This document shows positions 1 to 64,000 of a DNA stretch of 64,000 nt, one piece after another. Where the stretch lies: the IMG/VR virus record IMGVR_UViG_3300033489_000009, positions 769-64,768 of that record. One strand, 5' to 3'. Below the pieces are notes generated by a model. That model searched no databases and had not been told where the DNA came from. It saw only the letters and a list, made by a program, of their open reading frames with translations. Source of the stretch: a virus. Position numbers and translations under genes: made by a program. Within the stretch, counting starts at the first letter, position 1. Each line of letters begins with the position of its first letter.

Positions 1-97
1 GCCAGCCGCCAGCGCGGGTGCGCATTCCGGCTCCGGGCCATCACGGGATGACCCCGGTTCAGGCTCGCCGGCTCCCCCGGCCTCGCGGAGGAGGGCC

Positions 98-238
98 TCA
101 CGAGCCGAGCCCCGGGCTCCACGTGTTGCCGTACTGGTCGAGGTGCCAGCCGTCGTGCCCAGCGGGGTGGAGGCACTGGTAGTCAGCGCCGAGGTTCGGG
201 CCGAACTGGCAGGGGCAGTGACCGTCGAAGTCAGCCAC
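98..238 (-). CDS. Small Cys/His-rich hypothetical protein (46 aa)
   Basis: Read manually: MADFDGHCPCQFGPNLGADYQCLHPAGHDGWHLDQYGNTWSPGLGS; GTG start overlaps the end of the upstream ORF. Confidence 0.55.
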   Translation of the reverse strand: MADFDGHCPCQFGPNLGADYQCLHPAGHDGWHLDQYGNTWSPGLGS

Positions 239-752
239 GGTTCACCTTCCGCAGGTCATCCACAGTGACCGGCCGATTCTCACCGTCGACCCGGTAGATC
301 GTCCCCAGCCGCTCAAGCTCCGAGTAGGAGAAGCTGACCGCAAGCCGCGCAGCCTCTTCGGTCGCGTAGACGCCAGGAAGCCACGCCTGATCCTCGGCCA
401 CGACCCAGCGCTCACAGTTCATCGACTCGTCAGGGCCGAGGCGGTAGACGTCGACATGGTCGAGGCCACCTGCCTCGACCATCTGCGGGAATGGGGCCAC
501 CGGCCCATCCTGGACCACGACCAGGTCCTCCACCGCAGGCTCACCGGTCTCGACGTCCATGTAGGGGCGGCCGTGCCGTAACGCGAGGACCTGCACCGTG
601 ACCGTCCCTGCCTCATCGTCCACGGTCACCCTGGCCCCGACGGGGGTGGTCTCCGGGTTGATGCCTACCGTCTGGAGCCAGGCCATCCACGCGTCCCGCC
701 GGGCATACCAGTCCGGGTCCCGGTGGGTCGGCAGCTTGGCGGTCCGGGTCAC
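231..752 (-). CDS. Hypothetical protein
   Basis: ORF 231..803; likely GTG start at 752 overlapping the stop of the upstream gene (GTGA coupling). Confidence 0.6.
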   Translation of the reverse strand: MTRTAKLPTHRDPDWYARRDAWMAWLQTVGINPETTPVGARVTVDDEAGTVTVQVLALRHGRPYMDVETGEPAVEDLVVVQDGPVAPFPQMVEAGGLDHVDVYRLGPDESMNCERWVVAEDQAWLPGVYATEEAARLAVSFSYSELERLGTIYRVDGENRPVTVDDLRKVNRG

Positions 753-1045
753 AGTGTCGCCTCCAACGCCTCTTCCAGCGCGTCCCGGACGGTCGCCGTC
801 CACCTGACGATCACCACGTCCGCGTCAGCCTCCTCGCATGGAACCTGGACCGGGCCATCCGGGGTGGCGACGTACCGGGCGAAGGTGTGCCCCCGCCACG
901 GCCGCCCATCGGGGACCGCCGCCTGACCCTGGCATGCCTGCTCCCACATCGCGTCCAGCACCATCTCCCGCAGACCCGGCCCCAACTCTCGCCAAACCTC
1001 GACCGGCAGCTGCAGGCAGAGGGAGAACTGCCTCGGGTCGCTCAT
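749..1045 (-). CDS. Hypothetical protein
   Basis: 98 aa ORF coupled to both neighbours by 4-nt overlaps. Confidence 0.6.
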   Translation of the reverse strand: MSDPRQFSLCLQLPVEVWRELGPGLREMVLDAMWEQACQGQAAVPDGRPWRGHTFARYVATPDGPVQVPCEEADADVVIVRWTATVRDALEEALEATL

Positions 1046-1344
1046 CGGGATGCCGCCTCGGTGTCCGTGATCCAGGCCGAGTAGCTCAGCCGCACCTCGA
1101 ACATCTCCCCGGCCTGCCGGACCCAGTCACCCTCCGGCGGGGTCGGCGGCACGCCCAGCGTCGGGCGCCCCGCAGGGCCACCGCCGAGACGGACACCCCG
1201 CTCCTTGGCCAACGCGACCGCCTGGGCGTGCAACAGGTCCCTGATGGCCGACCGGCCGCGCTGCTCGGCCGGGACCTCCGCGTAGAAGGTCCACGTACCC
1301 CATCGCCCGCCCACCACAGCCCGCCCCTGCTCCTGCTCGCTCAA
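1042..1344 (-). CDS. Hypothetical protein
   Basis: 100 aa ORF overlapping the TerL stop by 4 nt. Confidence 0.6.
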   Translation of the reverse strand: MSEQEQGRAVVGGRWGTWTFYAEVPAEQRGRSAIRDLLHAQAVALAKERGVRLGGGPAGRPTLGVPPTPPEGDWVRQAGEMFEVRLSYSAWITDTEAASR

Positions 1345-3917
1345 ATGAACCTCACCCGAGGCCTGGCACCGAGATCCCGCTCAGCGCACATGTACCTAGC
1401 GCAGTCACAGTTATGCACGAGGACGCCGGCCGCGAAGTACTCCGGCTGGTCAGCCACCGTCAGGTTGAACACCGGCACAAGCCCGGGCTGAACGCAGACG
1501 CTGAGCACATGTACGTCCGCAGCATTCCTTGCGGCTGTAGCGGTTGGTAGTGAACTCGGTACCGCACTGGGGGCAGGTCCTCTGCTCGTCGTCCACGCCG
1601 CTCGCGTAACGCCATGCCGTCTTGCACCTATTCGAGCAGAACCGCTCACGACCGTGCTGGTTGGTGGTCTCGAAGTCGGCCCCGCACTGCTCGCAGGTGC
1701 TGGTTCGCACGGGTCCATGCCCGAAGCGTTCCACCTCAGCGTGCCAGCGGTGCCAGTCCAGACCCTCAGGCGAGCTGTGCCATGCCGCAGCGAGCGGACG
1801 AATCCGCTCGAGATGCGCGCGAGCCTCGGGACTTTGCGATCGGACCCGCGCCTGTTCCCGGTGAACTTCCTTGTGCTCGGCGATCGTGACGCAGGCCAGG
1901 TTCCCCGGGTCATTGTTGAGGGGGTCGAAGTCGAGGTGATGGACCTCGCAACCCTCGGGTATCGGTCCATGCTTGGCCTTCCATATCTCCTGGTGAAGGT
2001 GCCCGACTCCCCGCTTCCTGTCGGCGATTCCAGGAGTGAAGTAGTTGCGGTTGGCCTGATATGGAGAGTCTGGGTAGCGGCGGAATGTGATTCCGGCGAA
2101 CTTAACTCGCTCGACGTTGGACACCCCATAAGTCTATCCCCATATCCCAATGAATCGAGCCGCGACCAGCCTCTTTCGTTCACCCAGACAGGATGATCCC
2201 CTGTACCGACAAGCACTTCCCCGGTCGACAGCAGGACCTGCACCACTTCCGCAGCGGGCATGGTCATGCCACTCGCAACTACAGGTCGTGGTCCGGCCCT
2301 GGTAAGCACCAGGTGCCATGGCCGGATCTGCTCGATCGGGACGTCTCCGGCAGTGGTGGCGACCAGCGTCCCGGCAATGAGGCACCCATGGTCGTCCACC
2401 TTCAACGGTGTCTCCTTCGTCTCCCTCGGCACCGCCGCCGTCGCCCCGGCCGGATCCCACACGTAGCCGGGCAGCTCCTCCGCGAAGCATGTCGGCTTCT
2501 TCGCCTCCTCCAGCTCCGGGTCCAGTTCCACCAGTGAGTCCCGGAGGATGTACAGGCGGGGCTTCCCGTCACCCGCTGGCCGGAGGCGGGCCTGCATGGC
2601 CTGGATGCCGTCCTTGACCGTCTTGTGCGCCGCGGAGGTGGACATGCCCAGGTGCCGTTCCAGGGTCGCCCTGTCTTCCGCGTCATGGTCGCAGATCACC
2701 GCGGTGGGGCGGGGCTCCAACCAGACGCCGTCGCCGTCGCGCATCTGGGCGAGCATGGTCCGGGCGTGGTCCTCGACGAGCCGTCTCGTGTGGTAGATCT
2801 CCCGGTACATCCATAGCCGGCCGTCGCCGTCCTCGGCGTACCACTGTGCGGTGAAGGGGTTCGTGAAGCCGAAGTCCACCACGATCCACCTGGTCCAGTC
2901 GGCTGGGATTTCGAACCGGTCGACGAGGTGGATCGCAGGGTCGTACCCGTCGTAGATGATCCCCTCGGCGGCGACCCACTTCCCTCCCTCCAGGCGGGCC
3001 TTCCGGACGCCGGTGAGCTTCGCCAACTTCGCCAGGTACGCCGCCCCAGCGAGGGTGGGTTTGCCGGTGGCGGGCGCGATGAGGGTCGGGTTGTCCGAGT
3101 GCCGGCAGTGGAGCATCCGGGTGTCGCCCCGCTGGCAGCGGACGTTCAGCCAGTGGGTGGGCTTGTCCGGGTTGGTGTCGGCGAGGAGCTGCTGGACCGG
3201 GGTACGGGCGTTCCGGAGCCGGGTGGTGAGCGCCTCCCAGTTGTCGGTGGTCAGCTCGATCGCTTCTTGGACGTACACCACGTCGTAATCGGAGGACATC
3301 ACCCTGGTCGATTTGTCCATTCCGCCGAGGTTGATGGCGGACCCGTTGGCGTACCGGTAGGCGGCGGCCTCCTGCTGGGATCCGCCGTAGAAGTGGACCA
3401 GTCCCGCTTCGAGGGCTTCGGGGATGACCTTCTCCCGCCAGGTGACCAGGGCCGTGGAGCCGAGGGAGGTGAGTGTCTTGCGGATGACCAGGCCGCGCAT
3501 CCCGGGCCAGGCGAGGGCGAGGAGGTTCAGCAGCTCGAGGGCCGCCCGGGACTTGCCGGTGCCCGCGGGACCGGACAGGAGGACCTCGTCCTGGGCGGTG
3601 GTGAACACGTCGCGGGCCGCGCCGTGCGGGGCGTACAGGTGGACGCCGGGCACGGTCGGATGCTCGTCGGTGCTGGCCTGGTCGGGGTGGACGGGCAGGT
3701 GCAGGGCGGTCGGCAGGTGCACGCCGGGGATCAGGTAGGTGACGGTGCTCGCGTCGGGCCCGGTCAGGACGAGCCGGTCGCCGGCCGGGACGGTCGCGGT
3801 CCAGCCGGCCTTGCGCCACAGCCGGTGCCCGGAGTGGTCGAGGTCGTCCGCGGCGTTCCTGGCAGCTTGGGCGACCAGCCTGGCCACCCACCCGCCCGGG
3901 GCCGCGGTCGTTGTCAC
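1341..3917 (-). CDS. terL: Terminase large subunit, intein-containing
   Basis: Walker A GPAGTGKS, Walker B YVQEA, coupling motif DTNP, nuclease motifs VDFGFTNP and DDHG/CD..RY; interrupted by an intein. Confidence 0.95.
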   Translation of the reverse strand: MTTTAAPGGWVARLVAQAARNAADDLDHSGHRLWRKAGWTATVPAGDRLVLTGPDASTVTYLIPGVHLPTALHLPVHPDQASTDEHPTVPGVHLYAPHGAARDVFTTAQDEVLLSGPAGTGKSRAALELLNLLALAWPGMRGLVIRKTLTSLGSTALVTWREKVIPEALEAGLVHFYGGSQQEAAAYRYANGSAINLGGMDKSTRVMSSDYDVVYVQEAIELTTDNWEALTTRLRNARTPVQQLLADTNPDKPTHWLNVRCQRGDTRMLHCRHSDNPTLIAPATGKPTLAGAAYLAKLAKLTGVRKARLEGGKWVAAEGIIYDGYDPAIHLVDRFEIPADWTRWIVVDFGFTNPFTAQWYAEDGDGRLWMYREIYHTRRLVEDHARTMLAQMRDGDGVWLEPRPTAVICDHDAEDRATLERHLGMSTSAAHKTVKDGIQAMQARLRPAGDGKPRLYILRDSLVELDPELEEAKKPTCFAEELPGYVWDPAGATAAVPRETKETPLKVDDHGCLIAGTLVATTAGDVPIEQIRPWHLVLTRAGPRPVVASGMTMPAAEVVQVLLSTGEVLVGTGDHPVWVNERGWSRLDSLGYGDRLMGCPTSSELSSPESHSAATQTLHIRPTATTSLLESPTGSGESGTFTRRYGRPSMDRYPRVARSITSTSTPSTMTRGTWPASRSPSTRKFTGNRRGSDRKVPRLARISSGFVRSLRHGTARLRVWTGTAGTLRWNASGMDPCEPAPASSAGPTSRPPTSTVVSGSARIGARRHGVTRAAWTTSRGPAPSAVPSSLPTATAARNAADVHVLSVCVQPGLVPVFNLTVADQPEYFAAGVLVHNCDCARYMCAERDLGARPRVRFI
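1410..2384 (-). mobile_element. Intein (325 aa) in the TerL nuclease domain
   Basis: Begins CLIAGTLVAT (Cys1 codon 2382-2384), has a block B-like TGDHPVW, and ends FNLTVADQPEYFAAGVLVHN followed by Cys+1. The exteins rejoin as KVDDHG-CDCARY. Confidence 0.93.
1450..2124 (-). CDS. HNH endonuclease with C-terminal zinc fingers, nested in an alternative frame inside the intein
   Basis: HLHQEIWKAKHGPIPEGCEVHHLDFDPLNNDPGNLACVTIAEHKEVH (HNH) plus CEQC, FCSNRC, CPQC and CCGRTC motifs; same strand as the intein, different frame. Confidence 0.88.
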   Translation of the reverse strand: MSNVERVKFAGITFRRYPDSPYQANRNYFTPGIADRKRGVGHLHQEIWKAKHGPIPEGCEVHHLDFDPLNNDPGNLACVTIAEHKEVHREQARVRSQSPEARAHLERIRPLAAAWHSSPEGLDWHRWHAEVERFGHGPVRTSTCEQCGADFETTNQHGRERFCSNRCKTAWRYASGVDDEQRTCPQCGTEFTTNRYSRKECCGRTCAQRLRSARACAGVQPDGG

Positions 3918-4597
3918 AGTCGTGCTGCCGGGTCGATCTGCTCGGCGAGAGCGCGCAACTGGACGGGGATCAGGGCCTGTGCCCGTTCCGCCTGTTCGGG
4001 GGTGAGGTCAAGGTCGGCCAGGACGGCGCGGAGGGTTTCCCCGACCATCGCCCCGACCTGCTCGGCGAGGGTGACACGGCGTTCCTCGATGCCCATCCGG
4101 TGGGCGATCTCGCAGGCTTTCAGGAGCCGGTCCTGCGCCTTGCCGAGGAGTTCGACCCACAGGTTCGGGTGGGCTTCCTCGGTGATGTCGGTGCCCGGGT
4201 TCTCGGTGGCCTGCTTGCTGACCTGCTTCGTGGTGCCCCAGATCACGTCGTCCGCAGCGAGCTGGCGGACCTGGATCCGATACCAGGCGACCTCCCCCGC
4301 CAGGTGCGCGATCTCGCCAAGGACGACCTCAGCCGGGTCGAGGCCGTCGATGGGCAGGCCGAGGGTGGTGGCGGCGGCGCGCGCGGCGAGCTCGGCCCTC
4401 GCTCGCTCGGCCGCGTTCTTGGACCGGCGGGTCGCGCCGCCGTGGACCCGGCACGCCTTCCCGCCCGCCTCCGGGTAGGCCAGGCACGGGGCGGGCGGGC
4501 TGGTGCCTTTCCGGTGGCCGCTGCAGGTCGGCACACCAGGGGCGGTCTCCCGCTCGTGACGGTGCCCGCAGCGGCGGCACTTCCGGACGGGACTCAT
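3914..4597 (-). CDS. terS: Terminase small subunit (putative)
   Basis: Directly upstream of TerL with a 4-nt overlap; N-terminal Cys cluster and CRVHGGAT (HGG-type) motif; helical C-terminus. Confidence 0.75.
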   Translation of the reverse strand: MSPVRKCRRCGHRHERETAPGVPTCSGHRKGTSPPAPCLAYPEAGGKACRVHGGATRRSKNAAERARAELAARAAATTLGLPIDGLDPAEVVLGEIAHLAGEVAWYRIQVRQLAADDVIWGTTKQVSKQATENPGTDITEEAHPNLWVELLGKAQDRLLKACEIAHRMGIEERRVTLAEQVGAMVGETLRAVLADLDLTPEQAERAQALIPVQLRALAEQIDPAARL

Positions 4598-4635
4598 GAG
4601 GGTCCGGTCTCCCGGGGGGACTCATGAGGTTCCGG
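4589..4635. repeat. 19-bp direct repeat GGGACTCATGAGG(G/T)TCCGG x2 at the terS start
   Basis: Copies at 4589-4607 and 4617-4635 with one mismatch; each contains the palindrome CTCATGAG. Confidence 0.8.
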
Positions 4636-4825
4636 GGTTGGGCGGGGGTCGAAGTGGACGGTGCACCCTTGGTGCATCTGCCAGGTCATGCCGGAGTCGC
4701 CCCGGTGCCAGACGCTGTCGGGGTGGCGTTCGAGGGTGCACATCTCCCGGTAGCCGGTATCGAGGTCGGGGCTGATGTGGCCCCCGCGATGCCGAGACTG
4801 TCGAGGCGGACGGCCGGTAGGGCGG

Positions 4826-6188
4826 TCATCGGGCCCACCTCGGCATATACCCGGCCCGACGTGCCCGGGACCGATCCCGGTGAGCGATGGTGGCCTGGGC
4901 GCCGCCGTCGAGGATCAGGACGGGCCGCAGGCCGGCCGGGATGGACCGGTCGATGCGGTCGAACTCCTCGGCACAGAGGGGCTGGGGGTAGGAGATGACC
5001 AGGACGTCGCCGTGCCTGCGGCGGGCCCCCGCTGGCGGGTCTGCTCGGGTGGTCACTGAGCCTGACCCCGTTTCGGAGTGGCCACGATCGGCGCCCGAGA
5101 CAAGTAGCCGCGCTGCAGCTGTTCATCCAGGGCGTTGCGCAGAGCCTGGACCTGGTCCCGACTCAGGAAGAGTTCGACCTCCGGTGCGTCGTCGGAGATG
5201 GCGGACATGATCCGGAGCAGGCCGCACATGCTGCTGCTGGCCAGGTCGATCCAGCCGCCCCGCGATGTCGAGCTCAGGGACTCGGCTGACCCGCTCGCCC
5301 AATGCCTTGTGCCGTCCCTGCTGTCGGTGAACGGCGCATCGTCGTCGTCGAGCGTCATGAAACTGCTCCAGATGCTCACGCTGGTGGTCCTTCCTTGGGT
5401 CGACTGATTCCGGATCGACGGGCCCGGCGGATTTCCCGCCATGTCGCTCGAGCCCAGCCGTAGGGCGGACATCGCGCGATCCAGTGCGCTCCACAGGGGC
5501 AGCGCCAGACGGCCCCTCGGGGAGCGACCGACTTGATGGGCAGCTCGCAGCGGTGCCGGGGCCTGTCGGCGTTTCCGATGATCGTCACGATGCCGGTCCT
5601 TTGGGTCGGGTCCAGCCGGGGCGTTCGCTCGTGTGGCGGGGCCGGGCACGGTCGTCCTGGGGGTGCCGGGCGGCCCAGATGGTCATCTGGTCGAGGAGGG
5701 CGGCCACGAGGTCCCAGGTGGGGGAGAGGCGGTGGGGTGGGTTGACGCCTGCGGTGCGTGCGGCCCGGTTCCTAGTGGGTTGGTCCCAGGTGGTGATGTC
5801 GGTGGGTGGGATGGCGTGGTGCCAGCACCAGTGGGCTAGTTGGCGGGCTTTCGTCTCGCGGTTGGTGTCCGCCTGGCTCGTCCGCGTGTAATCCACGTCA
5901 CGTCCGTGTGGCATTGGTCGCCTCCCGCCACCGGTAGCAGCCGCACACCACCGACAGGCCACACGCCCCACCACGCGGATGCCGGGCCCGAGGATGCCCA
6001 CACACGCACTTCGTCGGTGACCGCGGCGGAGGAGGGACCACCGCAGGGGACCCCGACCCCGGGCACACCGCCGCAGTGGCTGGCGGTGCACCGTGACTGG
6101 CCATCGTCCCGTCCAACTTCACCGCCATCACCCGCCCGCAGACCGGGCACGGCCGGCGCGGATGCGGCCCACCGATCACGACCTGCAC
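4826..6188 (-). CDS. Cluster of about five small coupled hypothetical ORFs (4826-5056, 5053-5379, 5376-5588, 5585-~5914, 5898-6188)
   Basis: Successive short minus-strand ORFs, mostly with 4-nt overlaps; several have CxxC or CxC motifs. Confidence 0.55.
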
Positions 6189-7045
6189 CCAGGGATAACC
6201 CGGTCCAGCCAGTCCCGGAACTCAGTGCTCGCGTCCTCCAGGACGGCGATGCACATGTCCTCACTCTCATCGTCCGGGTGAACAGGGTCCAGCTGGTAGA
6301 CGTACTCGCCGTCCCGGTACCACCGGGGGGGCGGGGCCAGCCGTTCCGCCTCGTCGCCGGTGCGGTCCCGGTCATCCCGGAGCATCCGCACAATCCGCAG
6401 CGCCTCACCCACCGCACCGGTCAGGTCCGACGTCGCGTCCTCATCGACCCCGACCAGATCAGCCAGCCCCGACGCGAGGCGGACCCGCTCCGCCTCGGCT
6501 TGGGCGGCGGCCTTGGTGTCCCCTTCCTGGATCAGGTCGATGGCTTCCGAGAGTCCGGCCTGGAGCCGGGCAAGATCCCGGCTGGCCTGCTCCAGCCGCC
6601 CCACATGGTCCATGCCGTAGCAGGCGTGCGCCCGAGCGGCGGCGTCCAGGAGGTGCCCGACCGCCCGGAGGCGGTGCTCGTCGTCGAGGTCGAGGAACTT
6701 GGCGACCCACTGAGCTGGTGCCAGGGCGTCCCCTGACCCGCTGGCCTGCTCGTAGGTCTCGTCGAAGATGCCGGGCTTGCACGGGTAGAACTCGCCCTGG
6801 ACGCCCTTGATGATGAAGTCGCCGGGGCTGGCGAGCATCGTCCCTTCCAGGGTGTCGATCCGGACCCCTGGCTGCCCGGTGAGTGTCGCCTGGCCGCCGC
6901 ACCAGGCGGCGACGCTGCGGGCCGTGTCCCACAGGTCGGCGTGTCCGATCCTCCCGAGCATCTCCGGGACGCGCATCGTCTCGATGGTGACTGGCTTCTT
7001 CCGGTACCGGACCGGCTCCGGGCCGCTCTCTGTGTTGCTGGTCAC
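6176..7045 (-). CDS. Phage protein with conserved N-terminal KKP..TLEG..GD.IIKGV.GE.YPCKP.IF..TYE domain and a coiled-coil C-terminus
   Basis: YRKKPVTIE...IDTLEGTMLASPGDFIIKGVQGEFYPCKPGIFDETYE is a widespread phage domain of unknown function. Confidence 0.75.
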   Translation of the reverse strand: MTSNTESGPEPVRYRKKPVTIETMRVPEMLGRIGHADLWDTARSVAAWCGGQATLTGQPGVRIDTLEGTMLASPGDFIIKGVQGEFYPCKPGIFDETYEQASGSGDALAPAQWVAKFLDLDDEHRLRAVGHLLDAAARAHACYGMDHVGRLEQASRDLARLQAGLSEAIDLIQEGDTKAAAQAEAERVRLASGLADLVGVDEDATSDLTGAVGEALRIVRMLRDDRDRTGDEAERLAPPPRWYRDGEYVYQLDPVHPDDESEDMCIAVLEDASTEFRDWLDRVIPGCRS

Positions 7046-7389
7046 CGTGCTGCCTCCATCGTGGTCTCGGACCGGACAGGTGCCACGTCCGGTGGGGTGC
7101 GGGCCAGGACAGCCCGGGCCAGGGCCAGATCCTGCGCGAACGACTGCTCAACCTGCTCGGGCGTGGCGTCGGGGTCGGTGACCGCGAGCAGGGCGTTGGA
7201 GCGCATCAGCAGCCCCCGGACCGCAGCCGTCAGGGCGGTCGACCCGTCCAGGAGCACGGGGTCACCGGGCGGGCAGGTCAGGGCCCGGTCCAGGGCGGTG
7301 ACCGCGTCGATCAGGGTCCGGGCCGGGTCGAGGTGGACGTAGGGGCGGCCGTTGCGGGGCCCTGCACGGTGACGGGCCGACCGGGTCAC
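7042..7389 (-). CDS. Hypothetical protein
   Basis: ORF 7042..7467; probable start near 7389, overlapping the upstream stop. Confidence 0.5.
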   Translation of the reverse strand: MTRSARHRAGPRNGRPYVHLDPARTLIDAVTALDRALTCPPGDPVLLDGSTALTAAVRGLLMRSNALLAVTDPDATPEQVEQSFAQDLALARAVLARTPPDVAPVRSETTMEAAR

Positions 7390-7799
7390 CACGGCACGTC
7401 CTCGCCCACGGCGCCGTCCACCTGCTCGTCCCGGCCGGGGCTGGTCTGGAGCGCGGGTAGCTCCCACCGCTGCACCGGGGCGGGCTGGCAGGTGCGCGCG
7501 ACGAGGCGGGCTGTCGCCTCGCTGGTCGGGGTGATCGCGTACACCGACCCTGGGCTGTAGTACTGGCTCGCTGTGGTCGGGCCGTCAGGGCTGGGGATGT
7601 CCAGGCGCAGGAAGCTCGCTCCCGCGATCTGGGCTTCGGTGAGCCAGCCCGCGAGGCGCCGGTGGCCGAGGAGCTCCAGGATCGTCCAGCCGGCGAACGG
7701 GGCGTCCGTGGGTTCGGGCAGTTGGGCTGCGACAGCGGCGTAGGCGACCTGGCCGGGGTCGACGGCCACGGTGGGGCCGGTGGTCTCTTCGGTGGTCAT
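7386..7799 (-). CDS. Conserved phage hypothetical protein
   Basis: ILELLGHRRLAG...E..IAG..FLRLDIP...YSPGSVYAITP motif recalled from phage proteins; GGAGG RBS upstream. Confidence 0.65.
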   Translation of the reverse strand: MTTEETTGPTVAVDPGQVAYAAVAAQLPEPTDAPFAGWTILELLGHRRLAGWLTEAQIAGASFLRLDIPSPDGPTTASQYYSPGSVYAITPTSEATARLVARTCQPAPVQRWELPALQTSPGRDEQVDGAVGEDVPW

Positions 7800-8121
7800 G
7801 GTTGGTTGGTCCTCCGTTTTCACAAGTGCACAATCGGACTGGATACGGGTAGGGGGTACCCGGTACTCTCGGAGTGGAGGTGACCGGAATGTCCCGACCT
7901 GACGGCATGCGACGCGACCGCACCGGAGACCTCACCCACCCCGACACCCACGACGGCCACCACTGGCGGTGCGACCGCACCGGCTGGGCGGGAGAGGACG
8001 CTGAGGGCCGACCCGTCCCCTGCCGGGCATGCCGCCCCGACACTGCGGCCCGCCTCGACCGGCAACGCGCCACCGGCGTCCCCGCGCCACGCGGCTGGCG
8101 ACCCGCCTAACCGGTGGCCCG

Positions 8122-9207
8122 TCACCGGTAGCACCCACGGCCCAGGTCACCGTGCACCACCGCAGGCCGCAGATGACCCAAATGCCAGCACCGGCCACCA
8201 TCCCTGCACGGGTACGGGCCGATCGTCGAGTCCCCCGGGTAGAAGACCCTGGCCGCCTTCCGGGCATGCTTCCGCGTCGCATACGCGCGTTTCCCGCAGG
8301 CGGGGCACTCGTGCATGTACTGGTTCCGGACCCTGGCAGCCTTCCGCGACTTCACCGGCCACCACCGCCGTGGCCCGGCAGCCGGGTGTGCTGCACCAGC
8401 AGCCCAGCCGCCTCCACCGGAGCCCACCCGGCAGGGACCGGCAGGCACGTCAGGCACGGCCACGCGCACACCGCGACCAGCCGGCCCTCCACCACGATCA
8501 CCGACCCGACCCGGGCCCCGGCGTCGTGGACGTCCCGCCACGCCACAGCCGGCGCGTACCCGGACGTCTGCTCACCGGACACCGTCGCCACGACGGCGGT
8601 CATGACGGGTCGCCCGGGCATGGCTGCCCTGCCCGCTCCCGGGACCAGGGCTGCTCGCACACGAAGCAACCGGGCCCCTCGACGGACAGGAGGTTCTCGT
8701 GGTCCAGGATCAGCTGGGCCGCGGTCGGGTCGGTCACCCGCCACGCGCCGGTCACGATCCACAGGTGCTCCCCAGGGCGGGGCTCCCGGAAGTCCGCGTG
8801 GTACTTGTGCGCGACCTCGATCCGCTGGCCGAGCGAGGCGACCCGGCGGGCCGGGTTCCCGGATGGCTGCTTGCGGCGGGTGCTCACCGGCCGCCTCCCT
8901 CGGTGAGGTGGTGGTAGCGCAGCCAGGTGTTCCCGGCCAGGCTCTCTCCCTCGACGACATGCAGCCGCGCGGTGAGGGCGTCCACGTCCATCGGGCACGG
9001 ATCCAGATCGGCGAGCTCGGCCTCCAGGGCGGCGGCCAAGTCCCGGGCGCGGTCCCGCTCCCCCTCCGCCTCTTCGAGGCGCTCCTCCGCATCCGCCAGG
9101 AGCAGCTCAGCCAGCCGCTCCCGGCCGGACCGGACCAGCAGCGCGCCCAGGGTGAGGACCCCGCCGGGGAGGGTGCACCACGCCTGCCACACCGGGACCG
9201 TGACCAT
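8122..9207 (-). CDS. Four small coupled hypothetical ORFs (8122-8355, 8352-8603, 8600-8887, 8884-9207)
   Basis: GTGA/ATGA overlaps; includes CPACGKRAYATRKHARKAA...YPC..WHL and a CFVCEQPW Zn motif. Confidence 0.6.
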
Positions 9208-9476
9208 CAGAGCGTCCTGGTGGTGCCGTCGAGCAGCTGCACAGTCACCGGACAGGAGCAGGAGCCCACGCACCCGGCGCCGCAGGTGTGGCAGCGGACG
9301 CAGTACGGCGACCCGCCGCACTCGCAGCAATGCTCCGGGACGGCCAAGCCGGTACCGCCGCAGGCGTAGCACTCGCGGTAGCCGTCCTCGCCCGTCGCAT
9401 CGCAGGAGCAGCACTCGGTCCCGCCGTCGGCGCAGATCTCGCAGGGTTCCGCCGCTTCCGGCGTGGTGGTCGTCAC
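9207..9476 (-). CDS. Cys-rich miniprotein (89 aa), DnaJ-like CxxCxGxG zinc motifs
   Basis: GAAGGAG RBS and GTG start; CEIC, CCSCDATG, CYACGGTG, CCEC, CVRC, CHTC, CSC. Confidence 0.65.
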   Translation of the reverse strand: MTTTTPEAAEPCEICADGGTECCSCDATGEDGYRECYACGGTGLAVPEHCCECGGSPYCVRCHTCGAGCVGSCSCPVTVQLLDGTTRTL

Positions 9477-9504
9477 GGGGTCGCTCCTTCGGTCGGTGGG
9501 CTGG

Positions 9505-9765
9505 TCAGTCCCAGCCGCAGGCACAGTCGTGGTCGGCGGAGGTGCAGCTGCCGGGCCGGCCGCAGTCATGGGCACGACAGCGGCCGTGCTCGTCGTGGAC
9601 GTCGCCGGAATGGGTGCAAGGGCGGCCGGTGCGGGGGCAGGGTGGCGGCTGCCAGCGGCTACAGCAGCCGCAGTGCTCACCGTCCTGCCCGTCCGGGCCC
9701 GGACGCTCACACCACCGGCAGCACCGGTCGGGGTCATGGATGGTGCCGCAGGATCTGGTGCACAC
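9505..9765 (-). CDS. Cys/His-rich metallothionein-like miniprotein (86 aa)
   Basis: CAGGAGGG RBS and GTG start; MCTRSCGTIHDPDRCCRWCE...CGCC...CACGWD, 15 Cys. Confidence 0.55.
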   Translation of the reverse strand: MCTRSCGTIHDPDRCCRWCERPGPDGQDGEHCGCCSRWQPPPCPRTGRPCTHSGDVHDEHGRCRAHDCGRPGSCTSADHDCACGWD

Positions 9766-9787
9766 GCGCTGGCCCTCCTGGCTGTAC

Positions 9788-10561
9788 TCACGGAACGCAC
9801 CGCCCCAGATCGAGGCAGTCCTGGGCGAGCCGCAGTGCGGCCTTCTCGCACTGGCTTTCGCGCTTCTCGATCCCGACCGCACGACGGCCCAGCGCCCGGG
9901 CAGCGACCAGCGTCGAACACGACCCGGCGAACGGATCCAGGACCAGGCCGCCAGGAGGGCACCCGTAGGTGATGAGCGGCTCGAGGATCCCGGTCGGCTT
10001 CTCGGTCTCGTTGAGCGCGTTGCCGTGCATGGATGGGTGTCGGATCACTGAGCGCATCATCCGGTCGGTGCTGACGTAGGCAGCGTTTTGCGCGATCGCG
10101 CCGAGGTGGGCTGGACTATTCCCCGGCCGGCGCTTGGAGGAACGGGCGTTCGTGGGTCCGTCGAAGGGGATCCGCGGGACGTCCCGCTGCAGGTCGGACC
10201 AGCGTCCGCGGTACCAGTGCAGGGCGTGCTCATGCACGCGCTTGAACCGATCGGCCGCGAATCCTGACCCATTGTGCTTCTCCCAGACCACATCCTGGCT
10301 GAGTCGCCAGTCGGCGAACTGGTGGTGTTGGGCAAGGAACATCCGCATCGACCCGAAGCACCACAGCGACGACCCGTGGCCGGTCATGAGCGACGGCCAC
10401 CCGTCCGGCCAGACGTCCCAGTCGAGCGACGTCTCACCGTAGGGAGGATCGGCCACGATCAGGTCAGCCGCGAGTCCGAGCTCGGGCAGGATCCCCCGGC
10501 AGTCACCGTGGTAGAGCGCGACCTTGTCGTCGGCGTAGTAGGGCGCGGTCACGGTGCTCAC
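9788..10561 (-). CDS. DNA amino-methyltransferase (m6A/m4C, beta class)
   Basis: LYHGDC, DPPY, VWEK, TEKP and VLDPFAGSCST motifs in beta order. Confidence 0.92.
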   Translation of the reverse strand: MSTVTAPYYADDKVALYHGDCRGILPELGLAADLIVADPPYGETSLDWDVWPDGWPSLMTGHGSSLWCFGSMRMFLAQHHQFADWRLSQDVVWEKHNGSGFAADRFKRVHEHALHWYRGRWSDLQRDVPRIPFDGPTNARSSKRRPGNSPAHLGAIAQNAAYVSTDRMMRSVIRHPSMHGNALNETEKPTGILEPLITYGCPPGGLVLDPFAGSCSTLVAARALGRRAVGIEKRESQCEKAALRLAQDCLDLGRCVP

Positions 10562-11115
10562 CGCCCCGCCGTGGCAGCCGACAGGACGAGGTCGAGCAGA
10601 CCCCCCACGGCGAGCGTCAGGGCGGCCGCGAATGCCACGAGGAGCGCCATCTCGACCACGGACGACCCGCCGTCAGCCAGGGACCGGCCACCACGGCCGT
10701 CCAGGAGCCACCGGAACCCGTCCGGATAGCGGACCGGGACCCTGCCCGGATCGACACCACGGCGGACCTTCCACCCGGCCGCGTATGCCCGCTCCGGGTG
10801 GTCCTCCAGCCAGCCGTTGTCCAACCGGCAGACCATGATGATCGACTCGACCTGGTTGACCGCCGGGTCTGAGCTGCCGCCCATGCCGCGGTTGACGCGG
10901 TGGTTCGGCACCAGCTCCGGAGCAGGGTGGTCGTGGCAGAGGAGGCCGACGACGCACTGCCCGTCCCGGGCGATCGCGGCGAGCTTGGTGTCCTGGGAGG
11001 GGCCAGTCTGGCGGGGCCGGGAGCGGACCGCCGGTGCCCGGCGGAGACCCGTCCGCCGCACCATTGCGGACCCGGCACGCAGCGCCGTCCGCCGCGTCAA
11101 CGCAGCCCGCCTCAC
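10558..11115 (-). CDS. HNH-like nuclease with C-terminal hydrophobic prepilin-like tail
   Basis: RDGQCVV...HRVNRGMGG...N..IIMVC..DNGWLE.HPE.A...GW; C-terminal GGSSVVEMALLVAFAAALTLAVGG. Confidence 0.65.
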   Translation of the reverse strand: MRRAALTRRTALRAGSAMVRRTGLRRAPAVRSRPRQTGPSQDTKLAAIARDGQCVVGLLCHDHPAPELVPNHRVNRGMGGSSDPAVNQVESIIMVCRLDNGWLEDHPERAYAAGWKVRRGVDPGRVPVRYPDGFRWLLDGRGGRSLADGGSSVVEMALLVAFAAALTLAVGGLLDLVLSAATAGR

Positions 11116-12773
11116 GCTGCCACGTCCTCTCCAGTGATTGCCTCGACCAGGGCCGAGCCGATGACCTCCGCGCACGGCGGGCAGACCGCGTTCCCGTAGC
11201 CGGCGACCTGCTCCCGCTTCGTACCGATGACCTGGTAGTCGGGGGCGAACGCCATCCCGGCCGCGATCTCCTCCGGGGCGAGCATCCGGAACGTGCAGTC
11301 TTCGACCGCCGGCACGTCCGTGGGCTGGACGAGCGCGTACCGGTCGCGGGTCGTCAGCGTGCCCATCGGTTCCGACGACGGCCGGGCCACGCCGGTGCCG
11401 TAGTAGGGCAGCATCAGCGCCTCACCCCAGGTGATCAGCGACTGGTGGCCCCTGGTGGTCAGGGTGCGCAGCGCCTCGCCCACCGGGGTAGACATCTCGG
11501 CGCCGTCACCGCGGGAGGAGTTGTTCCGCATCACCATCGCCGGTGGGTTGACCAGGGCGTGGTGGGTGCCGTCTGCGCTGAACGTGGTCAGCGGGTCGAG
11601 CATGCTGTAGGCGGCTTTCCTGGACCCGCCACCGCGCAGCAGCACCCAGAACGGGGCCTGCACGAGCGCGGTCTCCAGCCGGGTCGTCTGCGTCCGCAAC
11701 GGGGCACCAGACGGGGAGGCTGACCTCCCCTCCCGGGCTGTGGTCGGCACCAGAAGCCCGTCGGTCTCCCTGGTGGTCCGGGACGGCATCGGCGCGTCGA
11801 TCGGGTGCGCCCCGCCGCGCCACGTCCCACCGGCGGGGGCCAGCATCGGCAGGCCCGCGTACCGGCGTAGGCCAGCCTCGATCCGGGCGATCGTCGCTGG
11901 CTGCAACGGCCGGGACCGATCGCCGATCCGAGCACCCGGGTACAGGTCCCAGTCGATCGCTGCCGCGGCCGGGAGCACCGCCGGGTCCACGATCTGGTGC
12001 CGGCACGCAGACCGGGGGCACCGGTACACGTACTGGCCGCCCGGCCCGTAGTTGCCCATGTCCTGCCCGGCCCGCTTCCACGACTGGACCGCGTCCACGA
12101 CCTCATCGCAGCTGGGGCAGTAGGCCTTGGGGCGCAGCCACCGGTCCCAGTCGGGGTCACGGCCGAAGCTGGCCAGCCAGTAGGCGAGGAAGTACCGGTC
12201 CCTCGATTGGGGTGCGCGGCGGGTCCGGATCGACTGGGCGTGCATCGCGTTGAGCGCGATCAGCCGCGTCCGGTACGGGCCGATCGCCTCGATCTCGCGG
12301 CGCCACACGTCGTGCTGGTCCCACTTCCGCGCCTGGGGCACGTTCTCCACGACCCCGGCGAGCACCGGCCGGCCGCGGTCGGCCATGGCCCGCAGGTAGC
12401 GCGGGACCTCGTCCATGAGTGCCCGCCGCTTCACCAGGTCGAGCCGCTTGGACCGCTCCACCGGCGACTCGGCCGGGTCCTCGAACAGGGTCGCCTCGGT
12501 CGCAGTGTCGAAGTACTGCTTCTCGCCGCGGGCATTGGAGAACGGCGGGCACGACGGGGATGCCCAGAACAGGTCTGCTCGCGGGAATCGGGTGATGTCG
12601 GCCTTGGTGACGTCGCCGAGGTAGTGGTCGGCGTGCGGGAAGTTCCGTGCGTGGACGTCGATCGCGATGGGTGCGTGGTTCGCGGCGAGCATGACCTGCA
12701 CTCCGGGCACGGCGGCGAATCCTTGGGAGGAGCCACCCCAGCCGGCGAACTCGTCGTACAGGGTCAGGGTCAC
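11112..12773 (-). CDS. DNA cytosine-5 methyltransferase
   Basis: Motifs I (DEFAGWGG), IV (SPSCPPFS), VI (ENV), VIII (QSRDRYF), IX (RML..EEIA..M.F) and X (GNAVCPP). Confidence 0.93.
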   Translation of the reverse strand: MTLTLYDEFAGWGGSSQGFAAVPGVQVMLAANHAPIAIDVHARNFPHADHYLGDVTKADITRFPRADLFWASPSCPPFSNARGEKQYFDTATEATLFEDPAESPVERSKRLDLVKRRALMDEVPRYLRAMADRGRPVLAGVVENVPQARKWDQHDVWRREIEAIGPYRTRLIALNAMHAQSIRTRRAPQSRDRYFLAYWLASFGRDPDWDRWLRPKAYCPSCDEVVDAVQSWKRAGQDMGNYGPGGQYVYRCPRSACRHQIVDPAVLPAAAAIDWDLYPGARIGDRSRPLQPATIARIEAGLRRYAGLPMLAPAGGTWRGGAHPIDAPMPSRTTRETDGLLVPTTAREGRSASPSGAPLRTQTTRLETALVQAPFWVLLRGGGSRKAAYSMLDPLTTFSADGTHHALVNPPAMVMRNNSSRGDGAEMSTPVGEALRTLTTRGHQSLITWGEALMLPYYGTGVARPSSEPMGTLTTRDRYALVQPTDVPAVEDCTFRMLAPEEIAAGMAFAPDYQVIGTKREQVAGYGNAVCPPCAEVIGSALVEAITGEDVAA

Positions 12774-12863
12774 TGCTGCCCCCCGGCGGGGCCGGTGCGG
12801 GTTGCGGTGCGTGCCATCAGGTGTGTGTGTCCCTTCGCGATCGGTGACGAGCGGGCGTGGCGG

Positions 12864-13604
12864 TCAGTCCCCAGCCAGGCCGATGGTCCGGGCGTCCGGG
12901 AACCGCTCGCGGACGATCCGCTCCCGCTCGGTCCCGGCCGAGACCACGAGCGAGACGCATGCCAGGCCCCGCTCGACCAGGTACCTCGTCACGGCGACAT
13001 CGGAGTAGGCCGCAGCCTCGTCGGGGGTGAGCCCGAACGCGGCCGGGACCGCCCCGAGGTCGGCGAGCAGCGACTGGTCCAGATCCGGGCAGGCCATCGC
13101 CCCCCGCAGCGAGTCCACGAGGAACCCGTTCAGGTCCCCGACCTCCCGCCAGTCCGGCTCCCAGTCGATGCGGTCGCCGGCCTGCCGATAGGCCAGGTGC
13201 AAGCTGGCTGCGTCGCCGGCACGGTTGACGGCCAGCACGACCAGCGCCTCCGTGATCCAGCCCTTGGCCAGGGCGTCGTGCTGCTCGACGAGGAGCTGCA
13301 TCTCGCCGCGCTCCCACGGCTTGCCGGTCAGCGGGCTCAGCCCGCCCCGGACGGACTTGGCCACCCACGTGTCGGTGACCAGGACCACCAGGTCGGCCCG
13401 GTATCCGGCTGCGCACATCCCGGCGAGTTGGGCGGCGTGACGGCCGTCGCCCTCAGGGACGGCGGCGATGGCTATGAGGTCCTGGCCGCGGTAGGGCAGC
13501 ACGGTCGCCGGGAGGTCGATCCCGGCCCGGCGTGCGCGTTCGAGGCAGGTCCGGGCGGTGGCGGCGGCGTGGTCGAGGGATTCGCGGATCGTCGGCATGG
13601 TCAC
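12864..13604 (-). CDS. Hypothetical protein
   Basis: Globular-looking ORF coupled to the upstream gene. Confidence 0.65.
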   Translation of the reverse strand: MTMPTIRESLDHAAATARTCLERARRAGIDLPATVLPYRGQDLIAIAAVPEGDGRHAAQLAGMCAAGYRADLVVLVTDTWVAKSVRGGLSPLTGKPWERGEMQLLVEQHDALAKGWITEALVVLAVNRAGDAASLHLAYRQAGDRIDWEPDWREVGDLNGFLVDSLRGAMACPDLDQSLLADLGAVPAAFGLTPDEAAAYSDVAVTRYLVERGLACVSLVVSAGTERERIVRERFPDARTIGLAGD

Positions 13605-14026
13605 CGCCCGCCCTTCGGCATGCGGCGGGAGTCGACCAGGACCGTCGCCGACACCAGCACCGCCCGCTCGCAAGCGCGCAACACCGCGGCCATCTCCTCG
13701 TCCCGGGTGGACACGGCAGGGACGGCCAGGTCCGGTCCGGTCCTAGCGGTGGCCATCCAGTCGATGGCCTCCTGGCCGTGCAGGTGCAGGAACGTGACCG
13801 GCGTCAGCCGTGCATCGCCGGTGCCGTCGATGACCGCATCGTGCAGCTGCTGGGCGAGCTGGGCGACAGCTTCGACGGCGTCCGGGGCGGTGGTGTCGTC
13901 TGTGATCTGGGCGACGCCGGTCCGGGAGACCGCGACGAGGGTCCCGGCTTGGCGGGCTTGGGCCATGCGGACCGAGTGGCGCACGGACAGGGCCGGGATC
14001 GGGGCGGGGTGGGCGTTGGGGGGCAC
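13601..14026 (-). CDS. Hypothetical protein
   Basis: 141 aa ORF with AAGGAAGG RBS. Confidence 0.6.
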   Translation of the reverse strand: MPPNAHPAPIPALSVRHSVRMAQARQAGTLVAVSRTGVAQITDDTTAPDAVEAVAQLAQQLHDAVIDGTGDARLTPVTFLHLHGQEAIDWMATARTGPDLAVPAVSTRDEEMAAVLRACERAVLVSATVLVDSRRMPKGGR

Positions 14027-14055
14027 GGGTTTCCTTCCTTGCGTTCTGGGGTGGT

Positions 14056-14083
14056 GCCCGGGGGCCGGTGGAGGCCCCCGGGC
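14056..14083. terminator. GC-rich hairpin (11-bp stem, 6-nt loop)
   Basis: GCCCGGGGGCC-GGTGGA-GGCCCCCGGGC, intergenic, just downstream of the Gly-rich gene. Confidence 0.6.
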
Positions 14084-14093
14084 CCGGGACTTC

Positions 14094-14411
14094 TTAGTCG
14101 CCGTCGCCGCCGCCGTAGCCGCCGCCGTCGCCGCCGCCGTCGCCGTCGCCGTCGCCGTAGCCGCCGCCGTAGCCGCCGCCGTCGCCGTCGCCGTCGCCGT
14201 AGCCGCCGCCGTAGCCGCCGCCGCCGCCGTAGCCGCCGCCGTCGCCGTCGCCGTCGCCGTAGCCGCCGCCGTAGCCGCCGCCGTCGCCGTCGCCGTCGCC
14301 GTAGCCGCCGCCGTCGCCGTAGCCGTCGCCGCCGCCGCCGTAGCCGCCGTCGCCGCCGCCGTAGCCGATCGATGCGTGCGCCTCCTCCAGCACGGCGCAG
14401 GACGCGCTCAC
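14094..14411 (-). CDS. Gly/Asp/Tyr low-complexity repeat protein (105 aa)
   Basis: GYGDGDGDGGGYGGG-type tandem repeats; GTG start overlaps the upstream stop. Confidence 0.7.
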   Translation of the reverse strand: MSASCAVLEEAHASIGYGGGDGGYGGGGDGYGDGGGYGDGDGDGGGYGGGYGDGDGDGGGYGGGGGYGGGYGDGDGDGGGYGGGYGDGDGDGGGDGGGYGGGDGD

Positions 14412-14713
14412 AGCCGGTTGGCCCACTTCCCGGCGTCCGCGTCGATGACCAGCACGGTCGCGAGCTCGTGCGCCCGGACGGTCCCGCACCGGTCCAGGAC
14501 CGTCGACCCAGTGGGCCCCTCAGTCGCGATCTGGCCGAGGCCCTTGCTGGTGCCCCAGCGGCGGACGATCGCGGCGTCGGTCAGGACGTGCTCGTGGCCG
14601 TCTTTGGTGTGCCGGCCGACGGCGACCCAGCCGCGTTGCAGGACGAGGATCTTCACGTCGGCCGGGGCCGCAGGCTGGTCGGTGGGCTGGTCGGTCACTG
14701 TCGTCTCACTCAC
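14408..14713 (-). CDS. Conserved phage protein (DUF6948-like)
   Basis: KILVLQRGWVAVG...L.DA.IVRRWGT.KGLGQIA.EGP motif; this family typically precedes a GYGDG-rich gene. Confidence 0.75.
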   Translation of the reverse strand: MSETTVTDQPTDQPAAPADVKILVLQRGWVAVGRHTKDGHEHVLTDAAIVRRWGTSKGLGQIATEGPTGSTVLDRCGTVRAHELATVLVIDADAGKWANRL

Positions 14714-14776
14714 TGTTGATCTTCTTTCGGTTGGTGGTCCCCGGGTAGCGGGTTCGCTCCCGGACGATTGCTGGGG

Positions 14777-15532
14777 TCAGGCGGGCCGGTCTCGGGAGCG
14801 GGCGGCGGCGTATCGGGTTCGGAGTTCGCCGGGGCCGACCCGCTGCTCGCCGTCCGCAGACGGATCGGGGGCGGCGGTGGGCCAGAACGCGGGCTGGGTT
14901 GCGACCGGCCGCGCAGCGGCCTGGTCAGGTGGCGGAGAAGGATCCGGCCTGGAGGCTGTGGATGACGCAGGTGACGTACTCACCTGAGGTGATTGGTCTT
15001 GTGTGGTGGGAGTTCTGTTGGAGTAGTTCTTTAGCCCCCCATCCCGTGGGGGGCTAAGCCCCCCATCTGGTGACGGGCTGCGCCCCCCGTTGAGTGGGGG
15101 GCAACTTTCTGCGGTGTCACCCGGTTGCCCCCGACCGGATGGGGGGCAACTCCCGTTATCCACAACCTGTTGCCCACCAACAGACGGGGGGCAACTCCCC
15201 TCCTCGGAATCCGGGTTGCCCCCGACCGGATGGGGGGCAACTCCCGCGAAGAGCCTCAGCCGGTACTCCGCGTTCCGACCGTTCCCGGCACGCCGCTTCA
15301 CGACGATCGCGCCAGACCGCACCAGATGGCCGACCGCGTTCTCGACACGCCTGAACCCGGGCTCGGTATGCGGGGCGCCCAGCACGTCGGCCAGTGCTTC
15401 CCGGCCGCCGTAGTAGACCAGCTCCGGGTCGTCGTCGCGGCAGAGGTTCGCCATGAAGGCGAGCAGACGCCAGGACCGGTCAGGCAACTGTGCCCAGCGA
15501 GCGCATACGGCAGCCACGTTGGCCCTTCCCAT
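14777..15532 (-). CDS. Replication initiator (N-terminal winged HTH, internal iteron repeats)
   Basis: RLLAFMA...YYGGREALAD.LG...VENAVGHLVRSGAIVV...G..AEYRL; repeat region encodes SCPP units. Confidence 0.75.
   Translation of the reverse strand: MGRANVAAVCARWAQLPDRSWRLLAFMANLCRDDDPELVYYGGREALADVLGAPHTEPGFRRVENAVGHLVRSGAIVVKRRAGNGRNAEYRLRLFAGVAPHPVGGNPDSEEGSCPPSVGGQQVVDNGSCPPSGRGQPGDTAESCPPLNGGRSPSPDGGLSPPRDGGLKNYSNRTPTTQDQSPQVSTSPASSTASRPDPSPPPDQAAARPVATQPAFWPTAAPDPSADGEQRVGPGELRTRYAAARSRDRPA
15033..15245. repeat. Putative replication origin: palindromic iterons with a DnaA box
   Basis: GGGGGGCAACT at 15096, 15141, 15186 and 15232 (45-46 bp period); identical 32-mer GGTTGCCCCCGACCGGATGGGGGGCAACTCCC at 15123 and 15214; TTATCCACA at 15156-15164. 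Confidence 0.8.
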
Positions 15533-15612
15533 CAGTAGCCCACCAGGACGGTGTGCACGGCGGCGGGATCCCTTCTCGGGGACGGAGATCAGGGGCGGAC
15601 GCTCCGGCAGCG

Positions 15613-15975
15613 CTACGGCGGTGCGACGTCCTGCGCGGTCAGCTCCCGCATCTGCGCCACGGTCGGCTCGGCAACGTCACGCAGGCGCCACGCCTGCCGG
15701 ACGATGGCCTCTTCGAGGACGTTGCGGGCCCACCTGCCGTTGCCGAAGTGCTCGTCCCGGACCGTTGCCGCGAGGAGGTCGAGGAGCGCCTCCTGGCAGG
15801 GCGTGTCCGCGGCGTAGTCGGCTTGCTCGGCGAGGCGGGTGAACACCTCGATCAACTCGACGTCGGTGTAGTCGTCGAAGGCGATGGTGGTCCGGAAGCG
15901 GGAGGCGAGGCCTGGGTTGGAGGTGATGAACCGGGTCATGGGGGCGGGGTAGCCGGCGACGCGGGCGACGCTCAC
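15613..15975 (-). CDS. Stand-alone C-terminal fragment of a CbbX/SpoVK/EccA-type AAA+ ATPase (lid domain)
   Basis: VAGYPAPMTRFITSNPGLASRFRTTIAFDDYTDVELIEVF...FGNGRWARNVLEEAI; no Walker A or B. Confidence 0.8.
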   Translation of the reverse strand: MSVARVAGYPAPMTRFITSNPGLASRFRTTIAFDDYTDVELIEVFTRLAEQADYAADTPCQEALLDLLAATVRDEHFGNGRWARNVLEEAIVRQAWRLRDVAEPTVAQMRELTAQDVAPP

Positions 15976-16331
15976 GCGGACACCAGCCGTCCGGGGGTGC
16001 GGGAGGTCGGGAGCACGCCGGTGCGGCTCCCCCACCGGGGCCGGAGCGCCCGGGGGTCCCCGGCCTTCCTGGCCCGGCACACCGCCCGGTCCAGCGCTGC
16101 AGCGGTCATCCCGAGCCGTGCCGCGGCCTGGGCGATCGTGTGGTCACGCGACAGGGGCTCCCACTCGCCCATCAGTTCGTCCCGGCCGTAGGTGGCCCGC
16201 GGCCAGCGGGTCGGGCGGCCGCGGTCCATCTCGCCGTGGTAGCAGGAGTCGCACAGGTGGCGTGCGACGAGCGGCCGCAGACGGCGGCATCGGGCGCACG
16301 GCCCTAGCCGGTACCGGGTGGGGGGGTTCAC
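15972..16331 (-). CDS. Zn-finger + HTH protein
   Basis: CARC...LCDSCY followed by TIAQAAARLGMTAAALDRAV; GAAGGAGG RBS. Confidence 0.65.
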   Translation of the reverse strand: MNPPTRYRLGPCARCRRLRPLVARHLCDSCYHGEMDRGRPTRWPRATYGRDELMGEWEPLSRDHTIAQAAARLGMTAAALDRAVCRARKAGDPRALRPRWGSRTGVLPTSRTPGRLVSA

Positions 16332-16363
16332 CTGCGGCCTCCTTCGAGTGGTGGTGGTGGGGG

Positions 16364-17200
16364 TCAGCCGGCTGCTGCGGTGCGGGCGGCGTAGTGGTCG
16401 GTGAGCCGGTCCCGGAGGTCCCGCTTGTTCCCGGTCGCCCGCAGGCCGGCCTCCTTGCACAGGTGCCGTAGGCCTGCCAGGTCGAGCAGGTCCAGCTCCT
16501 CTCCCGTCCAGGACTGCTCGGCCCGCTCGGGGGCGGCGGCGGACGGTTCGGGGACGACGCTCAGCGCGGGACGCGCCGCGGTCGGCTCCGGCTCGTCGGC
16601 GTGGTCGCCACGGAGCAGGTCCAGCTCCCGTTCGGCGTCGTCAGCGGCCCGCTGCGCGGCGTCCTTCTTCAGCTGGCTGGTCGGGGTCAGGACCCACCGG
16701 GGGGACGGCCTGGACGCGGTCACACCGGGGACGGGGTGGGTGTGCCGCTGGTCGTCGACGTGCAGGACCAGCCACCCGCCCGGCAGGTCGGGGTCGGCCT
16801 GGACGATGCACCGATCGCGGAGGAACTCCCCCGCGGTTGGGCCGGGTGTCACCGCCGGGGTCCCCGGGATGCCGGCGAATCCGAGGGCCTCCATCGCCTG
16901 CTCGAGGAGGGGGGCGGGGACGGTGAGGGTGGCGGTGACCGCGTCGGGGGCGTGTTCGGCGAGCCAGGACGCGTACTCGGACGATCCGGTGATGGTGGAC
17001 GTGGCGGGCCGGTCGGCTCCGTCGAGGCGCAGGTTCCCCAGACCCTGGCTGGAGGGGAAGCGGTCGACGAGGCCGCCGGTGACGCGGAGGCGTTCGGCTT
17101 CGGCGACTGCTGCGGCCTTCATCCGCAGGGCGCGGGTGGTGGCGGCTTCGGCTTCGATGGCTGCGCCGCAGGCGGTGTCTACGAGGTCCTCGATGCGCAT
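16364..17200 (-). CDS. Hypothetical protein with C-terminal SAP-like DNA-binding motif
   Basis: Ends LDLLDLAGLRHLCKEAGLRATGNKRDLRDRL. Confidence 0.7.
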   Translation of the reverse strand: MRIEDLVDTACGAAIEAEAATTRALRMKAAAVAEAERLRVTGGLVDRFPSSQGLGNLRLDGADRPATSTITGSSEYASWLAEHAPDAVTATLTVPAPLLEQAMEALGFAGIPGTPAVTPGPTAGEFLRDRCIVQADPDLPGGWLVLHVDDQRHTHPVPGVTASRPSPRWVLTPTSQLKKDAAQRAADDAERELDLLRGDHADEPEPTAARPALSVVPEPSAAAPERAEQSWTGEELDLLDLAGLRHLCKEAGLRATGNKRDLRDRLTDHYAARTAAAG

Positions 17201-17214
17201 GGTGCGTGCTCCAT

Positions 17215-18753
17215 TCAGGTGAGGTCGGAGGCGGCGTCGTTGGCGGACCGGCCGTCGCCGGTCGTGAGGTGGCGGCGGGTGGCGTGCATGACGGCGCCAA
17301 GGGGGGTGGGCTGGTCGCCGTCGCCCAGGGCCAGAACTTGGGCGTGCTCGGGTGACAGGATCGGGCGGCAGTCGACGTGCAGGGCCCCCGCGGTCTGGGC
17401 TTCGCGCATGAGGTCGGTCAGCTGGTCCAGGTCGTATGCGGTGAGGGCGGTGAGGGCGAGTTGGTGCGCCGGATGGATCGGCTCGCCGATGGTCGGGTCG
17501 GTGGCCGGTTCTGCGGGCTGCTCCCCGGGCTCGTCCGGCGTCGGGGTCGGGCTGCCGGCGGCCGCAGTGACGGTCTCGACACGGTGCAGCAGCCACGCCC
17601 GCAGCGGGATCATCGGATCCGCCGATCCGGGAGCGACCATCTCGACCTGGGCGTCGGTCAGGGCGCCACGGACGTCGATCAGGAGCAGGTGCCGGTTCGA
17701 GGCCTCGTCCCACGTGCGGCGCAGCTTCTCCACGTCGGTGCATAGTGCGGCGAGCTCTGCGAGCTGCTCGGCGAGCTCCTGATCGGCCGGGACTCCGGTG
17801 CTGCGCTGCCCGTTCCGGGTTTCTGCCTCCGGCTCGTCGGTCCCGCTCTGGCGCTGGCCGTACCGGCGGTCAGCGATCCGCGAGCCCGCCTCCTCGGCGG
17901 CGGCCTCATCGACCCGCTCGTCCGGGGTGAGGTCCCCGCCTGTGAGGTTGCGGATCTCGGCGACCTGTGCGATCGCCGGGTCGAACTTCCACGCGTCGAA
18001 GATCAGCCAGTCGAGCAGGCTGGACCCGTCGGGCACGGTGAGCGTCACGGCGGGGTCGCCTGGGCGGATCGCGAGGTCTGGCTGGACGGCGCGGGCGCCG
18101 ATGATCTGGGGCCGGTTCCCGCGAGTGAGGCGGATCCACTGCCGCACCCCGTAGGCGAGGTCCTTCTGGCCGCGGGCCCGGTAGATCTTCGACCCCTCGA
18201 CGGGGCGGCCGTTCTTCACCTCGGCGACCTCGCCGCCGCGAGCGGTCACGACGACAATGCCGGGGAAGCTGTTGAGCAGCTTCATGACCTTGTTGTGGCG
18301 GCCGTTCGCGTCGTTCCACAAATTCGGAGGGATCACGACCTCGGCGTCGGGGTCCTCAGCAAGGCGCTTCGCGTTGTACTTGAACCGGCGGCCCCGCTGG
18401 TCCACCCACGCGGACAGGCCCTCCCATAGGTCGGTCATTGAGTCGATGCCGAGCACGACGGGCGGTTCACCGGAGGCATGCGCCCGGAGCGCCTCCTCCC
18501 GGACGGCTTCGATCTGGTCGAGGACCTGGTGGTAGCTGCCGTCGTGGTCGAGGACCTCGAAGCGGACGCCGGGGATCGCGCCGTACTCCTCGACGGTGAA
18601 CTCGCCGAGCTCGAGGATGTACATGGCGCCGACGCGGGTGGACGCGGACAGTTCGCACATGGCCCACGTCTTGCCGGCCTTCTCTTCTCCCTCGACGAGC
18701 ACGAACGGCGGGGATGGGCGACCGGACGGCTTGTGCGCGCGGACCCGGCTCAT
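17215..18753 (-). CDS. AAA_24 / Sak4-like recombination ATPase with long C-terminal extension
   Basis: Walker A EGEEKAGKT, Walker B LGIDSMT, GIVVVTAR and GQKDL.Y motifs. Confidence 0.8.
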   Translation of the reverse strand: MSRVRAHKPSGRPSPPFVLVEGEEKAGKTWAMCELSASTRVGAMYILELGEFTVEEYGAIPGVRFEVLDHDGSYHQVLDQIEAVREEALRAHASGEPPVVLGIDSMTDLWEGLSAWVDQRGRRFKYNAKRLAEDPDAEVVIPPNLWNDANGRHNKVMKLLNSFPGIVVVTARGGEVAEVKNGRPVEGSKIYRARGQKDLAYGVRQWIRLTRGNRPQIIGARAVQPDLAIRPGDPAVTLTVPDGSSLLDWLIFDAWKFDPAIAQVAEIRNLTGGDLTPDERVDEAAAEEAGSRIADRRYGQRQSGTDEPEAETRNGQRSTGVPADQELAEQLAELAALCTDVEKLRRTWDEASNRHLLLIDVRGALTDAQVEMVAPGSADPMIPLRAWLLHRVETVTAAAGSPTPTPDEPGEQPAEPATDPTIGEPIHPAHQLALTALTAYDLDQLTDLMREAQTAGALHVDCRPILSPEHAQVLALGDGDQPTPLGAVMHATRRHLTTGDGRSANDAASDLT

Positions 18754-19820
18754 GAGGTCACCTCGGATGGGGTGGCAACAGCCTCAACCGTGGTGGGGAC
18801 GCACGGCAGGTGGTGTAGGTCGGCTTCAGGCCACTCCCCGGCCGCGACAGCATCTGGCGGCGGGTACAGGGCATCCGTGGTGGCAAGGTCCACGACGGTG
18901 TCCCCGTCACGTATCGGTTCGTCGCAGACGGGGCAGACGACGGGGCTCCACGTCTCACAGGTGCAGTTGTCGGCCGGCCCAGACCAGTCGGAGCATCCCG
19001 GGGAGTCGAATCCCTTCGCGACGAACGGCGTCGGGTCGTGAGGGCGGGTCACCTGCTGCTCACCTCCGAGTGTGCTGTGAGGACGGCGCGGACCAGGGCC
19101 GCGTGCTCGGTGTCGGTGCCGTCGGGGCGGATGAACCCGTAGAGCGTCGCGACGGCGACGGCGTCCGGTCCGGGGTTGGGCAGGCGGGCAAGCTCGGCGT
19201 GGAAGTAGGCGACCGCCCGGGCGGTCCACTGGCCGGCGTCCGCGGTGGCGCGGGCCGGGCCAGTGAACGTCTCGTGGCTCATGACGTGACCGCCGTGCCG
19301 TCGCCGGTCTCGGCCTGGTCCGGGTGGGTGGCCACCTCGACGGTGAAGCGGGACCCGTCCGGGAGGGTGAGCACACCGACGACCCACAGGACGACGCGCG
19401 CACTGCCGGGGGCGGCGTCGATGACCGTCTCGCCGGTCGGGTCGGCGCCGGTCAGGGCCCGCACGTACTCCCGACCCTGGTCCGGGGGCACCCTCCGGTC
19501 GTAGTCGGCGGTATGCAGGTGGACCAGGAGTGCACCGTTGCCGTGATCCGCCACCGATGCGGTCAGGGCGTGGTGGTCGGCGGTCTGCAGTACGTGGGCG
19601 TATGCGGCGACCCGCGGCTCGGCGGCCAGCTGGGTGCGGAGGGCGGTGATGCTGTGGGCGGCGTGGTCGATCTGCGCGGTGACCAGCTCGCGGGCCTGGG
19701 CGCCGAGGTCGGTGTCGTCGCCGGCTTCGAGGCAGAGGGCGGCAAGGAGGGCTGCGACGGCCCGATCCGGGGCGTACCCGGCCGTGAGGAGCTGTCCGTA
19801 CCTGTCAGCGACGGTGGCCA

Positions 19821-19821
<1 letters not shown>
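18750..19821 (-). CDS. Three coupled hypothetical ORFs (18750-19052, 19049-19282, 19279-19821)
   Basis: 4-nt overlaps; the first contains CPVCD and H..C motifs. Confidence 0.6.
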
Positions 19822-20089
<268 letters not shown>

Positions 20090-20093
<4 letters not shown>

Positions 20094-20524
20094 CGGGTCA
20101 CCGCCAGGCTGGTGGCGACGGTGAGAAGCTCCAGCTCCCCAGGAGTCGGGACGTCGGGGCGGGCACCGAGCGCGGCCTCGATCTCCAGGACGGTCCGGGT
20201 CAGGTAGCAGGCCAGGTTGTCGTGCTCGGCGTCGGCGGCCTGGCACTGCCGCCAGACGTGCGCCTGGAGCGTCGCCTGCGCGGTGGCCTTCTCGGCCGTG
20301 GTCATGGCCGGGTCGTCGAAGATCAGCCGGGACCGGGTCTCCAGGAGCCAGGCCAGGCGTTCGGCCTGGAGCTGGTGGGCGGCGTGGGCGGCGTGCAGGT
20401 CCCGGCGGGCTGCGGTCAGGCCGAGGGTGAGGACCTCACGTCCGCGGTCGGTCAGGCCGGTGGGGAAGTAGGGAGTCGGTCGTCGCGGGTGATTTGTGGC
20501 GGTAGTTGTGGTTTCCGTGCCCAT
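20090..20524 (-). CDS. Hypothetical helical protein
   Basis: 144 aa ORF with GGAG RBS, downstream of cro. Confidence 0.6.
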
Positions 20525-20642
20525 CGGGGAGACTCCCTAGGTAGCGTGTTGCTGTTGTGGTGGCCCCGTGGCTGGGTGGCGGTGGGGCCGGCGGGTGTTC
20601 GGATTGGGTCCCTGCTTTGGCGGCGGGGGCCCTTTCTGCTGG

Positions 20643-20906
20643 TCAGGCCGAGGCGGGCATCGACAGGTGTCCGTCGGCTCGACGCATCAGCTCGATTGCG
20701 GTGATGTCGAGCGCCCGGGCATACCGTGCAAGCGCGTCGACCGGGATGGCTGATCCGCCGGACAAGTGCCGTGCCGCAGTCTTGAATGGGGTATCTGAGA
20801 CCTCAGCGAGTCGGCGCCCGGACCACTGCCTGCGGGCCAGTTCGGCCCGAAGCTCTGCCGCGACGCGCTGCGATAGGAGCGGTTCGGCGGGTGGCTGGTG
20901 AGTCAT
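20643..20906 (-). CDS. Cro-like XRE-family HTH protein
   Basis: VAAELRAELARRQWSGRRLAEVS..PFKTAARHLSG; divergent from the repressor. Confidence 0.8.
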   Translation of the reverse strand: MTHQPPAEPLLSQRVAAELRAELARRQWSGRRLAEVSDTPFKTAARHLSGGSAIPVDALARYARALDITAIELMRRADGHLSMPASA

Positions 20907-20942
20907 GGGTGAGACAGTAGGGCCGGAAATGACTCAGGTCAA
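20899..20942 (-). promoter_or_regulatory. Leaderless lytic promoter for cro with operator motifs
   Basis: TTGACC (20937-42), N17, TACTGT (20914-19), ATG 7 nt downstream; TGA(G/C)TCA at 20930-36 and 20899-905. Confidence 0.75.
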
Positions 20943-21043
20943 GCCATCGGCGTGTCGTTACCGATTCGATTGAGTCGGAGAAGCCAGACGATGTGTCTTT
21001 CGGCATCTTGCTCGGGCCGTATTCGACACGGCACACTGTGGCG

Positions 21044-21433
21044 ATGACGTTCAACCAGACGGTGGCTGCTGAAGTACGGGCGGAGATGGCCCGTCAGCGC
21101 ATGTCAGCGCGGGAGTTGTCGCGCCGATCCGGGCTTGCGCAAGCAACGCTCGCCAGGAAGATCCGCGGCGATGCGGAGCTCGGTCTGGACGATATCGACG
21201 TGATCGCCGAGGCACTCGGTGTGGATGTGGTCGATCTCATCCCTCGACGGCTGCCCGCAACCGGGACGGGTGGCGGCCCAACCCCTCAGGTGCTGGCCAG
21301 GGCGACCAGGACGAACCGGCAGAAGGCAGGCACGGGGCGTAACGGCATGAGTGCACAAAGCCGACCGAGATACGGACAGTCGCCGGACCAGGCCGTGACC
21401 CGGCTCGACTCCTACCGCATCCGGGCAGCGTAG
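21044..21433 (+). CDS. Immunity repressor (XRE HTH) with C-terminal extension ending ...LDSYRIRAA
   Basis: VAAEVRAEMARQRMSARELSRRSGLAQATLARKIRGD; lies between cro and the integrase. Confidence 0.85.
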   Translation: MTFNQTVAAEVRAEMARQRMSARELSRRSGLAQATLARKIRGDAELGLDDIDVIAEALGVDVVDLIPRRLPATGTGGGPTPQVLARATRTNRQKAGTGRNGMSAQSRPRYGQSPDQAVTRLDSYRIRAA

Positions 21434-21521
21434 GACCCACAATGCCCGGGGAATCCCCCAAACAGATGATCACCAGCTGTAACGGTCCCGTCATTCTTCG
21501 CACACGTACACGATCTTCGCC

Positions 21522-22379
21522 ATGACAGCCCGAGACCTGGGGGCCGCTGTCATCACCCGGTTCCTCGACGACAGCCGGGCACGCGGTCTCTCCACCGACG
21601 GAACCCTCCCCGGATGGCGCCGCACCCTCGACGCCCTCTCCCGCTGGGCCGACCAGCCCGTCCTCTACCTCACCGAGGACCAGCTCCGCGCCTGGGCCCG
21701 GGAACGGGCGAAGGAGATCCTCCCCCAGACCCTCCACGGCTACGTCGTCTGCCTCCGCGCGTTCTACTCCTGGGCGGTCCGCACCGGCCTCCTCTTCGAG
21801 AACCCGGCCCTCGCCCTCGAGCTACCCCGCCTGCCGAAACGCACCCCAGACCCGATCACCGAACGGGCGTACAGCCTGTGCGTCGACACCGCGCCCCTGG
21901 ACCTCGCCGCCTGCTACGGCCTCGCCGGGTTCGCGGGTCTGCGCGCCTGCGAGGTCGCCCGCCTCGCCTGGCCCGCCGTCCGGTGGGCCGAGCAGATGCT
22001 CCGCCTCGACGGGAAGGGCGAGGTCGAGCGGGTCGTGCCCATGTCGACGCCGCTCGCCGAGCTCCTCATCCGCCTCCCCGTCCGGGCCGCGGCCCGCCGG
22101 GGGCCGGTGATCCGCCGCCGCGACGGCCAGGCAGGCCACAACCGGCCGCACACCATCTCCCAGACCGCGAACACCTGGCTGGCCGACCACGACATCCCCT
22201 GGACGCTCCACAAGATGCGGCACCGGTTCGCCACCAGACTCCTCGACGAGGGCGCCGACGTCCGCATCGTCCAGGAGGCCCTCGGCCATGCGTCCCTATC
22301 GAGCACGGCGATCTACACGAAGGTCCGCCCAGAGCGGCTCCGGGCCGCGATCGAAGCAGCCGGCCGGATCATCGCCTGA
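21522..22379 (+). CDS. int: Tyrosine integrase lacking an N-terminal arm-binding domain (285 aa)
   Basis: GLRACEV (Arg), GKG (Lys), HKMRHRFAT (HxxR), LGH and AIY (Tyr) catalytic set. Confidence 0.93.
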   Translation: MTARDLGAAVITRFLDDSRARGLSTDGTLPGWRRTLDALSRWADQPVLYLTEDQLRAWARERAKEILPQTLHGYVVCLRAFYSWAVRTGLLFENPALALELPRLPKRTPDPITERAYSLCVDTAPLDLAACYGLAGFAGLRACEVARLAWPAVRWAEQMLRLDGKGEVERVVPMSTPLAELLIRLPVRAAARRGPVIRRRDGQAGHNRPHTISQTANTWLADHDIPWTLHKMRHRFATRLLDEGADVRIVQEALGHASLSSTAIYTKVRPERLRAAIEAAGRIIA

Positions 22380-22387
22380 TCAGCGGC

Positions 22388-22409
22388 CAGCCTGCGCATG
22401 CGCAGGCTG
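22388..22409. other. Perfect 22-bp palindrome immediately downstream of the integrase
   Basis: CAGCCTGCGCATGCGCAGGCTG. Confidence 0.7.
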
Positions 22410-22470
22410 CCACTACTGCCAGCCGGCCAACCCCGACCGAGTGACCCACGAAGGGCCCTTGGGCCCCACG

Positions 22471-22509
22471 TGTAGACGGATCTACAGATCACGTGTAGAG
22501 TGTTCTACA
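22471..22509 (+). promoter_or_regulatory. Leaderless promoter overlapped by two palindromic operators
   Basis: TAGACG-N17-TAGAGT; TGTAGA-N4-TCTACA at 22471-86 and 22494-509; ATG at 22509. Confidence 0.8.
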
Positions 22510-22880
22510 TGACGACGACAGCGGCGATCAGCTACCGGGTCCAGCCGTACCACCCCGAGACCTACACCCATGAGGTCACGGACATGCACTCCTGGACCGT
22601 CACCGCCGCCGATGGCACCGTGATCTCCGAGCTGTACGTCGACATGACCACCCTCGAAGTCCGCAACATCTGGACCCACGAGGACCACCGCGAGCAGGGC
22701 CACGCCACCGCCCTCTGGACCGCAGCCACCGAGATGCTCCCGGTCCGCCACTCCCACGCAGCCCACCGCACCGACGACGGCGACCGGTTCGCTGCCCGCG
22801 TCGGCGGCGAAACTGCCCCCTGTACCGATGACTGCGACTGCGACGCACCCACCGACGACGACTACGACACGGAGGACTGA
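22509..22880 (+). CDS. Minimal GNAT-like acetyltransferase with Cys/acidic tail
   Basis: Motif A-like EVRNIWTHEDHREQGHATALW, then RTDDGDRF; tail CTDDCDCDAPTDDDYDTED. Confidence 0.7.
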   Translation: MTTTAAISYRVQPYHPETYTHEVTDMHSWTVTAADGTVISELYVDMTTLEVRNIWTHEDHREQGHATALWTAATEMLPVRHSHAAHRTDDGDRFAARVGGETAPCTDDCDCDAPTDDDYDTED

Positions 22881-22886
22881 CCCCCC

Positions 22887-23273
22887 ATGAAGAACCCCGC
22901 CTACATCAGCCAGCGCCGCTGCGAGCGGGGCCCCCGCTGGCACGTCGCCGGGACCATCCGGGCAGGCGAGTACAGCGACGCGTACACCACCAGCGCGGCG
23001 GACGCTGAGCGGCTCGCGGACACCTACCAGGCGGACGGCCTGCACCAGGTGCGAGTCACCCCGCCCGTGCAGTACGAGGACCTGTCGGTCGAGGCGAAGC
23101 GGATCGGGGATGCCCTGCTCGCCGCTCGGACCGCCGCGGCAGACCTCCTGCAGCAGGCCGCAGCCATCACCCCGCAAGCCCACGACGAGGGGCTAGGAGT
23201 CGAGGAAACCCGGCTCGCCACGCTGCTCGCCGTGGACCGGATGACGATCCGCAAGTGGCTGGGCAAGCGCTGA
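22887..23273 (+). CDS. Protein with C-terminal HTH
   Basis: Ends GVEETRLATLLAVDRMTIRKWLGKR; GGAGG RBS. Confidence 0.75.
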   Translation: MKNPAYISQRRCERGPRWHVAGTIRAGEYSDAYTTSAADAERLADTYQADGLHQVRVTPPVQYEDLSVEAKRIGDALLAARTAAADLLQQAAAITPQAHDEGLGVEETRLATLLAVDRMTIRKWLGKR

Positions 23274-23279
23274 CCCCGC

Positions 23280-23924
23280 ATGCCCAGCCGCGAGCGTGGA
23301 GTGACCCGCCCTGGTGAGCCTGCACGAATGCCGGCCGCCGGGCGGGTCTGCGGTCAGGATCGGGGTCCCGCATCCTGTGCGGGACCGGTCTGGGCCCGCG
23401 GCTTGTGCCGCCGCCATTACCGGCAGCAGGCCCGCGGCGGCGTGGTCGACGCGGGCGAGCGGGCGGTCGGGGCGCCGTCCGGACATGGCCAGTGGGGGAT
23501 CGTCGACGTCGACGAGGGTGACGGCGGGCGTCTGGTCTGCCACGACTGTGGCCGAACCTTCATTGCACTTGCTGTCCACATCGGGATGGTTCATGACGAC
23601 GTCCACCCCGGCGGGGTCCGTGAGTACAGGCTCCGGCACGGACTCCCGATGAGCGTGTCGCTCATCGCCCGGGATCTGGCCGCGAGGCTGGCTGAGGCGG
23701 CCCGCCCCGCGGCCAGCCGCCTGGCCGCGGTCAGGTCCCCGGACACCCTCGGCGCCCCGCAGGAAATGGTCACGCGTGGACTACGGCTGTCCCGGAGGGT
23801 GGGGCGTCCTCGACCGGATCGGTATCCCGCGATGCCACGAATTGGACCGGAAGCCCTGCGGCCGGTCCCGGACGGCGGTCCCGTCACGCTCCATCCGCGC
23901 GAGTCCCCCGACCACGTCTACTAG
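23280..23924 (+). CDS. MucR/Ros-like zinc-finger regulator
   Basis: N-terminal C..C..ARGLC..HY finger; LVCHDCGRTF..L..HI...H....VREYRLRHGLP..VSL. Confidence 0.7.
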   Translation: MPSRERGVTRPGEPARMPAAGRVCGQDRGPASCAGPVWARGLCRRHYRQQARGGVVDAGERAVGAPSGHGQWGIVDVDEGDGGRLVCHDCGRTFIALAVHIGMVHDDVHPGGVREYRLRHGLPMSVSLIARDLAARLAEAARPAASRLAAVRSPDTLGAPQEMVTRGLRLSRRVGRPRPDRYPAMPRIGPEALRPVPDGGPVTLHPRESPDHVY

Positions 23925-24026
23925 CGAGGCGCCGATTGCGTTTGCGGCGACTGATGCTCCCGTGGACCGCCTCCGATCGGCCCGCGCCGGCAGCCATTCC
24001 CAGATCCTCGCCTCCAGGTCATCCAT
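23781..24026 (-). CDS. Small winged-HTH-like protein, last gene of the Cas operon
   Basis: GGAGG RBS; MDDLEARIWEWL...ANAIGASLVDVVGGLARMERDGTAV...WHRG. Confidence 0.55.
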   Translation of the reverse strand: MDDLEARIWEWLPARADRRRSTGASVAANAIGASLVDVVGGLARMERDGTAVRDRPQGFRSNSWHRGIPIRSRTPHPPGQP

Positions 24027-24031
24027 GGCGT

Positions 24032-25045
24032 CTACCTCCAATCCCCTCGATCGTCGACCCGGACGGATGATGTCGCGGCACGCCGGGACCCCTTCACGAA
24101 TATCAGCGTGTGCTGGTGGCCTCGGCCGAGGCTCCGGCCGGTGCGCATCGCGTGATAGCCGCGCATCGCAGACGTCCCGCACGGTGGGATCAGGACCGCT
24201 GCCGACACCAGATGAAGCCCGGCATCCTCGAATGCGCGGATCGCCATGCCACGCAGATCGATCAGACGCCCATCCCGGGCCCGCACGTCTCCGATGACGA
24301 GGCCCGCGAACCTGTCGGCGCGCAGAGCGCACGCAGCGCCGTCGACGATCCGTCTCAGTGCTCGCTCATACTGATCCACGGTCATGGTCGACAGGTCGGC
24401 CGGATCGTCCGAGTACCTCTCCGTCCAGAGGTAGGGGGGGCATGTCCACACGAAGTCGACGCTGCCCGGATCCAGGGAATCGACCCACCGCGCTGCGTCG
24501 GCGTGCGCCCACTCCGCGGATGTCAGCGAGGGGATCCCTCGCATCGCCAGCTCGGCGCAATGGGCGCGGTTGGCCTCGACCTGGGCTGCCGAAAGATCAC
24601 ACCCGATGTACCGGCGGCCGATGACCGCGGCGACGACTCCCCTGGTGGGGCCCCCGGCGAACGGGTCCAGGATCAGCCACCCCGGCGCCGTCCACCACCG
24701 ATACGCCAGCTCGCACAAGACGGGATCGAATTGGCTGGTCCCGGTGCCGAACGCTCCGCCACCAGCCATGGAAGCCGACTGGCGGTACTGATCGGCCTCG
24801 AACTCGGCGGCCGTCAGATCCCTCCCTGCGGCATCCTTAGCCGCCTGAAACTGCTGGTAATAGCTCGGGTCACGGCTAGTCGCGGTCGACAGCAGGAGAC
24901 GCCCCGGTCGCCCGACACTCGGATCGAGCCCGATGGCAAGCCACTCCTTCCGGCGCGCCTGCCACTTCCCGCGCCGCTGATCGAGCAGGTCGAACGGCGG
25001 CAGGCCGGACAGCCGATCAGTGGCCGAAGGGATCGCAGCGCTCAC
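24032..25045 (-). CDS. SAM-dependent amino-methyltransferase (probably DNA m6A/m4C)
   Basis: TSQFDPVLCE..YRWW, ILDPFAGGPTRG, YIGCDLS and WTCPPY...Y motifs. Confidence 0.85.
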   Translation of the reverse strand: MSAAIPSATDRLSGLPPFDLLDQRRGKWQARRKEWLAIGLDPSVGRPGRLLLSTATSRDPSYYQQFQAAKDAAGRDLTAAEFEADQYRQSASMAGGGAFGTGTSQFDPVLCELAYRWWTAPGWLILDPFAGGPTRGVVAAVIGRRYIGCDLSAAQVEANRAHCAELAMRGIPSLTSAEWAHADAARWVDSLDPGSVDFVWTCPPYLWTERYSDDPADLSTMTVDQYERALRRIVDGAACALRADRFAGLVIGDVRARDGRLIDLRGMAIRAFEDAGLHLVSAAVLIPPCGTSAMRGYHAMRTGRSLGRGHQHTLIFVKGSRRAATSSVRVDDRGDWR

Positions 25046-25767
25046 CTAGGGGTCCTGTCGAGGCGGTCCCGCACGGAGCGGACCTCCGGGTAGTAGGTGT
25101 CCTCCCAGTCGCCGCGTCCATACTCGGCGCCTCTCGACCCACCCAGAGAGGACACCCGCAGCCGATCTCGAGGTATGACCCCACCGAATGACATTGCATA
25201 GGCGGGATGAAGTGGAAGGTCGTGCAGTGCCGCGTACGCCCACACGTCGGCAGACCTCCACCTGATGATCGGCCTGCATGATGTCGCCGTTACTACCCCG
25301 TGGACCGCAGCTGACATCCCGCGCGCCCGCGACTCGTCGGCCCGGAGCCCGGTGATTCGCCTCGGGCTCTCATGCTCCTCCAGCCACCGGTACGGGTTCG
25401 GGCTGGCGATCCCGTACTCACGGTAGGGGGTTGGCCACCGCGCGAGGTAGGCGTCGGCGACGGACTGGCAGTCCGGGTTGCGTAGCCTGTCCGTCCCTTC
25501 CCTGGCCCCGTATGTGACGTATATCAGCTCTATGTCTAGGTCGCGGGCGAGGTGAGCGACCGTGACCGAGTCGCGACCCCAGGAGACTCCGATGTGACAG
25601 GGACCGGCGGCGGCAAACCCTGCGATGCAGGTATGGGCTGCCTCGGCGAGCCGGTCCAGCCTGCGAGCGATGTGGGACGCCCGGACGGTGGCCGCGTCGT
25701 ATCGGGCCAGCCTGGACCACACGGCCCGGTCGTCGCCGGTGAGCCGCGGCGAGTCGATGAGAGCCAT
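25042..25767 (-). CDS. cysH: CysH-like (PAPS reductase family) protein of type IV-B systems
   Basis: PP-loop SWGRDS, ITGLRADESRAR, RPIIRW..ADVWAY...HDLPLHPAY. Confidence 0.88.
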   Translation of the reverse strand: MALIDSPRLTGDDRAVWSRLARYDAATVRASHIARRLDRLAEAAHTCIAGFAAAGPCHIGVSWGRDSVTVAHLARDLDIELIYVTYGAREGTDRLRNPDCQSVADAYLARWPTPYREYGIASPNPYRWLEEHESPRRITGLRADESRARGMSAAVHGVVTATSCRPIIRWRSADVWAYAALHDLPLHPAYAMSFGGVIPRDRLRVSSLGGSRGAEYGRGDWEDTYYPEVRSVRDRLDRTPR

Positions 25768-26492
25768 CAGACGGCCATCCCAGGGGTGACGGGCATCTTG
25801 CGGGTGCCATGCCAGTAGGGGGCCCTGACTGCGCCCGGGACGCCGCGCCCGACGGGGGCCGGGAAGTCGCGGTTCATCCATGCGTCCCGGTCGGCGGGGC
25901 CACCCTCCTGGACCTCGACCTTGAGGACGCGGCCGTTCCCGTGCCCGGTGACCCGGCCGAGGGCCCGGAGCCTGGTCAGGAGGCTGGCGGTGGCGTCCTG
26001 GTCGCCGAGCGCCCACCACGTGACATGGGTGACGAGACGCCCCGGGTAGGTGATGTTGCGGGCCTTGTGCGCGCCGAGCCCATCATGATGCCGGGCATCG
26101 GTCGTGTATCGGGCGTACTCCTGGGTGGGTGGCTTCTTGCGGATCTCGACGGCGGTGGTCCCGTGCTCGGTAAGGACGGCCCGTGAGCAGCACCAGCCCC
26201 ACACGGTGCCGTCGGCGGCAAGCAGGGCCGGATTAGTGCCGGCCGGTGCGGGTCTGGTCCAGGTGGCCAGCGGGACCCTGAAGTCCGCGCACCGGTCCAC
26301 GGTGAGCGGCGGCAGCACAACCCCGGACTCGCGGGCAGCCAGGTAGGCGCAGTACGCGAGCGGCCCGTCCAGATGCATCGGGTCCGCGACAGTGATCACC
26401 GGGTCGGCGATCGTGGCGACCACCCGGAACGGCCGCCACGCCGGGGACGCCACCGTGTCGGCGACATCCCCGACGCGCACGACCCTGCTCAC
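25767..26492 (-). CDS. csf3: Type IV Cas5-like subunit Csf3
   Basis: HLDGPL, W..S.A, and a C-terminal G-loop LGRVTGHGNGRV...W...R..P...RAPYWH. Confidence 0.85.
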   Translation of the reverse strand: MSRVVRVGDVADTVASPAWRPFRVVATIADPVITVADPMHLDGPLAYCAYLAARESGVVLPPLTVDRCADFRVPLATWTRPAPAGTNPALLAADGTVWGWCCSRAVLTEHGTTAVEIRKKPPTQEYARYTTDARHHDGLGAHKARNITYPGRLVTHVTWWALGDQDATASLLTRLRALGRVTGHGNGRVLKVEVQEGGPADRDAWMNRDFPAPVGRGVPGAVRAPYWHGTRKMPVTPGMAV

Positions 26493-27406
26493 GCCCGGAC
26501 CTGCAGCAGCGCCCGGATCGCGTCAGCGTGACCACTCAGGTGGTCGACGTACCGGGCCGCCGCCGCGGACACGTCGCCGGTGAGCTCGGAGGTGTCGGAG
26601 GACACGACAGCGCACCGGCCGAAACCCTGCGCGCCCCTCGCTCCCAGCCGCCACACGCCGCCCGCAGTGACCCGGGTCAGGGCCGCACACAGGGCGTCGA
26701 CCTCGGCAGGGACCGCCGCGTCGACACCGACCTCGAACGCCCACAGGGACCCCGCCTGGATCACCTGCATGTCGTAGATCATCTGCGTTGATGCGGGAGC
26801 TGCATCCCCGAACATGGCCTCCGCGACCAGCCGGTCCACCGAAGAGCCGGTCACGTCGTGGCGGGTCCCGAACTCTTCCCCCATCCAGTCGACCGCGCGC
26901 ATCCCGGCGGACGGGTCACGCATCACGGTGGCCGGGATCCGCCACTCATTCTCCCGGCAGGCCAGGTGCGCGTTGGATACGCGGAGGCTGCCGCGGACGA
27001 TGTCCGACCCCAGCGAGTAGCCGAGCAGCGGCAGGGACGGCAGGAGCGTGTGCCGCTCCGCCATCGCCCGCAGGTCGGTTTGTGCGCCGGTCTCCGTCAA
27101 TGCCCCACCGGACCACAGGAGGTCGACGATCGCCTTCGGGAGACCGTTGTCGGGGACCTGCAGGGTGTCGACGGTGATCCAGGCGAGGGCATCCCGGATG
27201 GCGTGCCGGATCGAGTTGCCGGACACGAACGGGGTGCGGCGACGCTCCCCGTCCGGGCCGACGGAGTCCTGCATGCGCACCAGGGCGGTGTTACCGGCGG
27301 TGCCTGCGCCGTGGTGGATCGGGTCGAGGGCGCGGAGGGTGACGGGGATGCGGGCCGTGACGGTCCGCTGGTAGGTGCCGGCCCCCGCCTCGATGGTGGC
27401 AGTCAT
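26489..27406 (-). CDS. csf2: Type IV Cas7-like backbone Csf2
   Basis: LDPIHHG..TAGNT..R, PFVSGNSIRH.IR, LWSGGAL, LPLLG, QMIY..Q....G and LGARGAQGFGRC G-loop. Confidence 0.9.
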   Translation of the reverse strand: MTATIEAGAGTYQRTVTARIPVTLRALDPIHHGAGTAGNTALVRMQDSVGPDGERRRTPFVSGNSIRHAIRDALAWITVDTLQVPDNGLPKAIVDLLWSGGALTETGAQTDLRAMAERHTLLPSLPLLGYSLGSDIVRGSLRVSNAHLACRENEWRIPATVMRDPSAGMRAVDWMGEEFGTRHDVTGSSVDRLVAEAMFGDAAPASTQMIYDMQVIQAGSLWAFEVGVDAAVPAEVDALCAALTRVTAGGVWRLGARGAQGFGRCAVVSSDTSELTGDVSAAAARYVDHLSGHADAIRALLQVRA

Positions 27407-27852
27407 CAGAACATGGCTCCTGTGTCGTCGGTGGCTGCGGGCGCTGCGGATGTCTTGGTGGCCTTGTCGGCGCGCTTGTCGGCGCGGCGGAGACGCACCA
27501 TCGCCGCGATGTAGACGGCATCCCTTTCTGCGATCCGGCGCCACCGGGCGAACGTGACCGGGTCGGCCAGTGCGGCCTCGATCCCGGCGACCGTCCGGCC
27601 TGTGTGCTCAGGGAGTGTCGCCACCTGCAGTTTCCCGGACATGACGGTGACCATGTCCCGGATGCTGGTGGCGCGCGCTGCCGCAGCGGTCAATGCCGTG
27701 GTGGCGCGCGGCCACCAGTGGGCGACACCGATCGTCGCGACGTCGGCGGCGCCGAGCATCGCGTCGAGCATGTCCTCGGCGACGACAGCGAGAACGTCGT
27801 CGGGGACGTTGGGTGGGAGCCGGTCAGGCCGCGTAGCGGTCGGCGAGGTCAC
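27406..27852 (-). CDS. cas11: Type IV-B small subunit Cas11
   Basis: 148 aa all-helical protein (HWWPR..TAL..AAARA) between csf1 and csf2, the canonical IV-B position. Confidence 0.7.
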   Translation of the reverse strand: MTSPTATRPDRLPPNVPDDVLAVVAEDMLDAMLGAADVATIGVAHWWPRATTALTAAAARATSIRDMVTVMSGKLQVATLPEHTGRTVAGIEAALADPVTFARWRRIAERDAVYIAAMVRLRRADKRADKATKTSAAPAATDDTGAMF

Positions 27853-28561
27853 GGATGGTCTCCTTCGTGGTCATGTGCAGCGCGAGCTGCAGTAGAGGTG
27901 AGTTGGCGTGTGGTGCGACCGTCGGCGACCAGCGCCGCCATGCGGTCAGCCCGTCCCTGGTCAGGGCCGGGACGGTTGGGGTGACGGCGTGGATACTGTC
28001 CGGGTTGTGTCCAGCGAGGCGTAGCGCGGCGCATGCCCCGATCAGAGCCCCGTACTCGGTGGGGGTGGCGTCGACGACGCATCCCTCGATCCGGGCCAGG
28101 ACCAGGGCCGCGCCGGGCGCGTTGACGGGCGTGTACGGGAGGAGGTGTTTCTGGCCTGAGACGGCGATCGTGACCGCCCATACGTCGTCCGGGGGGTCCG
28201 TGAGTGCGGCGATGATCGCGGACTGGTCCTTGCGGTTGCAGAGGTGTAGCCGGCCATCGGATGGGTATGGGGCGGATGGTGCCCCCGTCGGGAGGATGGT
28301 GGCGGCGGTGGTGAGGATCGACCACATCCGTAGTGTCTGCGGCGGTTTCCCGGCGAGGGCCCACGCGCACGGCTCGCACACCGTCGACAGGTCCGGGCGG
28401 GCCGCGGTGAGGATGTCGAAGTTCTTGCCGAGCGCATCCCGCGCCCGTAGGTGCCGGTGGTGGGTCACCCCGCACACCACGCACCCGGCGTCGGCGGCGA
28501 TCGCCTTCGGGTGGGATGGCCCACCGGCTGCGTCCCACGCCATCCGGACCGCCGTCAGCAT
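27824..28561 (-). CDS. csf1: Type IV large subunit Csf1 (Cas8-like)
   Basis: CVVCG...LG.NF...CEPCAWAL.GKPP.TLRMWS and W.V.IA.SGQKH.LPY..VN motifs. Confidence 0.85.
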   Translation of the reverse strand: MLTAVRMAWDAAGGPSHPKAIAADAGCVVCGVTHHRHLRARDALGKNFDILTAARPDLSTVCEPCAWALAGKPPQTLRMWSILTTAATILPTGAPSAPYPSDGRLHLCNRKDQSAIIAALTDPPDDVWAVTIAVSGQKHLLPYTPVNAPGAALVLARIEGCVVDATPTEYGALIGACAALRLAGHNPDSIHAVTPTVPALTRDGLTAWRRWSPTVAPHANSPLLQLALHMTTKETIRDLADRYAA

Positions 28562-29238
28562 GCCGGCACCTGGGCTGGCGCTGGGCGGGCGAGGATGAGA
28601 CCGCACCCGAAACTCTTGTTCCGGCCTACACCCTCGGCCATGAGCGCGTGCATGGCCGGCTCGTCGCAGACCCGGCCCTCGAATCGCAGCAGTGTGTGAT
28701 TCGAATGCTGGACCCGGCCCTCCTTCACCCTGCGGCCGGTCAGGTGCCATGCCCCGGCCATGGTCACGTCGAGCCCGTCGAGGATCCCCGCGAGCCTGCC
28801 CGCCAGCACCTCCACCATCGCCTCCGGCGGGCGGACCGTATGCCGCCGTTTCTCCGACCGGGCGGAGAGTTTCCCCGGGATCTGCCCTGCCGCGACCAGC
28901 TCGCATTCCCGGACCCACTGACTGTGCGACTGGCCTGACTGGCCTGAGTCCATCACGACGGCCCCCGATATCAGGGCCCCGGCGGTCGGCCACCAGTACG
29001 GGCTGTGGGTGGTGTTGATCGCCCACCCTCGGGGCCAGTCCTCACGGGTGATGGGCCGGTCGTGGCGGACGATCAGGACCCTCGGCTTAGGTATGGCCCA
29101 CAGGACGGGCCGGGGCTGCTCCCCAGCGAGGGCGGCCTGGGTGACCAGGTCGTGGAGATGCTTGACGTCCGCCGACCGGGGATCCCGGTCGGTGATCTGC
29201 ACCGTGGTGAGTATCAGTGGGCTTCCTATCGTGTCCAT
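28555..29238 (-). CDS. cas6e: Cas6 (Cas6e-like) RAMP endoribonuclease
   Basis: N-terminal D..HLH, VLW, and C-terminal RFEGRV.D..AM..LM.EGVGRNKSFGCGLI G-loop. Confidence 0.85.
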   Translation of the reverse strand: MDTIGSPLILTTVQITDRDPRSADVKHLHDLVTQAALAGEQPRPVLWAIPKPRVLIVRHDRPITREDWPRGWAINTTHSPYWWPTAGALISGAVVMDSGQSGQSHSQWVRECELVAAGQIPGKLSARSEKRRHTVRPPEAMVEVLAGRLAGILDGLDVTMAGAWHLTGRRVKEGRVQHSNHTLLRFEGRVCDEPAMHALMAEGVGRNKSFGCGLILARPAPAQVPAC

Positions 29239-29240
29239 GG

Positions 29241-29519
29241 TCAGTTCCCCTCATGGCCGTGCTGGTGTCGGTCGCGCCACGCCTCTAGCTCCACTACGCG
29301 GTCCTCGATGGACGGCGGAGGGACAGGTGCTGCCCGCTGGCCCCGGTACGCCTCGACGTCTCCGCGGCGGTACCGGCGGTGGCCGCGGCCGCGCGCGCCC
29401 CCGGGCGTCTGCGAGTAGGGCAGCTCACGTCTGGGGATGCGCCAGACGGTGACTGGATCGACCTGTAGCAGCTTGGCGACTTCACCGGTGCTGAGGGTCT
29501 CGTCGTCGGTGGCGGGCAT
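29241..29519 (-). CDS. MerR-like/excisionase-type (BldC-like) HTH regulator heading the Cas operon
   Basis: LSTGEVAKLLQVDPVTVWR...TPGG...HRRYRRGDVEAY; AAGGAGAGG RBS. Confidence 0.85.
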   Translation of the reverse strand: MPATDDETLSTGEVAKLLQVDPVTVWRIPRRELPYSQTPGGARGRGHRRYRRGDVEAYRGQRAAPVPPPSIEDRVVELEAWRDRHQHGHEGN

Positions 29520-29537
29520 CCCTCTCCTTGGGATCAG

Positions 29538-29635
29538 TGCAAGGTGTGTGCTGGTCGCAAGGGTAGAGGGAGCGGCATTCACGTCGACATCATCGCGCGC
29601 CCCGTGCAAGCCTTGCAAGGGGTGAAAGGTGTGTG
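29538..29635. promoter_or_regulatory. Divergent control region with repeated (T/C)GCAAG motifs
   Basis: TGCAAGG at 29538, CGCAAGG at 29556, inverted repeat TGCAAG-C-CTTGCA at 29605-17 flanked by CCCC/GGGG; AAGGTGTGTG at 29541 and 29626. Confidence 0.6.
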
Positions 29636-29683
29636 TCAGGATCGTCAGGTGACTTCTCCCGACCGCCTGGCTGGTGGTGCCGC

Positions 29684-30420
29684 GTGACCGTCCCCGCCCT
29701 GCAGCTCGCCGACGTGTGCGAGTCGTGCCGGCAGTGCCCCGGCACCCGGTGGATCCTCGGAGGCGACGGTGAGTCGCCGTTCCTGGTCTGCCAGGGCTGC
29801 GCACCGACCCCCCTGTCAGCCTCCGTCCCGCCATCCCCCAGCACGGTTCCCCCGGCCGTGCCGGCGGGGCGGAGGCCCACCAACCAGACCGCCCGGGCCG
29901 TCGCGATCCAGGCCGCCGGGATCAGCACCGTCGGCGTCAGCCTTTGGGCGCTGACCCGCATCGCCGGCGGCGGCACGCTCCTCGTCCTCGGCGCGGAGGC
30001 CAGCGTCCTTTGCCTCGGCTACGCCGCCCGGGCGTTCGGTGGTGCCAGGTGATCCGGGTCATCGCCGCGGCCGCGGTGTTCGTCGCCGGCTGGCTGGTCC
30101 TCGCGACGCAGGGGGAGGCGATCGCGGCGGCCCTTGAGCGGATCGTGCTGGTGCTGGTCGCAGGCGCCGCTGCCCTCACCGTGATCGTCGTCGGTGGCGT
30201 GGTCCTGGTCCGCCGTCTGGTCAGGCCGAGCGAACAGCCGGCACCGCAGGTCCCGGATCACTCCCAGGAGCTCCCAGCGCTGGGAACTGACTGCGCTCGT
30301 GGCTGCGGCCGACCGGGGACCGTGCTGCTCGCCGGGGCCGGTTCCCTGCCGTTTCTGGTCTGCCAGCGGTGCGCCGACGTGCACACCGGCCGCGTCCAGC
30401 CCCGCGGAGCGCGGCCGTGA
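29684..30420 (+). CDS. Two coupled membrane proteins with a shared Zn motif (29684-30052, 30049-30420)
   Basis: Both have hydrophobic helices and a C..C...PFLVCQ.CA motif; GTGA overlap. Confidence 0.6.
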
Positions 30421-30427
30421 ACCGGCT

Positions 30428-30561
30428 CGTTCCGGAAGTACTCATCCGGAACGGCTGCGTTGTGGCGCCGGATCGGGGAGCGCGTCCTGCACCGATGCCG
30501 TTCCGGATGTCCGTTCCAGCCGTCCGGCCGTCCCGATCGGCTCCCGCCCACTTCCGGAACG
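30428..30561. other. Putative res site of the serine resolvase
   Basis: CGTTCCGGA-AGTACTCA-TCCGGAACG inverted repeat (30428-53); half-sites at 30499, 30512 and 30553; directly upstream of the resolvase. Confidence 0.7.
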
Positions 30562-30580
30562 ACAGCGAGGGGGATCTCAG

Positions 30581-31390
30581 ATGACCATGCTCGGCTACGC
30601 CCGCGTGAGCACCACCGACCAGGACCCTGCCCCGCAGGTCGCGCAGCTGCGCGCCGCGGGCTGCGACCGGGTCTTCGTCGAGTCGGCGTCCGGGTACCGC
30701 GATGACCGGCCCGAGCTGGCCGCGCTCCTGGACTACGCGCGGGACGGCGACGTGATCGTCATCTGGCGCCTCGACCGACTCGCCCGCTCCACCACCCACC
30801 TCCTGTCGCTGTCCGCCGATCTCGACAAGCGCGGGATTGGGCTGAAGTCCCTGTCCGACCCGATCGACACGACCTCGGCGACGGGCAGGTTGGTCTACAC
30901 CCTCCTGGCCGCGATCGCCCAGTTCGAGGGTGACCTGCGCCGGGAGCGCCAGCAGATCGCGTGGGAGGCCGGGAAGCCGAAGGGCCGCCCACCGACGCTG
31001 ACCGGCGGCCAGCGCGACCTCGCCGCCCGGCTCCGCGGTGAGGGCAAGTCGCTGGCCGAGATCGGGCGGGCGGTCGGGGCGCCGAAGACGACGATCCACC
31101 GGCACCTCACCGCGCTCCTGGCCGTGATCAGCGGCCGGCGCACCGCCCCGCTCGCCGTGTCCCTGCTCGCGTTCGCGGTGCTCGCAGGGTTTGGCGTCGT
31201 CTCGATGCTTGCGGTCGCTGCCGGCGCGACGTCGCCGCTGCTGCTGCCCGGGCTGGTGGCCACCGCGCTGACGATGCTGGTCTTACAGGGCTGCACCGCC
31301 AGTGCGCCTGCCGGGGCGCGGGGGCCGGTGAGGGTCCGTCCGCCGGTCCGGATCCGCCCGATCATGCCGATGGCGGTGGCCTGGTCATGA
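30581..31390 (+). CDS. Serine resolvase/invertase with HTH and a C-terminal two-helix hydrophobic extension
   Basis: GYARVST.DQ, RPEL, WRLDRLARS, GRPP and HTH, followed by LAVSLLAFAVLAGFGVVSMLAVAAG and LLLPGLVATALTMLVL. Confidence 0.9.
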   Translation: MTMLGYARVSTTDQDPAPQVAQLRAAGCDRVFVESASGYRDDRPELAALLDYARDGDVIVIWRLDRLARSTTHLLSLSADLDKRGIGLKSLSDPIDTTSATGRLVYTLLAAIAQFEGDLRRERQQIAWEAGKPKGRPPTLTGGQRDLAARLRGEGKSLAEIGRAVGAPKTTIHRHLTALLAVISGRRTAPLAVSLLAFAVLAGFGVVSMLAVAAGATSPLLLPGLVATALTMLVLQGCTASAPAGARGPVRVRPPVRIRPIMPMAVAWS

Positions 31391-32178
31391 CGACTCTGCG
31401 CCTGTCCGACCGCTCCCGCTGGCGTGCGGCACGCACCTTGCAGGACCTCGCCGACCTCACCGCGGCGTGGCTGGCTGGGGAGATCCGGTCGCAGCCCGGC
31501 TACTACGGCCGCGTCGATGTCGACGAGGACCGGGCGCCCGGGCTGACCGCCGCGCTGGTGGCCTGCAACAGGGCCGGGTTCCTCACCCGCACCTCCCAAG
31601 CGAGTTACGTCGGGCCCGGCTACCACGGCGCCACCCGCGCGACCGCGCTGGCCGCCGTGCACGGGTACACCGACAGGGACACCGCCCAGCGCCTGTTCTC
31701 GGCGTCCGTCTGGGCCCCGACCCGGGTCCACGTGTTCATTCACCCCATCGGGGCCGGCCGCCTTGGCGAGGACGCCCGTGAGGTGTCGTGGGCTGACGAC
31801 AGGGCCACCTGCTCATTCGGGGGCTGCGTACCGGTCGGCTACCTGCTGGACGAGTTCGCCGGCTGCTCCCGGCACGTGATCGACGCGCTCGCGCACGCAT
31901 GGTCAGTGACGGTCCTCGACCCGGAGCCGGGCCGGAACACGCTCTGGGCGTGGCTCGCCGAGGCCGTGCCTGCGCTCGCCAAGGGCGCCCGGCCAGTCCC
32001 CATCTCCGGCCACCGCGTGCCCGAGTATCCAGACCGGTGCGGATGCGGCGGGATCCTCCGGCCAGCCGACAGGCCGATCTTCGCTCCCGACGGCGGGGCG
32101 CACCTGATCCTCCGCTGCGATCACTGCGGGATCCAGACCCCGATGGACTGGACCTGGCAGCCAGGGGTTGATCGGTGA
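31387..32178 (+). CDS. DUF6919-like protein of actinomycete plasmids/AICEs
   Basis: W..ARTL.DL..LTA.WL.G....QPGY...L...NRAGFLT..SQ, and C-terminal V..IDP..GRN..LW..L-like motif. Confidence 0.65.
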   Translation: MTTLRLSDRSRWRAARTLQDLADLTAAWLAGEIRSQPGYYGRVDVDEDRAPGLTAALVACNRAGFLTRTSQASYVGPGYHGATRATALAAVHGYTDRDTAQRLFSASVWAPTRVHVFIHPIGAGRLGEDAREVSWADDRATCSFGGCVPVGYLLDEFAGCSRHVIDALAHAWSVTVLDPEPGRNTLWAWLAEAVPALAKGARPVPISGHRVPEYPDRCGCGGILRPADRPIFAPDGGAHLILRCDHCGIQTPMDWTWQPGVDR

Positions 32179-32753
32179 TGGCCACCAGCAAGCACCGGAA
32201 GCCTCCCCGGACCCGGACCACGAAGCGCCGGGGGACGACCAGCACCCGTCTCGTCAAGCCCCGCCGCAAGCGGACGGCGGCCCGCAGTCAGAGGGTCGCG
32301 AACTTTTCCCTCTTCAACATCAACTTCGGCGGTACCGGAAGCGGCCGCGGACGGCGCAAGCGCCGCTTCCAGGGCTTCCTGAAGGGCCTGTTCAAGACCG
32401 GGCGGGAGGTCGGCAAGGGGGTCGGCCGGCACATGCCGCAGGCCGGGTGCCTGAACAGCCCAGGGTCCATCCAGAAGGCTGCGGCCCGTACCGGTGGGCG
32501 GCGGCAGCCCAGCAGAGTCACCGGCGCCGGGGCTGGGGCTGCGGCCACGCTCAGCGCGCGCCGCGGGAGCCGGTCGCCTAGGTCGCGGTTCGCCGCGTCC
32601 ATGCCCGGGGCTGGGGGCCAGGCCGGCACGGACCCGCTGGACACCGACGAGGCGATCGAGAACTGGACCGAACGGACGGGCGAGGCGCCCGGCGGGGCCT
32701 GTCCCTGCGGCGGGATCGCACGACACACCGCTGACTGTGAGGTCTGGCAATGA
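32175..32753 (+). CDS. Basic hypothetical protein
   Basis: Arg/Lys-rich ORF coupled between the DUF6919-like gene and traB. Confidence 0.55.
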   Translation: MMATSKHRKPPRTRTTKRRGTTSTRLVKPRRKRTAARSQRVANFSLFNINFGGTGSGRGRRKRRFQGFLKGLFKTGREVGKGVGRHMPQAGCLNSPGSIQKAAARTGGRRQPSRVTGAGAGAAATLSARRGSRSPRSRFAASMPGAGGQAGTDPLDTDEAIENWTERTGEAPGGACPCGGIARHTADCEVWQ

Positions 32754-34957
32754 ACCTGGACGCGGCCAACGGCCACCACGACGGCAGCGCCCTCGATCTC
32801 GAGGAACGCCTCGAGGTCGACGCCCACGACCTGAAGGATTCCCTCGCCCACGAGCCCGGTCACGGTCTGACCGCCGGGGACCTGGAGGCCGGGCAGGTCG
32901 AGGAGGCGGCCGAGCAGGGCCCGGCCGTCGACCCGCCCGCCCGGCGGTCCGCGGCGGTGGACCGGATCCGGGCAAAGGCGGATGCGCGGCGCCGGCCTCT
33001 GGTCCCGGAGTGGATGGCCACCCAGGTCGGCCGGCGCACGGTCACCCGGATCGCCGCGTCAGCGGCCTGGCACTGGACGCTGTACCGGGTGGTGCACCTG
33101 GTCCCGGACCTGGGGCTCCTCGCCTGGTATGCGGTCGTGGGTGCGGGCCGGTTGGCGTGGGGGTCGGTCCAGTTCGTGGGTGACGGTGAGGCGCGGCCGC
33201 TGCGGAAGTCGGCGATCCTGTCCGACGACCACAAGGCGTACATGCTGCTGGTCCGGGAGCGGAACGCTCGGATCTCCCGCCGGCTGGCCGGCGCGACCAC
33301 CCTCGGGCTCCTCGCCCTGCTGGCGGCCGGCCTGCTCGTGTGGCTGGCGCCCGGCTGGCTCACCGGCCCCGTCACGGTCACGGCGGTCATCGGCCTGGTC
33401 CGCGCTGGCCGACCGGTGGGACGGCCGATCCTGTCCCCGGCGACCGTGAAGTCCACGGTCCCGCGGCTGACGTCGGTGGCGATCGTCCGGGCCCTGGCAG
33501 GGGTCGGCATCGGACCGCTCACCACGGGCGCGGCGAAGGGCGAGACGGCCGAGTGGTTCCCCGAGCCGATCACCAGGACCGCCGTCGGCCATGAGGTCGG
33601 GATCGAACTGCCGCACGGCACGACCGCCGCGGAGGTCGCGGACAAGCGGGAGAAGCTGGCCGCCGGTCTGCGCCGCCCGATCGGCTGCGTGTGGCCGATG
33701 GGTGAGCCGCGGGTCCACCCGGGGCGGCTGACCCTGCACGTCCTGGACGCCCCGATGTCGAAGATGGCGCAGCCGCCGTGGCCGCTCGCGAAGACGGGGC
33801 GGTCCGACGTGTTCAAGCCGATCCTCCTCGGCTGGGACCAGCGTGGACGGCCGGTCACCGTCCTCCTCATGTTCTCGAACCTGCTGGTCGGGTCGATCCC
33901 GAGGCAGGGCAAATCGAGGACGGTCCGGGTCCTCATGCTCGCCGCGAGCTTCGATGTCACCTGCGAGCTGCACGACCACGAGTTGAAGGGCACCGATGAC
34001 GACTCGATGTTGGAGCCGTACCTGCACCGGTACACGACCGGCTCCGGGTCGACCGACACACCGGCGATCGAGTCGGTGATGGCCTCGATCCGGGAGGTCG
34101 CCGGCTACCTCGATCCGCGGGCGAAGACGATCGCCCGGGTCTCCCGGGAGAACCCGGCGCGGTGCCCGGACAAGAAGGTCACCCGCGAGCTCGCCGACGA
34201 CCCGGCCCTGAAGTTGCACCCCGTGATCCTGAAGATCGACGAGGTGCACGAACTTTTCGAGACCGAGTTCGCGGCCGAGGCCGAGCAGAAGCTGACCGCG
34301 ATCATCAAGCGTGGCCCCGCGCTGGGGATCATGCTGATCCTGGCCACGCAGCGGCCGGACGCGAAGTCGATCCCTACGGCGATCTCGGCGAACGTTGGCC
34401 TGCGGTTCTGCCTGCGGGTCGGCGGGTGGAAGCCGAACAACCTCGTCCTCGGGGACGGCGCCTACGCGATGGGCATGCGGGCCGACCTTTTCACCGAGGA
34501 CGACAAGGGCTGCGGTCTGCTCCGGGACGGTGGGACGACCGCGCAGACCGTCCGGGGCGCCGACATCGACGGCCCGGACGCGGAGCCCATCGCCCGCCGC
34601 GCGCTGGCTATGCGCACCGCGGCAGGGGTGCTGTCCGGGGATGCGGTCGGCGAGCGCATCGAGCTCGAGCGGGACCAGCTGGAGGTCGTCTTCGACTGCA
34701 TCCGGGTCTTCCGGGACTGCCCCAGCGCCGACGAGTCTGTGTGGCTGCACCAGCTGGAGGAGCTGCTCGCGGAGTGGGCGCCGAGCGAGTACGGGGACCT
34801 GGAGGCACCTTGGTTGGGGGACCGGCTCCGCGCGCTTGGGATCCCGACGATGGCGCAGCGGAAACGGAACATCGACGGGGAGCAGGTCAACCGTGCGGGT
34901 GTGTCCCTGGCGGTTCTTCGGAAGGCCGTGGAGGGCCGCGAGGACGAGGGTCGGTAG
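32750..34957 (+). CDS. traB: TraB-like FtsK/SpoIIIE conjugative DNA translocase
   Basis: N-terminal TM segments, Walker A GSIPRQGKS, Walker B LKIDEVHELF, LATQRP, RFCLRV, and a C-terminal wHTH-like domain. Confidence 0.88.
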   Translation: MNLDAANGHHDGSALDLEERLEVDAHDLKDSLAHEPGHGLTAGDLEAGQVEEAAEQGPAVDPPARRSAAVDRIRAKADARRRPLVPEWMATQVGRRTVTRIAASAAWHWTLYRVVHLVPDLGLLAWYAVVGAGRLAWGSVQFVGDGEARPLRKSAILSDDHKAYMLLVRERNARISRRLAGATTLGLLALLAAGLLVWLAPGWLTGPVTVTAVIGLVRAGRPVGRPILSPATVKSTVPRLTSVAIVRALAGVGIGPLTTGAAKGETAEWFPEPITRTAVGHEVGIELPHGTTAAEVADKREKLAAGLRRPIGCVWPMGEPRVHPGRLTLHVLDAPMSKMAQPPWPLAKTGRSDVFKPILLGWDQRGRPVTVLLMFSNLLVGSIPRQGKSRTVRVLMLAASFDVTCELHDHELKGTDDDSMLEPYLHRYTTGSGSTDTPAIESVMASIREVAGYLDPRAKTIARVSRENPARCPDKKVTRELADDPALKLHPVILKIDEVHELFETEFAAEAEQKLTAIIKRGPALGIMLILATQRPDAKSIPTAISANVGLRFCLRVGGWKPNNLVLGDGAYAMGMRADLFTEDDKGCGLLRDGGTTAQTVRGADIDGPDAEPIARRALAMRTAAGVLSGDAVGERIELERDQLEVVFDCIRVFRDCPSADESVWLHQLEELLAEWAPSEYGDLEAPWLGDRLRALGIPTMAQRKRNIDGEQVNRAGVSLAVLRKAVEGREDEGR

Positions 34958-35060
34958 TGGCTGTCTGCCCTACCGGTAGGGGTGCCTCTACCACCCGGCC
35001 CTACCGGTAAACCCGCAGGTCAGAGGCCATTTCAAGCAAGATCGCAGACTGGTAGGGCAG
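34953..35060. repeat. CTACC/GGTAG repeat cluster downstream of traB
   Basis: Palindrome CCCTACCGGTAGGG (34968-81), CCCTACCGGTA (34999-35009), further CTACC/GGTAG copies. Confidence 0.6.
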
Positions 35061-35100
35061 GGGTCGCGCAGGGCCCCGAAACCGCTCCTGGAGGGGAATC

Positions 35101-35337
35101 GTGCACGTGCTCGTTTTGGCCGCTACCGCTACCGGCGTCGTCGTCGTGCTGGCCGCCGGGTACCTGGGGTGGTGCTGGCTGGTCCCCGGGTACACCTGCC
35201 ACGCTTGCGGCGGTGGCGGGTCTCGCCGGACGCGGATCCTGGGCCGGGAGCGGACCTGCCGGTCGTGTCGGGGGGTCGGTGAGCGGCCCCGGCTGGGCAT
35301 GTATGTGCTCCGCGCGTTGCGGGAGGGGAGCCGGTGA
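35101..35337 (+). CDS. Small membrane protein with CxxCxGxG zinc finger
   Basis: TM helix then CHACGGGG...CRSCRGVG; typical of genes following traB in AICE-like elements. Confidence 0.65.
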   Translation: MHVLVLAATATGVVVVLAAGYLGWCWLVPGYTCHACGGGGSRRTRILGRERTCRSCRGVGERPRLGMYVLRALREGSR

Positions 35338-36470
35338 GTGTGTTGTCGTTGCCGAGGCGTCGGGTGCCCCTGGAGACCGCACGTCGGCTGGCCGGCCAGC
35401 TCGACCGGCCCCAGCCGGCAGATGATCGGGCGAGGCGTCGGCTGGCCGAGGTCGCTTCCCGCGGCGGGACGTGGGCGATGGTCGTGCCCGTCGTCCTGGT
35501 CAACACGTTCGCTGGGATCGGGCAGACGCTGTGGGCGATGGACCACATCTCCCCGGCGCTCGGTGTGCCCGCGGTGCTCACTGCGGTCGGGTTCGCGGCG
35601 ACCCTGGAGTCGATCGCCGTCTACCTGGCCTACCAGGCGCACCGGGCGCTGATGGCCGGTGATGCGGCGCTGCGGCTGCGGGTCGCCTCGTATGCGGCTG
35701 CCGGGACGGTCGGGGCGTTGAACTACTCCCACTGGTCGGCCGACTGGCAGCCGACCGCGGTGGCGATCACGTACACGGGGTTCTCGGTGATCTCGCCGTG
35801 GCTGTGGTCGATCCAGTCGAGGTCGATGCACCGCGCCGAGCTGCGGGCTGAGGACCTGATCGACCCGAGGACGGTCCGGTTCTCGATGGCCCGGTGGACC
35901 CTGTATCCGGTCCGGACGTTCACCGCGTTCCGGGCCGCGGTGTGGGCTGGGGTGGTCGATCCTGCGGTGGCGATCCGGCTGGCCGATCGAGTCGATCCCG
36001 TCCGGTCGATCGACCCCGATCCGGGGGTGTCGATCGAGGCCGGGCACCCCGATCGGATCGACCCCGACATCGAGTCGGCGGCCGTCCCGGATCGGGTCCG
36101 GATCGAGGCCTCGATCGAGTCGATCCAGTCCGCTGCGGATCGACCCGCCGGACCGCCGGTGATCGAAGCTCCGAAGTCGATCGGATCGACCCCGATCCCG
36201 GCCGGGAGATCGACCAGGAAGAAGCCGACCCGGCAGCCCCGGACGGTCGATCAACTGGCCGTCGAGTTGGCCGCTGAGATCGAGTCGGGTGGCCTCGATC
36301 TGGCACCGTCGGCTGAGGCGATCCGGCGGCGGCTCAAGTGCGCTCCCGCCACTGCCAGGGAGCTGCGGGATCGGCTCGCGAGTGGGGACGCTCCAGCCGG
36401 ATCGGCCCCGGTGTTGGAAGTTACCGACGACGCTCCAAGCGCGACCCAGGAAGGAACACTGACCCCATGA
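35334..36470 (+). CDS. DUF2637 / Spd-like membrane spread protein with C-terminal HTH
   Basis: Four TM helices, ES.A.YL..AH.AL..GD.A..LR.ASY, GALNYSH; C-terminal PSAEAIRRRLKCAPATARELRD. Confidence 0.75.
   Translation: MSVLSLPRRRVPLETARRLAGQLDRPQPADDRARRRLAEVASRGGTWAMVVPVVLVNTFAGIGQTLWAMDHISPALGVPAVLTAVGFAATLESIAVYLAYQAHRALMAGDAALRLRVASYAAAGTVGALNYSHWSADWQPTAVAITYTGFSVISPWLWSIQSRSMHRAELRAEDLIDPRTVRFSMARWTLYPVRTFTAFRAAVWAGVVDPAVAIRLADRVDPVRSIDPDPGVSIEAGHPDRIDPDIESAAVPDRVRIEASIESIQSAADRPAGPPVIEAPKSIGSTPIPAGRSTRKKPTRQPRTVDQLAVELAAEIESGGLDLAPSAEAIRRRLKCAPATARELRDRLASGDAPAGSAPVLEVTDDAPSATQEGTLTP
35850..36255. repeat. Dense GATCGA/TCGATC repeat cluster inside the spd-like gene
   Basis: More than a dozen copies of GATCGA or TCGATC (often GATCGACCC) in about 400 bp, in both orientations. 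Confidence 0.75.
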
Positions 36471-36766
36471 CCCAGCACACGCCGCTGCCAGGACCGATCG
36501 CCGTAGACCCGTACAGCGAGCTCCTTGACCTAGCGAACGCCCAATCCCCGGGCGGTGACATCACCCCGGCCGGGGAAGTGGCCCGGGCCATGCTCGGCGC
36601 AGCCCTGGACGGGATCCAGGTCGGCTCCTACGACGAGCAGGTCATCGCGTGGCTGCAGGGGCGGGATGCGTCGACGATTGCGGTGGTGGCGTCGTTGTTG
36701 CGGCGGGCGTGGACGGCGGGTCTGGCGGCTGGGCGGATGGAGATCCGGGAAGAGCGGACCCGCTGA
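36467..36766 (+). CDS. Hypothetical protein typical of actinomycete plasmids
   Basis: GSYDEQVIAWL...DASTIAVVASLLRRA motif; AGGAAGGA RBS. Confidence 0.6.
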   Translation: MTQHTPLPGPIAVDPYSELLDLANAQSPGGDITPAGEVARAMLGAALDGIQVGSYDEQVIAWLQGRDASTIAVVASLLRRAWTAGLAAGRMEIREERTR

Positions 36767-36773
36767 AGGCTAG

Positions 36774-36826
36774 TTGACGCCATCGTTTATTACCGCTAGA
36801 GTTGAGTTAACGACATCGGATAACTC
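36774..36826 (+). promoter_or_regulatory. Principal-sigma promoter with downstream inverted repeat
   Basis: TTGACG (36774-79), N17, TAGAGT (36797-802); GAGTTA-N11-TAACTC at 36804-26. Confidence 0.8.
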
Positions 36827-36842
36827 GACACCGGAGGACACC

Positions 36843-37196
36843 GTGACCGACTACTTCGCAGCCAAGGCCCGCAGCGTCTTCACCGCAGCCTCCGGCGACC
36901 CGGACCTCAGCGGCCCGCTCGCCGCCTGGGCACGATACGCGCACGGTGTCGGCGACTCCCGCCGCGGAGTCATCGTCAGCGAGACCGGCGAGATCCTGGC
37001 CGAGACGCGCCACACCCCCGCCACGATCAGCACCCCCGGCGCCACCTACGCCACGTCGGGCGGCGAGCGCGTGCAGGACCGCGAGCTGGGCCTGGCCATG
37101 GCCGCGTTGGAGAGCCGCACGGGCCGCCACTGCATCCACGTCAAGTACTGGCAGGTCTGCACCGGGGCGAGCCGCTTCACGCCGGCCTCCCGGTGA
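36843..37196 (+). CDS. Hypothetical protein
   Basis: GGAGG RBS and GTG start, first gene after the promoter. Confidence 0.7.
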   Translation: MTDYFAAKARSVFTAASGDPDLSGPLAAWARYAHGVGDSRRGVIVSETGEILAETRHTPATISTPGATYATSGGERVQDRELGLAMAALESRTGRHCIHVKYWQVCTGASRFTPASR

Positions 37197-37399
37197 CCAC
37201 CGAGACCAAGCGTCGTCCCGGCCGCCCCACCGTGGGCGGCCGGGTCACGGTCTCCCTGGGCTCCGAACGGGTGGCCAGGCTGAAGGCTGCCGCCGACCTC
37301 GCTGGGGTCAGTTTCCCGGTGATGCTCCGCAGGTGCATCGACACGGCACTGGCAGGGCGGGATGGCCACGAGCAGGAGAACCCAGGGGGGCGGTTGTGA
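37193..37399 (+). CDS. Ribbon-helix-helix-like DNA-binding protein
   Basis: PGRPTVGGRVTVSLG..RVARLKAAADLAGVSFPVMLRRCIDTAL. Confidence 0.65.
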   Translation: MTTETKRRPGRPTVGGRVTVSLGSERVARLKAAADLAGVSFPVMLRRCIDTALAGRDGHEQENPGGRL

Positions 37400-38034
37400 C
37401 GGTGAGGGCCGGGATCGGTGCGGTGGTGGCGGGCTGTGTCCTGCTGGCCGCCTGCGGCAGCGGTAGTACCGAGCACGGTGACAGCTCCGGTCCGACGGTG
37501 CCCGCGACGGGTGCGCTGGCCGGGCTCACGGTCGCTGCCGAAGCGCACGCCGACACCTACCAGCGGGACGCGTTCGGGCAACGGTGGAAGGACGTCGACG
37601 GGAATGGGTGCGGGCAGCGGGACGACGTCCTGACCCGGGACCTGACCGGGATCACCCGCCGGGGCCGGTGCGTCGTGGTCGCAGGCGCACTGGTCGACCC
37701 GTACACCGGCCAGCAGGTGGCGTTCGCCAAGGCCCGCGCGAGTGAGGTGCAGATCGACCACATCGTCGCTCTGGCTGAGGCGTGGCGGTCCGGGGCCTGG
37801 TCCTGGACCCCGGACCGGCGGGAGGCCTACGCCAACGACCTGACCGTCCTGCAGGCCACAGCGGGCCGGGTGAACCAGGTGAAGGGCGATGAGGATGCGG
37901 CGGGCTGGTCACCGGCCGGCGGCGCGCGGCGGTGCCGGTACGCCGGCATGGTTGTGCAGGTCAAGGCCCGTTGGGGCCTGACCGCTGACCCGGCTGAGGT
38001 CGAGGCGCTGGCCGCGATGTTGGGGGACTGCTGA
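37396..38034 (+). CDS. Lipoprotein HNH nuclease (DUF1524 family)
   Basis: Signal peptide with lipobox LLAAC; YQRDAFG..W.D.D.NGC..R..VL.RD, QIDHIVALAEAW.SGA, ND...L.A....N..KGD. Confidence 0.88.
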   Translation: MTVRAGIGAVVAGCVLLAACGSGSTEHGDSSGPTVPATGALAGLTVAAEAHADTYQRDAFGQRWKDVDGNGCGQRDDVLTRDLTGITRRGRCVVVAGALVDPYTGQQVAFAKARASEVQIDHIVALAEAWRSGAWSWTPDRREAYANDLTVLQATAGRVNQVKGDEDAAGWSPAGGARRCRYAGMVVQVKARWGLTADPAEVEALAAMLGDC

Positions 38035-39546
38035 TGGTCGCTCGGCCGCCAGTGATGGAGGACATTCCGTCGCCCGTCCCCAACAGGTGGCGGATCCTCG
38101 CCTACGGCGCTGGCACCGACCCGCCATACACGGTCGCGAACCATGTGGGCGCATCCTCCACGTGGCCAGGAGCCGTCAACCACGTGCTCCCCGCCGAAGC
38201 GTGGCTGGACGAGATCGTCGTGACTGGCCTGCTCCATCTGGAGGACATGGGCGGCCACTGGTACCTCGGTATCGGGGACTGCAAGTTCTCCCTGACCGTA
38301 GACGGCGATCGGGTCCGGGTCCTCCTTTACGAGGGTGAGGTCGAGTCGTGACCGCGAGGCGTCCGTTGCGGCTGGTCGGTCCCGTCGGGCCCGCCCCGCA
38401 GGCAGGGCCTTGGACCCGGCCGGTGACGGTCCAGCTCCAGGCCGGTGCGTGGACGGCGCTCGGGTTCGCCGCGCTGATCGACGGGAAGCGGCCCGGCGAG
38501 TGGCTGTCGGAGCGGGTTGAGCAGCTGCTCGCAGACGCTGTCACCGCGGATCCCGAGCTGGCGGGGATGGTCGCCAGCGCACTGACCTACCAGCAGGGGA
38601 GGACGGTCGGGGATGAGAAGCCTGATCAGGTTCATGCTTCGGCGGGCACGGCGGAGGGGTGATCCGATTCCGGCGGGGACCGTCTGCGATCTCGGCCCGT
38701 TCGAGCCGGTCGCTGACCCGAATGTCGTGCTCTTCGACCACCTGTGCGAGGTGCTGGATCCGGCCCGGCGTGAGGCGTTCCTCGCGCTCCGTCCAGTGCC
38801 CGTGGATCCGCCCATCACGGTCGCGGCGGGTCGGCTCCGGTCGGGAGTGCGAGATCCTCAGGTCACCTGCATGATCCGCTTCGGTCGGGGCGTGACGCTG
38901 GTCGCGCTGAGCACCGGGGACGTCCATCTCGTCAATGACCGGGTATCCGGTGCGCTGGCCAGCCAGCAGGGGAGGACCACTGACCATGGCTGATGAGCAG
39001 GGTGGTGTCTGGATCCGGACGGTACCCGACATGGAAGGCATCTACCGTCCGGTCGTCGAGCTCGACGACGACACTTCACACCCGATCGACGACGTTACTG
39101 CGGTCGCCTACGCCCGGGCGATCCTCGTAGCGGTCGCCTACGCCGAGTACGACGCTGCGGTGATCCGGCAGATGACGACGGTCTGCAACCAGGAGGCGGC
39201 GGTTGATCTGGTCCGTCGGATGCGCGGCGACCGGCCGCTACTGGTCTGGCCGGCCCCGCTGGAGCTCGAGCCGGGCGTCTCCGCCCGGACGGGGGAGGCG
39301 TTCCTGGCTGTGAGCCTGCACGGCCTGCGCGTCGGCCAATGGGACATGGCGCAGGCCCGCGAGCACGCCTTGGGTGTCCTGGAGGCCGTCGAGGTTGCGC
39401 CGTTGGATTCGGCGTACCTGCGGGCACTGCGGGCAATCGATGTCGAGGAGGGGCGGGCCAGGGTGGTTGTGGACGATCTGGCCCGGTACCGGATGCTGGA
39501 GCAGGAGGGGGGAGTCGAATCGTGGCTGACCTGGTCGAGTTCCTGA
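38034..39546 (+). CDS. Four hypothetical ORFs (38034-38351, 38348-38662, ~38613-38993, 38986-39546)
   Basis: Consecutive overlapping plus-strand ORFs with globular composition. Confidence 0.55.
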
Positions 39547-39947
39547 CCGCCCGCCTCGACGAGGACGAAGCGGTTGCGCGGGTGGCTTCACGGACGGTGT
39601 CCGGCTCCTGGCACCTTGAGCGGAGCTCCGTGCTGTGGTGGCCGACGACAGACGACGACTTGGACGAGGACGATGGTGCTGGTGGAGCCTGGCCGATCGA
39701 TCCGGGGACTGCGATCGCTCCGCACATTGCCCGCTGGGATCCGGCTCGGGTCCTCGCCGAGGTGGCAGTCAAGCGGCAGTTTGTCCGCCTGTTCTCAGAT
39801 CGGCCGACCGCGCCCCCGGCCGGTGATGTCTTCCAGTCGGCGATCGCCAGCATCGTGACCAGTACGAATGACTGGGTGCTGCGGCAGTTGGTCCAGCCGT
39901 ATGCGGATCATCCGGACTTCGACCCGACCTGGAGGGACGCGACGTGA
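39522..39947 (+). CDS. DUF6221 family protein
   Basis: DLVEFLTARLDEDE...HIARWDPARVLAEV..KR...LRQLVQPYADHPDFDPTW. Confidence 0.85.
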   Translation: MADLVEFLTARLDEDEAVARVASRTVSGSWHLERSSVLWWPTTDDDLDEDDGAGGAWPIDPGTAIAPHIARWDPARVLAEVAVKRQFVRLFSDRPTAPPAGDVFQSAIASIVTSTNDWVLRQLVQPYADHPDFDPTWRDAT

Positions 39948-40680
39948 GCCGGCGGCGTCGCCCGGGTGGCCGTGACCCCAGGCTGGCCGGGGTCGACCCG
40001 GAGACGGCGGCAGTCCGGCGCTGGCTCACCGACTGCCTCCGCGCTGTGGCCAGCCGCCGGGTGACCCCGCCCGGGCACGCCTACGGGTCGCCGCAGGAGT
40101 TCGTGCTCAAGCACGGCACCTGGCACATCTCTAGCCGGGTCGCAGTGATGGTCGAGTCGCATTGCTTCGCGAACGCCCTGAACTGCGCGCTGGTGTACCC
40201 GGGCTGGTCGTACGTGGAGGGGTACGCCATGGGGCCGCTCACTCAGGTGCCGATCCACCACGGGTGGGGGCCCTGGACGAGCAGGGGCGGGCGATCGAGT
40301 TGACGTGGCGGGCACCGGGCCTGGCGTACCTGGGTGTGCCGTTCGCGGTGGAGCGGGCGGACGACTGCTCGTGGGTGGGTGACGCGACGGTGCTGGACGA
40401 CTGGCGGCGCGGTTGGCCGCTGCTGCGCGACCGGTGGCGGGGTGAGCCGGGGGATGTGCCCCGCTCGGACCGGCTGCGGGCGCTGGCTGTCACGTTGCCG
40501 TTCTCCGACTTGTTCGTGGCGGCTGGGTTGCCGGCGCCGCCGCGGCCGACGCTGGCTGGGAGCGCTCTGGGGGCGTTCCGGGCGGCTCAGGCCCGGTTCG
40601 AGACGGAGCCCGGGCTGGGCCCGGATGAGGCGATGGCCCTGCTCGTGGAGGCGGTGGAGGGCGCGCTGCAACGCCCCTGA
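39944..40680 (+). pseudogene. Gene split by a frameshift at a G5 run (CFANA...YVEGYA...HHGW / LDEQG..IE.TW...AYLGVPF family)
   Basis: ORF 39944-40303 and the frame of ORF 40162-40680 join into one continuous motif series if the G run at 40266-70 gains one G or loses two. Confidence 0.65.
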
Positions 40681-40762
40681 CCTGCATGTCCGCCACTTCG
40701 GAGCCCGATCCAACCCGGAGGCCATCACAATCGCACTGACAACCGAGAGGGAGGCCCGCAAG

Positions 40763-41086
40763 ATGATCCACGAGATCCACAACACCGACGAGAACGGCAA
40801 CCCGGCTGGCGGGAAGACCGTGTCAACCGGGCCGAGTACCGGGCTGAGCATCGAATGGCAGAACGGGCCACTCGCTGTGGACGGGGTGCGCAAGGACCCG
40901 AACGGCGCATTCGTAGAAGACGTGATCGCCGCCGCCATCGGGCGGATCGGGTTCTACCAGGCCGGCAAATTCCATTGCCTTGAGAACGCAGCCGCTCTGG
41001 GACACCTGCTGGCCGCTGCGGAGATCCTGGCCGAGCGGACCCGAGACCGGGATCGGCGCCAGGTCGAGGGAACTCATCAGAGGTGA
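40763..41086 (+). CDS. tad1: Tad1-like anti-defence nucleotide sponge (107 aa)
   Basis: WQNGP...NGAFVEDVI...RIGFYQ..KFHCLENAAAL..L..A...L.ERT.DR.RR.VEGTH parallels the Tad1 pattern FQ.GP...NG...EDL...RL..FQ...F.C.EN..A...L..A..WL..RT..R..R.VEGT; strong GAGAGGGAGG RBS. Confidence 0.8.
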   Translation: MIHEIHNTDENGNPAGGKTVSTGPSTGLSIEWQNGPLAVDGVRKDPNGAFVEDVIAAAIGRIGFYQAGKFHCLENAAALGHLLAAAEILAERTRDRDRRQVEGTHQR

Positions 41087-41640
41087 TCGGTGCGGTCCTA
41101 CTGCGGCCACTCCCCCCCGGCCGCGGAACCCGGCATTCCAGCTACGGGACGGTACGGGTCCTGGCCGTGCTCGGCCGGCAGCCCGGCTGGGTGCACGTCA
41201 CGCTGCCGACCCGCCCCAACGGCAGCAGCGGCTGGGTCAAGGCAGGTGACGTGAAGGTCGAGCAGGTCACCACGTCGATCGCCGTGGACCTATCGGCCCG
41301 GACCATCACCGTCCGGGTCGGCGGCGGGAAGGCCACCACCGGCAAGGCCGCGGTCGGCTCCACCCGGAACCCGACCCCGACCGGAAGTTTCTTCGTCACC
41401 GACCGGGTACGTCCCGCCGACCCGGGCGGCGCCTACGGCTCGTTCGCGCTCGGGTTGTCCGCCCACTCCGACACCCTGTCCGAGTTCGGTGGCAGCGACG
41501 GGCAGGTCGGGATCCACGGCACGAACGATCCGGCCAGCCTGGGCAGGGCCGTCTCCCATGGGTGTGTCCGCGTCCCGGATGGTGTTGTCGCCCTGCTGCG
41601 GCAGGTGCCTCTGGGGACCCCGGTCGTCGTCACCGCCTGA
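41083..41640 (+). CDS. L,D-transpeptidase (YkuD family), no signal peptide evident
   Basis: LPTRPNGSSGWV, AVG...PTPTGSFFV, GIHGT...GRAVSHGCVRV catalytic His/Cys motif. Confidence 0.92.
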   Translation: MIGAVLLRPLPPGRGTRHSSYGTVRVLAVLGRQPGWVHVTLPTRPNGSSGWVKAGDVKVEQVTTSIAVDLSARTITVRVGGGKATTGKAAVGSTRNPTPTGSFFVTDRVRPADPGGAYGSFALGLSAHSDTLSEFGGSDGQVGIHGTNDPASLGRAVSHGCVRVPDGVVALLRQVPLGTPVVVTA

Positions 41641-41658
41641 CCAGCCTGGACGTAGGAC

Positions 41659-41691
41659 GCGGCCCCAACCTCGCAATGAGGTTGGGGCCGC
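41659..41691. terminator. Perfect 14-bp hairpin between convergent transcription units
   Basis: GCGGCCCCAACCTC-GCAAT-GAGGTTGGGGCCGC. Confidence 0.85.
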
Positions 41692-41778
41692 TGCCGGTCC
41701 ACGGCGACCCAATACCGCGTGCCGGCGTCTCCTCCGGGCCAGCCCGGTGGGGCTGGGGTGCTGCACCGGTCACGGTAG

Positions 41779-42009
41779 CTACAGGCCCCGCGCCGTCCAA
41801 CCGGCGACCCACATGGACCCCGCCAGCACGGCCGCGAGGACGGTGACGGGGAGGACCGACCAGGGGCCGGTGGACGCCCACCATGCCAGGACCAGTCCCC
41901 CGGCGGTGACTGCTGCGGTGTACCCGGTGCGGGTGGCCAGTGCGCGCCGGATCCGTTGGGCCGTCTGGGGCTTGGGTGCGGGGTGGCGGACCTGACCGGC
42001 GGCGGGCAT
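41779..42009 (-). CDS. Small two-TM membrane protein
   Basis: 76 aa ORF with two hydrophobic helices. Confidence 0.5.
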   Translation of the reverse strand: MPAAGQVRHPAPKPQTAQRIRRALATRTGYTAAVTAGGLVLAWWASTGPWSVLPVTVLAAVLAGSMWVAGWTARGL

Positions 42010-42120
42010 GGGGGCGTCACGACCTAGGGCTGGGCTGGCGTACGGGGGTGGGGTGGAGCTCCAGGGTATGCGGGTGCAGGGAAGACGCTCGGTCAGCTTC
42101 CCGCCGTTATGGGCGGTGGG

Positions 42121-43734
42121 TCAGCGGATTCCGAGTTGCGCCAGTAGGAGACGTCCCGCTGCGGTCCCGATCGCGTTGTGTCCTGCCTGCGATGGGTGGA
42201 CCCCATCAGTGGAAACGTAGAGGTCAGAGTTGCCCGCGCCCGTCGTGGCACCAACGCGGCCGGTTCCGGACCAGAGCGCGGGCCCGACCGTCGCGATGGT
42301 CACGGGGGTAGCGGGGACTGCGGTTGTCAGGGCCGGGACGGTGATTGTGTAGGGGCCGGTCCCGGACCGGCTCGTGATGACCCGGCGGTCGATGTTGTTG
42401 ATCGACACCGTGGATCCGGCGGGGATTGGGGCCGCCAATCCCGCGATGGTCGTTGCCCCGGCCGATGCCCCGGAGGAGGTTGTGGTCGAGACGGCGGCGT
42501 GCCCGAGCGGCATCTCCAGCAGGTCGACGAACAGGCATCCAGCGGCCAGCGCCGCGGCCCTGACGGCATCCCGGAGGGGGATAATCCAGACGGGCCAGGA
42601 CTCGGGCCCGTTGTGGTACCAGGTCCCGTTGACGATTTGCAGCGCGTTGGGGAGTGCCGCGGTGACGGCCGCGAAGCACGCGGAAGCTTCGGCGCCGACA
42701 GCGGCCGCGGTCCACGCGGGGTTGGTGACCGGGCTGTCGTTGATCCCGCCGGACCAGACCACAACCTCCGGCGCGTAGGCGATGACGTCGGCGGCCAGCC
42801 GATCCCGGTATTTCACGTATGACCCGGGGTTCAGGTATCCGGTCCCGCCGATCGGGGAGGCAACGACCTCATCCCAGCCGAGGGCATGACCGAATGCCCG
42901 CACCAGGCAGTCGGCGCCCGTGTTCGGGCTACCGGTCCCCTCGGCGAAGGAGTCACCGACGAAGATCGTCCTCGGCCCGCGTAGCGGCGCCGACCAGACG
43001 GAGTCCGTGGCTGCGGTGACGATGCCGCCGAACGGGACGTTGTACAGCTCTAGGTCGATCCGCCGGGGGCGCTTATCGGCCAGCGTGACCAGCGTGTATC
43101 CGTCAGTCCCGTCGTTGACCAGAGAAACAGCCGTCTCCGACACGAGCTGGTCATCGACCCAGACCCGGTACTTGCCGTTGGCATTCCGTGCGCGGACCTC
43201 GAAGGCGATCCCGTCGAGCATGAAGGAGACCTTGAGCGGCGACACGAGAGCCGCAGACGGGCTCAGCGCGTTCGCCGAGACCATTGTCGGTCGAGTGCCC
43301 GTGGTGCCGAACTGGGCGACGCCGTACCCGCTGTAGGCGTATGTCCCGTCGACAGTCCCAGCACCGGCTGTGGCGTCTGCGGACGGCCACAGCTTGGCCA
43401 GCGTCTGCGTGCTCGTGGCGGAGATCGTCGCTGCGGCGGCGACCGGCACCAATGAGTGCTGGCTCAGCGCCCGGAACTTCGACGCCTTCCGCACATACGT
43501 GCCCGAGTCGGTTGCCGCCTGGACGGCGATCGCGGCGTCTCTAGCTACCGCCTCCGCAGCGACAGACGATGCGACCGCCGTGGCAGTCCCGACCTCCAGT
43601 GCGGCCACGGCGGTGCTGGCAGCGATCACCGCTGGCCGGGACGCCTCAGGGATGTCCGCCAGCTCGAAGAGGTGACCCTCCCCGTAGGAGATGGTCCCGG
43701 TCCGGACCGGGTGGATCGTGATCCGCTGTCCCAT
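42121..43734 (-). CDS. SGNH/GDSL hydrolase with N-terminal beta domain (possible virion-associated esterase)
   Basis: Blocks I (GDSFAEG), II (GGTGY), III (GGIND) and V (DGVHPS). Confidence 0.88.
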   Translation of the reverse strand: MGQRITIHPVRTGTISYGEGHLFELADIPEASRPAVIAASTAVAALEVGTATAVASSVAAEAVARDAAIAVQAATDSGTYVRKASKFRALSQHSLVPVAAAATISATSTQTLAKLWPSADATAGAGTVDGTYAYSGYGVAQFGTTGTRPTMVSANALSPSAALVSPLKVSFMLDGIAFEVRARNANGKYRVWVDDQLVSETAVSLVNDGTDGYTLVTLADKRPRRIDLELYNVPFGGIVTAATDSVWSAPLRGPRTIFVGDSFAEGTGSPNTGADCLVRAFGHALGWDEVVASPIGGTGYLNPGSYVKYRDRLAADVIAYAPEVVVWSGGINDSPVTNPAWTAAAVGAEASACFAAVTAALPNALQIVNGTWYHNGPESWPVWIIPLRDAVRAAALAAGCLFVDLLEMPLGHAAVSTTTSSGASAGATTIAGLAAPIPAGSTVSINNIDRRVITSRSGTGPYTITVPALTTAVPATPVTIATVGPALWSGTGRVGATTGAGNSDLYVSTDGVHPSQAGHNAIGTAAGRLLLAQLGIR

Positions 43735-43752
43735 CGGACTAGCCTCTCTCTT

Positions 43753-44205
43753 TCAGGTGGCGAGGGTGACACCGGCGCGACCCGCCAGGGCCGGGACGGT
43801 CGGCGACAGGTATGAGGTGACCACCGCAGTACCAGCGGCGGCGGTAGCAGCGACCAGGACGGCCAGCCAGTCCACGGCGAGCATCCCCGCGAACTCGGTC
43901 GGCAGGAACCCCAGCACGACCCCAGCGAACGCCGGCAACGCTCTCGACCATAGGACGGGTGCCACTCCCCCGCCGGTAACGGGCGGCACATCCCGCAGAG
44001 CGTTGAGCAGGCCCTTGATGGTGGTGAACGTCAGGACACCGCCCATCGTGACCGCTGTGGCGCGGAGGTCGACGTGCCCGGCCGCGAGCGTGACCGCGGC
44101 CAGGACCGGTGCGCCAGCTTGCAGGCCCTGGCGGATTAGCCGGTCGGCGAGGTCACGCCACCACGGCCACGACACGACCGGACGGCTGGTGCTGGGCTGG
44201 GACAT
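43753..44205 (-). CDS. Holin (putative, four TM)
   Basis: WWRDLADRLIR...; multiple hydrophobic helices; in the lysis cassette. Confidence 0.7.
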   Translation of the reverse strand: MSQPSTSRPVVSWPWWRDLADRLIRQGLQAGAPVLAAVTLAAGHVDLRATAVTMGGVLTFTTIKGLLNALRDVPPVTGGGVAPVLWSRALPAFAGVVLGFLPTEFAGMLAVDWLAVLVAATAAAGTAVVTSYLSPTVPALAGRAGVTLAT

Positions 44206-44223
44206 CAGGTGCTCCTTGTTCTC

Positions 44224-44553
44224 TCAGTCCTTCGATGGATCGGCGGGATCGAGACTCGGATCGTTCGGGACCCCGATACCGGCCGCCCGCAGTGTCTCGG
44301 TCAGTGTGGCGATGTACTGCCGCATCTCTGTGCGCTGGGAATTGACGATGGTGTGAACCTCATTCAGCCGGCCCTGCACAACCTCGGTCGAGCGCCTAGC
44401 AGCCTCGATGACTGTTTCGCGTTCGGCCTTATCCTCAGCGCGTTCCCGCCGCCGCGCCCGGTTGGTCAGCCAGGCCAGGAGCAGCGGGGTGATGGTGGAC
44501 GCCGACAACCCGAGGATCAGGGTGACGACGATCGCCACAGCGCCCGATGTCAC
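44224..44553 (-). CDS. Single-TM coiled-coil lysis-cassette protein
   Basis: N-terminal TM then ...EVHTIVNSQRT, resembling DUF2746-type proteins. Confidence 0.65.
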   Translation of the reverse strand: MTSGAVAIVVTLILGLSASTITPLLLAWLTNRARRRERAEDKAERETVIEAARRSTEVVQGRLNEVHTIVNSQRTEMRQYIATLTETLRAAGIGVPNDPSLDPADPSKD

Positions 44554-44930
44554 CGCTTGGCCTCTTCGTGCGGGCCGGTGGGGTCGAGGTGCGCGTCGAG
44601 CCGGGCGATCGTGTGGTCCAGGCGGGCCACGGTCCGCCCGGAAATCGCCGCCTGCTCGATCTGACGTTGCTCGATCCGGGCCGATGCCCTCGCCTGCTCG
44701 GCCATCTGATCCAAGAGCGTCCGCAGGTCCCCACTGGTCCGGGCGGCGAAACCGTTGTTGATGGGCCTGGTCGACGCGGCAGCCTCCGTCGCCGCGTCGG
44801 CGGCGACCCGGGCGACACGCACGGCGGTGGCATCCCGTCGCGTCGTCCGCCTGTCTCGGCGGGCGATCTCGATCGCGAGCCCTCCAGGGCCGACGATCGA
44901 CAGGATGATGGGTACCAGGTCTGATATCAC
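44550..44930 (-). CDS. Single-TM coiled-coil lysis-cassette protein
   Basis: GAGGA RBS and GTG start; TM then ...TRPINNGF...RLDAHL. Confidence 0.65.
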   Translation of the reverse strand: MISDLVPIILSIVGPGGLAIEIARRDRRTTRRDATAVRVARVAADAATEAAASTRPINNGFAARTSGDLRTLLDQMAEQARASARIEQRQIEQAAISGRTVARLDHTIARLDAHLDPTGPHEEAKR

Positions 44931-44983
44931 GATGTCCTCGGCAGGGGTTGGTGGGCCCCCCGGCCCGGCTGGCGGCAGCGGTG

Positions 44984-45799
44984 TCAGGTGGCGGGTAGTC
45001 CGGTACGGAGCTCGAGGAGGACCTGATGGGCGACAGCCGCCGGGTCCACGGATGAGGGCAGGTGGGGTGCGATCGCCGCAGCGAGCGCGGCGACGTCGAC
45101 CGTCGCTGCGGGCGGGGTCGGAGACCTCAACCACGCCGGGATCGTGGGCACCGCATCGGCACCCTTGGCGGTGATCGGCTGAACCTTCCCCCCCTTGCCG
45201 GCGTAGGCGGCCACAGTGTCCGGGTGGGTGACGTACCGCTTCCCGGAGGCTCCGATGTCCCAGACGCGGCCGTCAGGGGTCTCGTACAGGTCCACTGCTT
45301 CTCCCATGGGTGAGGTGACGGCCGGCTTGGGGGTGTAGTCGATCCGGCCGAAGCCGATGATCAGGGATCGGGGGCGGCGGCGGGCCATCACCTCACCGCC
45401 ATTTGACTGCGACCCGGTCAGGGACGTGTTGCCCTCGATGGTGTCGACGAACCCGGCGTCCCACGCTGCGGCCGAGCGGACGAACGCGACATGCTCCGGG
45501 CCAGGGTCGGCGTCGAAGTTGAACCAGACGACGTCCCCGGCCGCCGGGCGGCTGGTGTAGAACGCGCCGTGCGCGCGGGCGTCAGCGATCCCGGCCGGGG
45601 TGTAGACGAACCGGCGGACGGTCGTCCAGTCCGGTGTCGCATGGACCTTGGCCAGGACCCACCAGACGAACGCGCCGCACCAGGAGCCGCCCTGGAACTC
45701 GGGCAGCACCGACCAGTAGCCGACCCTGTTCGAGCCCGGCGGGGACTCGGTGGTGCCGACCTCGGCTGCGGCGATCCGCAGCGCATCCGACGCGGACAT
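44984..45799 (-). CDS. Endolysin, CHAP domain
   Basis: EVGTTE.PPGSN, WCGAFV (Cys), GDVV.F, EHV (His), TIEGNT. Confidence 0.92.
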   Translation of the reverse strand: MSASDALRIAAAEVGTTESPPGSNRVGYWSVLPEFQGGSWCGAFVWWVLAKVHATPDWTTVRRFVYTPAGIADARAHGAFYTSRPAAGDVVWFNFDADPGPEHVAFVRSAAAWDAGFVDTIEGNTSLTGSQSNGGEVMARRRPRSLIIGFGRIDYTPKPAVTSPMGEAVDLYETPDGRVWDIGASGKRYVTHPDTVAAYAGKGGKVQPITAKGADAVPTIPAWLRSPTPPAATVDVAALAAAIAPHLPSSVDPAAVAHQVLLELRTGLPAT

Positions 45800-45812
45800 G
45801 CGGCCCCCCCTC

Positions 45813-46349
45813 TCAGAGTGGAATGACGACGATGCGGCGGAACGCGAACGTCCCCGTCCCACCATCGACCTGATACTTCGCGGTGAACGTGTTCGACCCG
45901 GGGGTCAGGTCCCCCGACCTGAAGGACAGCGCGGTGGACCGGACCAGGTTCGACGCACCCGGGTCGGCGATCAGCGCGCTGGTCGCCGCCGCCGCGATCG
46001 TCGTGGCCCCGGACACGGCGTGACCCATGTAGGAGGACAGGCCGCCGGAGTTGGCGATCCGGGACGTCATGAAGACCAGCGCGGACGGCCCGGTGGTCAC
46101 GGTGACCTGCGGCCCGGTAGTCGTCAGGTCCACGAAGCTGGTGCTTGTCGTCGACTCCCCCGCCTCGACACTGTGCCCGGTGATGGTCCGGGCCGCGATC
46201 GAATTGACGCCGGTCGCGACGAAAATCTGGGATGCGGCCGTGGCTTTGGCCGGGGCCGTGCAGTTCAAGTTGTCCCGGACGTAGGTATTAAATTGCGCGG
46301 CCGTGAACGCGCTGTTCGCTACCGCCGTCATCGGCGCGGTCCATGCCAT
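45813..46349 (-). CDS. Minor tail protein
   Basis: MAWTAPMTAVA....TAAQFNTYVRDNL N-terminus typical of actinophage tail-tip proteins; beta-rich. Confidence 0.75.
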   Translation of the reverse strand: MAWTAPMTAVANSAFTAAQFNTYVRDNLNCTAPAKATAASQIFVATGVNSIAARTITGHSVEAGESTTSTSFVDLTTTGPQVTVTTGPSALVFMTSRIANSGGLSSYMGHAVSGATTIAAAATSALIADPGASNLVRSTALSFRSGDLTPGSNTFTAKYQVDGGTGTFAFRRIVVIPL

Positions 46350-46678
46350 TACGCCACAACTCCTTCATGCTCGAACGTCTCCGCCATCAGGTCCTCAACC
46401 CGCTGCCCGTGCGGGGCCCCGGCCGCCAGCGCGAGCGGATGCCCGGCCGGGAACCAGTTCCGGTGCTGCGGTGCCACCCTGACTGCGAGCGCCTGCCAGA
46501 TCCGGGCCGCATCGTCCGGCCATGAGACGAGGGCGACCTTCCCGCAGTTGCTGCACGCGTAGGCATCCTGGCCCGGGTCGAGTTTCTCCGCGTTGCCGCA
46601 CCCGTCCGGACAGTCCGCTATCCACCTGCCCCAATTGGCGTAGGCGGCCGCCCGGTCAGCTGGCGAATAGGCCGTCAT
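46349..46678 (-). CDS. Small Zn-binding tail-region protein
   Basis: ANWGRWIADCP..CGNA...C..CG...WP...RNW.P motif. Confidence 0.65.
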   Translation of the reverse strand: MTAYSPADRAAAYANWGRWIADCPDGCGNAEKLDPGQDAYACSNCGKVALVSWPDDAARIWQALAVRVAPQHRNWFPAGHPLALAAGAPHGQRVEDLMAETFEHEGVVA

Positions 46679-48986
46679 TGAATCCCTGCCCGTCGGTGTC
46701 GAACACGAATAGTGGGGTGACGACCGTCGCCGATTTCGCGAGCAAGCCCTGGTTGAACCCGGCACCCTCGACGTCGAACCTGAACGGGTTCGTGATCTGC
46801 GCGGGGGCCTGCTCGGCGGTGAACGTCGTGACATGTGCCGGGCCGGCGGCGATCTCGTGGGCGATCCGCTCGATGAAGAAGGAGCCGTTGACGCCGGACT
46901 GGTCCTCGCTGACGGTGACCTGGTCGGACAGTGCCCGTTCCAGCTGCTCGGCCAGGCGGGCCGTGTTCCCGCTCACCTTGAAGGTGATCATCGGGAGTCG
47001 GTCGGCGTAGTAGGTGGTGATGATGTTCGCAATCGCGGCAGCGTCGTTGGCGTTGACCCAGGGGACTTCCCGCGTGTAGGAGCGGGGCCCGTAGGTGTCG
47101 ACCGAGGCGGTGTCCTCGACGACGGTCTGGATGGTGGTGGCGACCCGGACGGGGCTGGCACGCAACGCCATCGAGGCGACGGTGGCCGCCCCGGACGTGG
47201 CGGTCACGGAGATGGTGACCGCGGCTCCGGAGGTGCGGGACAGGGTGGCGACCACTCCCCCGCCGGAGGACAGGGTGAAGTCCGTCGGGTCAGTGGGGGT
47301 GATCGCGGCCAGGAACGGGTCGCTGCTGGAGGCGACGATCTGGACCGTCTCCCCGTCCGCGAGGGTGAACTGGGTGTCGGAGGACCAGATCTGCTCGGGC
47401 AGGCCGGTGCACGCCCGGACCTGGGAGGTGATCTCGACGCGGTTGGCCAGGGCCCGCCATCCCGCGTCGTAGGTGAACCCGGAGTCCAGGGCTTGAGGTT
47501 CATCGCCGCCGCCCGCGAGCACGGCCTGCGCATACCTCGACCGGTCACGCAGGTACCGGTGGGTGCGGTCCCGGAACACCAACTGCCCGGTCCCGTCGAC
47601 CGCTATCAGCGCGGGTGGCCCCTCAGCGCGGACCAGGCGGCGGAGCGCATCCAGCGCGGTGGTGCCCTCCTCCCACCACCAGGCGATCGCCGTGTGCCCG
47701 GCGTCCAGGTCCCGCAGTCCGGCGGGCCAGCCCGCCACGTCGAGGACATAGCCGATGGCCTGCCCGGTGGACACGCCCCGGTACAGGGGGGTGGAGATGG
47801 TGACCTGCGCGAGACGGCCGAGACCGTCCAGGCAGGTCAGCTCAACCGACCGGTCCCCCAGCGACGGCCGCACGGTGTAGTCGTCGAGGTTGCCGCGGAA
47901 CAGGTTGTAGACGCTGGTCCCGAAGGTGGCGCGGACGGCGACCTCCCGGCCCGGGCCGAGGAGACCAGCCAGGGGGCTGGACCCGTTCTCCGGGCTGTAA
48001 TCCCGGCTGGAGTTCTGCAGGACGAACTGGGCTTCCCCGGCGGAGCAGTCGTCGACGGCCCGCGACGGGCTGTTCCGCCCGCCCTGGATGGACACCGCAT
48101 GCCGGGAGCCCAGGGTCCGGGCGGTGACGTCGTCGCCGACCCCACCGAAGCTCCCGTCGCCGGCCCAGTCGACCAGCACCTGGTAGGTGGCGGCCGTCCC
48201 CTCAGGGATGGGCACGGTCTCCGGGAGGGTGAACGTCAGGTCATCGGTCAGACCGAGACTGTCGGTGCCCTCGATCAGGATCGACGTCTCGATACCGGGG
48301 TCGGTGACGCCGATGCTGTCGGTGATCTCCCACAGCAGGGACGGGATCCCGATCTCGGTGGCGGATCCGAGGTTGGTGGCGATGTCGTCGATCCGCCACG
48401 TGGCGAGCGTCGCCGAGGACCCTTTGCCGAACCGGACGCGGGTCGCGTCCGCGGCGGTGGTGAACGACGACACGGTCAGGGTGTCGTCCGGGGTGGCCGA
48501 GTCGCCGGTGTACAGCTTGTACGTCGCCGACCCGCTGCTGCCATTGAGGCCGGTGCCGTAGAAGCTGATCCGGTACCAGACGCCTGTGGTGAGCGCCACG
48601 GACGAGGTGTCGAGCGTTGATGCGCCGACGATCTCCATCAGCCCCGTGGACCGCAGCTGTAGCCGCAGGATGTGGCTGTTACCGGACGATCGGAGCCCCA
48701 CCGGGAACTGGACGGTGGCGTCCGGAAGGCCGGTCAACCGCAGGTAGAACCGGACACTGAAGTCGGTCGCGCCGGTGTCGTCCATCGACAGGTAGCAGGA
48801 CGTCGCCGCTGTCGCCTGGGTCAGTTCGCCGCCGAGCGCCCCGTGCATCGGCGTGGTCGTCGAGTAGGTGATGGTCCCGCCGGACCCGGGGACGACCTCG
48901 GAGAGCTGGTCACCGGACCCGGTGTCGGAGGTGGTGATCCCGACGCCGTCGGAGCCGCCCTCGAAGGTGAACGTCTTCAGGCTCAT
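46656..48986 (-). CDS. Minor tail protein (lectin-like N-terminus plus tail-tip/hub region)
   Basis: 776 aa; N-terminal beta-sandwich (WYRI..Y...DD.A), then VDW...DDVT, F.G.LDD and DASV..YG.R motifs. Confidence 0.8.
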   Translation of the reverse strand: MSLKTFTFEGGSDGVGITTSDTGSGDQLSEVVPGSGGTITYSTTTPMHGALGGELTQATAATSCYLSMDDTGATDFSVRFYLRLTGLPDATVQFPVGLRSSGNSHILRLQLRSTGLMEIVGASTLDTSSVALTTGVWYRISFYGTGLNGSSGSATYKLYTGDSATPDDTLTVSSFTTAADATRVRFGKGSSATLATWRIDDIATNLGSATEIGIPSLLWEITDSIGVTDPGIETSILIEGTDSLGLTDDLTFTLPETVPIPEGTAATYQVLVDWAGDGSFGGVGDDVTARTLGSRHAVSIQGGRNSPSRAVDDCSAGEAQFVLQNSSRDYSPENGSSPLAGLLGPGREVAVRATFGTSVYNLFRGNLDDYTVRPSLGDRSVELTCLDGLGRLAQVTISTPLYRGVSTGQAIGYVLDVAGWPAGLRDLDAGHTAIAWWWEEGTTALDALRRLVRAEGPPALIAVDGTGQLVFRDRTHRYLRDRSRYAQAVLAGGGDEPQALDSGFTYDAGWRALANRVEITSQVRACTGLPEQIWSSDTQFTLADGETVQIVASSSDPFLAAITPTDPTDFTLSSGGGVVATLSRTSGAAVTISVTATSGAATVASMALRASPVRVATTIQTVVEDTASVDTYGPRSYTREVPWVNANDAAAIANIITTYYADRLPMITFKVSGNTARLAEQLERALSDQVTVSEDQSGVNGSFFIERIAHEIAAGPAHVTTFTAEQAPAQITNPFRFDVEGAGFNQGLLAKSATVVTPLFVFDTDGQGFNDGLFAS

Positions 48987-49942
48987 CCGTACACCCGGAT
49001 CGTGACCGGGGTGCCGGTGTCGTCGTAGACGTTCCCGGACGCGGTGTAGAAGGCGCCGGTCTTGATGTCGATGGTGTGCCCGGTGTTGTACTGGTTACGG
49101 CCGAAACGGTTGCTGGTCCAGGACCCGAGGTTGTTCCCCGCGTTCGTGGCCTTGGCCGCGTTGCTACCGATCTCGCCGCCGTAGAACCAGTTCTTGGAGA
49201 TCGTCATCCCGGTGATCGCACCCACGTTCGGGGTGATCATCAGGCAGGACGTGCCCCTGTGCCCCGCCTCACCGACCCGCGACCACGGCGAATCCCCGAC
49301 GCTCGTGTCGATGATCCCCGTGAAGTAGTTGCCGCGCAGGACCATCCCGGCGCCGCCCTGGATCTGCACCCCGTCACAGTGCGACCCGTCAGTGTGGCCC
49401 GCGGCCGGGTAGAAGAACGCGTGGTCGGCGATGTAGCACATCTCGATCGTCACGCCGAGCGCCCCGGTCGGGGAGGAGGTGTTGAAGACGCCGAACCCGT
49501 CGACGCAGTGGCGGACCCGGCAGCGGCGGGCCACGAAGTGGTGGCCGAGGATGGCGTCGAGGCTCTGGTCGGGGGTCTCTGCCTGGAAGAGGGAGTCCTC
49601 GACGACGATGTTCGCGGCGCTGCCGCTGGTGCACGTCAGCAGGCCCTGGGAGCTGGTGGGGGCGGCGTTGCCGTAGAACCCGCAGTTGCGGAAGTACTTA
49701 AGCCCGGATGTGTTAACGATCACCTGGCCGTGGAAGTCGTGGGAGTCGTAGGACTGCGCCCCCGACGGGACGGTGAAGGTGCCCGAGTGGGAGGTGCGGG
49801 TGGGGTTGTACAGGGCCGTGGACAGGATGCCGGTGTTGCTGGCGGTGGGCTGGTCGACGCCCCAGACCATCGCGTCGCGTGCGGCCCAGGGGTCGGACAG
49901 GCCGGCCCCCAGTTCCCATCGCAGCCCGCTGGTCAGCGCCAT
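48983..49942 (-). CDS. Right-handed beta-helix protein (possible depolymerase/tail spike)
   Basis: Asn/Gly/Cys-ladder pattern, HCDGVQIQGG, VLRGNYF, ISKNWFYGG, SNRFGR. Confidence 0.75.
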   Translation of the reverse strand: MALTSGLRWELGAGLSDPWAARDAMVWGVDQPTASNTGILSTALYNPTRTSHSGTFTVPSGAQSYDSHDFHGQVIVNTSGLKYFRNCGFYGNAAPTSSQGLLTCTSGSAANIVVEDSLFQAETPDQSLDAILGHHFVARRCRVRHCVDGFGVFNTSSPTGALGVTIEMCYIADHAFFYPAAGHTDGSHCDGVQIQGGAGMVLRGNYFTGIIDTSVGDSPWSRVGEAGHRGTSCLMITPNVGAITGMTISKNWFYGGEIGSNAAKATNAGNNLGSWTSNRFGRNQYNTGHTIDIKTGAFYTASGNVYDDTGTPVTIRVYG

Positions 49943-49948
49943 GTCAGG

Positions 49949-50548
49949 TCAGGCCCCGAGGAGCACGTGGTGCCACAGGGCTGTGGCGGCCAGGTCGGCG
50001 GTCTTATCCGCGGCCGGACTGATCAGCGCGCGGGCGATCGTGTTGGCGGCCGTGCTCGTGGCGTTGGTGGCGGAGTCGTTGACGATCACGATCTCGGAGA
50101 TCGCGGAGTTCGTTGCGACCCCTGCGGCCCAGGTGACCTGGTAGGTGGCCTGCCAGCCCGCGTCGGTCCCGGTCACCGCCGTCGCTGTCGGGAAGCTCGC
50201 GTCGAACGCGGCGTTGCTCGCCGACAGGTAGGTGACCAGCGCGCCGCCGGCACCGGACTTGGCGACCGCCGTGGTGCCCGTGCCGAGTTTCATCCCGGTG
50301 ACCTTGGTCGGTGCGGCCGGGTTCGCCGGAGACACCCCGGCGATCGCCATCTGCGTGTAGTACTGGTCCCCCGCCGTGGTGATCAGATTGTGGAAAGGGA
50401 TGATCTGCCGGCCGACGAGGAGGATCCCGTACCCGAACATCTCGACCCGGTTGCGGACGGCGAGGGCTACTCCCCCGGCGTGGGCTGTGGCGAGGGCCTC
50501 GGCGACGTCCCGGCGGCCGGGCCCCCTGACATGCATGGTGGCGGTCAC
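49949..50548 (-). CDS. Minor tail / collar-like protein
   Basis: HNLITTAGDQY...MKLGTG.TA...TW.AG.ATN..I.E; GTG start overlaps the tape measure stop. Confidence 0.65.
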   Translation of the reverse strand: MTATMHVRGPGRRDVAEALATAHAGGVALAVRNRVEMFGYGILLVGRQIIPFHNLITTAGDQYYTQMAIAGVSPANPAAPTKVTGMKLGTGTTAVAKSGAGGALVTYLSASNAAFDASFPTATAVTGTDAGWQATYQVTWAAGVATNSAISEIVIVNDSATNATSTAANTIARALISPAADKTADLAATALWHHVLLGA

Positions 50549-52605
50549 AGTCGGCCCTTCCGTTTCAGGTTGTTGACGGCCTGCTGGAGCCAGTCCTCGA
50601 GCTGGGACTGGCTGCCGATCGGCGCGTACACGTTCAGCTGGACCAAGCCAGCGCCCGCCCGGCCGGCACCGGCGAGCATCCGCTCGGTGTCCGGGTTGGA
50701 CCACACCCGCGACCCGGCCGGGAGAGCGACCGGCCCCGCGCCGGCGGGGATCTCGACGAGCTCCCGGCCCTGCTCGGCCAGGTCGGTCCACCCGTTGCGG
50801 GGCCCGCCCTCCGCCGCCCGCCCGACCCCGCCGACGATCCCGCCGTGCGCCTGGGCGTTGCGGGCCGAGTACGGGACCTGCTGGTTGTACGTCGACTGCC
50901 GGTCCTGCCGGTACCGGGTCGTGACCGTGACCGTGATGGACCGGGGGATCCCCAGCAGCGCGTTGGCCAAGTTCCGGGCCTGCCCGGCCGTCAAGCCCAT
51001 CTGCCGGGCCGTCTTCATCAGCCGGTCCCGGGCGGTTTCCAGGATCCGGTTCTGCGCCGCCTGAGACCCGCCCGCCTTCGCCACGGCATCCCGCCACCGC
51101 AGCGCCGAGGAGGCGATGTCGTCCAGGGCTGCCTGGTTCTCCCGGCCCTTCGCCGTGTGCACGTTCAACGTCCGGCCGTTACGTTTCAGCGCCTCCGTGG
51201 CGGCGTCGATCGCAGCCTCGTAGCCGCGCTGGTCGGCGCGCTGCTCCAGCAGCTCGTCCGCCAGCTGCCGCATGCTCTTCTTCACGGCCTTCGCGGCGCC
51301 GTCGAGGTTCGTGAACGACCGGGCAAGGTCAGCGCTGGAGCCGGTGACACCGTCGGCGGCGACCTTCGTCGGGTCGAGGGCGTCCTGCAGCAGCTTCAGG
51401 CCCTTGCTGACGTCGCCGTGGAAGATGTCCGTCATCCCGGCGCCGGCGATCGCTACCCGCCGGAACACCTCGATCAGGCCGATAACGACGGCCATCACAT
51501 CGTCCAGGGCCATCGCCACCTCGGGGCCCAAATTCCCGAAGGTGGCCAACAGGTTGCCGATCTCGGAGCCCAGGACGGGCAGGTTCTTCGCGATCACGTC
51601 GATGACCGGACCGGCGGCCTGCAGCATGTGGACGAACCCAGGCAAGGCGTTGTGCGCCAGGCCGATGAAACCCTCAGTCAGGGGGGCGATGAACTGGCCG
51701 ACCGTGTCGAACGCTTTCCGGATCTGCGGCAGGTCCCGCACCAGCCCGGCCTTGACCATGTCCAGGGCGTGCGCGACCGGCCCGGCGAGCCCGGCGGATG
51801 CCTGCTCGAACCCGTTGACGAAAGTGCGGCCCAGGCTGGTGCCGGCCTTCTCGACGGCCGGGTCCCCCTTCTGCAGGTACCCGCCGAGTCCGGCGACGCC
51901 GACGACCCCACCGGCGGTGATCGCCCCGGCGACCGCAGCGATCAGCGGCCCGGACAGCAGCGCCCCGGCGGCGATCAGCCCGGGCATCAGCCCGGACGAG
52001 AAGTTCCGGGAGAACGATGCGCTCGAGGCCATGCCGGACTTGCTGGCCGCATCCTCGAGCTGGTGGAGGCCGGACTCGGCCTTGGCCTTGTCGACGTCGG
52101 CGTCGATGTTGACGGTCTTGCCGTCGATGCGGTCCGCGAGGCGTTGCAGGTCCGCCAGCTTGGCTTCGGCGGCTGTGACGTCGGCGTCGGCCTTGACCTT
52201 CACGTCACCGGCCGCGTCGGCGGCGGCGGTCTTCAGGTCGGCGAGTTTCTGCTGCGCGGCCGCGATGTCGGCGTCCACCTGGACCCGGATCACGGTCTGC
52301 CGTTTGGCCAGGTCGTCGGCCTGGTCGCGCATCACTTTCAGCTTTGCGTCGGCTGCGGCGATGTCGGCGTCGATCTTGATTTTCGCGTCGCCGGTCGCCG
52401 TCTTGGCCTGCTCGCGGAGCTTGGTCAGCTTCTGCTCGGCGGCGATGACGTCGGCGTCGATCCGCAGCTTCTTCGCGTTGAGCTCGTTGAGCATCCGCTC
52501 GACGTCGCCCTTGAACTTCTTGGCCTTCGCATCCGCCGCCGCGAGCGCGGTGCCGGAGTCGTCGCGGCCGCGGACGACGATCTCGATCTCGTTGCTGTCG
52601 CTCAC
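50545..52605 (-). CDS. Tape measure protein (686 aa)
   Basis: MSDSNEIEIVVRGRD start, Ala-rich helical repeats, C-terminal GG...GE.G.E-like motif; follows the chaperone pair. Confidence 0.9.
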   Translation of the reverse strand: MSDSNEIEIVVRGRDDSGTALAAADAKAKKFKGDVERMLNELNAKKLRIDADVIAAEQKLTKLREQAKTATGDAKIKIDADIAAADAKLKVMRDQADDLAKRQTVIRVQVDADIAAAQQKLADLKTAAADAAGDVKVKADADVTAAEAKLADLQRLADRIDGKTVNIDADVDKAKAESGLHQLEDAASKSGMASSASFSRNFSSGLMPGLIAAGALLSGPLIAAVAGAITAGGVVGVAGLGGYLQKGDPAVEKAGTSLGRTFVNGFEQASAGLAGPVAHALDMVKAGLVRDLPQIRKAFDTVGQFIAPLTEGFIGLAHNALPGFVHMLQAAGPVIDVIAKNLPVLGSEIGNLLATFGNLGPEVAMALDDVMAVVIGLIEVFRRVAIAGAGMTDIFHGDVSKGLKLLQDALDPTKVAADGVTGSSADLARSFTNLDGAAKAVKKSMRQLADELLEQRADQRGYEAAIDAATEALKRNGRTLNVHTAKGRENQAALDDIASSALRWRDAVAKAGGSQAAQNRILETARDRLMKTARQMGLTAGQARNLANALLGIPRSITVTVTTRYRQDRQSTYNQQVPYSARNAQAHGGIVGGVGRAAEGGPRNGWTDLAEQGRELVEIPAGAGPVALPAGSRVWSNPDTERMLAGAGRAGAGLVQLNVYAPIGSQSQLEDWLQQAVNNLKRKGRL

Positions 52606-53185
52606 CCTCCTGGGTCACCTCCCTCCGACAGGTCGGGCTGGCCGCGGTTCTCGATGCGGATCAGCTGCAGCAGCTCCGCGTCCTCGGCGAGGACCGCGGA
52701 CGGCAGGACGTGGAACCGGTCGCAGAGCGCGAGGATCGCCTGCGCCCGGCTCAGCTCGGCGGGCTTACCGGCAGGGACTCCATCGGCAGTGACACCTCCG
52801 GGGCAGTCGGCCCAGGAGTCGAGGGACCGCCCAAAGGGTCGGGGACACCCGCCGCGGCGGTCATCCATTCCCTGGCCAGACGGGTCACGTCCGGGATCTC
52901 CAGCAGGCCCAGCCCGGCCCGAGTGGCGGGGATCGGGTCGCCTCCGTCGGTGAGGTTCCAGTCGAGGAGCCCGCCGGCCATCACATCCAGGACGGGGGCG
53001 AGCTGCCGGATCTGCTCGGCCTGGCCGGTGGCGTGAGCGGCTGCATCGACAGCCTCGGTGAGGGTCAGGAGGTCATCGACGGACAGGGACCGCATCCGCA
53101 CCTGCGCCCCGGCGAGCTCCGTGTCGTCGGCGAACACCAGCTTGAAGACGCGGCGGGAGATCTGATGGCCCACGGCGGCGGTCAC
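52602..53185 (-). CDS. Tail assembly chaperone pair with programmed -1 frameshift (short form 52751-53185; long form to 52602)
   Basis: In-frame slippery heptamer C CCT TTG (52832-38); the -1 frame reads ...PAELSRAQAILALCDRFHVLPSAVLAEDAELLQLIRIE up to the tape measure start. Confidence 0.85.
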
Positions 53186-53586
53186 GTCCAGGTCGGCGCG
53201 GTGCCGTTGGACAGGGCCCCCGGCACCGCGAACGTGAGCTCCGCGGACGCCGACCGGGTCAGCGGGTAGTCGGTGAGGATCTGCTCGGCGGTCATCGTCT
53301 TCGACGCGATCGTCCAGATGCACGTCCGCGACACGGACGTGGTGGGGATCGTGGAGAACACCAGGTGGGACAGGGCGGCGTTGAAGACGCCGTTCAGCGT
53401 CGAGGAGAAGTCGGCCAGGAGCAGGAGCCGCTCCATCGCGGCCTTGTCGAGGCCCGTGGTGTCCTGCACCCCGCGCGGCGTGGCGAACTGGAAGTTCGTG
53501 ATGTCGTTGCGGACGTCGGTGGCGGACGTGCCCGTCGAATCATCAACTGTCAGCGTCGTCCACGACAAACCGGACTGTTTGGCCAA
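53182..53586 (-). CDS. Tail tube-like protein (short paralog)
   Basis: MAKQSGL...DTTGLDKAAMERLLLLADFS.TLNG.FN. Confidence 0.75.
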   Translation of the reverse strand: MAKQSGLSWTTLTVDDSTGTSATDVRNDITNFQFATPRGVQDTTGLDKAAMERLLLLADFSSTLNGVFNAALSHLVFSTIPTTSVSRTCIWTIASKTMTAEQILTDYPLTRSASAELTFAVPGALSNGTAPTWT

Positions 53587-53592
53587 AGCTGG

Positions 53593-54045
53593 TCACCCTC
53601 TCTGGATCTGGTCGGCGATGCGCTGCTGATGGGTCCCGAAGTCGTCGATCCAGTCGTCCGGGCGGGTGTGCCGGTAGACCTCACCGGTCGGGTTGCCGCG
53701 CCAGTCCCCGCCGCGGCGCAGGAACAGCTCCTGCCGGTCCAGCAGCACCCGGTGCGTCGACGCACGGAAGCACGGCTGCCCCGGCGGGAAGGTGAACCGC
53801 AGGAACCCGTCCTCGGTCCGCTCCTCGACCACCCACCGCCGGCCAGAGGACCGGATCGTGCCCTCCTCGAGGGAGCCGGGCAGGACGGTGGTGGCCCACC
53901 CGCGCTCGTGATGCTCGCAGCCGACCTCCTGGCAGGTCGCGGCCCGCCAGTGGGTGGTCAGGGGTGAGACGACCTGGTAGGTCTGCATCGCCGCCGCTGG
54001 CAGCAGCGGCTGGATCCGCTGCCCTTCCGGGCTGGGTACGGTCAT
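53593..54045 (-). CDS. Conserved tail-region hypothetical protein
   Basis: QTYQV..P...RAATC.EV.C.H...GW...F.F.PGQ.CF...R.GDWRGNP. Confidence 0.7.
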   Translation of the reverse strand: MTVPSPEGQRIQPLLPAAAMQTYQVVSPLTTHWRAATCQEVGCEHHERGWATTVLPGSLEEGTIRSSGRRWVVEERTEDGFLRFTFPPGQPCFRASTHRVLLDRQELFLRRGGDWRGNPTGEVYRHTRPDDWIDDFGTHQQRIADQIQRG

Positions 54046-54794
54046 CAGAACGCCACCTCTGTGACGTTGCGGGCGAACATGACCGCGAACACTGCGGAGG
54101 TGAAGGTGCCGGTAGTGACGGCGCGGACGTACCGGCGGACCGTGGCGTCCCGGGCACCGGCCAGCCGCTGCCAGCCGGGGCCCGGCGCAGCAACCGCGGT
54201 GAACGCGGCACCGGTCAGGGCCGCGAACCCGCTGCCCGCGGACGCGGAGTCCTCCAGGGCGACCGTGACCGACGTGCCGGCCACGGAGAACACCTGCACG
54301 TACGCCTGCCACCCGAACGCCGTGGTGACATCGGTGAGATCGACTGAAGTGCCGTCCGTGGCTGCAGTGTCGGTCCGCTTCCCGGCGGTCAGCAGCCGGC
54401 CCCATTCGAGGCCGTACCCGTTCGCGACGGCGTCGACGGCCAGGAGCAGTTCCCCTTCCCGGCTGCGGTCCGGGTCGTAGTTGGTCTGCTTGCCGATCAT
54501 CGCGGCTGCGGGGTTGCCGAGGGTGGTGCCCCGGCAGTACATGAGGTGCACGTCCGTGGTGGGCAGCGTCGAGAGGAGCGCGTGCTCCTGACCGGCTGCC
54601 GGGTTGAAGAAGCTGGTCCAGGCCATGGCGCCGTCCCGGCCGCCGCCGATCCGCTCGTGCGCGTCCTTGTTCAGGCCGGTGGTGTCGAACAGCTTCGCTG
54701 GCCCGCCGGAGACACGGCGCAACTGCTGGGTGTCTCCGGACAGGTCGACGCCGGCGGCGTAGAAGTTGTCGCCGAGCGCGGATTCCTTTGCCAT
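54045..54794 (-). CDS. Major tail / tail tube-like protein (long paralog)
   Basis: MAKESALGD...DLSGD...DTTGLNKDAHERIGGGRDG...F.P, plus an extra C-terminal beta domain. Confidence 0.8.
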   Translation of the reverse strand: MAKESALGDNFYAAGVDLSGDTQQLRRVSGGPAKLFDTTGLNKDAHERIGGGRDGAMAWTSFFNPAAGQEHALLSTLPTTDVHLMYCRGTTLGNPAAAMIGKQTNYDPDRSREGELLLAVDAVANGYGLEWGRLLTAGKRTDTAATDGTSVDLTDVTTAFGWQAYVQVFSVAGTSVTVALEDSASAGSGFAALTGAAFTAVAAPGPGWQRLAGARDATVRRYVRAVTTGTFTSAVFAVMFARNVTEVAF

Positions 54795-54797
54795 CCG

Positions 54798-55466
54798 TCA
54801 GCCTCCTGTTCTGCGGGCTCGGTAACTCCGCGCCACGTCCCGCTTGTAGCACTGCCGGCACTTTCCGAGCGCATGTGGCGGGCGCTCTGGATGTCCACAC
54901 GAGTTGGCAGGAGCAGGCTCGCGCTTTTGTGCACCCGTACGCCATCTCACGTAACATGCCGCGCACATTCCGCGCGCCTTGTGGCACCTATCTGGGTGTC
55001 CGCATTCGTTCTCGCGTGCAGGCCTGTCGTAGTAGCTGCTTCGGCGCTTGTTCAGCGCCTGCTCATCCCAGGTCGCCCACCGGCAATTACCGGGCTCATA
55101 GTCGCCGTCGTTGTCGATGCGGTCGAGCGTCGTACCTTCACAGCGCTCCCCCATATCTGCCAGGAAGGTCGCAAAATCGAACCAACGTAGGCACACCTTG
55201 ATGCCCCGTGCGCCGTAGTGCTTCCACGCAGGATTCGCGGGGTTGGTGCAGCGTTGGATCATGCTGGTCCACGTGTTATACGTAGGTGTTCGATCCTGCC
55301 CGTGCTTGCCATGGCCGTGCTTCTCGCGAGTGCCGTTCGCGCGGCGAGTTGCTTCACGCTTCGCAATAGTCTCTGGCGACAGCTTGCGCCCAAGCATTGC
55401 CGTTCGATTCTTGGCCCGGATTTCGGGTGTGCGCTCATATGTCATGGACAACATTTTACCCTCCAT
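54798..55466 (-). CDS. Free-standing HNH-type homing endonuclease
   Basis: YNTWTSMIQRC.NP....YG.RGI.VC.RW..F..FL.DMG...TLDRIDNDGDYEPGNCRWAT; N-terminal NUMOD3-like segment, two C-terminal CGHP..C..CY units; visibly lower GC than neighbours. Confidence 0.88.
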   Translation of the reverse strand: MEGKMLSMTYERTPEIRAKNRTAMLGRKLSPETIAKREATRRANGTREKHGHGKHGQDRTPTYNTWTSMIQRCTNPANPAWKHYGARGIKVCLRWFDFATFLADMGERCEGTTLDRIDNDGDYEPGNCRWATWDEQALNKRRSSYYDRPARENECGHPDRCHKARGMCAACYVRWRTGAQKREPAPANSCGHPERPPHALGKCRQCYKRDVARSYRARRTGG

Positions 55467-55468
55467 CC

Positions 55469-55927
55469 TTACCTCACCTGGGGCCATAAATTGTCCACGA
55501 TCAGCGGGACGGTCACGTCGATCACCCGGTAGACGGTGTCGTCCTGGGTCAGGTACCCGGGCTTGGCGGCGATGGGTGGGCCGTGGGCTCCGAGCACGTC
55601 GACCTCCACGCTCGCGCCGAGGTCGAGGTCGCCGATGACCGAGCCGATCAGGGCGCTCGCTGCGGCGAGGATCTCCGGGTCCACGCGGTCCCCGTCGACG
55701 ATCGCCGGGAGGGGCCGGAAGATGCGGGCGAGGAACGCGAGCCGGGCGCTGGTGGTGGCGAGGCCGGACCGGCGGGGGATCGCTCGCAGGTCGTCGACCC
55801 AGACGGCGCAGGACAGGCCCCGGCCGGGGGCGTTGGCGGGTTCGTGGCCGGCGACCCGGTCGAACAGACCCAACGCGGCGGCGTGGTCGATGACCGCGGC
55901 GTGCAACCCGGCAGCGTCCAGGGTCAC
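55469..55927 (-). CDS. Tail terminator (putative)
   Basis: 152 aa; position after the neck gene; GY.......YR..D.TVP..V...W.Q motif. Confidence 0.7.
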   Translation of the reverse strand: MTLDAAGLHAAVIDHAAALGLFDRVAGHEPANAPGRGLSCAVWVDDLRAIPRRSGLATTSARLAFLARIFRPLPAIVDGDRVDPEILAAASALIGSVIGDLDLGASVEVDVLGAHGPPIAAKPGYLTQDDTVYRVIDVTVPLIVDNLWPQVR

Positions 55928-56304
55928 CGGATCACCGCCAGGTGCCTGGCCACGACCGGCGCGGCGAGCGCCGGGATCTGCTCGACGACCAGGTTGGTGG
56001 CGTCACGGAAGGAGTGGTAGCCCTTGAACCGGGTCGTCTGGTTGCGCTTGGAGACGCCTTCGAGCCAGGGACCGTAGATGATGCCCCGGTCGGTGACGTG
56101 CGCGTCCGGTCGCTGGTCGCGGCGCAGGATCTGCGTCTCGTAGTACGGCGTCGGGTACTGGATGTTCTCGTTCAGGTACTGGTGGACGTTCGCGGAGGCC
56201 TGGTCGGCGACGGTGCGGGCCACATCCCAGGCGATCTCGGCGACCTCGTCGGCGGCGCGGCCATCGAACATCGGACCCGTCAGGGTCACCGTGGCGGCGC
56301 TCAT
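55924..56304 (-). CDS. Neck / HK97 gp10-like protein
   Basis: GP.FDGRA...YGPWLEG...RN.TTRFKGY..FR; ATGA overlap. Confidence 0.7.
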   Translation of the reverse strand: MSAATVTLTGPMFDGRAADEVAEIAWDVARTVADQASANVHQYLNENIQYPTPYYETQILRRDQRPDAHVTDRGIIYGPWLEGVSKRNQTTRFKGYHSFRDATNLVVEQIPALAAPVVARHLAVIR

Positions 56305-57365
56305 ATCGCACCGATCCGTGCCTTGCGGCCGTGCGCGGCGTACACGCGGTCCCGCAGGTCGGACAGGGCACGGCCCGACGCTGGCCGGGCGTTGTCTCCC
56401 GAGCCGACGGTCCGGGCGTACCCGGATGCCTGCTGAGCCAGCGCATCCAACGCGTGGGCGACGATGTACTGGTTGACCAGTGCCGGTGGCAAATGCCGGG
56501 TGAGCGTTGCCCCGGTCAGGTGGGTGGCCGCAGTGGTGCCGGCCGCGGCACGGACAACGGTGAGAGTCCGGGGGGCGTAGATCGCGGCACCGGACGCGTG
56601 CGCGGCGACCGTCGTGCCGTCCCAGCCGCGGCGCACCACCAGCGTTGTGGCGGCCACGTCGTCGACCAGGAGCCGCTCCGCCTCGACCAGGAGCGTCTCC
56701 CCCGCGAACCACGTCCCACCGGAGACGGTCAGCGTCTGCCCGGCCGTCGACGCGGCCAGCCCTGCACCTGCCACGGTCCTGGTGGTGTCGGCCATCGTCT
56801 TACCGGTCACGAGCATCCGCTCGGTCCCGGCCTGCAGCAGGTCACCGACCCCGACAGTCGCGGAGTCGGTGACGTCGACGGCCGTCTCTGTAGCGTCGAG
56901 AGCCTCCGCCAGCGCCCCGGCCGCCGCGGAATCGAGCGAGTACGCCCAGACGCCGGTGGCGGTGATGTCCCGCTGCCACGTCGCCCCGCCACCGAGGGAG
57001 TAGGCGGTGGACGTGTCGATCTCCAGGCGGGTGTACGGGGGGCCGTCGTCGGGGCGCAGGAGCGCCGCGGTGGTGGGGATCGCCGCGCCGCCCGAGGTGA
57101 GGCCGGTGAGGGTCGCGAGGTCGGGCATCGGCGGGTCCCCGACACCCTCGGAGAGCCAGATCAGCCACGGCGTGGCCTGGGTGGGGTGCGGCCAGTCGAA
57201 CGTCCGGGATCCGGTCTGGGGCCAGAAGATGCGGTGGCAGAGTCGGTCCACGTCCCGGGAGGCGGCGGTGATGGCGTCGTCGATGCGCCGGTTCGCCCGC
57301 GCGGTGTCTTTCAGGTCGAGGGCGTCCTTGACCTGCTCGCGGGTCGCGTACACCGGCAGGCTCAT
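56301..57365 (-). CDS. Head-tail adaptor with large internal insertion
   Basis: YAT.E.VK.AL...ID.AI.AASR.VD..C.R.F...R.FD N-terminus; V.GVW.Y; inserted beta repeats. Confidence 0.75.
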   Translation of the reverse strand: MSLPVYATREQVKDALDLKDTARANRRIDDAITAASRDVDRLCHRIFWPQTGSRTFDWPHPTQATPWLIWLSEGVGDPPMPDLATLTGLTSGGAAIPTTAALLRPDDGPPYTRLEIDTSTAYSLGGGATWQRDITATGVWAYSLDSAAAGALAEALDATETAVDVTDSATVGVGDLLQAGTERMLVTGKTMADTTRTVAGAGLAASTAGQTLTVSGGTWFAGETLLVEAERLLVDDVAATTLVVRRGWDGTTVAAHASGAAIYAPRTLTVVRAAAGTTAATHLTGATLTRHLPPALVNQYIVAHALDALAQQASGYARTVGSGDNARPASGRALSDLRDRVYAAHGRKARIGAI

Positions 57366-57403
57366 CGCCGGTCACCTCCTCTCACGGCTCGGGCTGGCTG
57401 GGG

Positions 57404-57565
57404 TCAGGGTTCGTTGCCGCAGAACGGGCACTGCTGGACCCCGCCCTTGCCGGCGACCAGGAGGGTGCCGTCGGCAGGGCAGGACACGGGCCGCCGGGAC
57501 CGGTCGGCCTCGCCTTCCTGCCGGGCCTCCTTGAGGATCGACAGGAGCCCATCCCAGCCGGCCAC
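57404..57565 (-). CDS. Small Zn-ribbon protein (53 aa)
   Basis: Read manually: MAGWDGLLSILKEARQE...SCPADGTLL......CPFCG. Confidence 0.55.
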   Translation of the reverse strand: MAGWDGLLSILKEARQEGEADRSRRPVSCPADGTLLVAGKGGVQQCPFCGNEP

Positions 57566-57570
57566 GATGG

Positions 57571-57969
57571 TCAGGGCTTCCGGGGCGTGGTCGATCGGCG
57601 GCGGGTCCTGGCCGGGACGGCGAGCTTCGCCTCCGGCTCAGGACCGGGGTCGCCCTCGGGCTCCGAGTCCGGCACGGGGTCGGGCGGGCCGACGGTGAAG
57701 GTCACGACGTCCGCGCCGTCCACCTGGTCGCTCACGTCGGCCACCACCACTGCGGTCGGCTCCGGCTCGGGGTCCGGCACGACGACCGGCACTGGCGCAG
57801 CGGCCGCGGCCTTGGCGGCGTCGTCGGCTCGCGCGTTACTCGCCCCACCCTGTGCTGTGATCTTCGGCATCCCCTGGCCCTCCTCGAAGTGGCGGCGGTG
57901 ACCGCAGTGCGGGCAGCACGGCAGCCCCACGGCGAATCTGGTCCCGCACGCCATGCAGGTCCACAACAT
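57571..57969 (-). CDS. Zn-ribbon protein with Pro/acidic tail
   Basis: GGAGAGGGAGG RBS; WTCMACGTRFAVGLPCCPHCG...MPKIT..GGASN. Confidence 0.6.
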   Translation of the reverse strand: MLWTCMACGTRFAVGLPCCPHCGHRRHFEEGQGMPKITAQGGASNARADDAAKAAAAAPVPVVVPDPEPEPTAVVVADVSDQVDGADVVTFTVGPPDPVPDSEPEGDPGPEPEAKLAVPARTRRRSTTPRKP

Positions 57970-58020
57970 CCCGGCGGTGCCCCCTCCCTCTCCCCCTGTC
58001 GACTGCTGCTGACTGGCCCC

Positions 58021-58064
58021 CACGGTCCGGGCCCGGTCACCCAGGCGCCGGCGCCCGGACCGTG
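58021..58064. terminator. Intergenic 12-bp inverted repeat
   Basis: CACGGTCCGGGC ... GCCCGGACCGTG. Confidence 0.5.
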
Positions 58065-58079
58065 GAGGTGACCCTCGGG

Positions 58080-58541
58080 TCAGGCCGAGGCCGTGACCGT
58101 GGCGCCTGTCGTCAACGCCACATACGTGCAGTACCACTGGATCGCGCCATCAGCGGTGGCCTCCGTGGCCACCGACTCGACCTCACCGGTCGTGGCCACG
58201 AAGCTGAGCGGCTGCCCGGATCCCTTGACCAGGGCCGGCGCGGCAGCGGTCGCTGCCTGGCCGGCGATGACCGTCCCGGCCGCCGTGTTCGTGGTCCCGA
58301 GGTCGACCGCGGTCGCGATGACCACGGTGTCGCCGACGGTCGGGTCGGTCTGGACGTTGATGGTGTTCGCGCCGGCCATCTCGACCGTGGTCACGCCCCA
58401 CATCGCGGTGATGAGGACCTGCCCGCCGGCGACGGTGAACACCTGGTGGGTCGCTGCGCCAGCGATCGTCTGGAGCTTCCCGACGACCCGCTCACCGAGG
58501 ATCACCTTGCGGATGGATGTCTGGTCAACCATTGTCGTCAC
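58080..58541 (-). CDS. Putative virion (capsid accessory) protein
   Basis: 153 aa Thr/Ala/Val-rich beta protein two genes after the capsid gene. Confidence 0.65.
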   Translation of the reverse strand: MTTMVDQTSIRKVILGERVVGKLQTIAGAATHQVFTVAGGQVLITAMWGVTTVEMAGANTINVQTDPTVGDTVVIATAVDLGTTNTAAGTVIAGQAATAAAPALVKGSGQPLSFVATTGEVESVATEATADGAIQWYCTYVALTTGATVTASA

Positions 58542-58559
58542 TGCGAGACCCCTTCCCGG

Positions 58560-59081
58560 TCAGGCGTTCGCTGCGCCTGGCCGCAGCAGGTTGGGCAGGT
58601 TCGCCGGGGTCCGCTGGCTGGCCAGGTCGACCCGCAGGTACAGGAACGCTGCGAGCTGGGCGTTGTTGGACAGGTCGGCCTGGTTCACGGAGATGTGGGT
58701 GTACCCGTCCGCGAGCGACGTTGACGGGACGTGGATCACGTAGATCTTCTGCTTCTGCGCGTCGTCCGCGACCGCCGTCATGATCGCCGCCGCGGTCTGG
58801 GCCGTCTTCGACCACGACTCGTCGTTGTCCAGGAGCGTCTCGGCCTTGCGGTAGATCGTGGTCATGGTCGCCAGGTCCGCCGACGTGCCGCCGGTGTAGG
58901 CGGTGTGCTGCTGCAGGCTGGGCACCGGGTCGTCGCCGTCCGTGCCCGCGGCGTAGACCAGGAGCAGGTCGATCCCCCCGCAGCCCTGCATGCTGATCCG
59001 CTTGCCGGTCGCACCCGCGGTACCCAGGTCGACCGGCGCGAGGGCGAGGCCGACGTCGTAGAGCCTTCCAAGTCCGAGCAT
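58560..59081 (-). CDS. Putative capsid decoration protein
   Basis: 173 aa beta-rich protein immediately after the capsid gene. Confidence 0.65.
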   Translation of the reverse strand: MLGLGRLYDVGLALAPVDLGTAGATGKRISMQGCGGIDLLLVYAAGTDGDDPVPSLQQHTAYTGGTSADLATMTTIYRKAETLLDNDESWSKTAQTAAAIMTAVADDAQKQKIYVIHVPSTSLADGYTHISVNQADLSNNAQLAAFLYLRVDLASQRTPANLPNLLRPGAANA

Positions 59082-59134
59082 GATGCTTTGTCCTCTCCGA
59101 CCGGGGTTTCAATGCCGGCCAGGTTGGGCCTACC

Positions 59135-59169
59135 GCGTGCTCGGGACCGGGCCACAGCCCCGAGCACGC
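59135..59169. terminator. Hairpin downstream of the major capsid gene
   Basis: GCGTGCTCGGG-N13-CCCGAGCACGC. Confidence 0.55.
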
Positions 59170-59182
59170 TCGGCCGAGAGCG

Positions 59183-60556
59183 TTAGGAGCGGGTCGCGAT
59201 CTGCACGAACGGGGACAGCGTGCTGCCGCCGTTCTTGGGGGTGATCGGGGACTTGATCCAGGGCTGGCCGTCGACCCGCTCGATGATCTTGTAGGCGGTC
59301 AGGTCGCTGGCGAACTTGTAGTGCGGGCTGGACGTCGCACTCATGACCTGCCGGTCACCGATCAGGTAGAAGCCCGGGTCCACGAACGAGATGTCCCCGG
59401 CGGTGCCCAGCGTCGGAACCTTCTCCGTGAAGTACACCGGCCGGCCCAGGATGGACATCGGCGGGCCGGACACGCCGTTGTTCAGCCAGATCGCGGACCC
59501 GCCGGTCCCCACCGAGAGGGCCATCGTGGCCAACGCGGGGAATGTGTCGATGCTGGCGATCCAGATCGCCCGCCCCAGCGAGCTGGGGAGCATCCGGGCG
59601 AACATCTTCACGATGTTCTCCCACACAACCGTGGTCGCCGGCTGCCCCGTCTCGGCAGTCGCCGACACCAAGGACGTGTTCCCGGCGTCGAGCATCCCGA
59701 GCGGCATCCCGACCCCGGTGCCGTTGATGAAAGCGTCGTCCTCGTAAAACCCCAACGCCTCAGGGAAGATTTGGTTTATGAACGCCTCGAAGCTGATCGC
59801 GCTGTCCGAGATGAGCTCGTTGGGGACCTCGGTGTAGGCGGTCAGCTTCTTCGCTTCGAGGACGATCCGGGAGAACGCCGCCTGGCTCGCGGTTAGAGCT
59901 CCGCCCTCTTCGGTCCAGTAGCAGACGATCCCCCCATACACCGAGGAGGCGTTGGAGGTGGCGTCGATCGCGGGGAACGGGACCCGCAAGCTCTCCATCG
60001 GGATGACGCGGGCGCGGGGCCGGATCAGCGCCGTCTCCAGGGCGACGCGCAGCAGCTCGGCCCGGAGCGTCTCCGGGATCAGGAACCCACCCTCGGACGG
60101 CACCGTGGAGTCGAACGCGGCCCGGACCCGGGAGATCCTCGCCTGCGCGACGGCGTCCCGCTGAGAGAGGTGCCAGATGCTCTTGAAGTAGTCCGCGCTG
60201 CCCTTGAACTCGTTGTCGATCTTCGCGCCCATGGCCTTGGGGTTGTGGATCGCGTTGCGCTGCGCGGGGATCGGCAGCGGGTCCCCAGGCGCCAGGCTCG
60301 GGCGGACCAGATCCTCCTGCCGGTGCTCCTTCAAGAAGCCCGCCACGACCCGCTGCGTCTCCTCACGGACCTGCGTCGCGATGGACTGGTCCTTGTCCAG
60401 GACCGTCTTCGCATAGTTGGAGATGAACTCCCCGAATTGGTCGGTGTTCGTGGTGAACAGGTCCTTCATCCGGGTGGGGTCCTGGAGCATCGCCTCGAGC
60501 TCGGCGGCGCTGGTGGGGATGGTGAGCCGCTTCGGCTCGACCGTCGGTGCGGGCAT
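59183..60556 (-). CDS. Major capsid protein (HK97 fold), 457 aa
   Basis: GGFLIPE, ALETALIRPRA..IPM, YWTEEG, I.LEAKKL..Y..V.NEL..DS, GRPV.FTEK, YLIGDR, ERVDG. The start is set at ATG 60556 (MPAPTVEPK), not 61291. Confidence 0.95.
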   Translation of the reverse strand: MPAPTVEPKRLTIPTSAAELEAMLQDPTRMKDLFTTNTDQFGEFISNYAKTVLDKDQSIATQVREETQRVVAGFLKEHRQEDLVRPSLAPGDPLPIPAQRNAIHNPKAMGAKIDNEFKGSADYFKSIWHLSQRDAVAQARISRVRAAFDSTVPSEGGFLIPETLRAELLRVALETALIRPRARVIPMESLRVPFPAIDATSNASSVYGGIVCYWTEEGGALTASQAAFSRIVLEAKKLTAYTEVPNELISDSAISFEAFINQIFPEALGFYEDDAFINGTGVGMPLGMLDAGNTSLVSATAETGQPATTVVWENIVKMFARMLPSSLGRAIWIASIDTFPALATMALSVGTGGSAIWLNNGVSGPPMSILGRPVYFTEKVPTLGTAGDISFVDPGFYLIGDRQVMSATSSPHYKFASDLTAYKIIERVDGQPWIKSPITPKNGGSTLSPFVQIATRS

Positions 60557-60561
60557 GCGGC

Positions 60562-61820
<1,259 letters not shown>

Positions 61821-61821
<1 letters not shown>

Positions 61822-64000
61822 CAGCCGTCACCTCTCTGCTCGGGTAGTTCGACCCACTTGCGCCAGTCGGATCCGCCGCGCCAGACGGCGACTACCTGTC
61901 CTCGGCAGCGGTCCCGGCCGAGGCAGTCGAGGTAGCCGCGGATCGGGTACGTGAGCAGCCAGGGCCGCAGCGGGTCGTCGCTGTTGCCGAGCCACTTCCG
62001 ATTCACAGCCCGACAATTCGGACATGTCGCCCGGTCAAGTACCTCATCGCTGTAGAGCGCGGCGGACGGTCCGGCGGTGATCGTGGCGAGACGCCCCTCG
62101 TGCTGCGCCTGCGTCAGCGCGCCACCAAGGACGTCCTCCGCCTGCGCGTCCGTCAGCAGGTCGAGGTGCTCGGTGACCACGGTGGTGACCTGGTCGGGGG
62201 TCGAGCCGGGGCCCCAGGAGCGCAGCGCGGCCCTGCCTGCGGACATGGCCAGTCCGGCCGTCAGCGACGCGGCGGCGACCTGCGCGGTCGCGGCGAGACC
62301 GAACCGTTGGACCGTCCCGGTGCTGATGGTGACGTCCTGCGCTGCGGCCTCCGCGACGACCTGCCCGGCAGCATCCGCGGCGAGGGCGACCATCGCCTCT
62401 TCGAGGGCGGCGGCCGCGTCGAGGGACGCGGCGTGCAGGCCGGTGAGGGCGATGACGTCGCCGGCCGCGACGGCCTGCCTGACCTGCTCGACCAGGGCCG
62501 TCTTCTGCACGGTGGTGTAGCCGGCCCAGGTGGCGAGCAGGGCGTCCAGCGCCTGCTGCCACGAGTCCTGGACGGGGGTCAGGTCGGGGCCGGCGCCGGT
62601 AGGCAGCTCGGCGGGGGTGGCGTCACCGGGCGCCTCGGGCAGGACCGCGGCGGCCCGGGGCGCACCAGTGTCGTCGCGGGCATGCCGGCGGGGGGCGGGC
62701 GCGCTGTGCGTGAGGGCGGTCCGGACGGCGGCGGCGAGGGTCTGGCTGGTGGCCAGCGCCATCGTCAGCGCACGGTCATCGCGGGGGTGGCGGGCCGCCG
62801 GAGTGGGGGACACCGACGGCCCGCCGTCCTGGGGAGGCTGCGCCGCCGTCGGGGGCGGGGCGGCGTCCATCTCCAGGTCCTCAGGCAGACCCACGACCCG
62901 CGCCGCGGACCGGGCGCTCACACCGGCCTGCCGGTATGTCGAGAACGCGGTCGCTTTGCTGGTCCGGTCGGACTGCTCCAGCTCCTCGTCCTCCGGGACC
63001 GGGCTGTCGTAGTCGAACTCGACGCCCCGCCCCGTCGTCCCGAACAGGGGCAAGAAGAACCCGTTCAACGCGAGCTTGATCCGCTCCAGGCGGGGGACGA
63101 GACAGCCCGTCGCATAGATCACCCGGGCCGCTTCAGCGTTGGCCCGGTTCACGTTCTCGACGGTCCCGAGCATCGGCAGCGGGTACCGGTACGCCTCCCG
63201 GATCCGCTCCGACGACAGGTTCCGCAGCTCCGTGAACTGCATGTCCTTCACGCTGTAGCTGCGGTCGACCCATTCGCCCTGCTCGAGGATCGCGACCCGG
63301 TGGGCTTGCGCGACACCCTGATGCTGCTGCCGCCACCGGTCGCGCATCTCGTTGAACTCGTCGTCCGACAGGCGCTTGTCGACCTTGATGATCCCGCCGG
63401 GCTGCGCACTGTTCAGGAAGAAGTTCCGGTTCCATTCGGCGCCGAACCGGGCCGAGTCGATGTCAGCGAGGATCGTCCCGACCGGCCCGAGCCCCCGGTA
63501 CGGGTCCATCGGGTCCGGCAGCCGCAGCTGGATGACCTCGTCGAGGTCGAGGGGGACCTTCTCCCCGCCGGGGCCGGTGTACACCCAGCCCTTCAGGTAG
63601 TCCTTCACGGAGGGGACGGGTTCCATCCGGTCCGGGCGGACCGGCCACATCTCCAGCGGGATCGACCCGGCTTTGACGACCACCCAGTACGCCTCACCGG
63701 GCAGGTCCAGGTGCTGCTGGATCGTCTCGACGAACAGTTGCCGGTGGAAGAAGTCGTTCGGTTTGGTCCACACGTCGAGGGCGAGGTGGCGGGTCACCTC
63801 CTCCCGCTGGCCGTCCGGGGTGCCTGGTGCGGGGGTGCGGTACAGGTGCCAGTCGACGGCGGCGGTGTCGTAGGCGAGGGAGGAGACGATCGCATGGAGG
63901 GTGCCCGTCGCGCCCATGGCGGCGAGCTGGGCGGTGCGGCCCCCTCCCCCGCTGCCCGGGGTGGTGAACGCGTTCTGCCGGCCGGAGGTGTAGGGGACGG
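61821..64000 (-). CDS. Portal protein fused to a MuF-like head morphogenesis domain (5-prime end outside window)
   Basis: HK97-type portal motifs (LPGEAYW, WPVRPDR, DPYRGL.P, NRNFF.NSA.PGG), then a helical region and D..TC.NC...C.G..RCRG..VAVW. The frame is open upstream of 63917 to the window edge. Confidence 0.92.

Follow-up and report, generated by a model that had tools for sequence, protein, structure and literature searches.

A translationally coupled run of plus-strand genes at 29.7–36.8 kb of the genome of a tailed phage, probably temperate and presumably of a soil actinomycete, is proposed here to be a working conjugation system of the TraB-clt-Spd type found in pSVH1 and AICEs, and an integral operon of the early region of the phage; the probability of this reading is put at roughly 55%. 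TraB is a one-protein pump that passes double-stranded DNA between cells and is used by Streptomyces plasmids. The run encodes a TraB-like translocase followed by a cluster of short repeats and by small membrane proteins, an arrangement whose core is common to AICEs and actinomycete plasmids.

The phage genome and its coupled gene run

The window (the whole stretch of 64,000 nucleotides that was analysed) is almost the entire closed 64.8-kb circular genome. The assembly, from a soil metagenome, is a single contig of 64,944 bp that begins and ends with the same 127 bp, so that its closed form measures 64,817 bp; this circle may be replicative phage DNA. PHROG matches to terminase, portal, protease, tail, tape measure and endolysin genes (Table 1) bear out the head, tail and lysis genes described by a previous sequence-only reading. 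The element also carries a type IV Cas cassette, typical of plasmids, and a GmrSD_C nuclease and methyltransferases are encoded near the module.

Table 1. Features of the coupled gene run, its left flank and the surrounding phage genome (window coordinates)
Feature	Position	Strand	Characteristics
Large terminase	1341-3917	minus	PHROG match
Tyrosine integrase, Xer-like recombinase	21522-22379		PHROG match
Small HTH_17 (MerR/excisionase-type) regulator candidate	29241..29519	minus, divergent	PF12728
Divergent promoter/operator region	29520..29683		Two 25-nt direct repeats; CCTTG/CAAGG palindromes
122-aa protein	29684-30052	+	Cys-rich zinc-ribbon-like N-terminus; hydrophobic segments at C-terminus
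123-aa protein	30049-30420	+	Two N-terminal TM segments; C-terminal Cys motif
Res-like/operator site	30421..30580		TCCGGAAC words, direct and inverted, 5' of resolvase
Small serine recombinase, resolvase/invertase type, 269 aa	30581-31390	+	PF00239, phrog_125
DUF6919 protein, 263 aa	31387-32178	+	PF21897, E 1.3e-27
192-aa very basic protein, probably disordered	32175-32753	+	C-terminal Cys/His cluster
TraB-like FtsK-fold dsDNA translocase, 735 aa	32750-34957	+	
Clt-like site	34958..35100		CCCTACCGGTA twice, inverted CTGGTAGGG once, right after translocase stop
78-aa membrane protein	35101-35337	+	One N-terminal TM helix; two CxxCxGxG zinc-finger motifs
DUF2637/SpdB2-like membrane protein, 378 aa	35334-36470	+	TM segments
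99-aa ORF	36467-36766	+	Third-position GC frame; ATGA-coupled to DUF2637 gene
Endolysin	44984-45865		PHROG match
Tape measure	50545-52605		PHROG match
Major tail protein	54045-54794		PHROG match
Head protease	60562-61821		PHROG match
Portal	61821-63917		PHROG match

Plus-strand genes were called from third-position GC and from Pfam, PHROG and NCBIfam searches, and inspection of the sequence shows that start and stop codons overlap by 4 bp (GTGA or ATGA) at six places, 30049, 31387, 32175, 32750, 35334 and 36467. Frames, family matches and overlaps together confirm the coupled run of resolvase, DUF6919, TraB-like, zinc-finger and DUF2637 genes that had been described before. To its left, the divergent regulator candidate matches PF12728 (E 1.8e-7) on the ORF 29241-29834, its ATG (29517-29519) and frame being read from the sequence. 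The intergenic region in front of it contains the direct repeat D9 (29526-29550 and 29611-29635) and the inverted repeat I17, and the left border of homology to a related phage, at 29656, coincides with a cassette swap.

The first protein of the run, called from third-position GC frame, translation and hydropathy, has no family match in NCBIfam, Pfam or PHROG searches, and its ORF is present only in this phage and in L007, a close, 92%-related phage. The second gene overlaps the first by GTGA, and its product shares with the preceding one the Cys motif PFLVCQxCA and has a weak PspM-like match (E 9.6e-5), far under the cut-off. The recombinase encoded downstream combines a catalytic domain (PF00239, E 1.9e-37; phrog_125, E 6.8e-53) with an HTH and a hydrophobic C-terminal stretch, and has clustered candidate sites upstream, as expected of a small serine recombinase; it could act either as a resolvase or as an invertase. 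A start at 30194 was rejected for the ATG at 30581, which was read from the sequence and agrees with the 269-aa call in the relative. Four of the eight copies of TCCGGAAC in the 64-kb window fall in 30429-30560, directly 5' of this gene, and three of these four are kept in L007; an inverted repeat, I10, lies at 30443-30462 / 30490-30509. This cluster fits a res or operator site, in line with an earlier claim of a res site; the start coordinate then given for the whole block, 29684, is that of an ORF and not of this site.

The DUF6919 protein has DUF6919 and MTHFR_C as structural look-alikes, and its modelled fold resembles the regulatory domain with which MTHFR binds SAM. The basic protein encoded next, whose gene is coupled to that of the translocase by the ATGA overlap at 32750-32753, has no family or Atlas match. 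Among 133 translocase loci, the DUF6919 gene occurs only in the window phage and L007 and the resolvase in these two and in L035, while the res-like site and three other ORFs are confined to this phage and its 92%-related relative. Neither DUF6919 nor the resolvase and its res site therefore belongs to the conserved transfer core; they are taken as lineage-specific additions. Comparison of the two phage genomes indicates that purifying selection acts on all six genes tested (dN/dS 0.13-0.39, with 0.13 for the resolvase and 0.21 for the translocase).

Translocase, repeats and membrane partners

The motor of the translocase is 29% identical to that of pSVH1 TraB over 311 aligned residues (BLASTP, 99 bits, pairwise E 2e-25), and the N-terminus shows a weak local match to the same protein over a PxxPxW segment (E 0.07). 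It carries a GxxPxxGKS Walker A, a DE Walker B and a TQRP motif; GxxPxxGK, DE and TQ are invariant in 23 relatives and RP is nearly so. In a fold comparison, the FtsK motor ranked first (E 3.5e-14, TM by target 0.63-0.69) and the coupling protein TcpA of pCW3 next, and a PDB profile search also returned FtsK; motifs and fold are those of an FtsK-like motor, a type of translocase that forms hexamers. Hydrophobic stretches (residues ~114-132 and ~178-217), together with long N-terminal helices in the model, predict the N-terminal membrane association of TraB translocases. The modelled C-terminal domain (mean pLDDT 78.7) has a helix-helix-helix-hairpin layout and all of its top matches, which are weak (E 0.007-0.2, TM ~0.4-0.48), are winged-helix DNA binders; the C-terminus of one relative weakly matches DUF3631 (RepAM; E 4e-4). 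The translocase misses the cut-offs of Pfam PF01580 FtsK_SpoIIIE (E 0.24, 11 bits vs 24) and NCBIfam NF041214 plasmid_TraB (18.4 bits vs 800). A chromosomal FtsK was rejected, as the protein scores 21.5 bits with NF007615, far from the 1566 required, and the gene is on a phage.

Clusters of 8-bp TRS repeats have been described at clt (PMC4170104), and an 8-bp repeat cluster adjoins the translocase gene here, making it a candidate cognate clt to which the protein would bind. The three copies are kept in L007 with changed spacers. Exact 8-mers were counted in the 160 bp that follow the stop codon of 50 loci and in background windows. At least three copies of a word were found in 46% of the loci vs 4.6% of the background windows, and at least four in 26% vs 0.8%; the count of the window itself (three), taken alone, is at the 4.6% background level. 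With the same script, the positive control pSVH1 yielded GACCCGGA five times just 3' of traB. One word, CTGACC[AT]G, is enriched family-wide (28 of the 50 loci, including pSVH1) and is present in the clt-like region as its reverse complement at ~35015-35024.

Homologues of the 78-aa zinc-ribbon protein are encoded 3' of the translocase gene, on the same strand and mostly within ~130 bp, in 33 other loci, among them an AICE-type plasmid and pPaSha2; a small zinc-ribbon gene is found in 91 of the 133 loci. The DUF2637-like protein of the window is under the Pfam cut-off (E 6.7e-4, 20 bits vs 22.8), and nine of its 19 close homologues match DUF2637 at E <= 0.001. Its relation to pSVH1 SpdB2, weak in pairwise BLASTP (E 0.014), is suggested, though not decisively, by a comparison of the family profile with SpdB2 (probability 84.6%, E 6.8e-6, 113 columns). 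The last ORF of the run has homologues downstream of the translocase in the AICE-type loci L053, L080, L117 and L121 (first-round phmmer), and in 58 loci by transitive search.

Distribution and known relatives

A tblastn search with the translocase retrieved 48 actinomycete plasmid records, pSVH1 among them, and nothing from a set of 50,697 phage genomes (E <= 1e-5), in agreement with the AICE/plasmid type previously assigned to it. Actinomycete genomes, chiefly of mycelial genera, gave more than 580 matches. A Prim-Pol gene near the translocase is typical of AICEs; one was labelled within 10 kb in 51 of the 80 best loci, by a transitive search that also labelled the window, falsely. Relatives of the module were found on 45 IMG/VR viral contigs and on pPaSha2 of Pseudonocardia; the module is not unique to this phage. 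In the translocase tree, the copies from phages are dispersed among those from AICEs and the window protein is nearest to the Prim-Pol-linked loci L006, L055 and L053. The core shared with AICEs and plasmids consists of the translocase, the repeat cluster, the zinc-ribbon gene, the DUF2637-like gene and one further small gene; the AICE/plasmid-type module recognized by the sequence-only reading therefore stands for its translocase, zinc-finger and DUF2637 genes, and not for the resolvase, res site and DUF6919 that it had included.

Taking as AICEs the integrating elements of 10-25 kb that carry an integrase, RepSA, RepAM or Prim-Pol, and Tra, the element was not assigned to them: integrase and Tra are present, but it is a 65-kb phage without a confirmed replication gene, the Prim-Pol signal in the window being a false chain from the transitive search. 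As in plasmid-phages, a single circular DNA encodes both the virion and a Tra protein of the FtsK type; the genes for autonomous replication or partition (Rep families including RepA, ParA/ParB) were not detected among the window ORFs scanned.

pSVH1 of Streptomyces venezuelae (NC_007431) resembles the phage by its TraB, which has the same GxxPxxGKS (772 aa vs 735 here), by short repeats clustered just 3' of the stop codon and by a membrane protein, encoded in the same operon, that is putatively of the SpdB2 type. However, the repeat words differ (GACCCGGA in pSVH1, CCCTACCGGTA in the phage), spdB2 is upstream of traB whereas its counterpart in the phage is downstream, and the small zinc-ribbon partner was not found in pSVH1. 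In addition, no GntR-type Kor/TraR repressor such as the GntR repressor of pSVH1 was found in the window, and pSVH1 is a 12.6-kb rolling-circle plasmid, not a 65-kb tailed phage. Both conjugation and the production of infective particles are described for pZL12 and pFP4, two plasmid-phages of Streptomyces (PMC3583192, PMC4170104); the idea of spread by virions and by conjugation, put forward from the sequence, is therefore not new. pZL12/phiZL12 (GQ919031) and pFP4 likewise encode, on one circle, a tailed virion together with a transfer protein of the FtsK/SpoIIIE type. By contrast, the Tra protein pZL12.71c has no detectable similarity to the phage translocase (BLASTP E 0.41), its membrane neighbour fails the DUF2637 profile, pZL12 encodes ParA/ParB and a GntR regulator, none of which was found in the window, and the Xer-like tyrosine recombinase and the resolvase belong to the window phage.

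Closer translocases (38-40% identity over 86-90%) are encoded by NZ_CP107792, a plasmid of Streptomyces sp. NBC_00562, and by a chromosomal element of Micromonospora chersina. Both have a small zinc-ribbon gene after the translocase; DUF2637 is annotated in the same operon of NZ_CP107792, which also has repeat clusters after the translocase gene, and is labelled likewise by transitive search in the Micromonospora locus. Unlike the phage, these elements are ~12-18 kb, replicate by Prim-Pol, have GntR and NUDIX regulators and lack virion genes. The best match in the plasmid database is pPaSha2 of Pseudonocardia alni (CP052773, deposited as a plasmid; 39% identity, 88% coverage), a 41.9-kb circle on which DUF2637, translocase and small zinc-ribbon genes accompany terminase, portal, HK97 protease, capsid, holin and Bet genes. 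It differs from the phage by the position of DUF2637 upstream of the translocase and by the lack of resolvase and DUF6919. As it comes from a cultured host, pPaSha2 offers a practical system for experiments.

Mode of action and alternative explanations

The proposed transfer of DNA by the module would proceed as follows. The membrane-anchored TraB-like ATPase would load, through its C-terminal winged-helix domain, onto the circular DNA of the phage at the CCCTACCGGTA repeats just 3' of its own gene. The FtsK-like ring would then pump the unprocessed double-stranded circle into the neighbouring hyphal compartment or cell. Helper roles in spreading, and at the membrane or septum, would fall to the zinc-ribbon protein, the DUF2637 protein of SpdB2-like type and the small protein that follows, and the resolvase and its upstream site would most likely resolve multimers of the circle.

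Segregation would be served equally well by a pump of the FtsK type that has loading sites, and the module might instead ensure vertical maintenance, as a private FtsK/SffA-like system in which the pump acts at the repeats to clear or move phage circles through closing septa while the resolvase resolves multimers. The FtsK motor is indeed the best structural match, the resolvase and its res-like site lie in one transcription unit with the pump, a small membrane partner is conserved, and ParA/ParB were not detected among the ORFs scanned, in spite of the free circular assembly and the plasmid-typical type IV Cas. However, TraB of pSVH1, the nearest characterised homologue, is a transfer protein, Spd-like genes accompany the translocase, and the same module is found in integrating AICEs, for which a segregation system would be needless, so that maintenance appears rather unlikely.

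A role in exclusion or defence, in which a membrane ATPase of the FtsK/HerA type would block or expel the DNA of competing phages or plasmids, is improbable. It would account for weak PADLOC matches to the ATPase parts of mad8 and SspH (E 3.6e-9 and 5.7e-6), for HerA defence complexes lower down the fold list and for the type IV Cas, GmrSD_C and methyltransferase genes in the neighbourhood. Nevertheless, these PADLOC matches span the P-loop core alone (~70-90 residues), the nearest relatives over the full length belong to AICEs and plasmids, and defence gives no reason for the family-wide clusters of own-DNA repeats at the 3' end of the gene. There is equally little to commend a passive cargo, i.e. 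a piece of AICE captured by recombination and unused by the phage. Such a capture would agree with the Prim-Pol-linked nearest relatives and the scattering of phage copies in the tree, but not with the purifying selection that a comparison of two phage genomes indicates for each of the six genes tested, the translational coupling of the genes inside a phage early operon or the recurrence of the module in 45 IMG/VR contigs.

An assembly chimera, or a nested separate element with its own att ends, to which the coincidence of the left homology border (29656) with the cassette swap might point, is hardly credible, since the genome is a closed circle, a 64,136-bp contig from another study and sample carries the same module with int upstream and then partly shared genes to ~41.9 kb (the sole difference being the cassette that lies between int and module), Logan contigs of two samples, both of which may be the source of the window, cross the left junction without any difference, and the flanks of the block share no att-like word of at least 14 bp and 12-mers only at chance level (4 vs 5.2 expected). 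The block is therefore integral to the phage, as the sequence-only reading had it, and not an assembly artefact.

Returning to the conjugation system proposed above, it is possible, and suggested here tentatively, that phage-AICE hybrids constitute a widespread class with many origins, that this element joins spread by virions, TraB-driven transfer of its circle and an array-less type IV Cas directed against other plasmids, and that CTGACC[AT]G, which adjoins the repeat clusters, is an undescribed common cis element of TraB systems, for example a loading or polarity site. As the phage carries a TraB-type pump, likely recognition repeats and membrane helpers, it may also spread without virus particles.

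Gene content of the phage and of its translocase run

The window spans 64,000 bases of an assembly that consists of one 64,944-base contig and occurs in soil-metagenome runs. As the first 127 bases of this assembly are identical to the last 127, the contig closes into a 64,817-bp circle. This DNA is a complete tailed-phage genome (see the table for its main features), and its G+C content is about 0.71 along the whole window, without compositional break at the block (29684-36766). No tRNA and no match to Rfam families were found. A contig of 64,136 bp from another metagenome, also in IMG/VR, codes for a 92%-identical translocase and is referred to below as the related phage.

Main features of the phage genome and of the translocase run (window positions)
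Feature	Position	Strand	Evidence
Large terminase	1341-3917	minus	PHROG search
Tyrosine recombinase (integrase), N-terminal SAM-like domain	21522-22379		PHROG search
Cas5/Csf3	25767-26492	minus	E 7e-29
Cas7/Csf2	26489-27544	minus	E 6e-79
Cas11/Csf4-like	27406-27852	minus	E 6e-11
229-aa ORF	27849-28538	minus	
Cas6	28555-29238	minus	E 8.5e-10
Zinc-ribbon plus TM protein	29684-30052	plus	
TM plus Cys-motif protein	30049-30420	plus	
160-bp gap	30421-30580		
Resolvase, 269 aa	30581-31390	plus	
DUF6919	31387-32178	plus	
Very basic 192-aa protein (orf192)	32175-32753	plus	
Translocase, 735 aa	32750-34957	plus	
143-bp gap	34958-35100		
78-aa protein, one TM helix and two CxxCxGxG motifs	35101-35337	plus	
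DUF2637-like protein	35334-36470	plus	
99-aa ORF	36467-36766	plus	
Endolysin	44984-45865		PHROG search
Tape measure	50545-52605		PHROG search
Major tail protein	54045-54794		PHROG search
Head maturation protease	60562-61821		PHROG search
Portal	61821-63917		PHROG search
Head-tail adaptor			PHROG search
Tail-fibre-like protein			PHROG search
Several DNA methyltransferases			PHROG search

The run was delimited by third-position G+C, family searches and the gene calls of the related contig. Six of its junctions are 4-bp GTGA or ATGA overlaps, and the overlapping minus-strand ORFs use frames with low third-position G+C. A 398-aa resolvase ORF starting at 30194 is too long, and the 269-aa version was preferred. 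The gap preceding the resolvase holds four of the eight TCCGGAAC words of the window, in both orientations, and three of these four are retained in the related phage; this cluster is compatible with a res site or with an autoregulatory operator. With the genes and gap words mapped in this way, the list drawn up in the sequence-only reading (res site, resolvase, DUF6919, TraB-like translocase, small zinc-finger membrane gene and DUF2637 gene) is right apart from the start of the resolvase and the place of the res site. All six genes tested between the two phages have dN/dS values of 0.13-0.39.

Several proteins of the run have unusual features. The small serine recombinase carries, after its HTH, a strongly hydrophobic C-terminal stretch (residues ~187-240) that is unusual for a resolvase. 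The Atlas model of DUF6919 is similar to the SAM-binding regulatory domain at the C-terminus of eukaryotic MTHFR (TM by query 0.57-0.59; 0.64/0.86 for the protein model against its own family), and this protein may thus bind SAM rather than take part in transfer. No family, Atlas or structural lead was obtained for orf192. The two adjacent small ORFs at 29684-30420 share the motif PFLVCQxCA, have their zinc-ribbon and TM parts in reversed order and are found only in this phage lineage.

Outside the run, the phage carries a type IV CRISPR-Cas effector cassette (25767-29238, minus strand), without any CRISPR array beside the Cas genes or elsewhere in the 64-kb window; the related phage has ParB_N, PAPS-reductase and GntR genes at this position. 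Genes at 9788-12773, 24032-25045, ~37420-38034 and 41083-41640 code for three DNA methyltransferases, a nuclease domain of GmrSD_C type and a secreted L,D-transpeptidase (YkuD) that carries SH3 domains. A ~0.9-kb gap without called gene (14714-15612) contains three 36-nt hairpin-forming repeats, spaced by 45-46 nt, and a 24-nt repeat (15033-15246), and may serve as origin, pac site or regulatory site. A 12/30/42-nt tandem repeat (6-23 copies, 14097-14367) lies within a minus-strand ORF and codes for a Gly/Asp-rich low-complexity stretch. Just past the integrase gene, two 20-nt repeats (CACGTGTAGA...TCTACA, 22467-22509), at which homology with the related phage stops, are candidates for an attP arm, an operator or a recombination hotspot.

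Translocase, partners and putative cis site

The translocase lies below the cut-off of Pfam FtsK_SpoIIIE (E 0.24) and far under those of NCBIfam (EccCb 25 bits, FtsK 21.5 bits, plasmid_TraB 18 bits). Direct comparison aligns its motor with that of pSVH1 TraB (29% identity on 311 residues, 99 bits), with a weak N-terminal local match over a PxxPxW segment (E 0.07). Among 23 relatives, the GxxPxxGK, DE and TQ motifs do not vary, and the RP that follows is almost constant. The best structural match of its AlphaFold model (mean pLDDT 78) is the FtsK motor (E 3.5e-14, TM by target up to 0.69), followed by the pCW3 coupling protein TcpA and EccC. Hydrophobic helices are found in the N-terminal third. 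The last 106 residues, modelled separately (pLDDT 78.7), form three successive helices and a beta hairpin, and all their top matches are winged-helix DNA binders, with weak scores.

Iterated searches over 133 loci identified the partners of the translocase: a small zinc-ribbon membrane protein (91 loci), DUF2637 proteins (81) and the 99-aa ORF family (58). In 33 of the first 50 loci, the zinc-ribbon gene follows the translocase stop in the same orientation, mostly at no more than ~130 bp from it. The profile of the DUF2637 family matches pSVH1 SpdB2 with 84.6% probability. The other genes of the run (resolvase, DUF6919, basic protein and both upstream zinc-ribbon ORFs) are restricted, among the 133 loci, to the window phage and its close relative, except for the resolvase, also present in one other locus (L035).

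The 160 bp following the translocase stop contain exact 8-mers in at least three copies in 46% of the loci versus 4.6% of other windows, and in at least four copies in 26% versus 0.8%, the repeated words depending on the lineage. The same script finds GACCCGGA five times in pSVH1, at the position known from the literature for the 8-bp TRS repeats of clt (PMC4170104). In the window, two copies of CCCTACCGGTA and one inverted core follow the stop; the related phage retains these repeats and the inverted core, with altered intervening spacers. Furthermore, CTGACC[AT]G, in either orientation, adjoins the repeat cluster within 220 nt past the stop in 28 of 50 loci (range L007-L052), pSVH1 being among the loci that bear it, versus 0.04 expected per window; the window copy lies at ~35015-35024. 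The sps palindrome of SpdA proteins (PMC4170104) was considered as a possible explanation of this motif.

These data suggest, with a probability that we put at about 0.55, that the module is a functional TraB-clt-Spd system. Once loaded onto the phage's own repeats, the pump would move the circle, as double-stranded DNA, into neighbouring cells. A private segregation of the circle through septa, which would fit the absence of Par genes and the co-transcription of the resolvase, is the chief alternative and is considered rather unlikely. A defence function and a passive cargo both fit less well and are improbable.

The idea that the block is an assembly artefact or a nested element is very improbable. 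The related phage carries the module as well, with 88% DNA identity over 29656-38040, shorter common stretches to ~41.9 kb and a 93%-identical integrase; only the cassette of the integrase-to-block interval is swapped. Logan contigs from two soil samples, which may both be the source of the window, span the left junction without difference, and a contig of a sediment sample holds the version of the related phage. The flanks of the block share no word of at least 14 bp (four common 12-mers versus 5.2 in shuffles), and no att-like direct repeats surround it. Neither the chimeric assembly nor the separate element with its own att ends, which the sequence-only reading had named among its refutations, was thus found.

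Carriers of the translocase family

Neither the block DNA nor the translocase matched a collection of 50,697 phage records at default thresholds (for the translocase, tblastn E <= 1e-5); at E <= 1, only remote P-loop matches appeared, to FtsK-like genes of Bacillus, Staphylococcus and jumbo Streptomyces phages. By contrast with these records, tblastn matched 48 actinomycete plasmids, one of them an 18-kb plasmid of Streptomyces that bears the genes typical of AICEs (GntR, NUDIX, DUF2637, zinc-binding protein, FtsK, Prim-Pol and integrase). Species-representative genomes gave more than 580 matches, mostly in mycelial genera; among the best 80, Prim-Pol lies within 10 kb in 51 and virion genes in two. 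A Micromonospora chromosomal element combines GntR, translocase, small gene, Prim-Pol and HTH_17. For the window itself, a Prim-Pol assignment was rejected, as it arose from a transitive chain via a fused stop-to-stop ORF.

The search for other phages with the module, which had been proposed as a check, gave 45 IMG/VR contigs and the best plasmid match, pPaSha2 of Pseudonocardia alni. At least 22 of these contigs have a structural-gene match within 10 kb of the translocase, 10 of them to terminase, portal, protease or capsid; as the searches were seeded from two phages within this range, these counts are lower bounds, tape-measure matches being the least specific. pPaSha2 (CP052773) was submitted as a plasmid of 41.9 kb; with its genes for terminase, portal, HK97 protease, capsid, holin and Bet, it is an entire tailed-phage genome, and it also has DUF2637, a TraB-like translocase and a small zinc-ribbon gene. 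On a FastTree-only tree of 131 translocases, with several long branches, phage-labelled rows are scattered, and at least 11 changes are needed to account for 13 rows on the well-supported branches, which speaks for a repeated exchange of the translocase between AICEs and phages, the labels being rough and the tree quick. The window phage and its relative adjoin Prim-Pol-linked loci.

Relation to known plasmid-phages

Thoma et al., citing pFP4, described plasmid-phages that combine episomal propagation and conjugation with the formation of infective particles (PMC4170104); the concept itself had already been described for pZL12 and pFP4. The pZL12 record contains ParA/ParB, a GntR regulator and an FtsK-like gene; this FtsK-like Tra protein showed no detectable similarity to the window translocase, and its membrane neighbour none to the window proteins. 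Therefore, the window phage is the same kind of hybrid built on another tra lineage (pSVH1/AICE type), with a recombinase pair in place of Par genes and an uncultured host. The gain is thus one of breadth and of a different tra lineage, not of principle. The observation of an AICE/plasmid-type module in a tailed phage stands, and its interpretation as a phage-AICE hybrid is supported in part.

The family-wide order of translocase, lineage-specific repeat cluster and small zinc-ribbon protein makes the idea cheaply testable, and a natural system for this is available in pPaSha2, whose Pseudonocardia host is in culture. Should the module be functional, temperate phages of filamentous actinomycetes could also spread without a capsid, a second route that would evade receptor-based resistance, and the boundary between prophage, AICE and plasmid would be blurred in the main antibiotic-producing bacteria.

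Follow-up and report, generated by a model that had tools for sequence, protein, structure and literature searches.

The 107-aa protein encoded at 40763-41086 is a member of the Tad1 sponge family, as established by sequence, profile, fold and predicted dimer. Its gcADPR pocket is kept, whereas the cyclic-trinucleotide site and the segment contacting 2',3'-cGAMP are lost, and this combination makes a Thoeris-directed cyclic-ADPR sponge the most likely function. We propose, with a probability of about 0.6, that its pockets would trap 3'cADPR or 2'cADPR, probably binding Thoeris-type signals only.

The window, namely the whole stretch of 64,000 nucleotides that was analysed, is nearly the whole of the IMG/VR viral contig IMGVR_UViG_3300033489_000009. 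The contig, 64,944 bp long and of 70.7% GC, carries direct terminal repeats and its completeness is rated 100%. PHROG matches in the genome comprise a portal protein, a head protease, a major head protein, a tape-measure protein and a large terminase. Among cultured phages, Streptomyces phage Dagobah has the nearest portal protein, with 51% identity over the N-terminal half only, and megablast of the 22 kb around the tad1-like gene against 50,697 phage records gave no match. Therefore, the source virus is a tailed actinophage that has no close relative in culture. The PHROG matches of the large terminase ORF (1341-3917, minus strand, 857 aa) cover its N- and C-terminal parts separately. A search for tRNA genes in the window gave none, and no Tad2 (PF11195) was detected in the genome.

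The gene lies among the following elements:

40763..41086, plus strand: tad1-like gene, 107 codons plus TGA (ATG at 40763, TGA at 41084-41086), supported by PDB Tad1 matches, hhalign and the model.
40745..40754, plus strand: GAGAGGGAGG, the ribosome-binding site, 8 nt upstream of the ATG and evident from the sequence itself.
41083..41086, plus strand: GTGA overlap of the tad1-like stop with the GTG start of the YkuD gene.
38034-38351, 38348-38662, 38935-39546, 39944-40303 and 40162-40680, plus strand: examples of upstream small ORFs, without family match.

The 107-aa ORF is real, and GAGAGGGAGG is a strong ribosome-binding site. The preceding gene, in a different frame, stops at 40680. The start site is fixed by about 2000 homologues of similar length (roughly 106 aa), which share it. 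The gene has a GC3 of 0.80 and a GC content of 65%, compared with 70.7% for the genome. It is the last of a rightward block of five or six small plus-strand ORFs (38034-40680) for which no family was found in Pfam, PHROGs or NCBIfam; as they adjoin the sponge gene, they are candidates for additional counter-defence genes. On the other side, the overlapping stop and start codons suggest translational coupling with the downstream gene (41083-41640, plus strand, 185 aa), which encodes a YkuD L,D-transpeptidase catalytic domain (E 3.5e-19) and has a weak SH3 match. An L,D-transpeptidase is an unusual cargo for a phage, and this neighbour is not conserved among 11 related loci. Facing the tad1 block, a leftward convergent block opens with a 537-aa gene (42121-43734, minus strand) with a central GDSL/SGNH hydrolase domain, also matched by a PHROG labelled head decoration, and an adjoining 150-aa gene (43753-44205, minus strand) with weak holin matches; the two may form a module for lysis or for the cell envelope. 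A scan for promoters and terminators around the tad1-like gene gave nothing exceeding the shuffled expectation.

Family membership is first of all a matter of sequence. The single protein, compared by phmmer with all PDB sequences, matched Tad1 chains only (CmTad1 at 1.3e-5, CbTad1 at 9e-5). A profile of 86 sequences lowered these values to 5.2e-17 and 1.9e-14, respectively, with Tad1 chains ranging from 5.2e-17 to 2.4e-14, and also matched at 2.9e-9 PhiKZ gp184, a known Tad1 that is packaged in the virion. [quoted passage not shown] BLASTP gave 39% identity with it over the C-terminal 79 residues, with VEGTH identical, and no large gap interrupts the alignment of residues 28/29-106/107 with SBSphiJ7 Tad1 or with CbTad1 and CmTad1. 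The shared motifs are FQxGP, NG..ED.I, R..(F/Y)Q, F.C.EN, RT..R and the terminal VEGTH. Hence, the observation of the first-pass annotation that the C-terminal 80 or so residues of the ORF follow the Tad1 motif series through to VEGTH is borne out. It had also read the N-terminus as different, which is correct: the protein is 35 residues shorter N-terminally than SBSphiJ7 Tad1, with 27 rather than 66 residues before the aligned core.

General-purpose family models do not convey this relationship. Pfam-A and NCBIfam contain no family for the 107-aa protein, and PHROGs returned two families of unknown function only, among them phrog_2428 at 2e-17. The model PF24729, Acb2_Tad1_hairpin, whose curated cut-off is 27 bits, gave no match at E <= 1 with either the protein or the whole genome, and precomputed PF24729 matches are present on some close homologues; the model is too narrow for the clade of the 107-aa protein. 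That clade, recognized by GNPAGG and NGAFVED, belongs for the most part to phages whose hosts are high-GC and freshwater actinobacteria. Among cultured actinophage records tblastn found no homologue, the only phages matched being those of Vibrio and Bacillus, and the species-representative genomes contained just two relatives, both in actinobacterial MAGs. The contigs of the relatives have 50-67% GC, and on a related 75-kb contig the homologue lies amid replication and nucleotide-metabolism genes.

The fold agrees with the sequence. The AlphaFold2 model, built from an 86-row alignment, has a pLDDT of 95.3 and a pTM of 0.83, and its strands (2-8, 14-21 and 29-32) and helices (51-66 and 73-98) reproduce the Tad1 architecture as described. 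The protein is divided as follows:

40763..40891, plus strand: residues 1-43, N-terminal antiparallel beta-sheet with strands 2-8, 14-21 and 29-32 (from the model), including the clade motifs GNPAGG (12-17) and WQNGPL (32-37).
40892..41056, plus strand: residues 44-98, loop and two-helix hairpin (helices 51-66 and 73-98) with pocket residues R61, Y65, F70, N75, R92 and R96.
41057..41083, plus strand: residues 99-107, C-terminal tail RRQVEGTHQR, the equivalent of the ligand-closing lid of CbTad1, with G103 and H105.

All 20 Foldseek matches with E <= 0.001 were Tad1 chains (E from 3.9e-6, TM 0.65-0.75), the next match having an E of 0.4. VIA, a search independent of Foldseek, superimposed 102 of the 107 residues on CbTad1 with a Z of 10.2 and an rmsd of 2.6 Å, and gave a Z of 9.1 with CmTad1; in all other rows only the helical hairpin was matched, with Z <= 7.4. 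A structural comparison, which might have exposed a mismatch with the Tad1 fold, thus placed the protein clearly among Tad1 structures; like the sequence and profile matches, this similarity greatly exceeds what chance would give.

Tad1 proteins are dimers joined by a beta4-beta4 seam and a four-helix bundle that enclose two pockets (Leavitt et al., bioRxiv 10.1101/2022.05.03.490397). Two copies of the 107-aa protein are predicted to associate in the same manner. The best control scored 0.01 and the two-copy model 0.80. Of 30 proteins solved as homo-pairs, 20 attained the latter mark, compared with one of 23 solved as single chains; contacts agreed by 100% between runs, with a partner pLDDT of at least 83. 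Residues 29, 54 and 81/82/85 are each predicted to touch their counterpart in the other copy, which reproduces the beta4-beta4 seam and the four-helix bundle of cbTad1, with strand 29-32 pairing with its own copy across the dimer, and Y65, N75 and R92 sit at the predicted interface. Because Tad1 dimers are already solved, this result may reflect the memory that the model has of them; it shows likeness rather than binding.

Eleven residues of cbTad1 touch 1''-2' gcADPR, namely F82, N92, R109, R113, F87, R78, G55, G120, N122, H29 and R57 (10.1101/2022.05.03.490397). When these positions were mapped through HMMER alignments, with the H29 loop aligned by eye, eight of the 11 contacts proved identical or conservative in the 107-aa protein: F82 corresponds to Y65, a conservative change, and N75, R92, R96, F70, R61, G35 and G103 keep N92, R109, R113, F87, R78, G55 and G120, respectively. 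The remaining three differ. N122 is replaced by H105, a histidine also being present in SBSphiJ7 Tad1, and R57 by L37, at a position that is variable among validated Tad1 proteins (I in CmTad1, V in SBSphiJ7). The third, H29, which reads the ribose-ribose linkage, probably corresponds to T19, this mapping being tentative; the protein is devoid of the APHH-type His loop of SBSphiJ7 Tad1. A MAFFT alignment of 270 relatives shows no variation at the eight kept positions among the 120 close homologues and 87-99% conservation among the 150 distant representatives, which indicates strong purifying selection on the pocket. In comparison with CbTad1 (Clostridium botulinum prophage; PDB 7UAV/7UAW/8SMD/8KBE-8KBH) the fold and these eight adenine, ribose and diphosphate contacts are retained.

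The situation is different for the other ligands of the family. In Tad1 hexamers the residues that bind cyclic trinucleotides, R90/T97 in CbTad1 or R88/T95 in CmTad1, also hold the hexamer together, and the CmTad1 hexamer interface further uses K96, Q98, E99, M102, W103 and K106; 2',3'-cGAMP is bound in the pocket for gcADPR, where Q8, L13 and L119 make additional contacts (Li et al., bioRxiv 10.1101/2023.11.15.567273). In the 107-aa protein the positions of R90/T97 are occupied by L73/G80, so that the CRENAMAIT stretch of SBSphiJ7 reads CLENAAALG, without the R and T for cyclic trinucleotides. Only 15 of the 270 relatives have the R/T pair, this site being a property of some Tad1 members and not a family-defining one. 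The N-terminal segment that contacts cGAMP is absent as well: the alignment of the model starts at chain residue 15, and Q8 and L13 have no counterpart because about 14 N-terminal residues are missing, while L119 is replaced by E102. CmTad1 (Clostridioides mangenotii; PDB 8KBB-8KBD), although the best sequence match among solved structures, has R88, T95, K96, Q98, E99, M102, W103 and K106 where the 107-aa protein has L73, G80, H81, L83, A84, E87, I88 and E91. Since the interface residues are replaced throughout, a hexamer of the CmTad1 kind is not assured, and to judge from these replacements the assembly beyond the dimer is uncertain. The close clade of 120 sequences conserves H71, (L/I/V)73, G80, H81, A84, E87 and E91 along helix 2 (residues 71-91, 40973-41035 of the window), a surface that occupies the canonical hexamer and cyclic-trinucleotide positions of Tad1. 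The first-pass annotation had taken the protein for a Tad1-like sponge that counters nucleotide-signalling defences, by implication both Thoeris and CBASS. The family assignment stands, whereas the evidence speaks against this breadth, given the replacement of R90/T97 by L73/G80 and the missing cGAMP N-terminus.

Taking these features together, we propose the following mode of action. The protein would fold into a small beta-sheet and a two-helix hairpin, and a strand-strand seam together with a four-helix bundle would hold two copies in an interlocked dimer, with two enclosed arginine-lined pockets at the dimer interface. During infection of an actinobacterium, the ligand captured in them would most likely be a cyclic ADP-ribose isomer that a TIR enzyme produces, namely one of the Thoeris signals 3'cADPR and 2'cADPR. 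With the signal trapped, the Thoeris effector would never be activated and the phage could replicate. Unlike CbTad1 and CmTad1, the protein has lost the arginine/threonine pair that serves CBASS cyclic trinucleotides at the three-fold hexamer interface.

The published record supports the identification and provides a base rate for the function. A survey from the Sorek laboratory (bioRxiv 10.1101/2025.08.24.671296) collected by HHpred 1,587 non-redundant Tad1 homologues from IMG/VR v3. Its Table S1 (homologs_Tad1) lists the identical 107-residue sequence as IMGVR_UViG_3300033489_000009|Ga0299912_10000188, along with dozens of proteins of its clade that bear the motifs NPAGG, WQNGPL and NGAFVE (10.1101/2025.08.24.671296). 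The identification as Tad1 is thus already known, correct but ordinary, and adds nothing new to that list. None of the three clade motifs occurs in Table S2, so that the 20 Tad1 proteins tested exclude this clade (10.1101/2025.08.24.671296). Among the transformable homologues 8 of 14 inhibited type I Thoeris, including Tad1_50 and Tad1_65, which are devoid of the R/T pair; Tad1_56, short (107 aa) and with a canonical intact hairpin, gave no inhibition of type I Thoeris (10.1101/2025.08.24.671296). Thoeris types VI and VII, which use 2'cADPR and cADPR, respectively, are found in Actinomycetota. Acb5 is enriched in phages of Streptomyces and Mycobacterium, and counter-defence of actinophages against nucleotide signalling has therefore already been reported. 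In weighing a Thoeris sponge, we counted in its favour the base rate of 8/14 and the presence of 2'cADPR-using Thoeris types in Actinomycetota, and against it the three differing pocket contacts, the inactivity of Tad1_56 and the replaced hexamer-interface residues.

A sponge with the Tad1 fold could instead have been re-tuned to canonical cADPR (Thoeris VII/VIII), His-ADPR, N7-cADPR or a cyclic dinucleotide, the replacement of the linkage-reading His by Thr, the shorter N-terminus and the conserved (L/I/V)73-G80-H81 surface then denoting a different ligand or a second site; we consider this a tenable second possibility, but not a probable one. It would accommodate the finding that none of the 270 family sequences has His at position 19, where T, S, V or A is found instead, and also the conservation of G80, H81, A84, E87 and E91 by the close clade at hexamer and trinucleotide positions, which implies selection on that surface for something. 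Type VII Thoeris, signalling through cADPR, is present in Actinomycetota and is not blocked by SBSphiJ7 Tad1, and shifts of specificity are frequent within sponge families (10.1101/2025.08.24.671296). However, the residues stacking on the adenine, reading its Hoogsteen edge and binding the diphosphate are all kept, as befits an ADPR-type ligand bound as in cbTad1, and the correspondence of H29 with T19 comes from a loop aligned by eye. The first-pass annotation had suggested that differences in the pocket might confer a new specificity; three contacts do differ, but a narrower specificity of the Thoeris type is better supported than a broad or new one. A more particular proposal, which we regard as rather unlikely, is that the GNPAGG/NGAFVED clade constitutes a distinct Tad1 subtype, dimer-only or differently assembled, without trinucleotide binding and re-tuned through Thr/Ser to a TIR signal of Actinomycetota such as the cADPR of type VII.

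Assignment to Acb2 (anti-CBASS 2) instead of Tad1 is highly improbable. Both families share the two-helix hairpin of PF24729 and the sponge principle of pockets formed between protomers; the nearest Atlas clusters carry the shared Acb2/Tad1 hairpin name, and the precomputed PF24729 matches on some close homologues would fit an Acb2-type anti-CBASS sponge. Acb2, though, is all-helical and is not known to have a beta-sheet domain, whereas the N-terminal beta-sheet of the 107-aa protein is confidently modelled and can be aligned with the Tad1 sheet, 102 of the 107 residues being aligned to CbTad1. The profile search of all PDB sequences retrieved no Acb2 chain at E <= 1, as against 5e-17 for Tad1, and none appears in the fold lists, an absence that does not by itself exclude Acb2. 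The trinucleotide-binding residues, a mode of binding shared with Acb2, are absent as well. We also find it unlikely that the gene is a decayed or non-functional relic of Tad1, or that its function does not concern immune signalling at all. Of the sponge homologues that have been assayed, about one in four was inactive against all seven systems (10.1101/2025.08.24.671296), and the GC content of the gene is somewhat below that of the genome; yet the frame is intact, the ribosome-binding site is strong, about 2000 homologues exist and the pocket residues are near-invariant, which indicates purifying selection and argues against a relic. The preferred reading, accordingly weighed against these others, continues to be a Thoeris-directed sponge for cyclic ADP-ribose.

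The wider meaning concerns both the phage and the family. This temperate soil actinophage would carry a counter-defence gene directed against nucleotide-signalling immunity. The clade to which the protein belongs is large, with about 2000 proteins, and has been overlooked by the Pfam model PF24729; as a consequence, standard annotation leaves these proteins as hypothetical.
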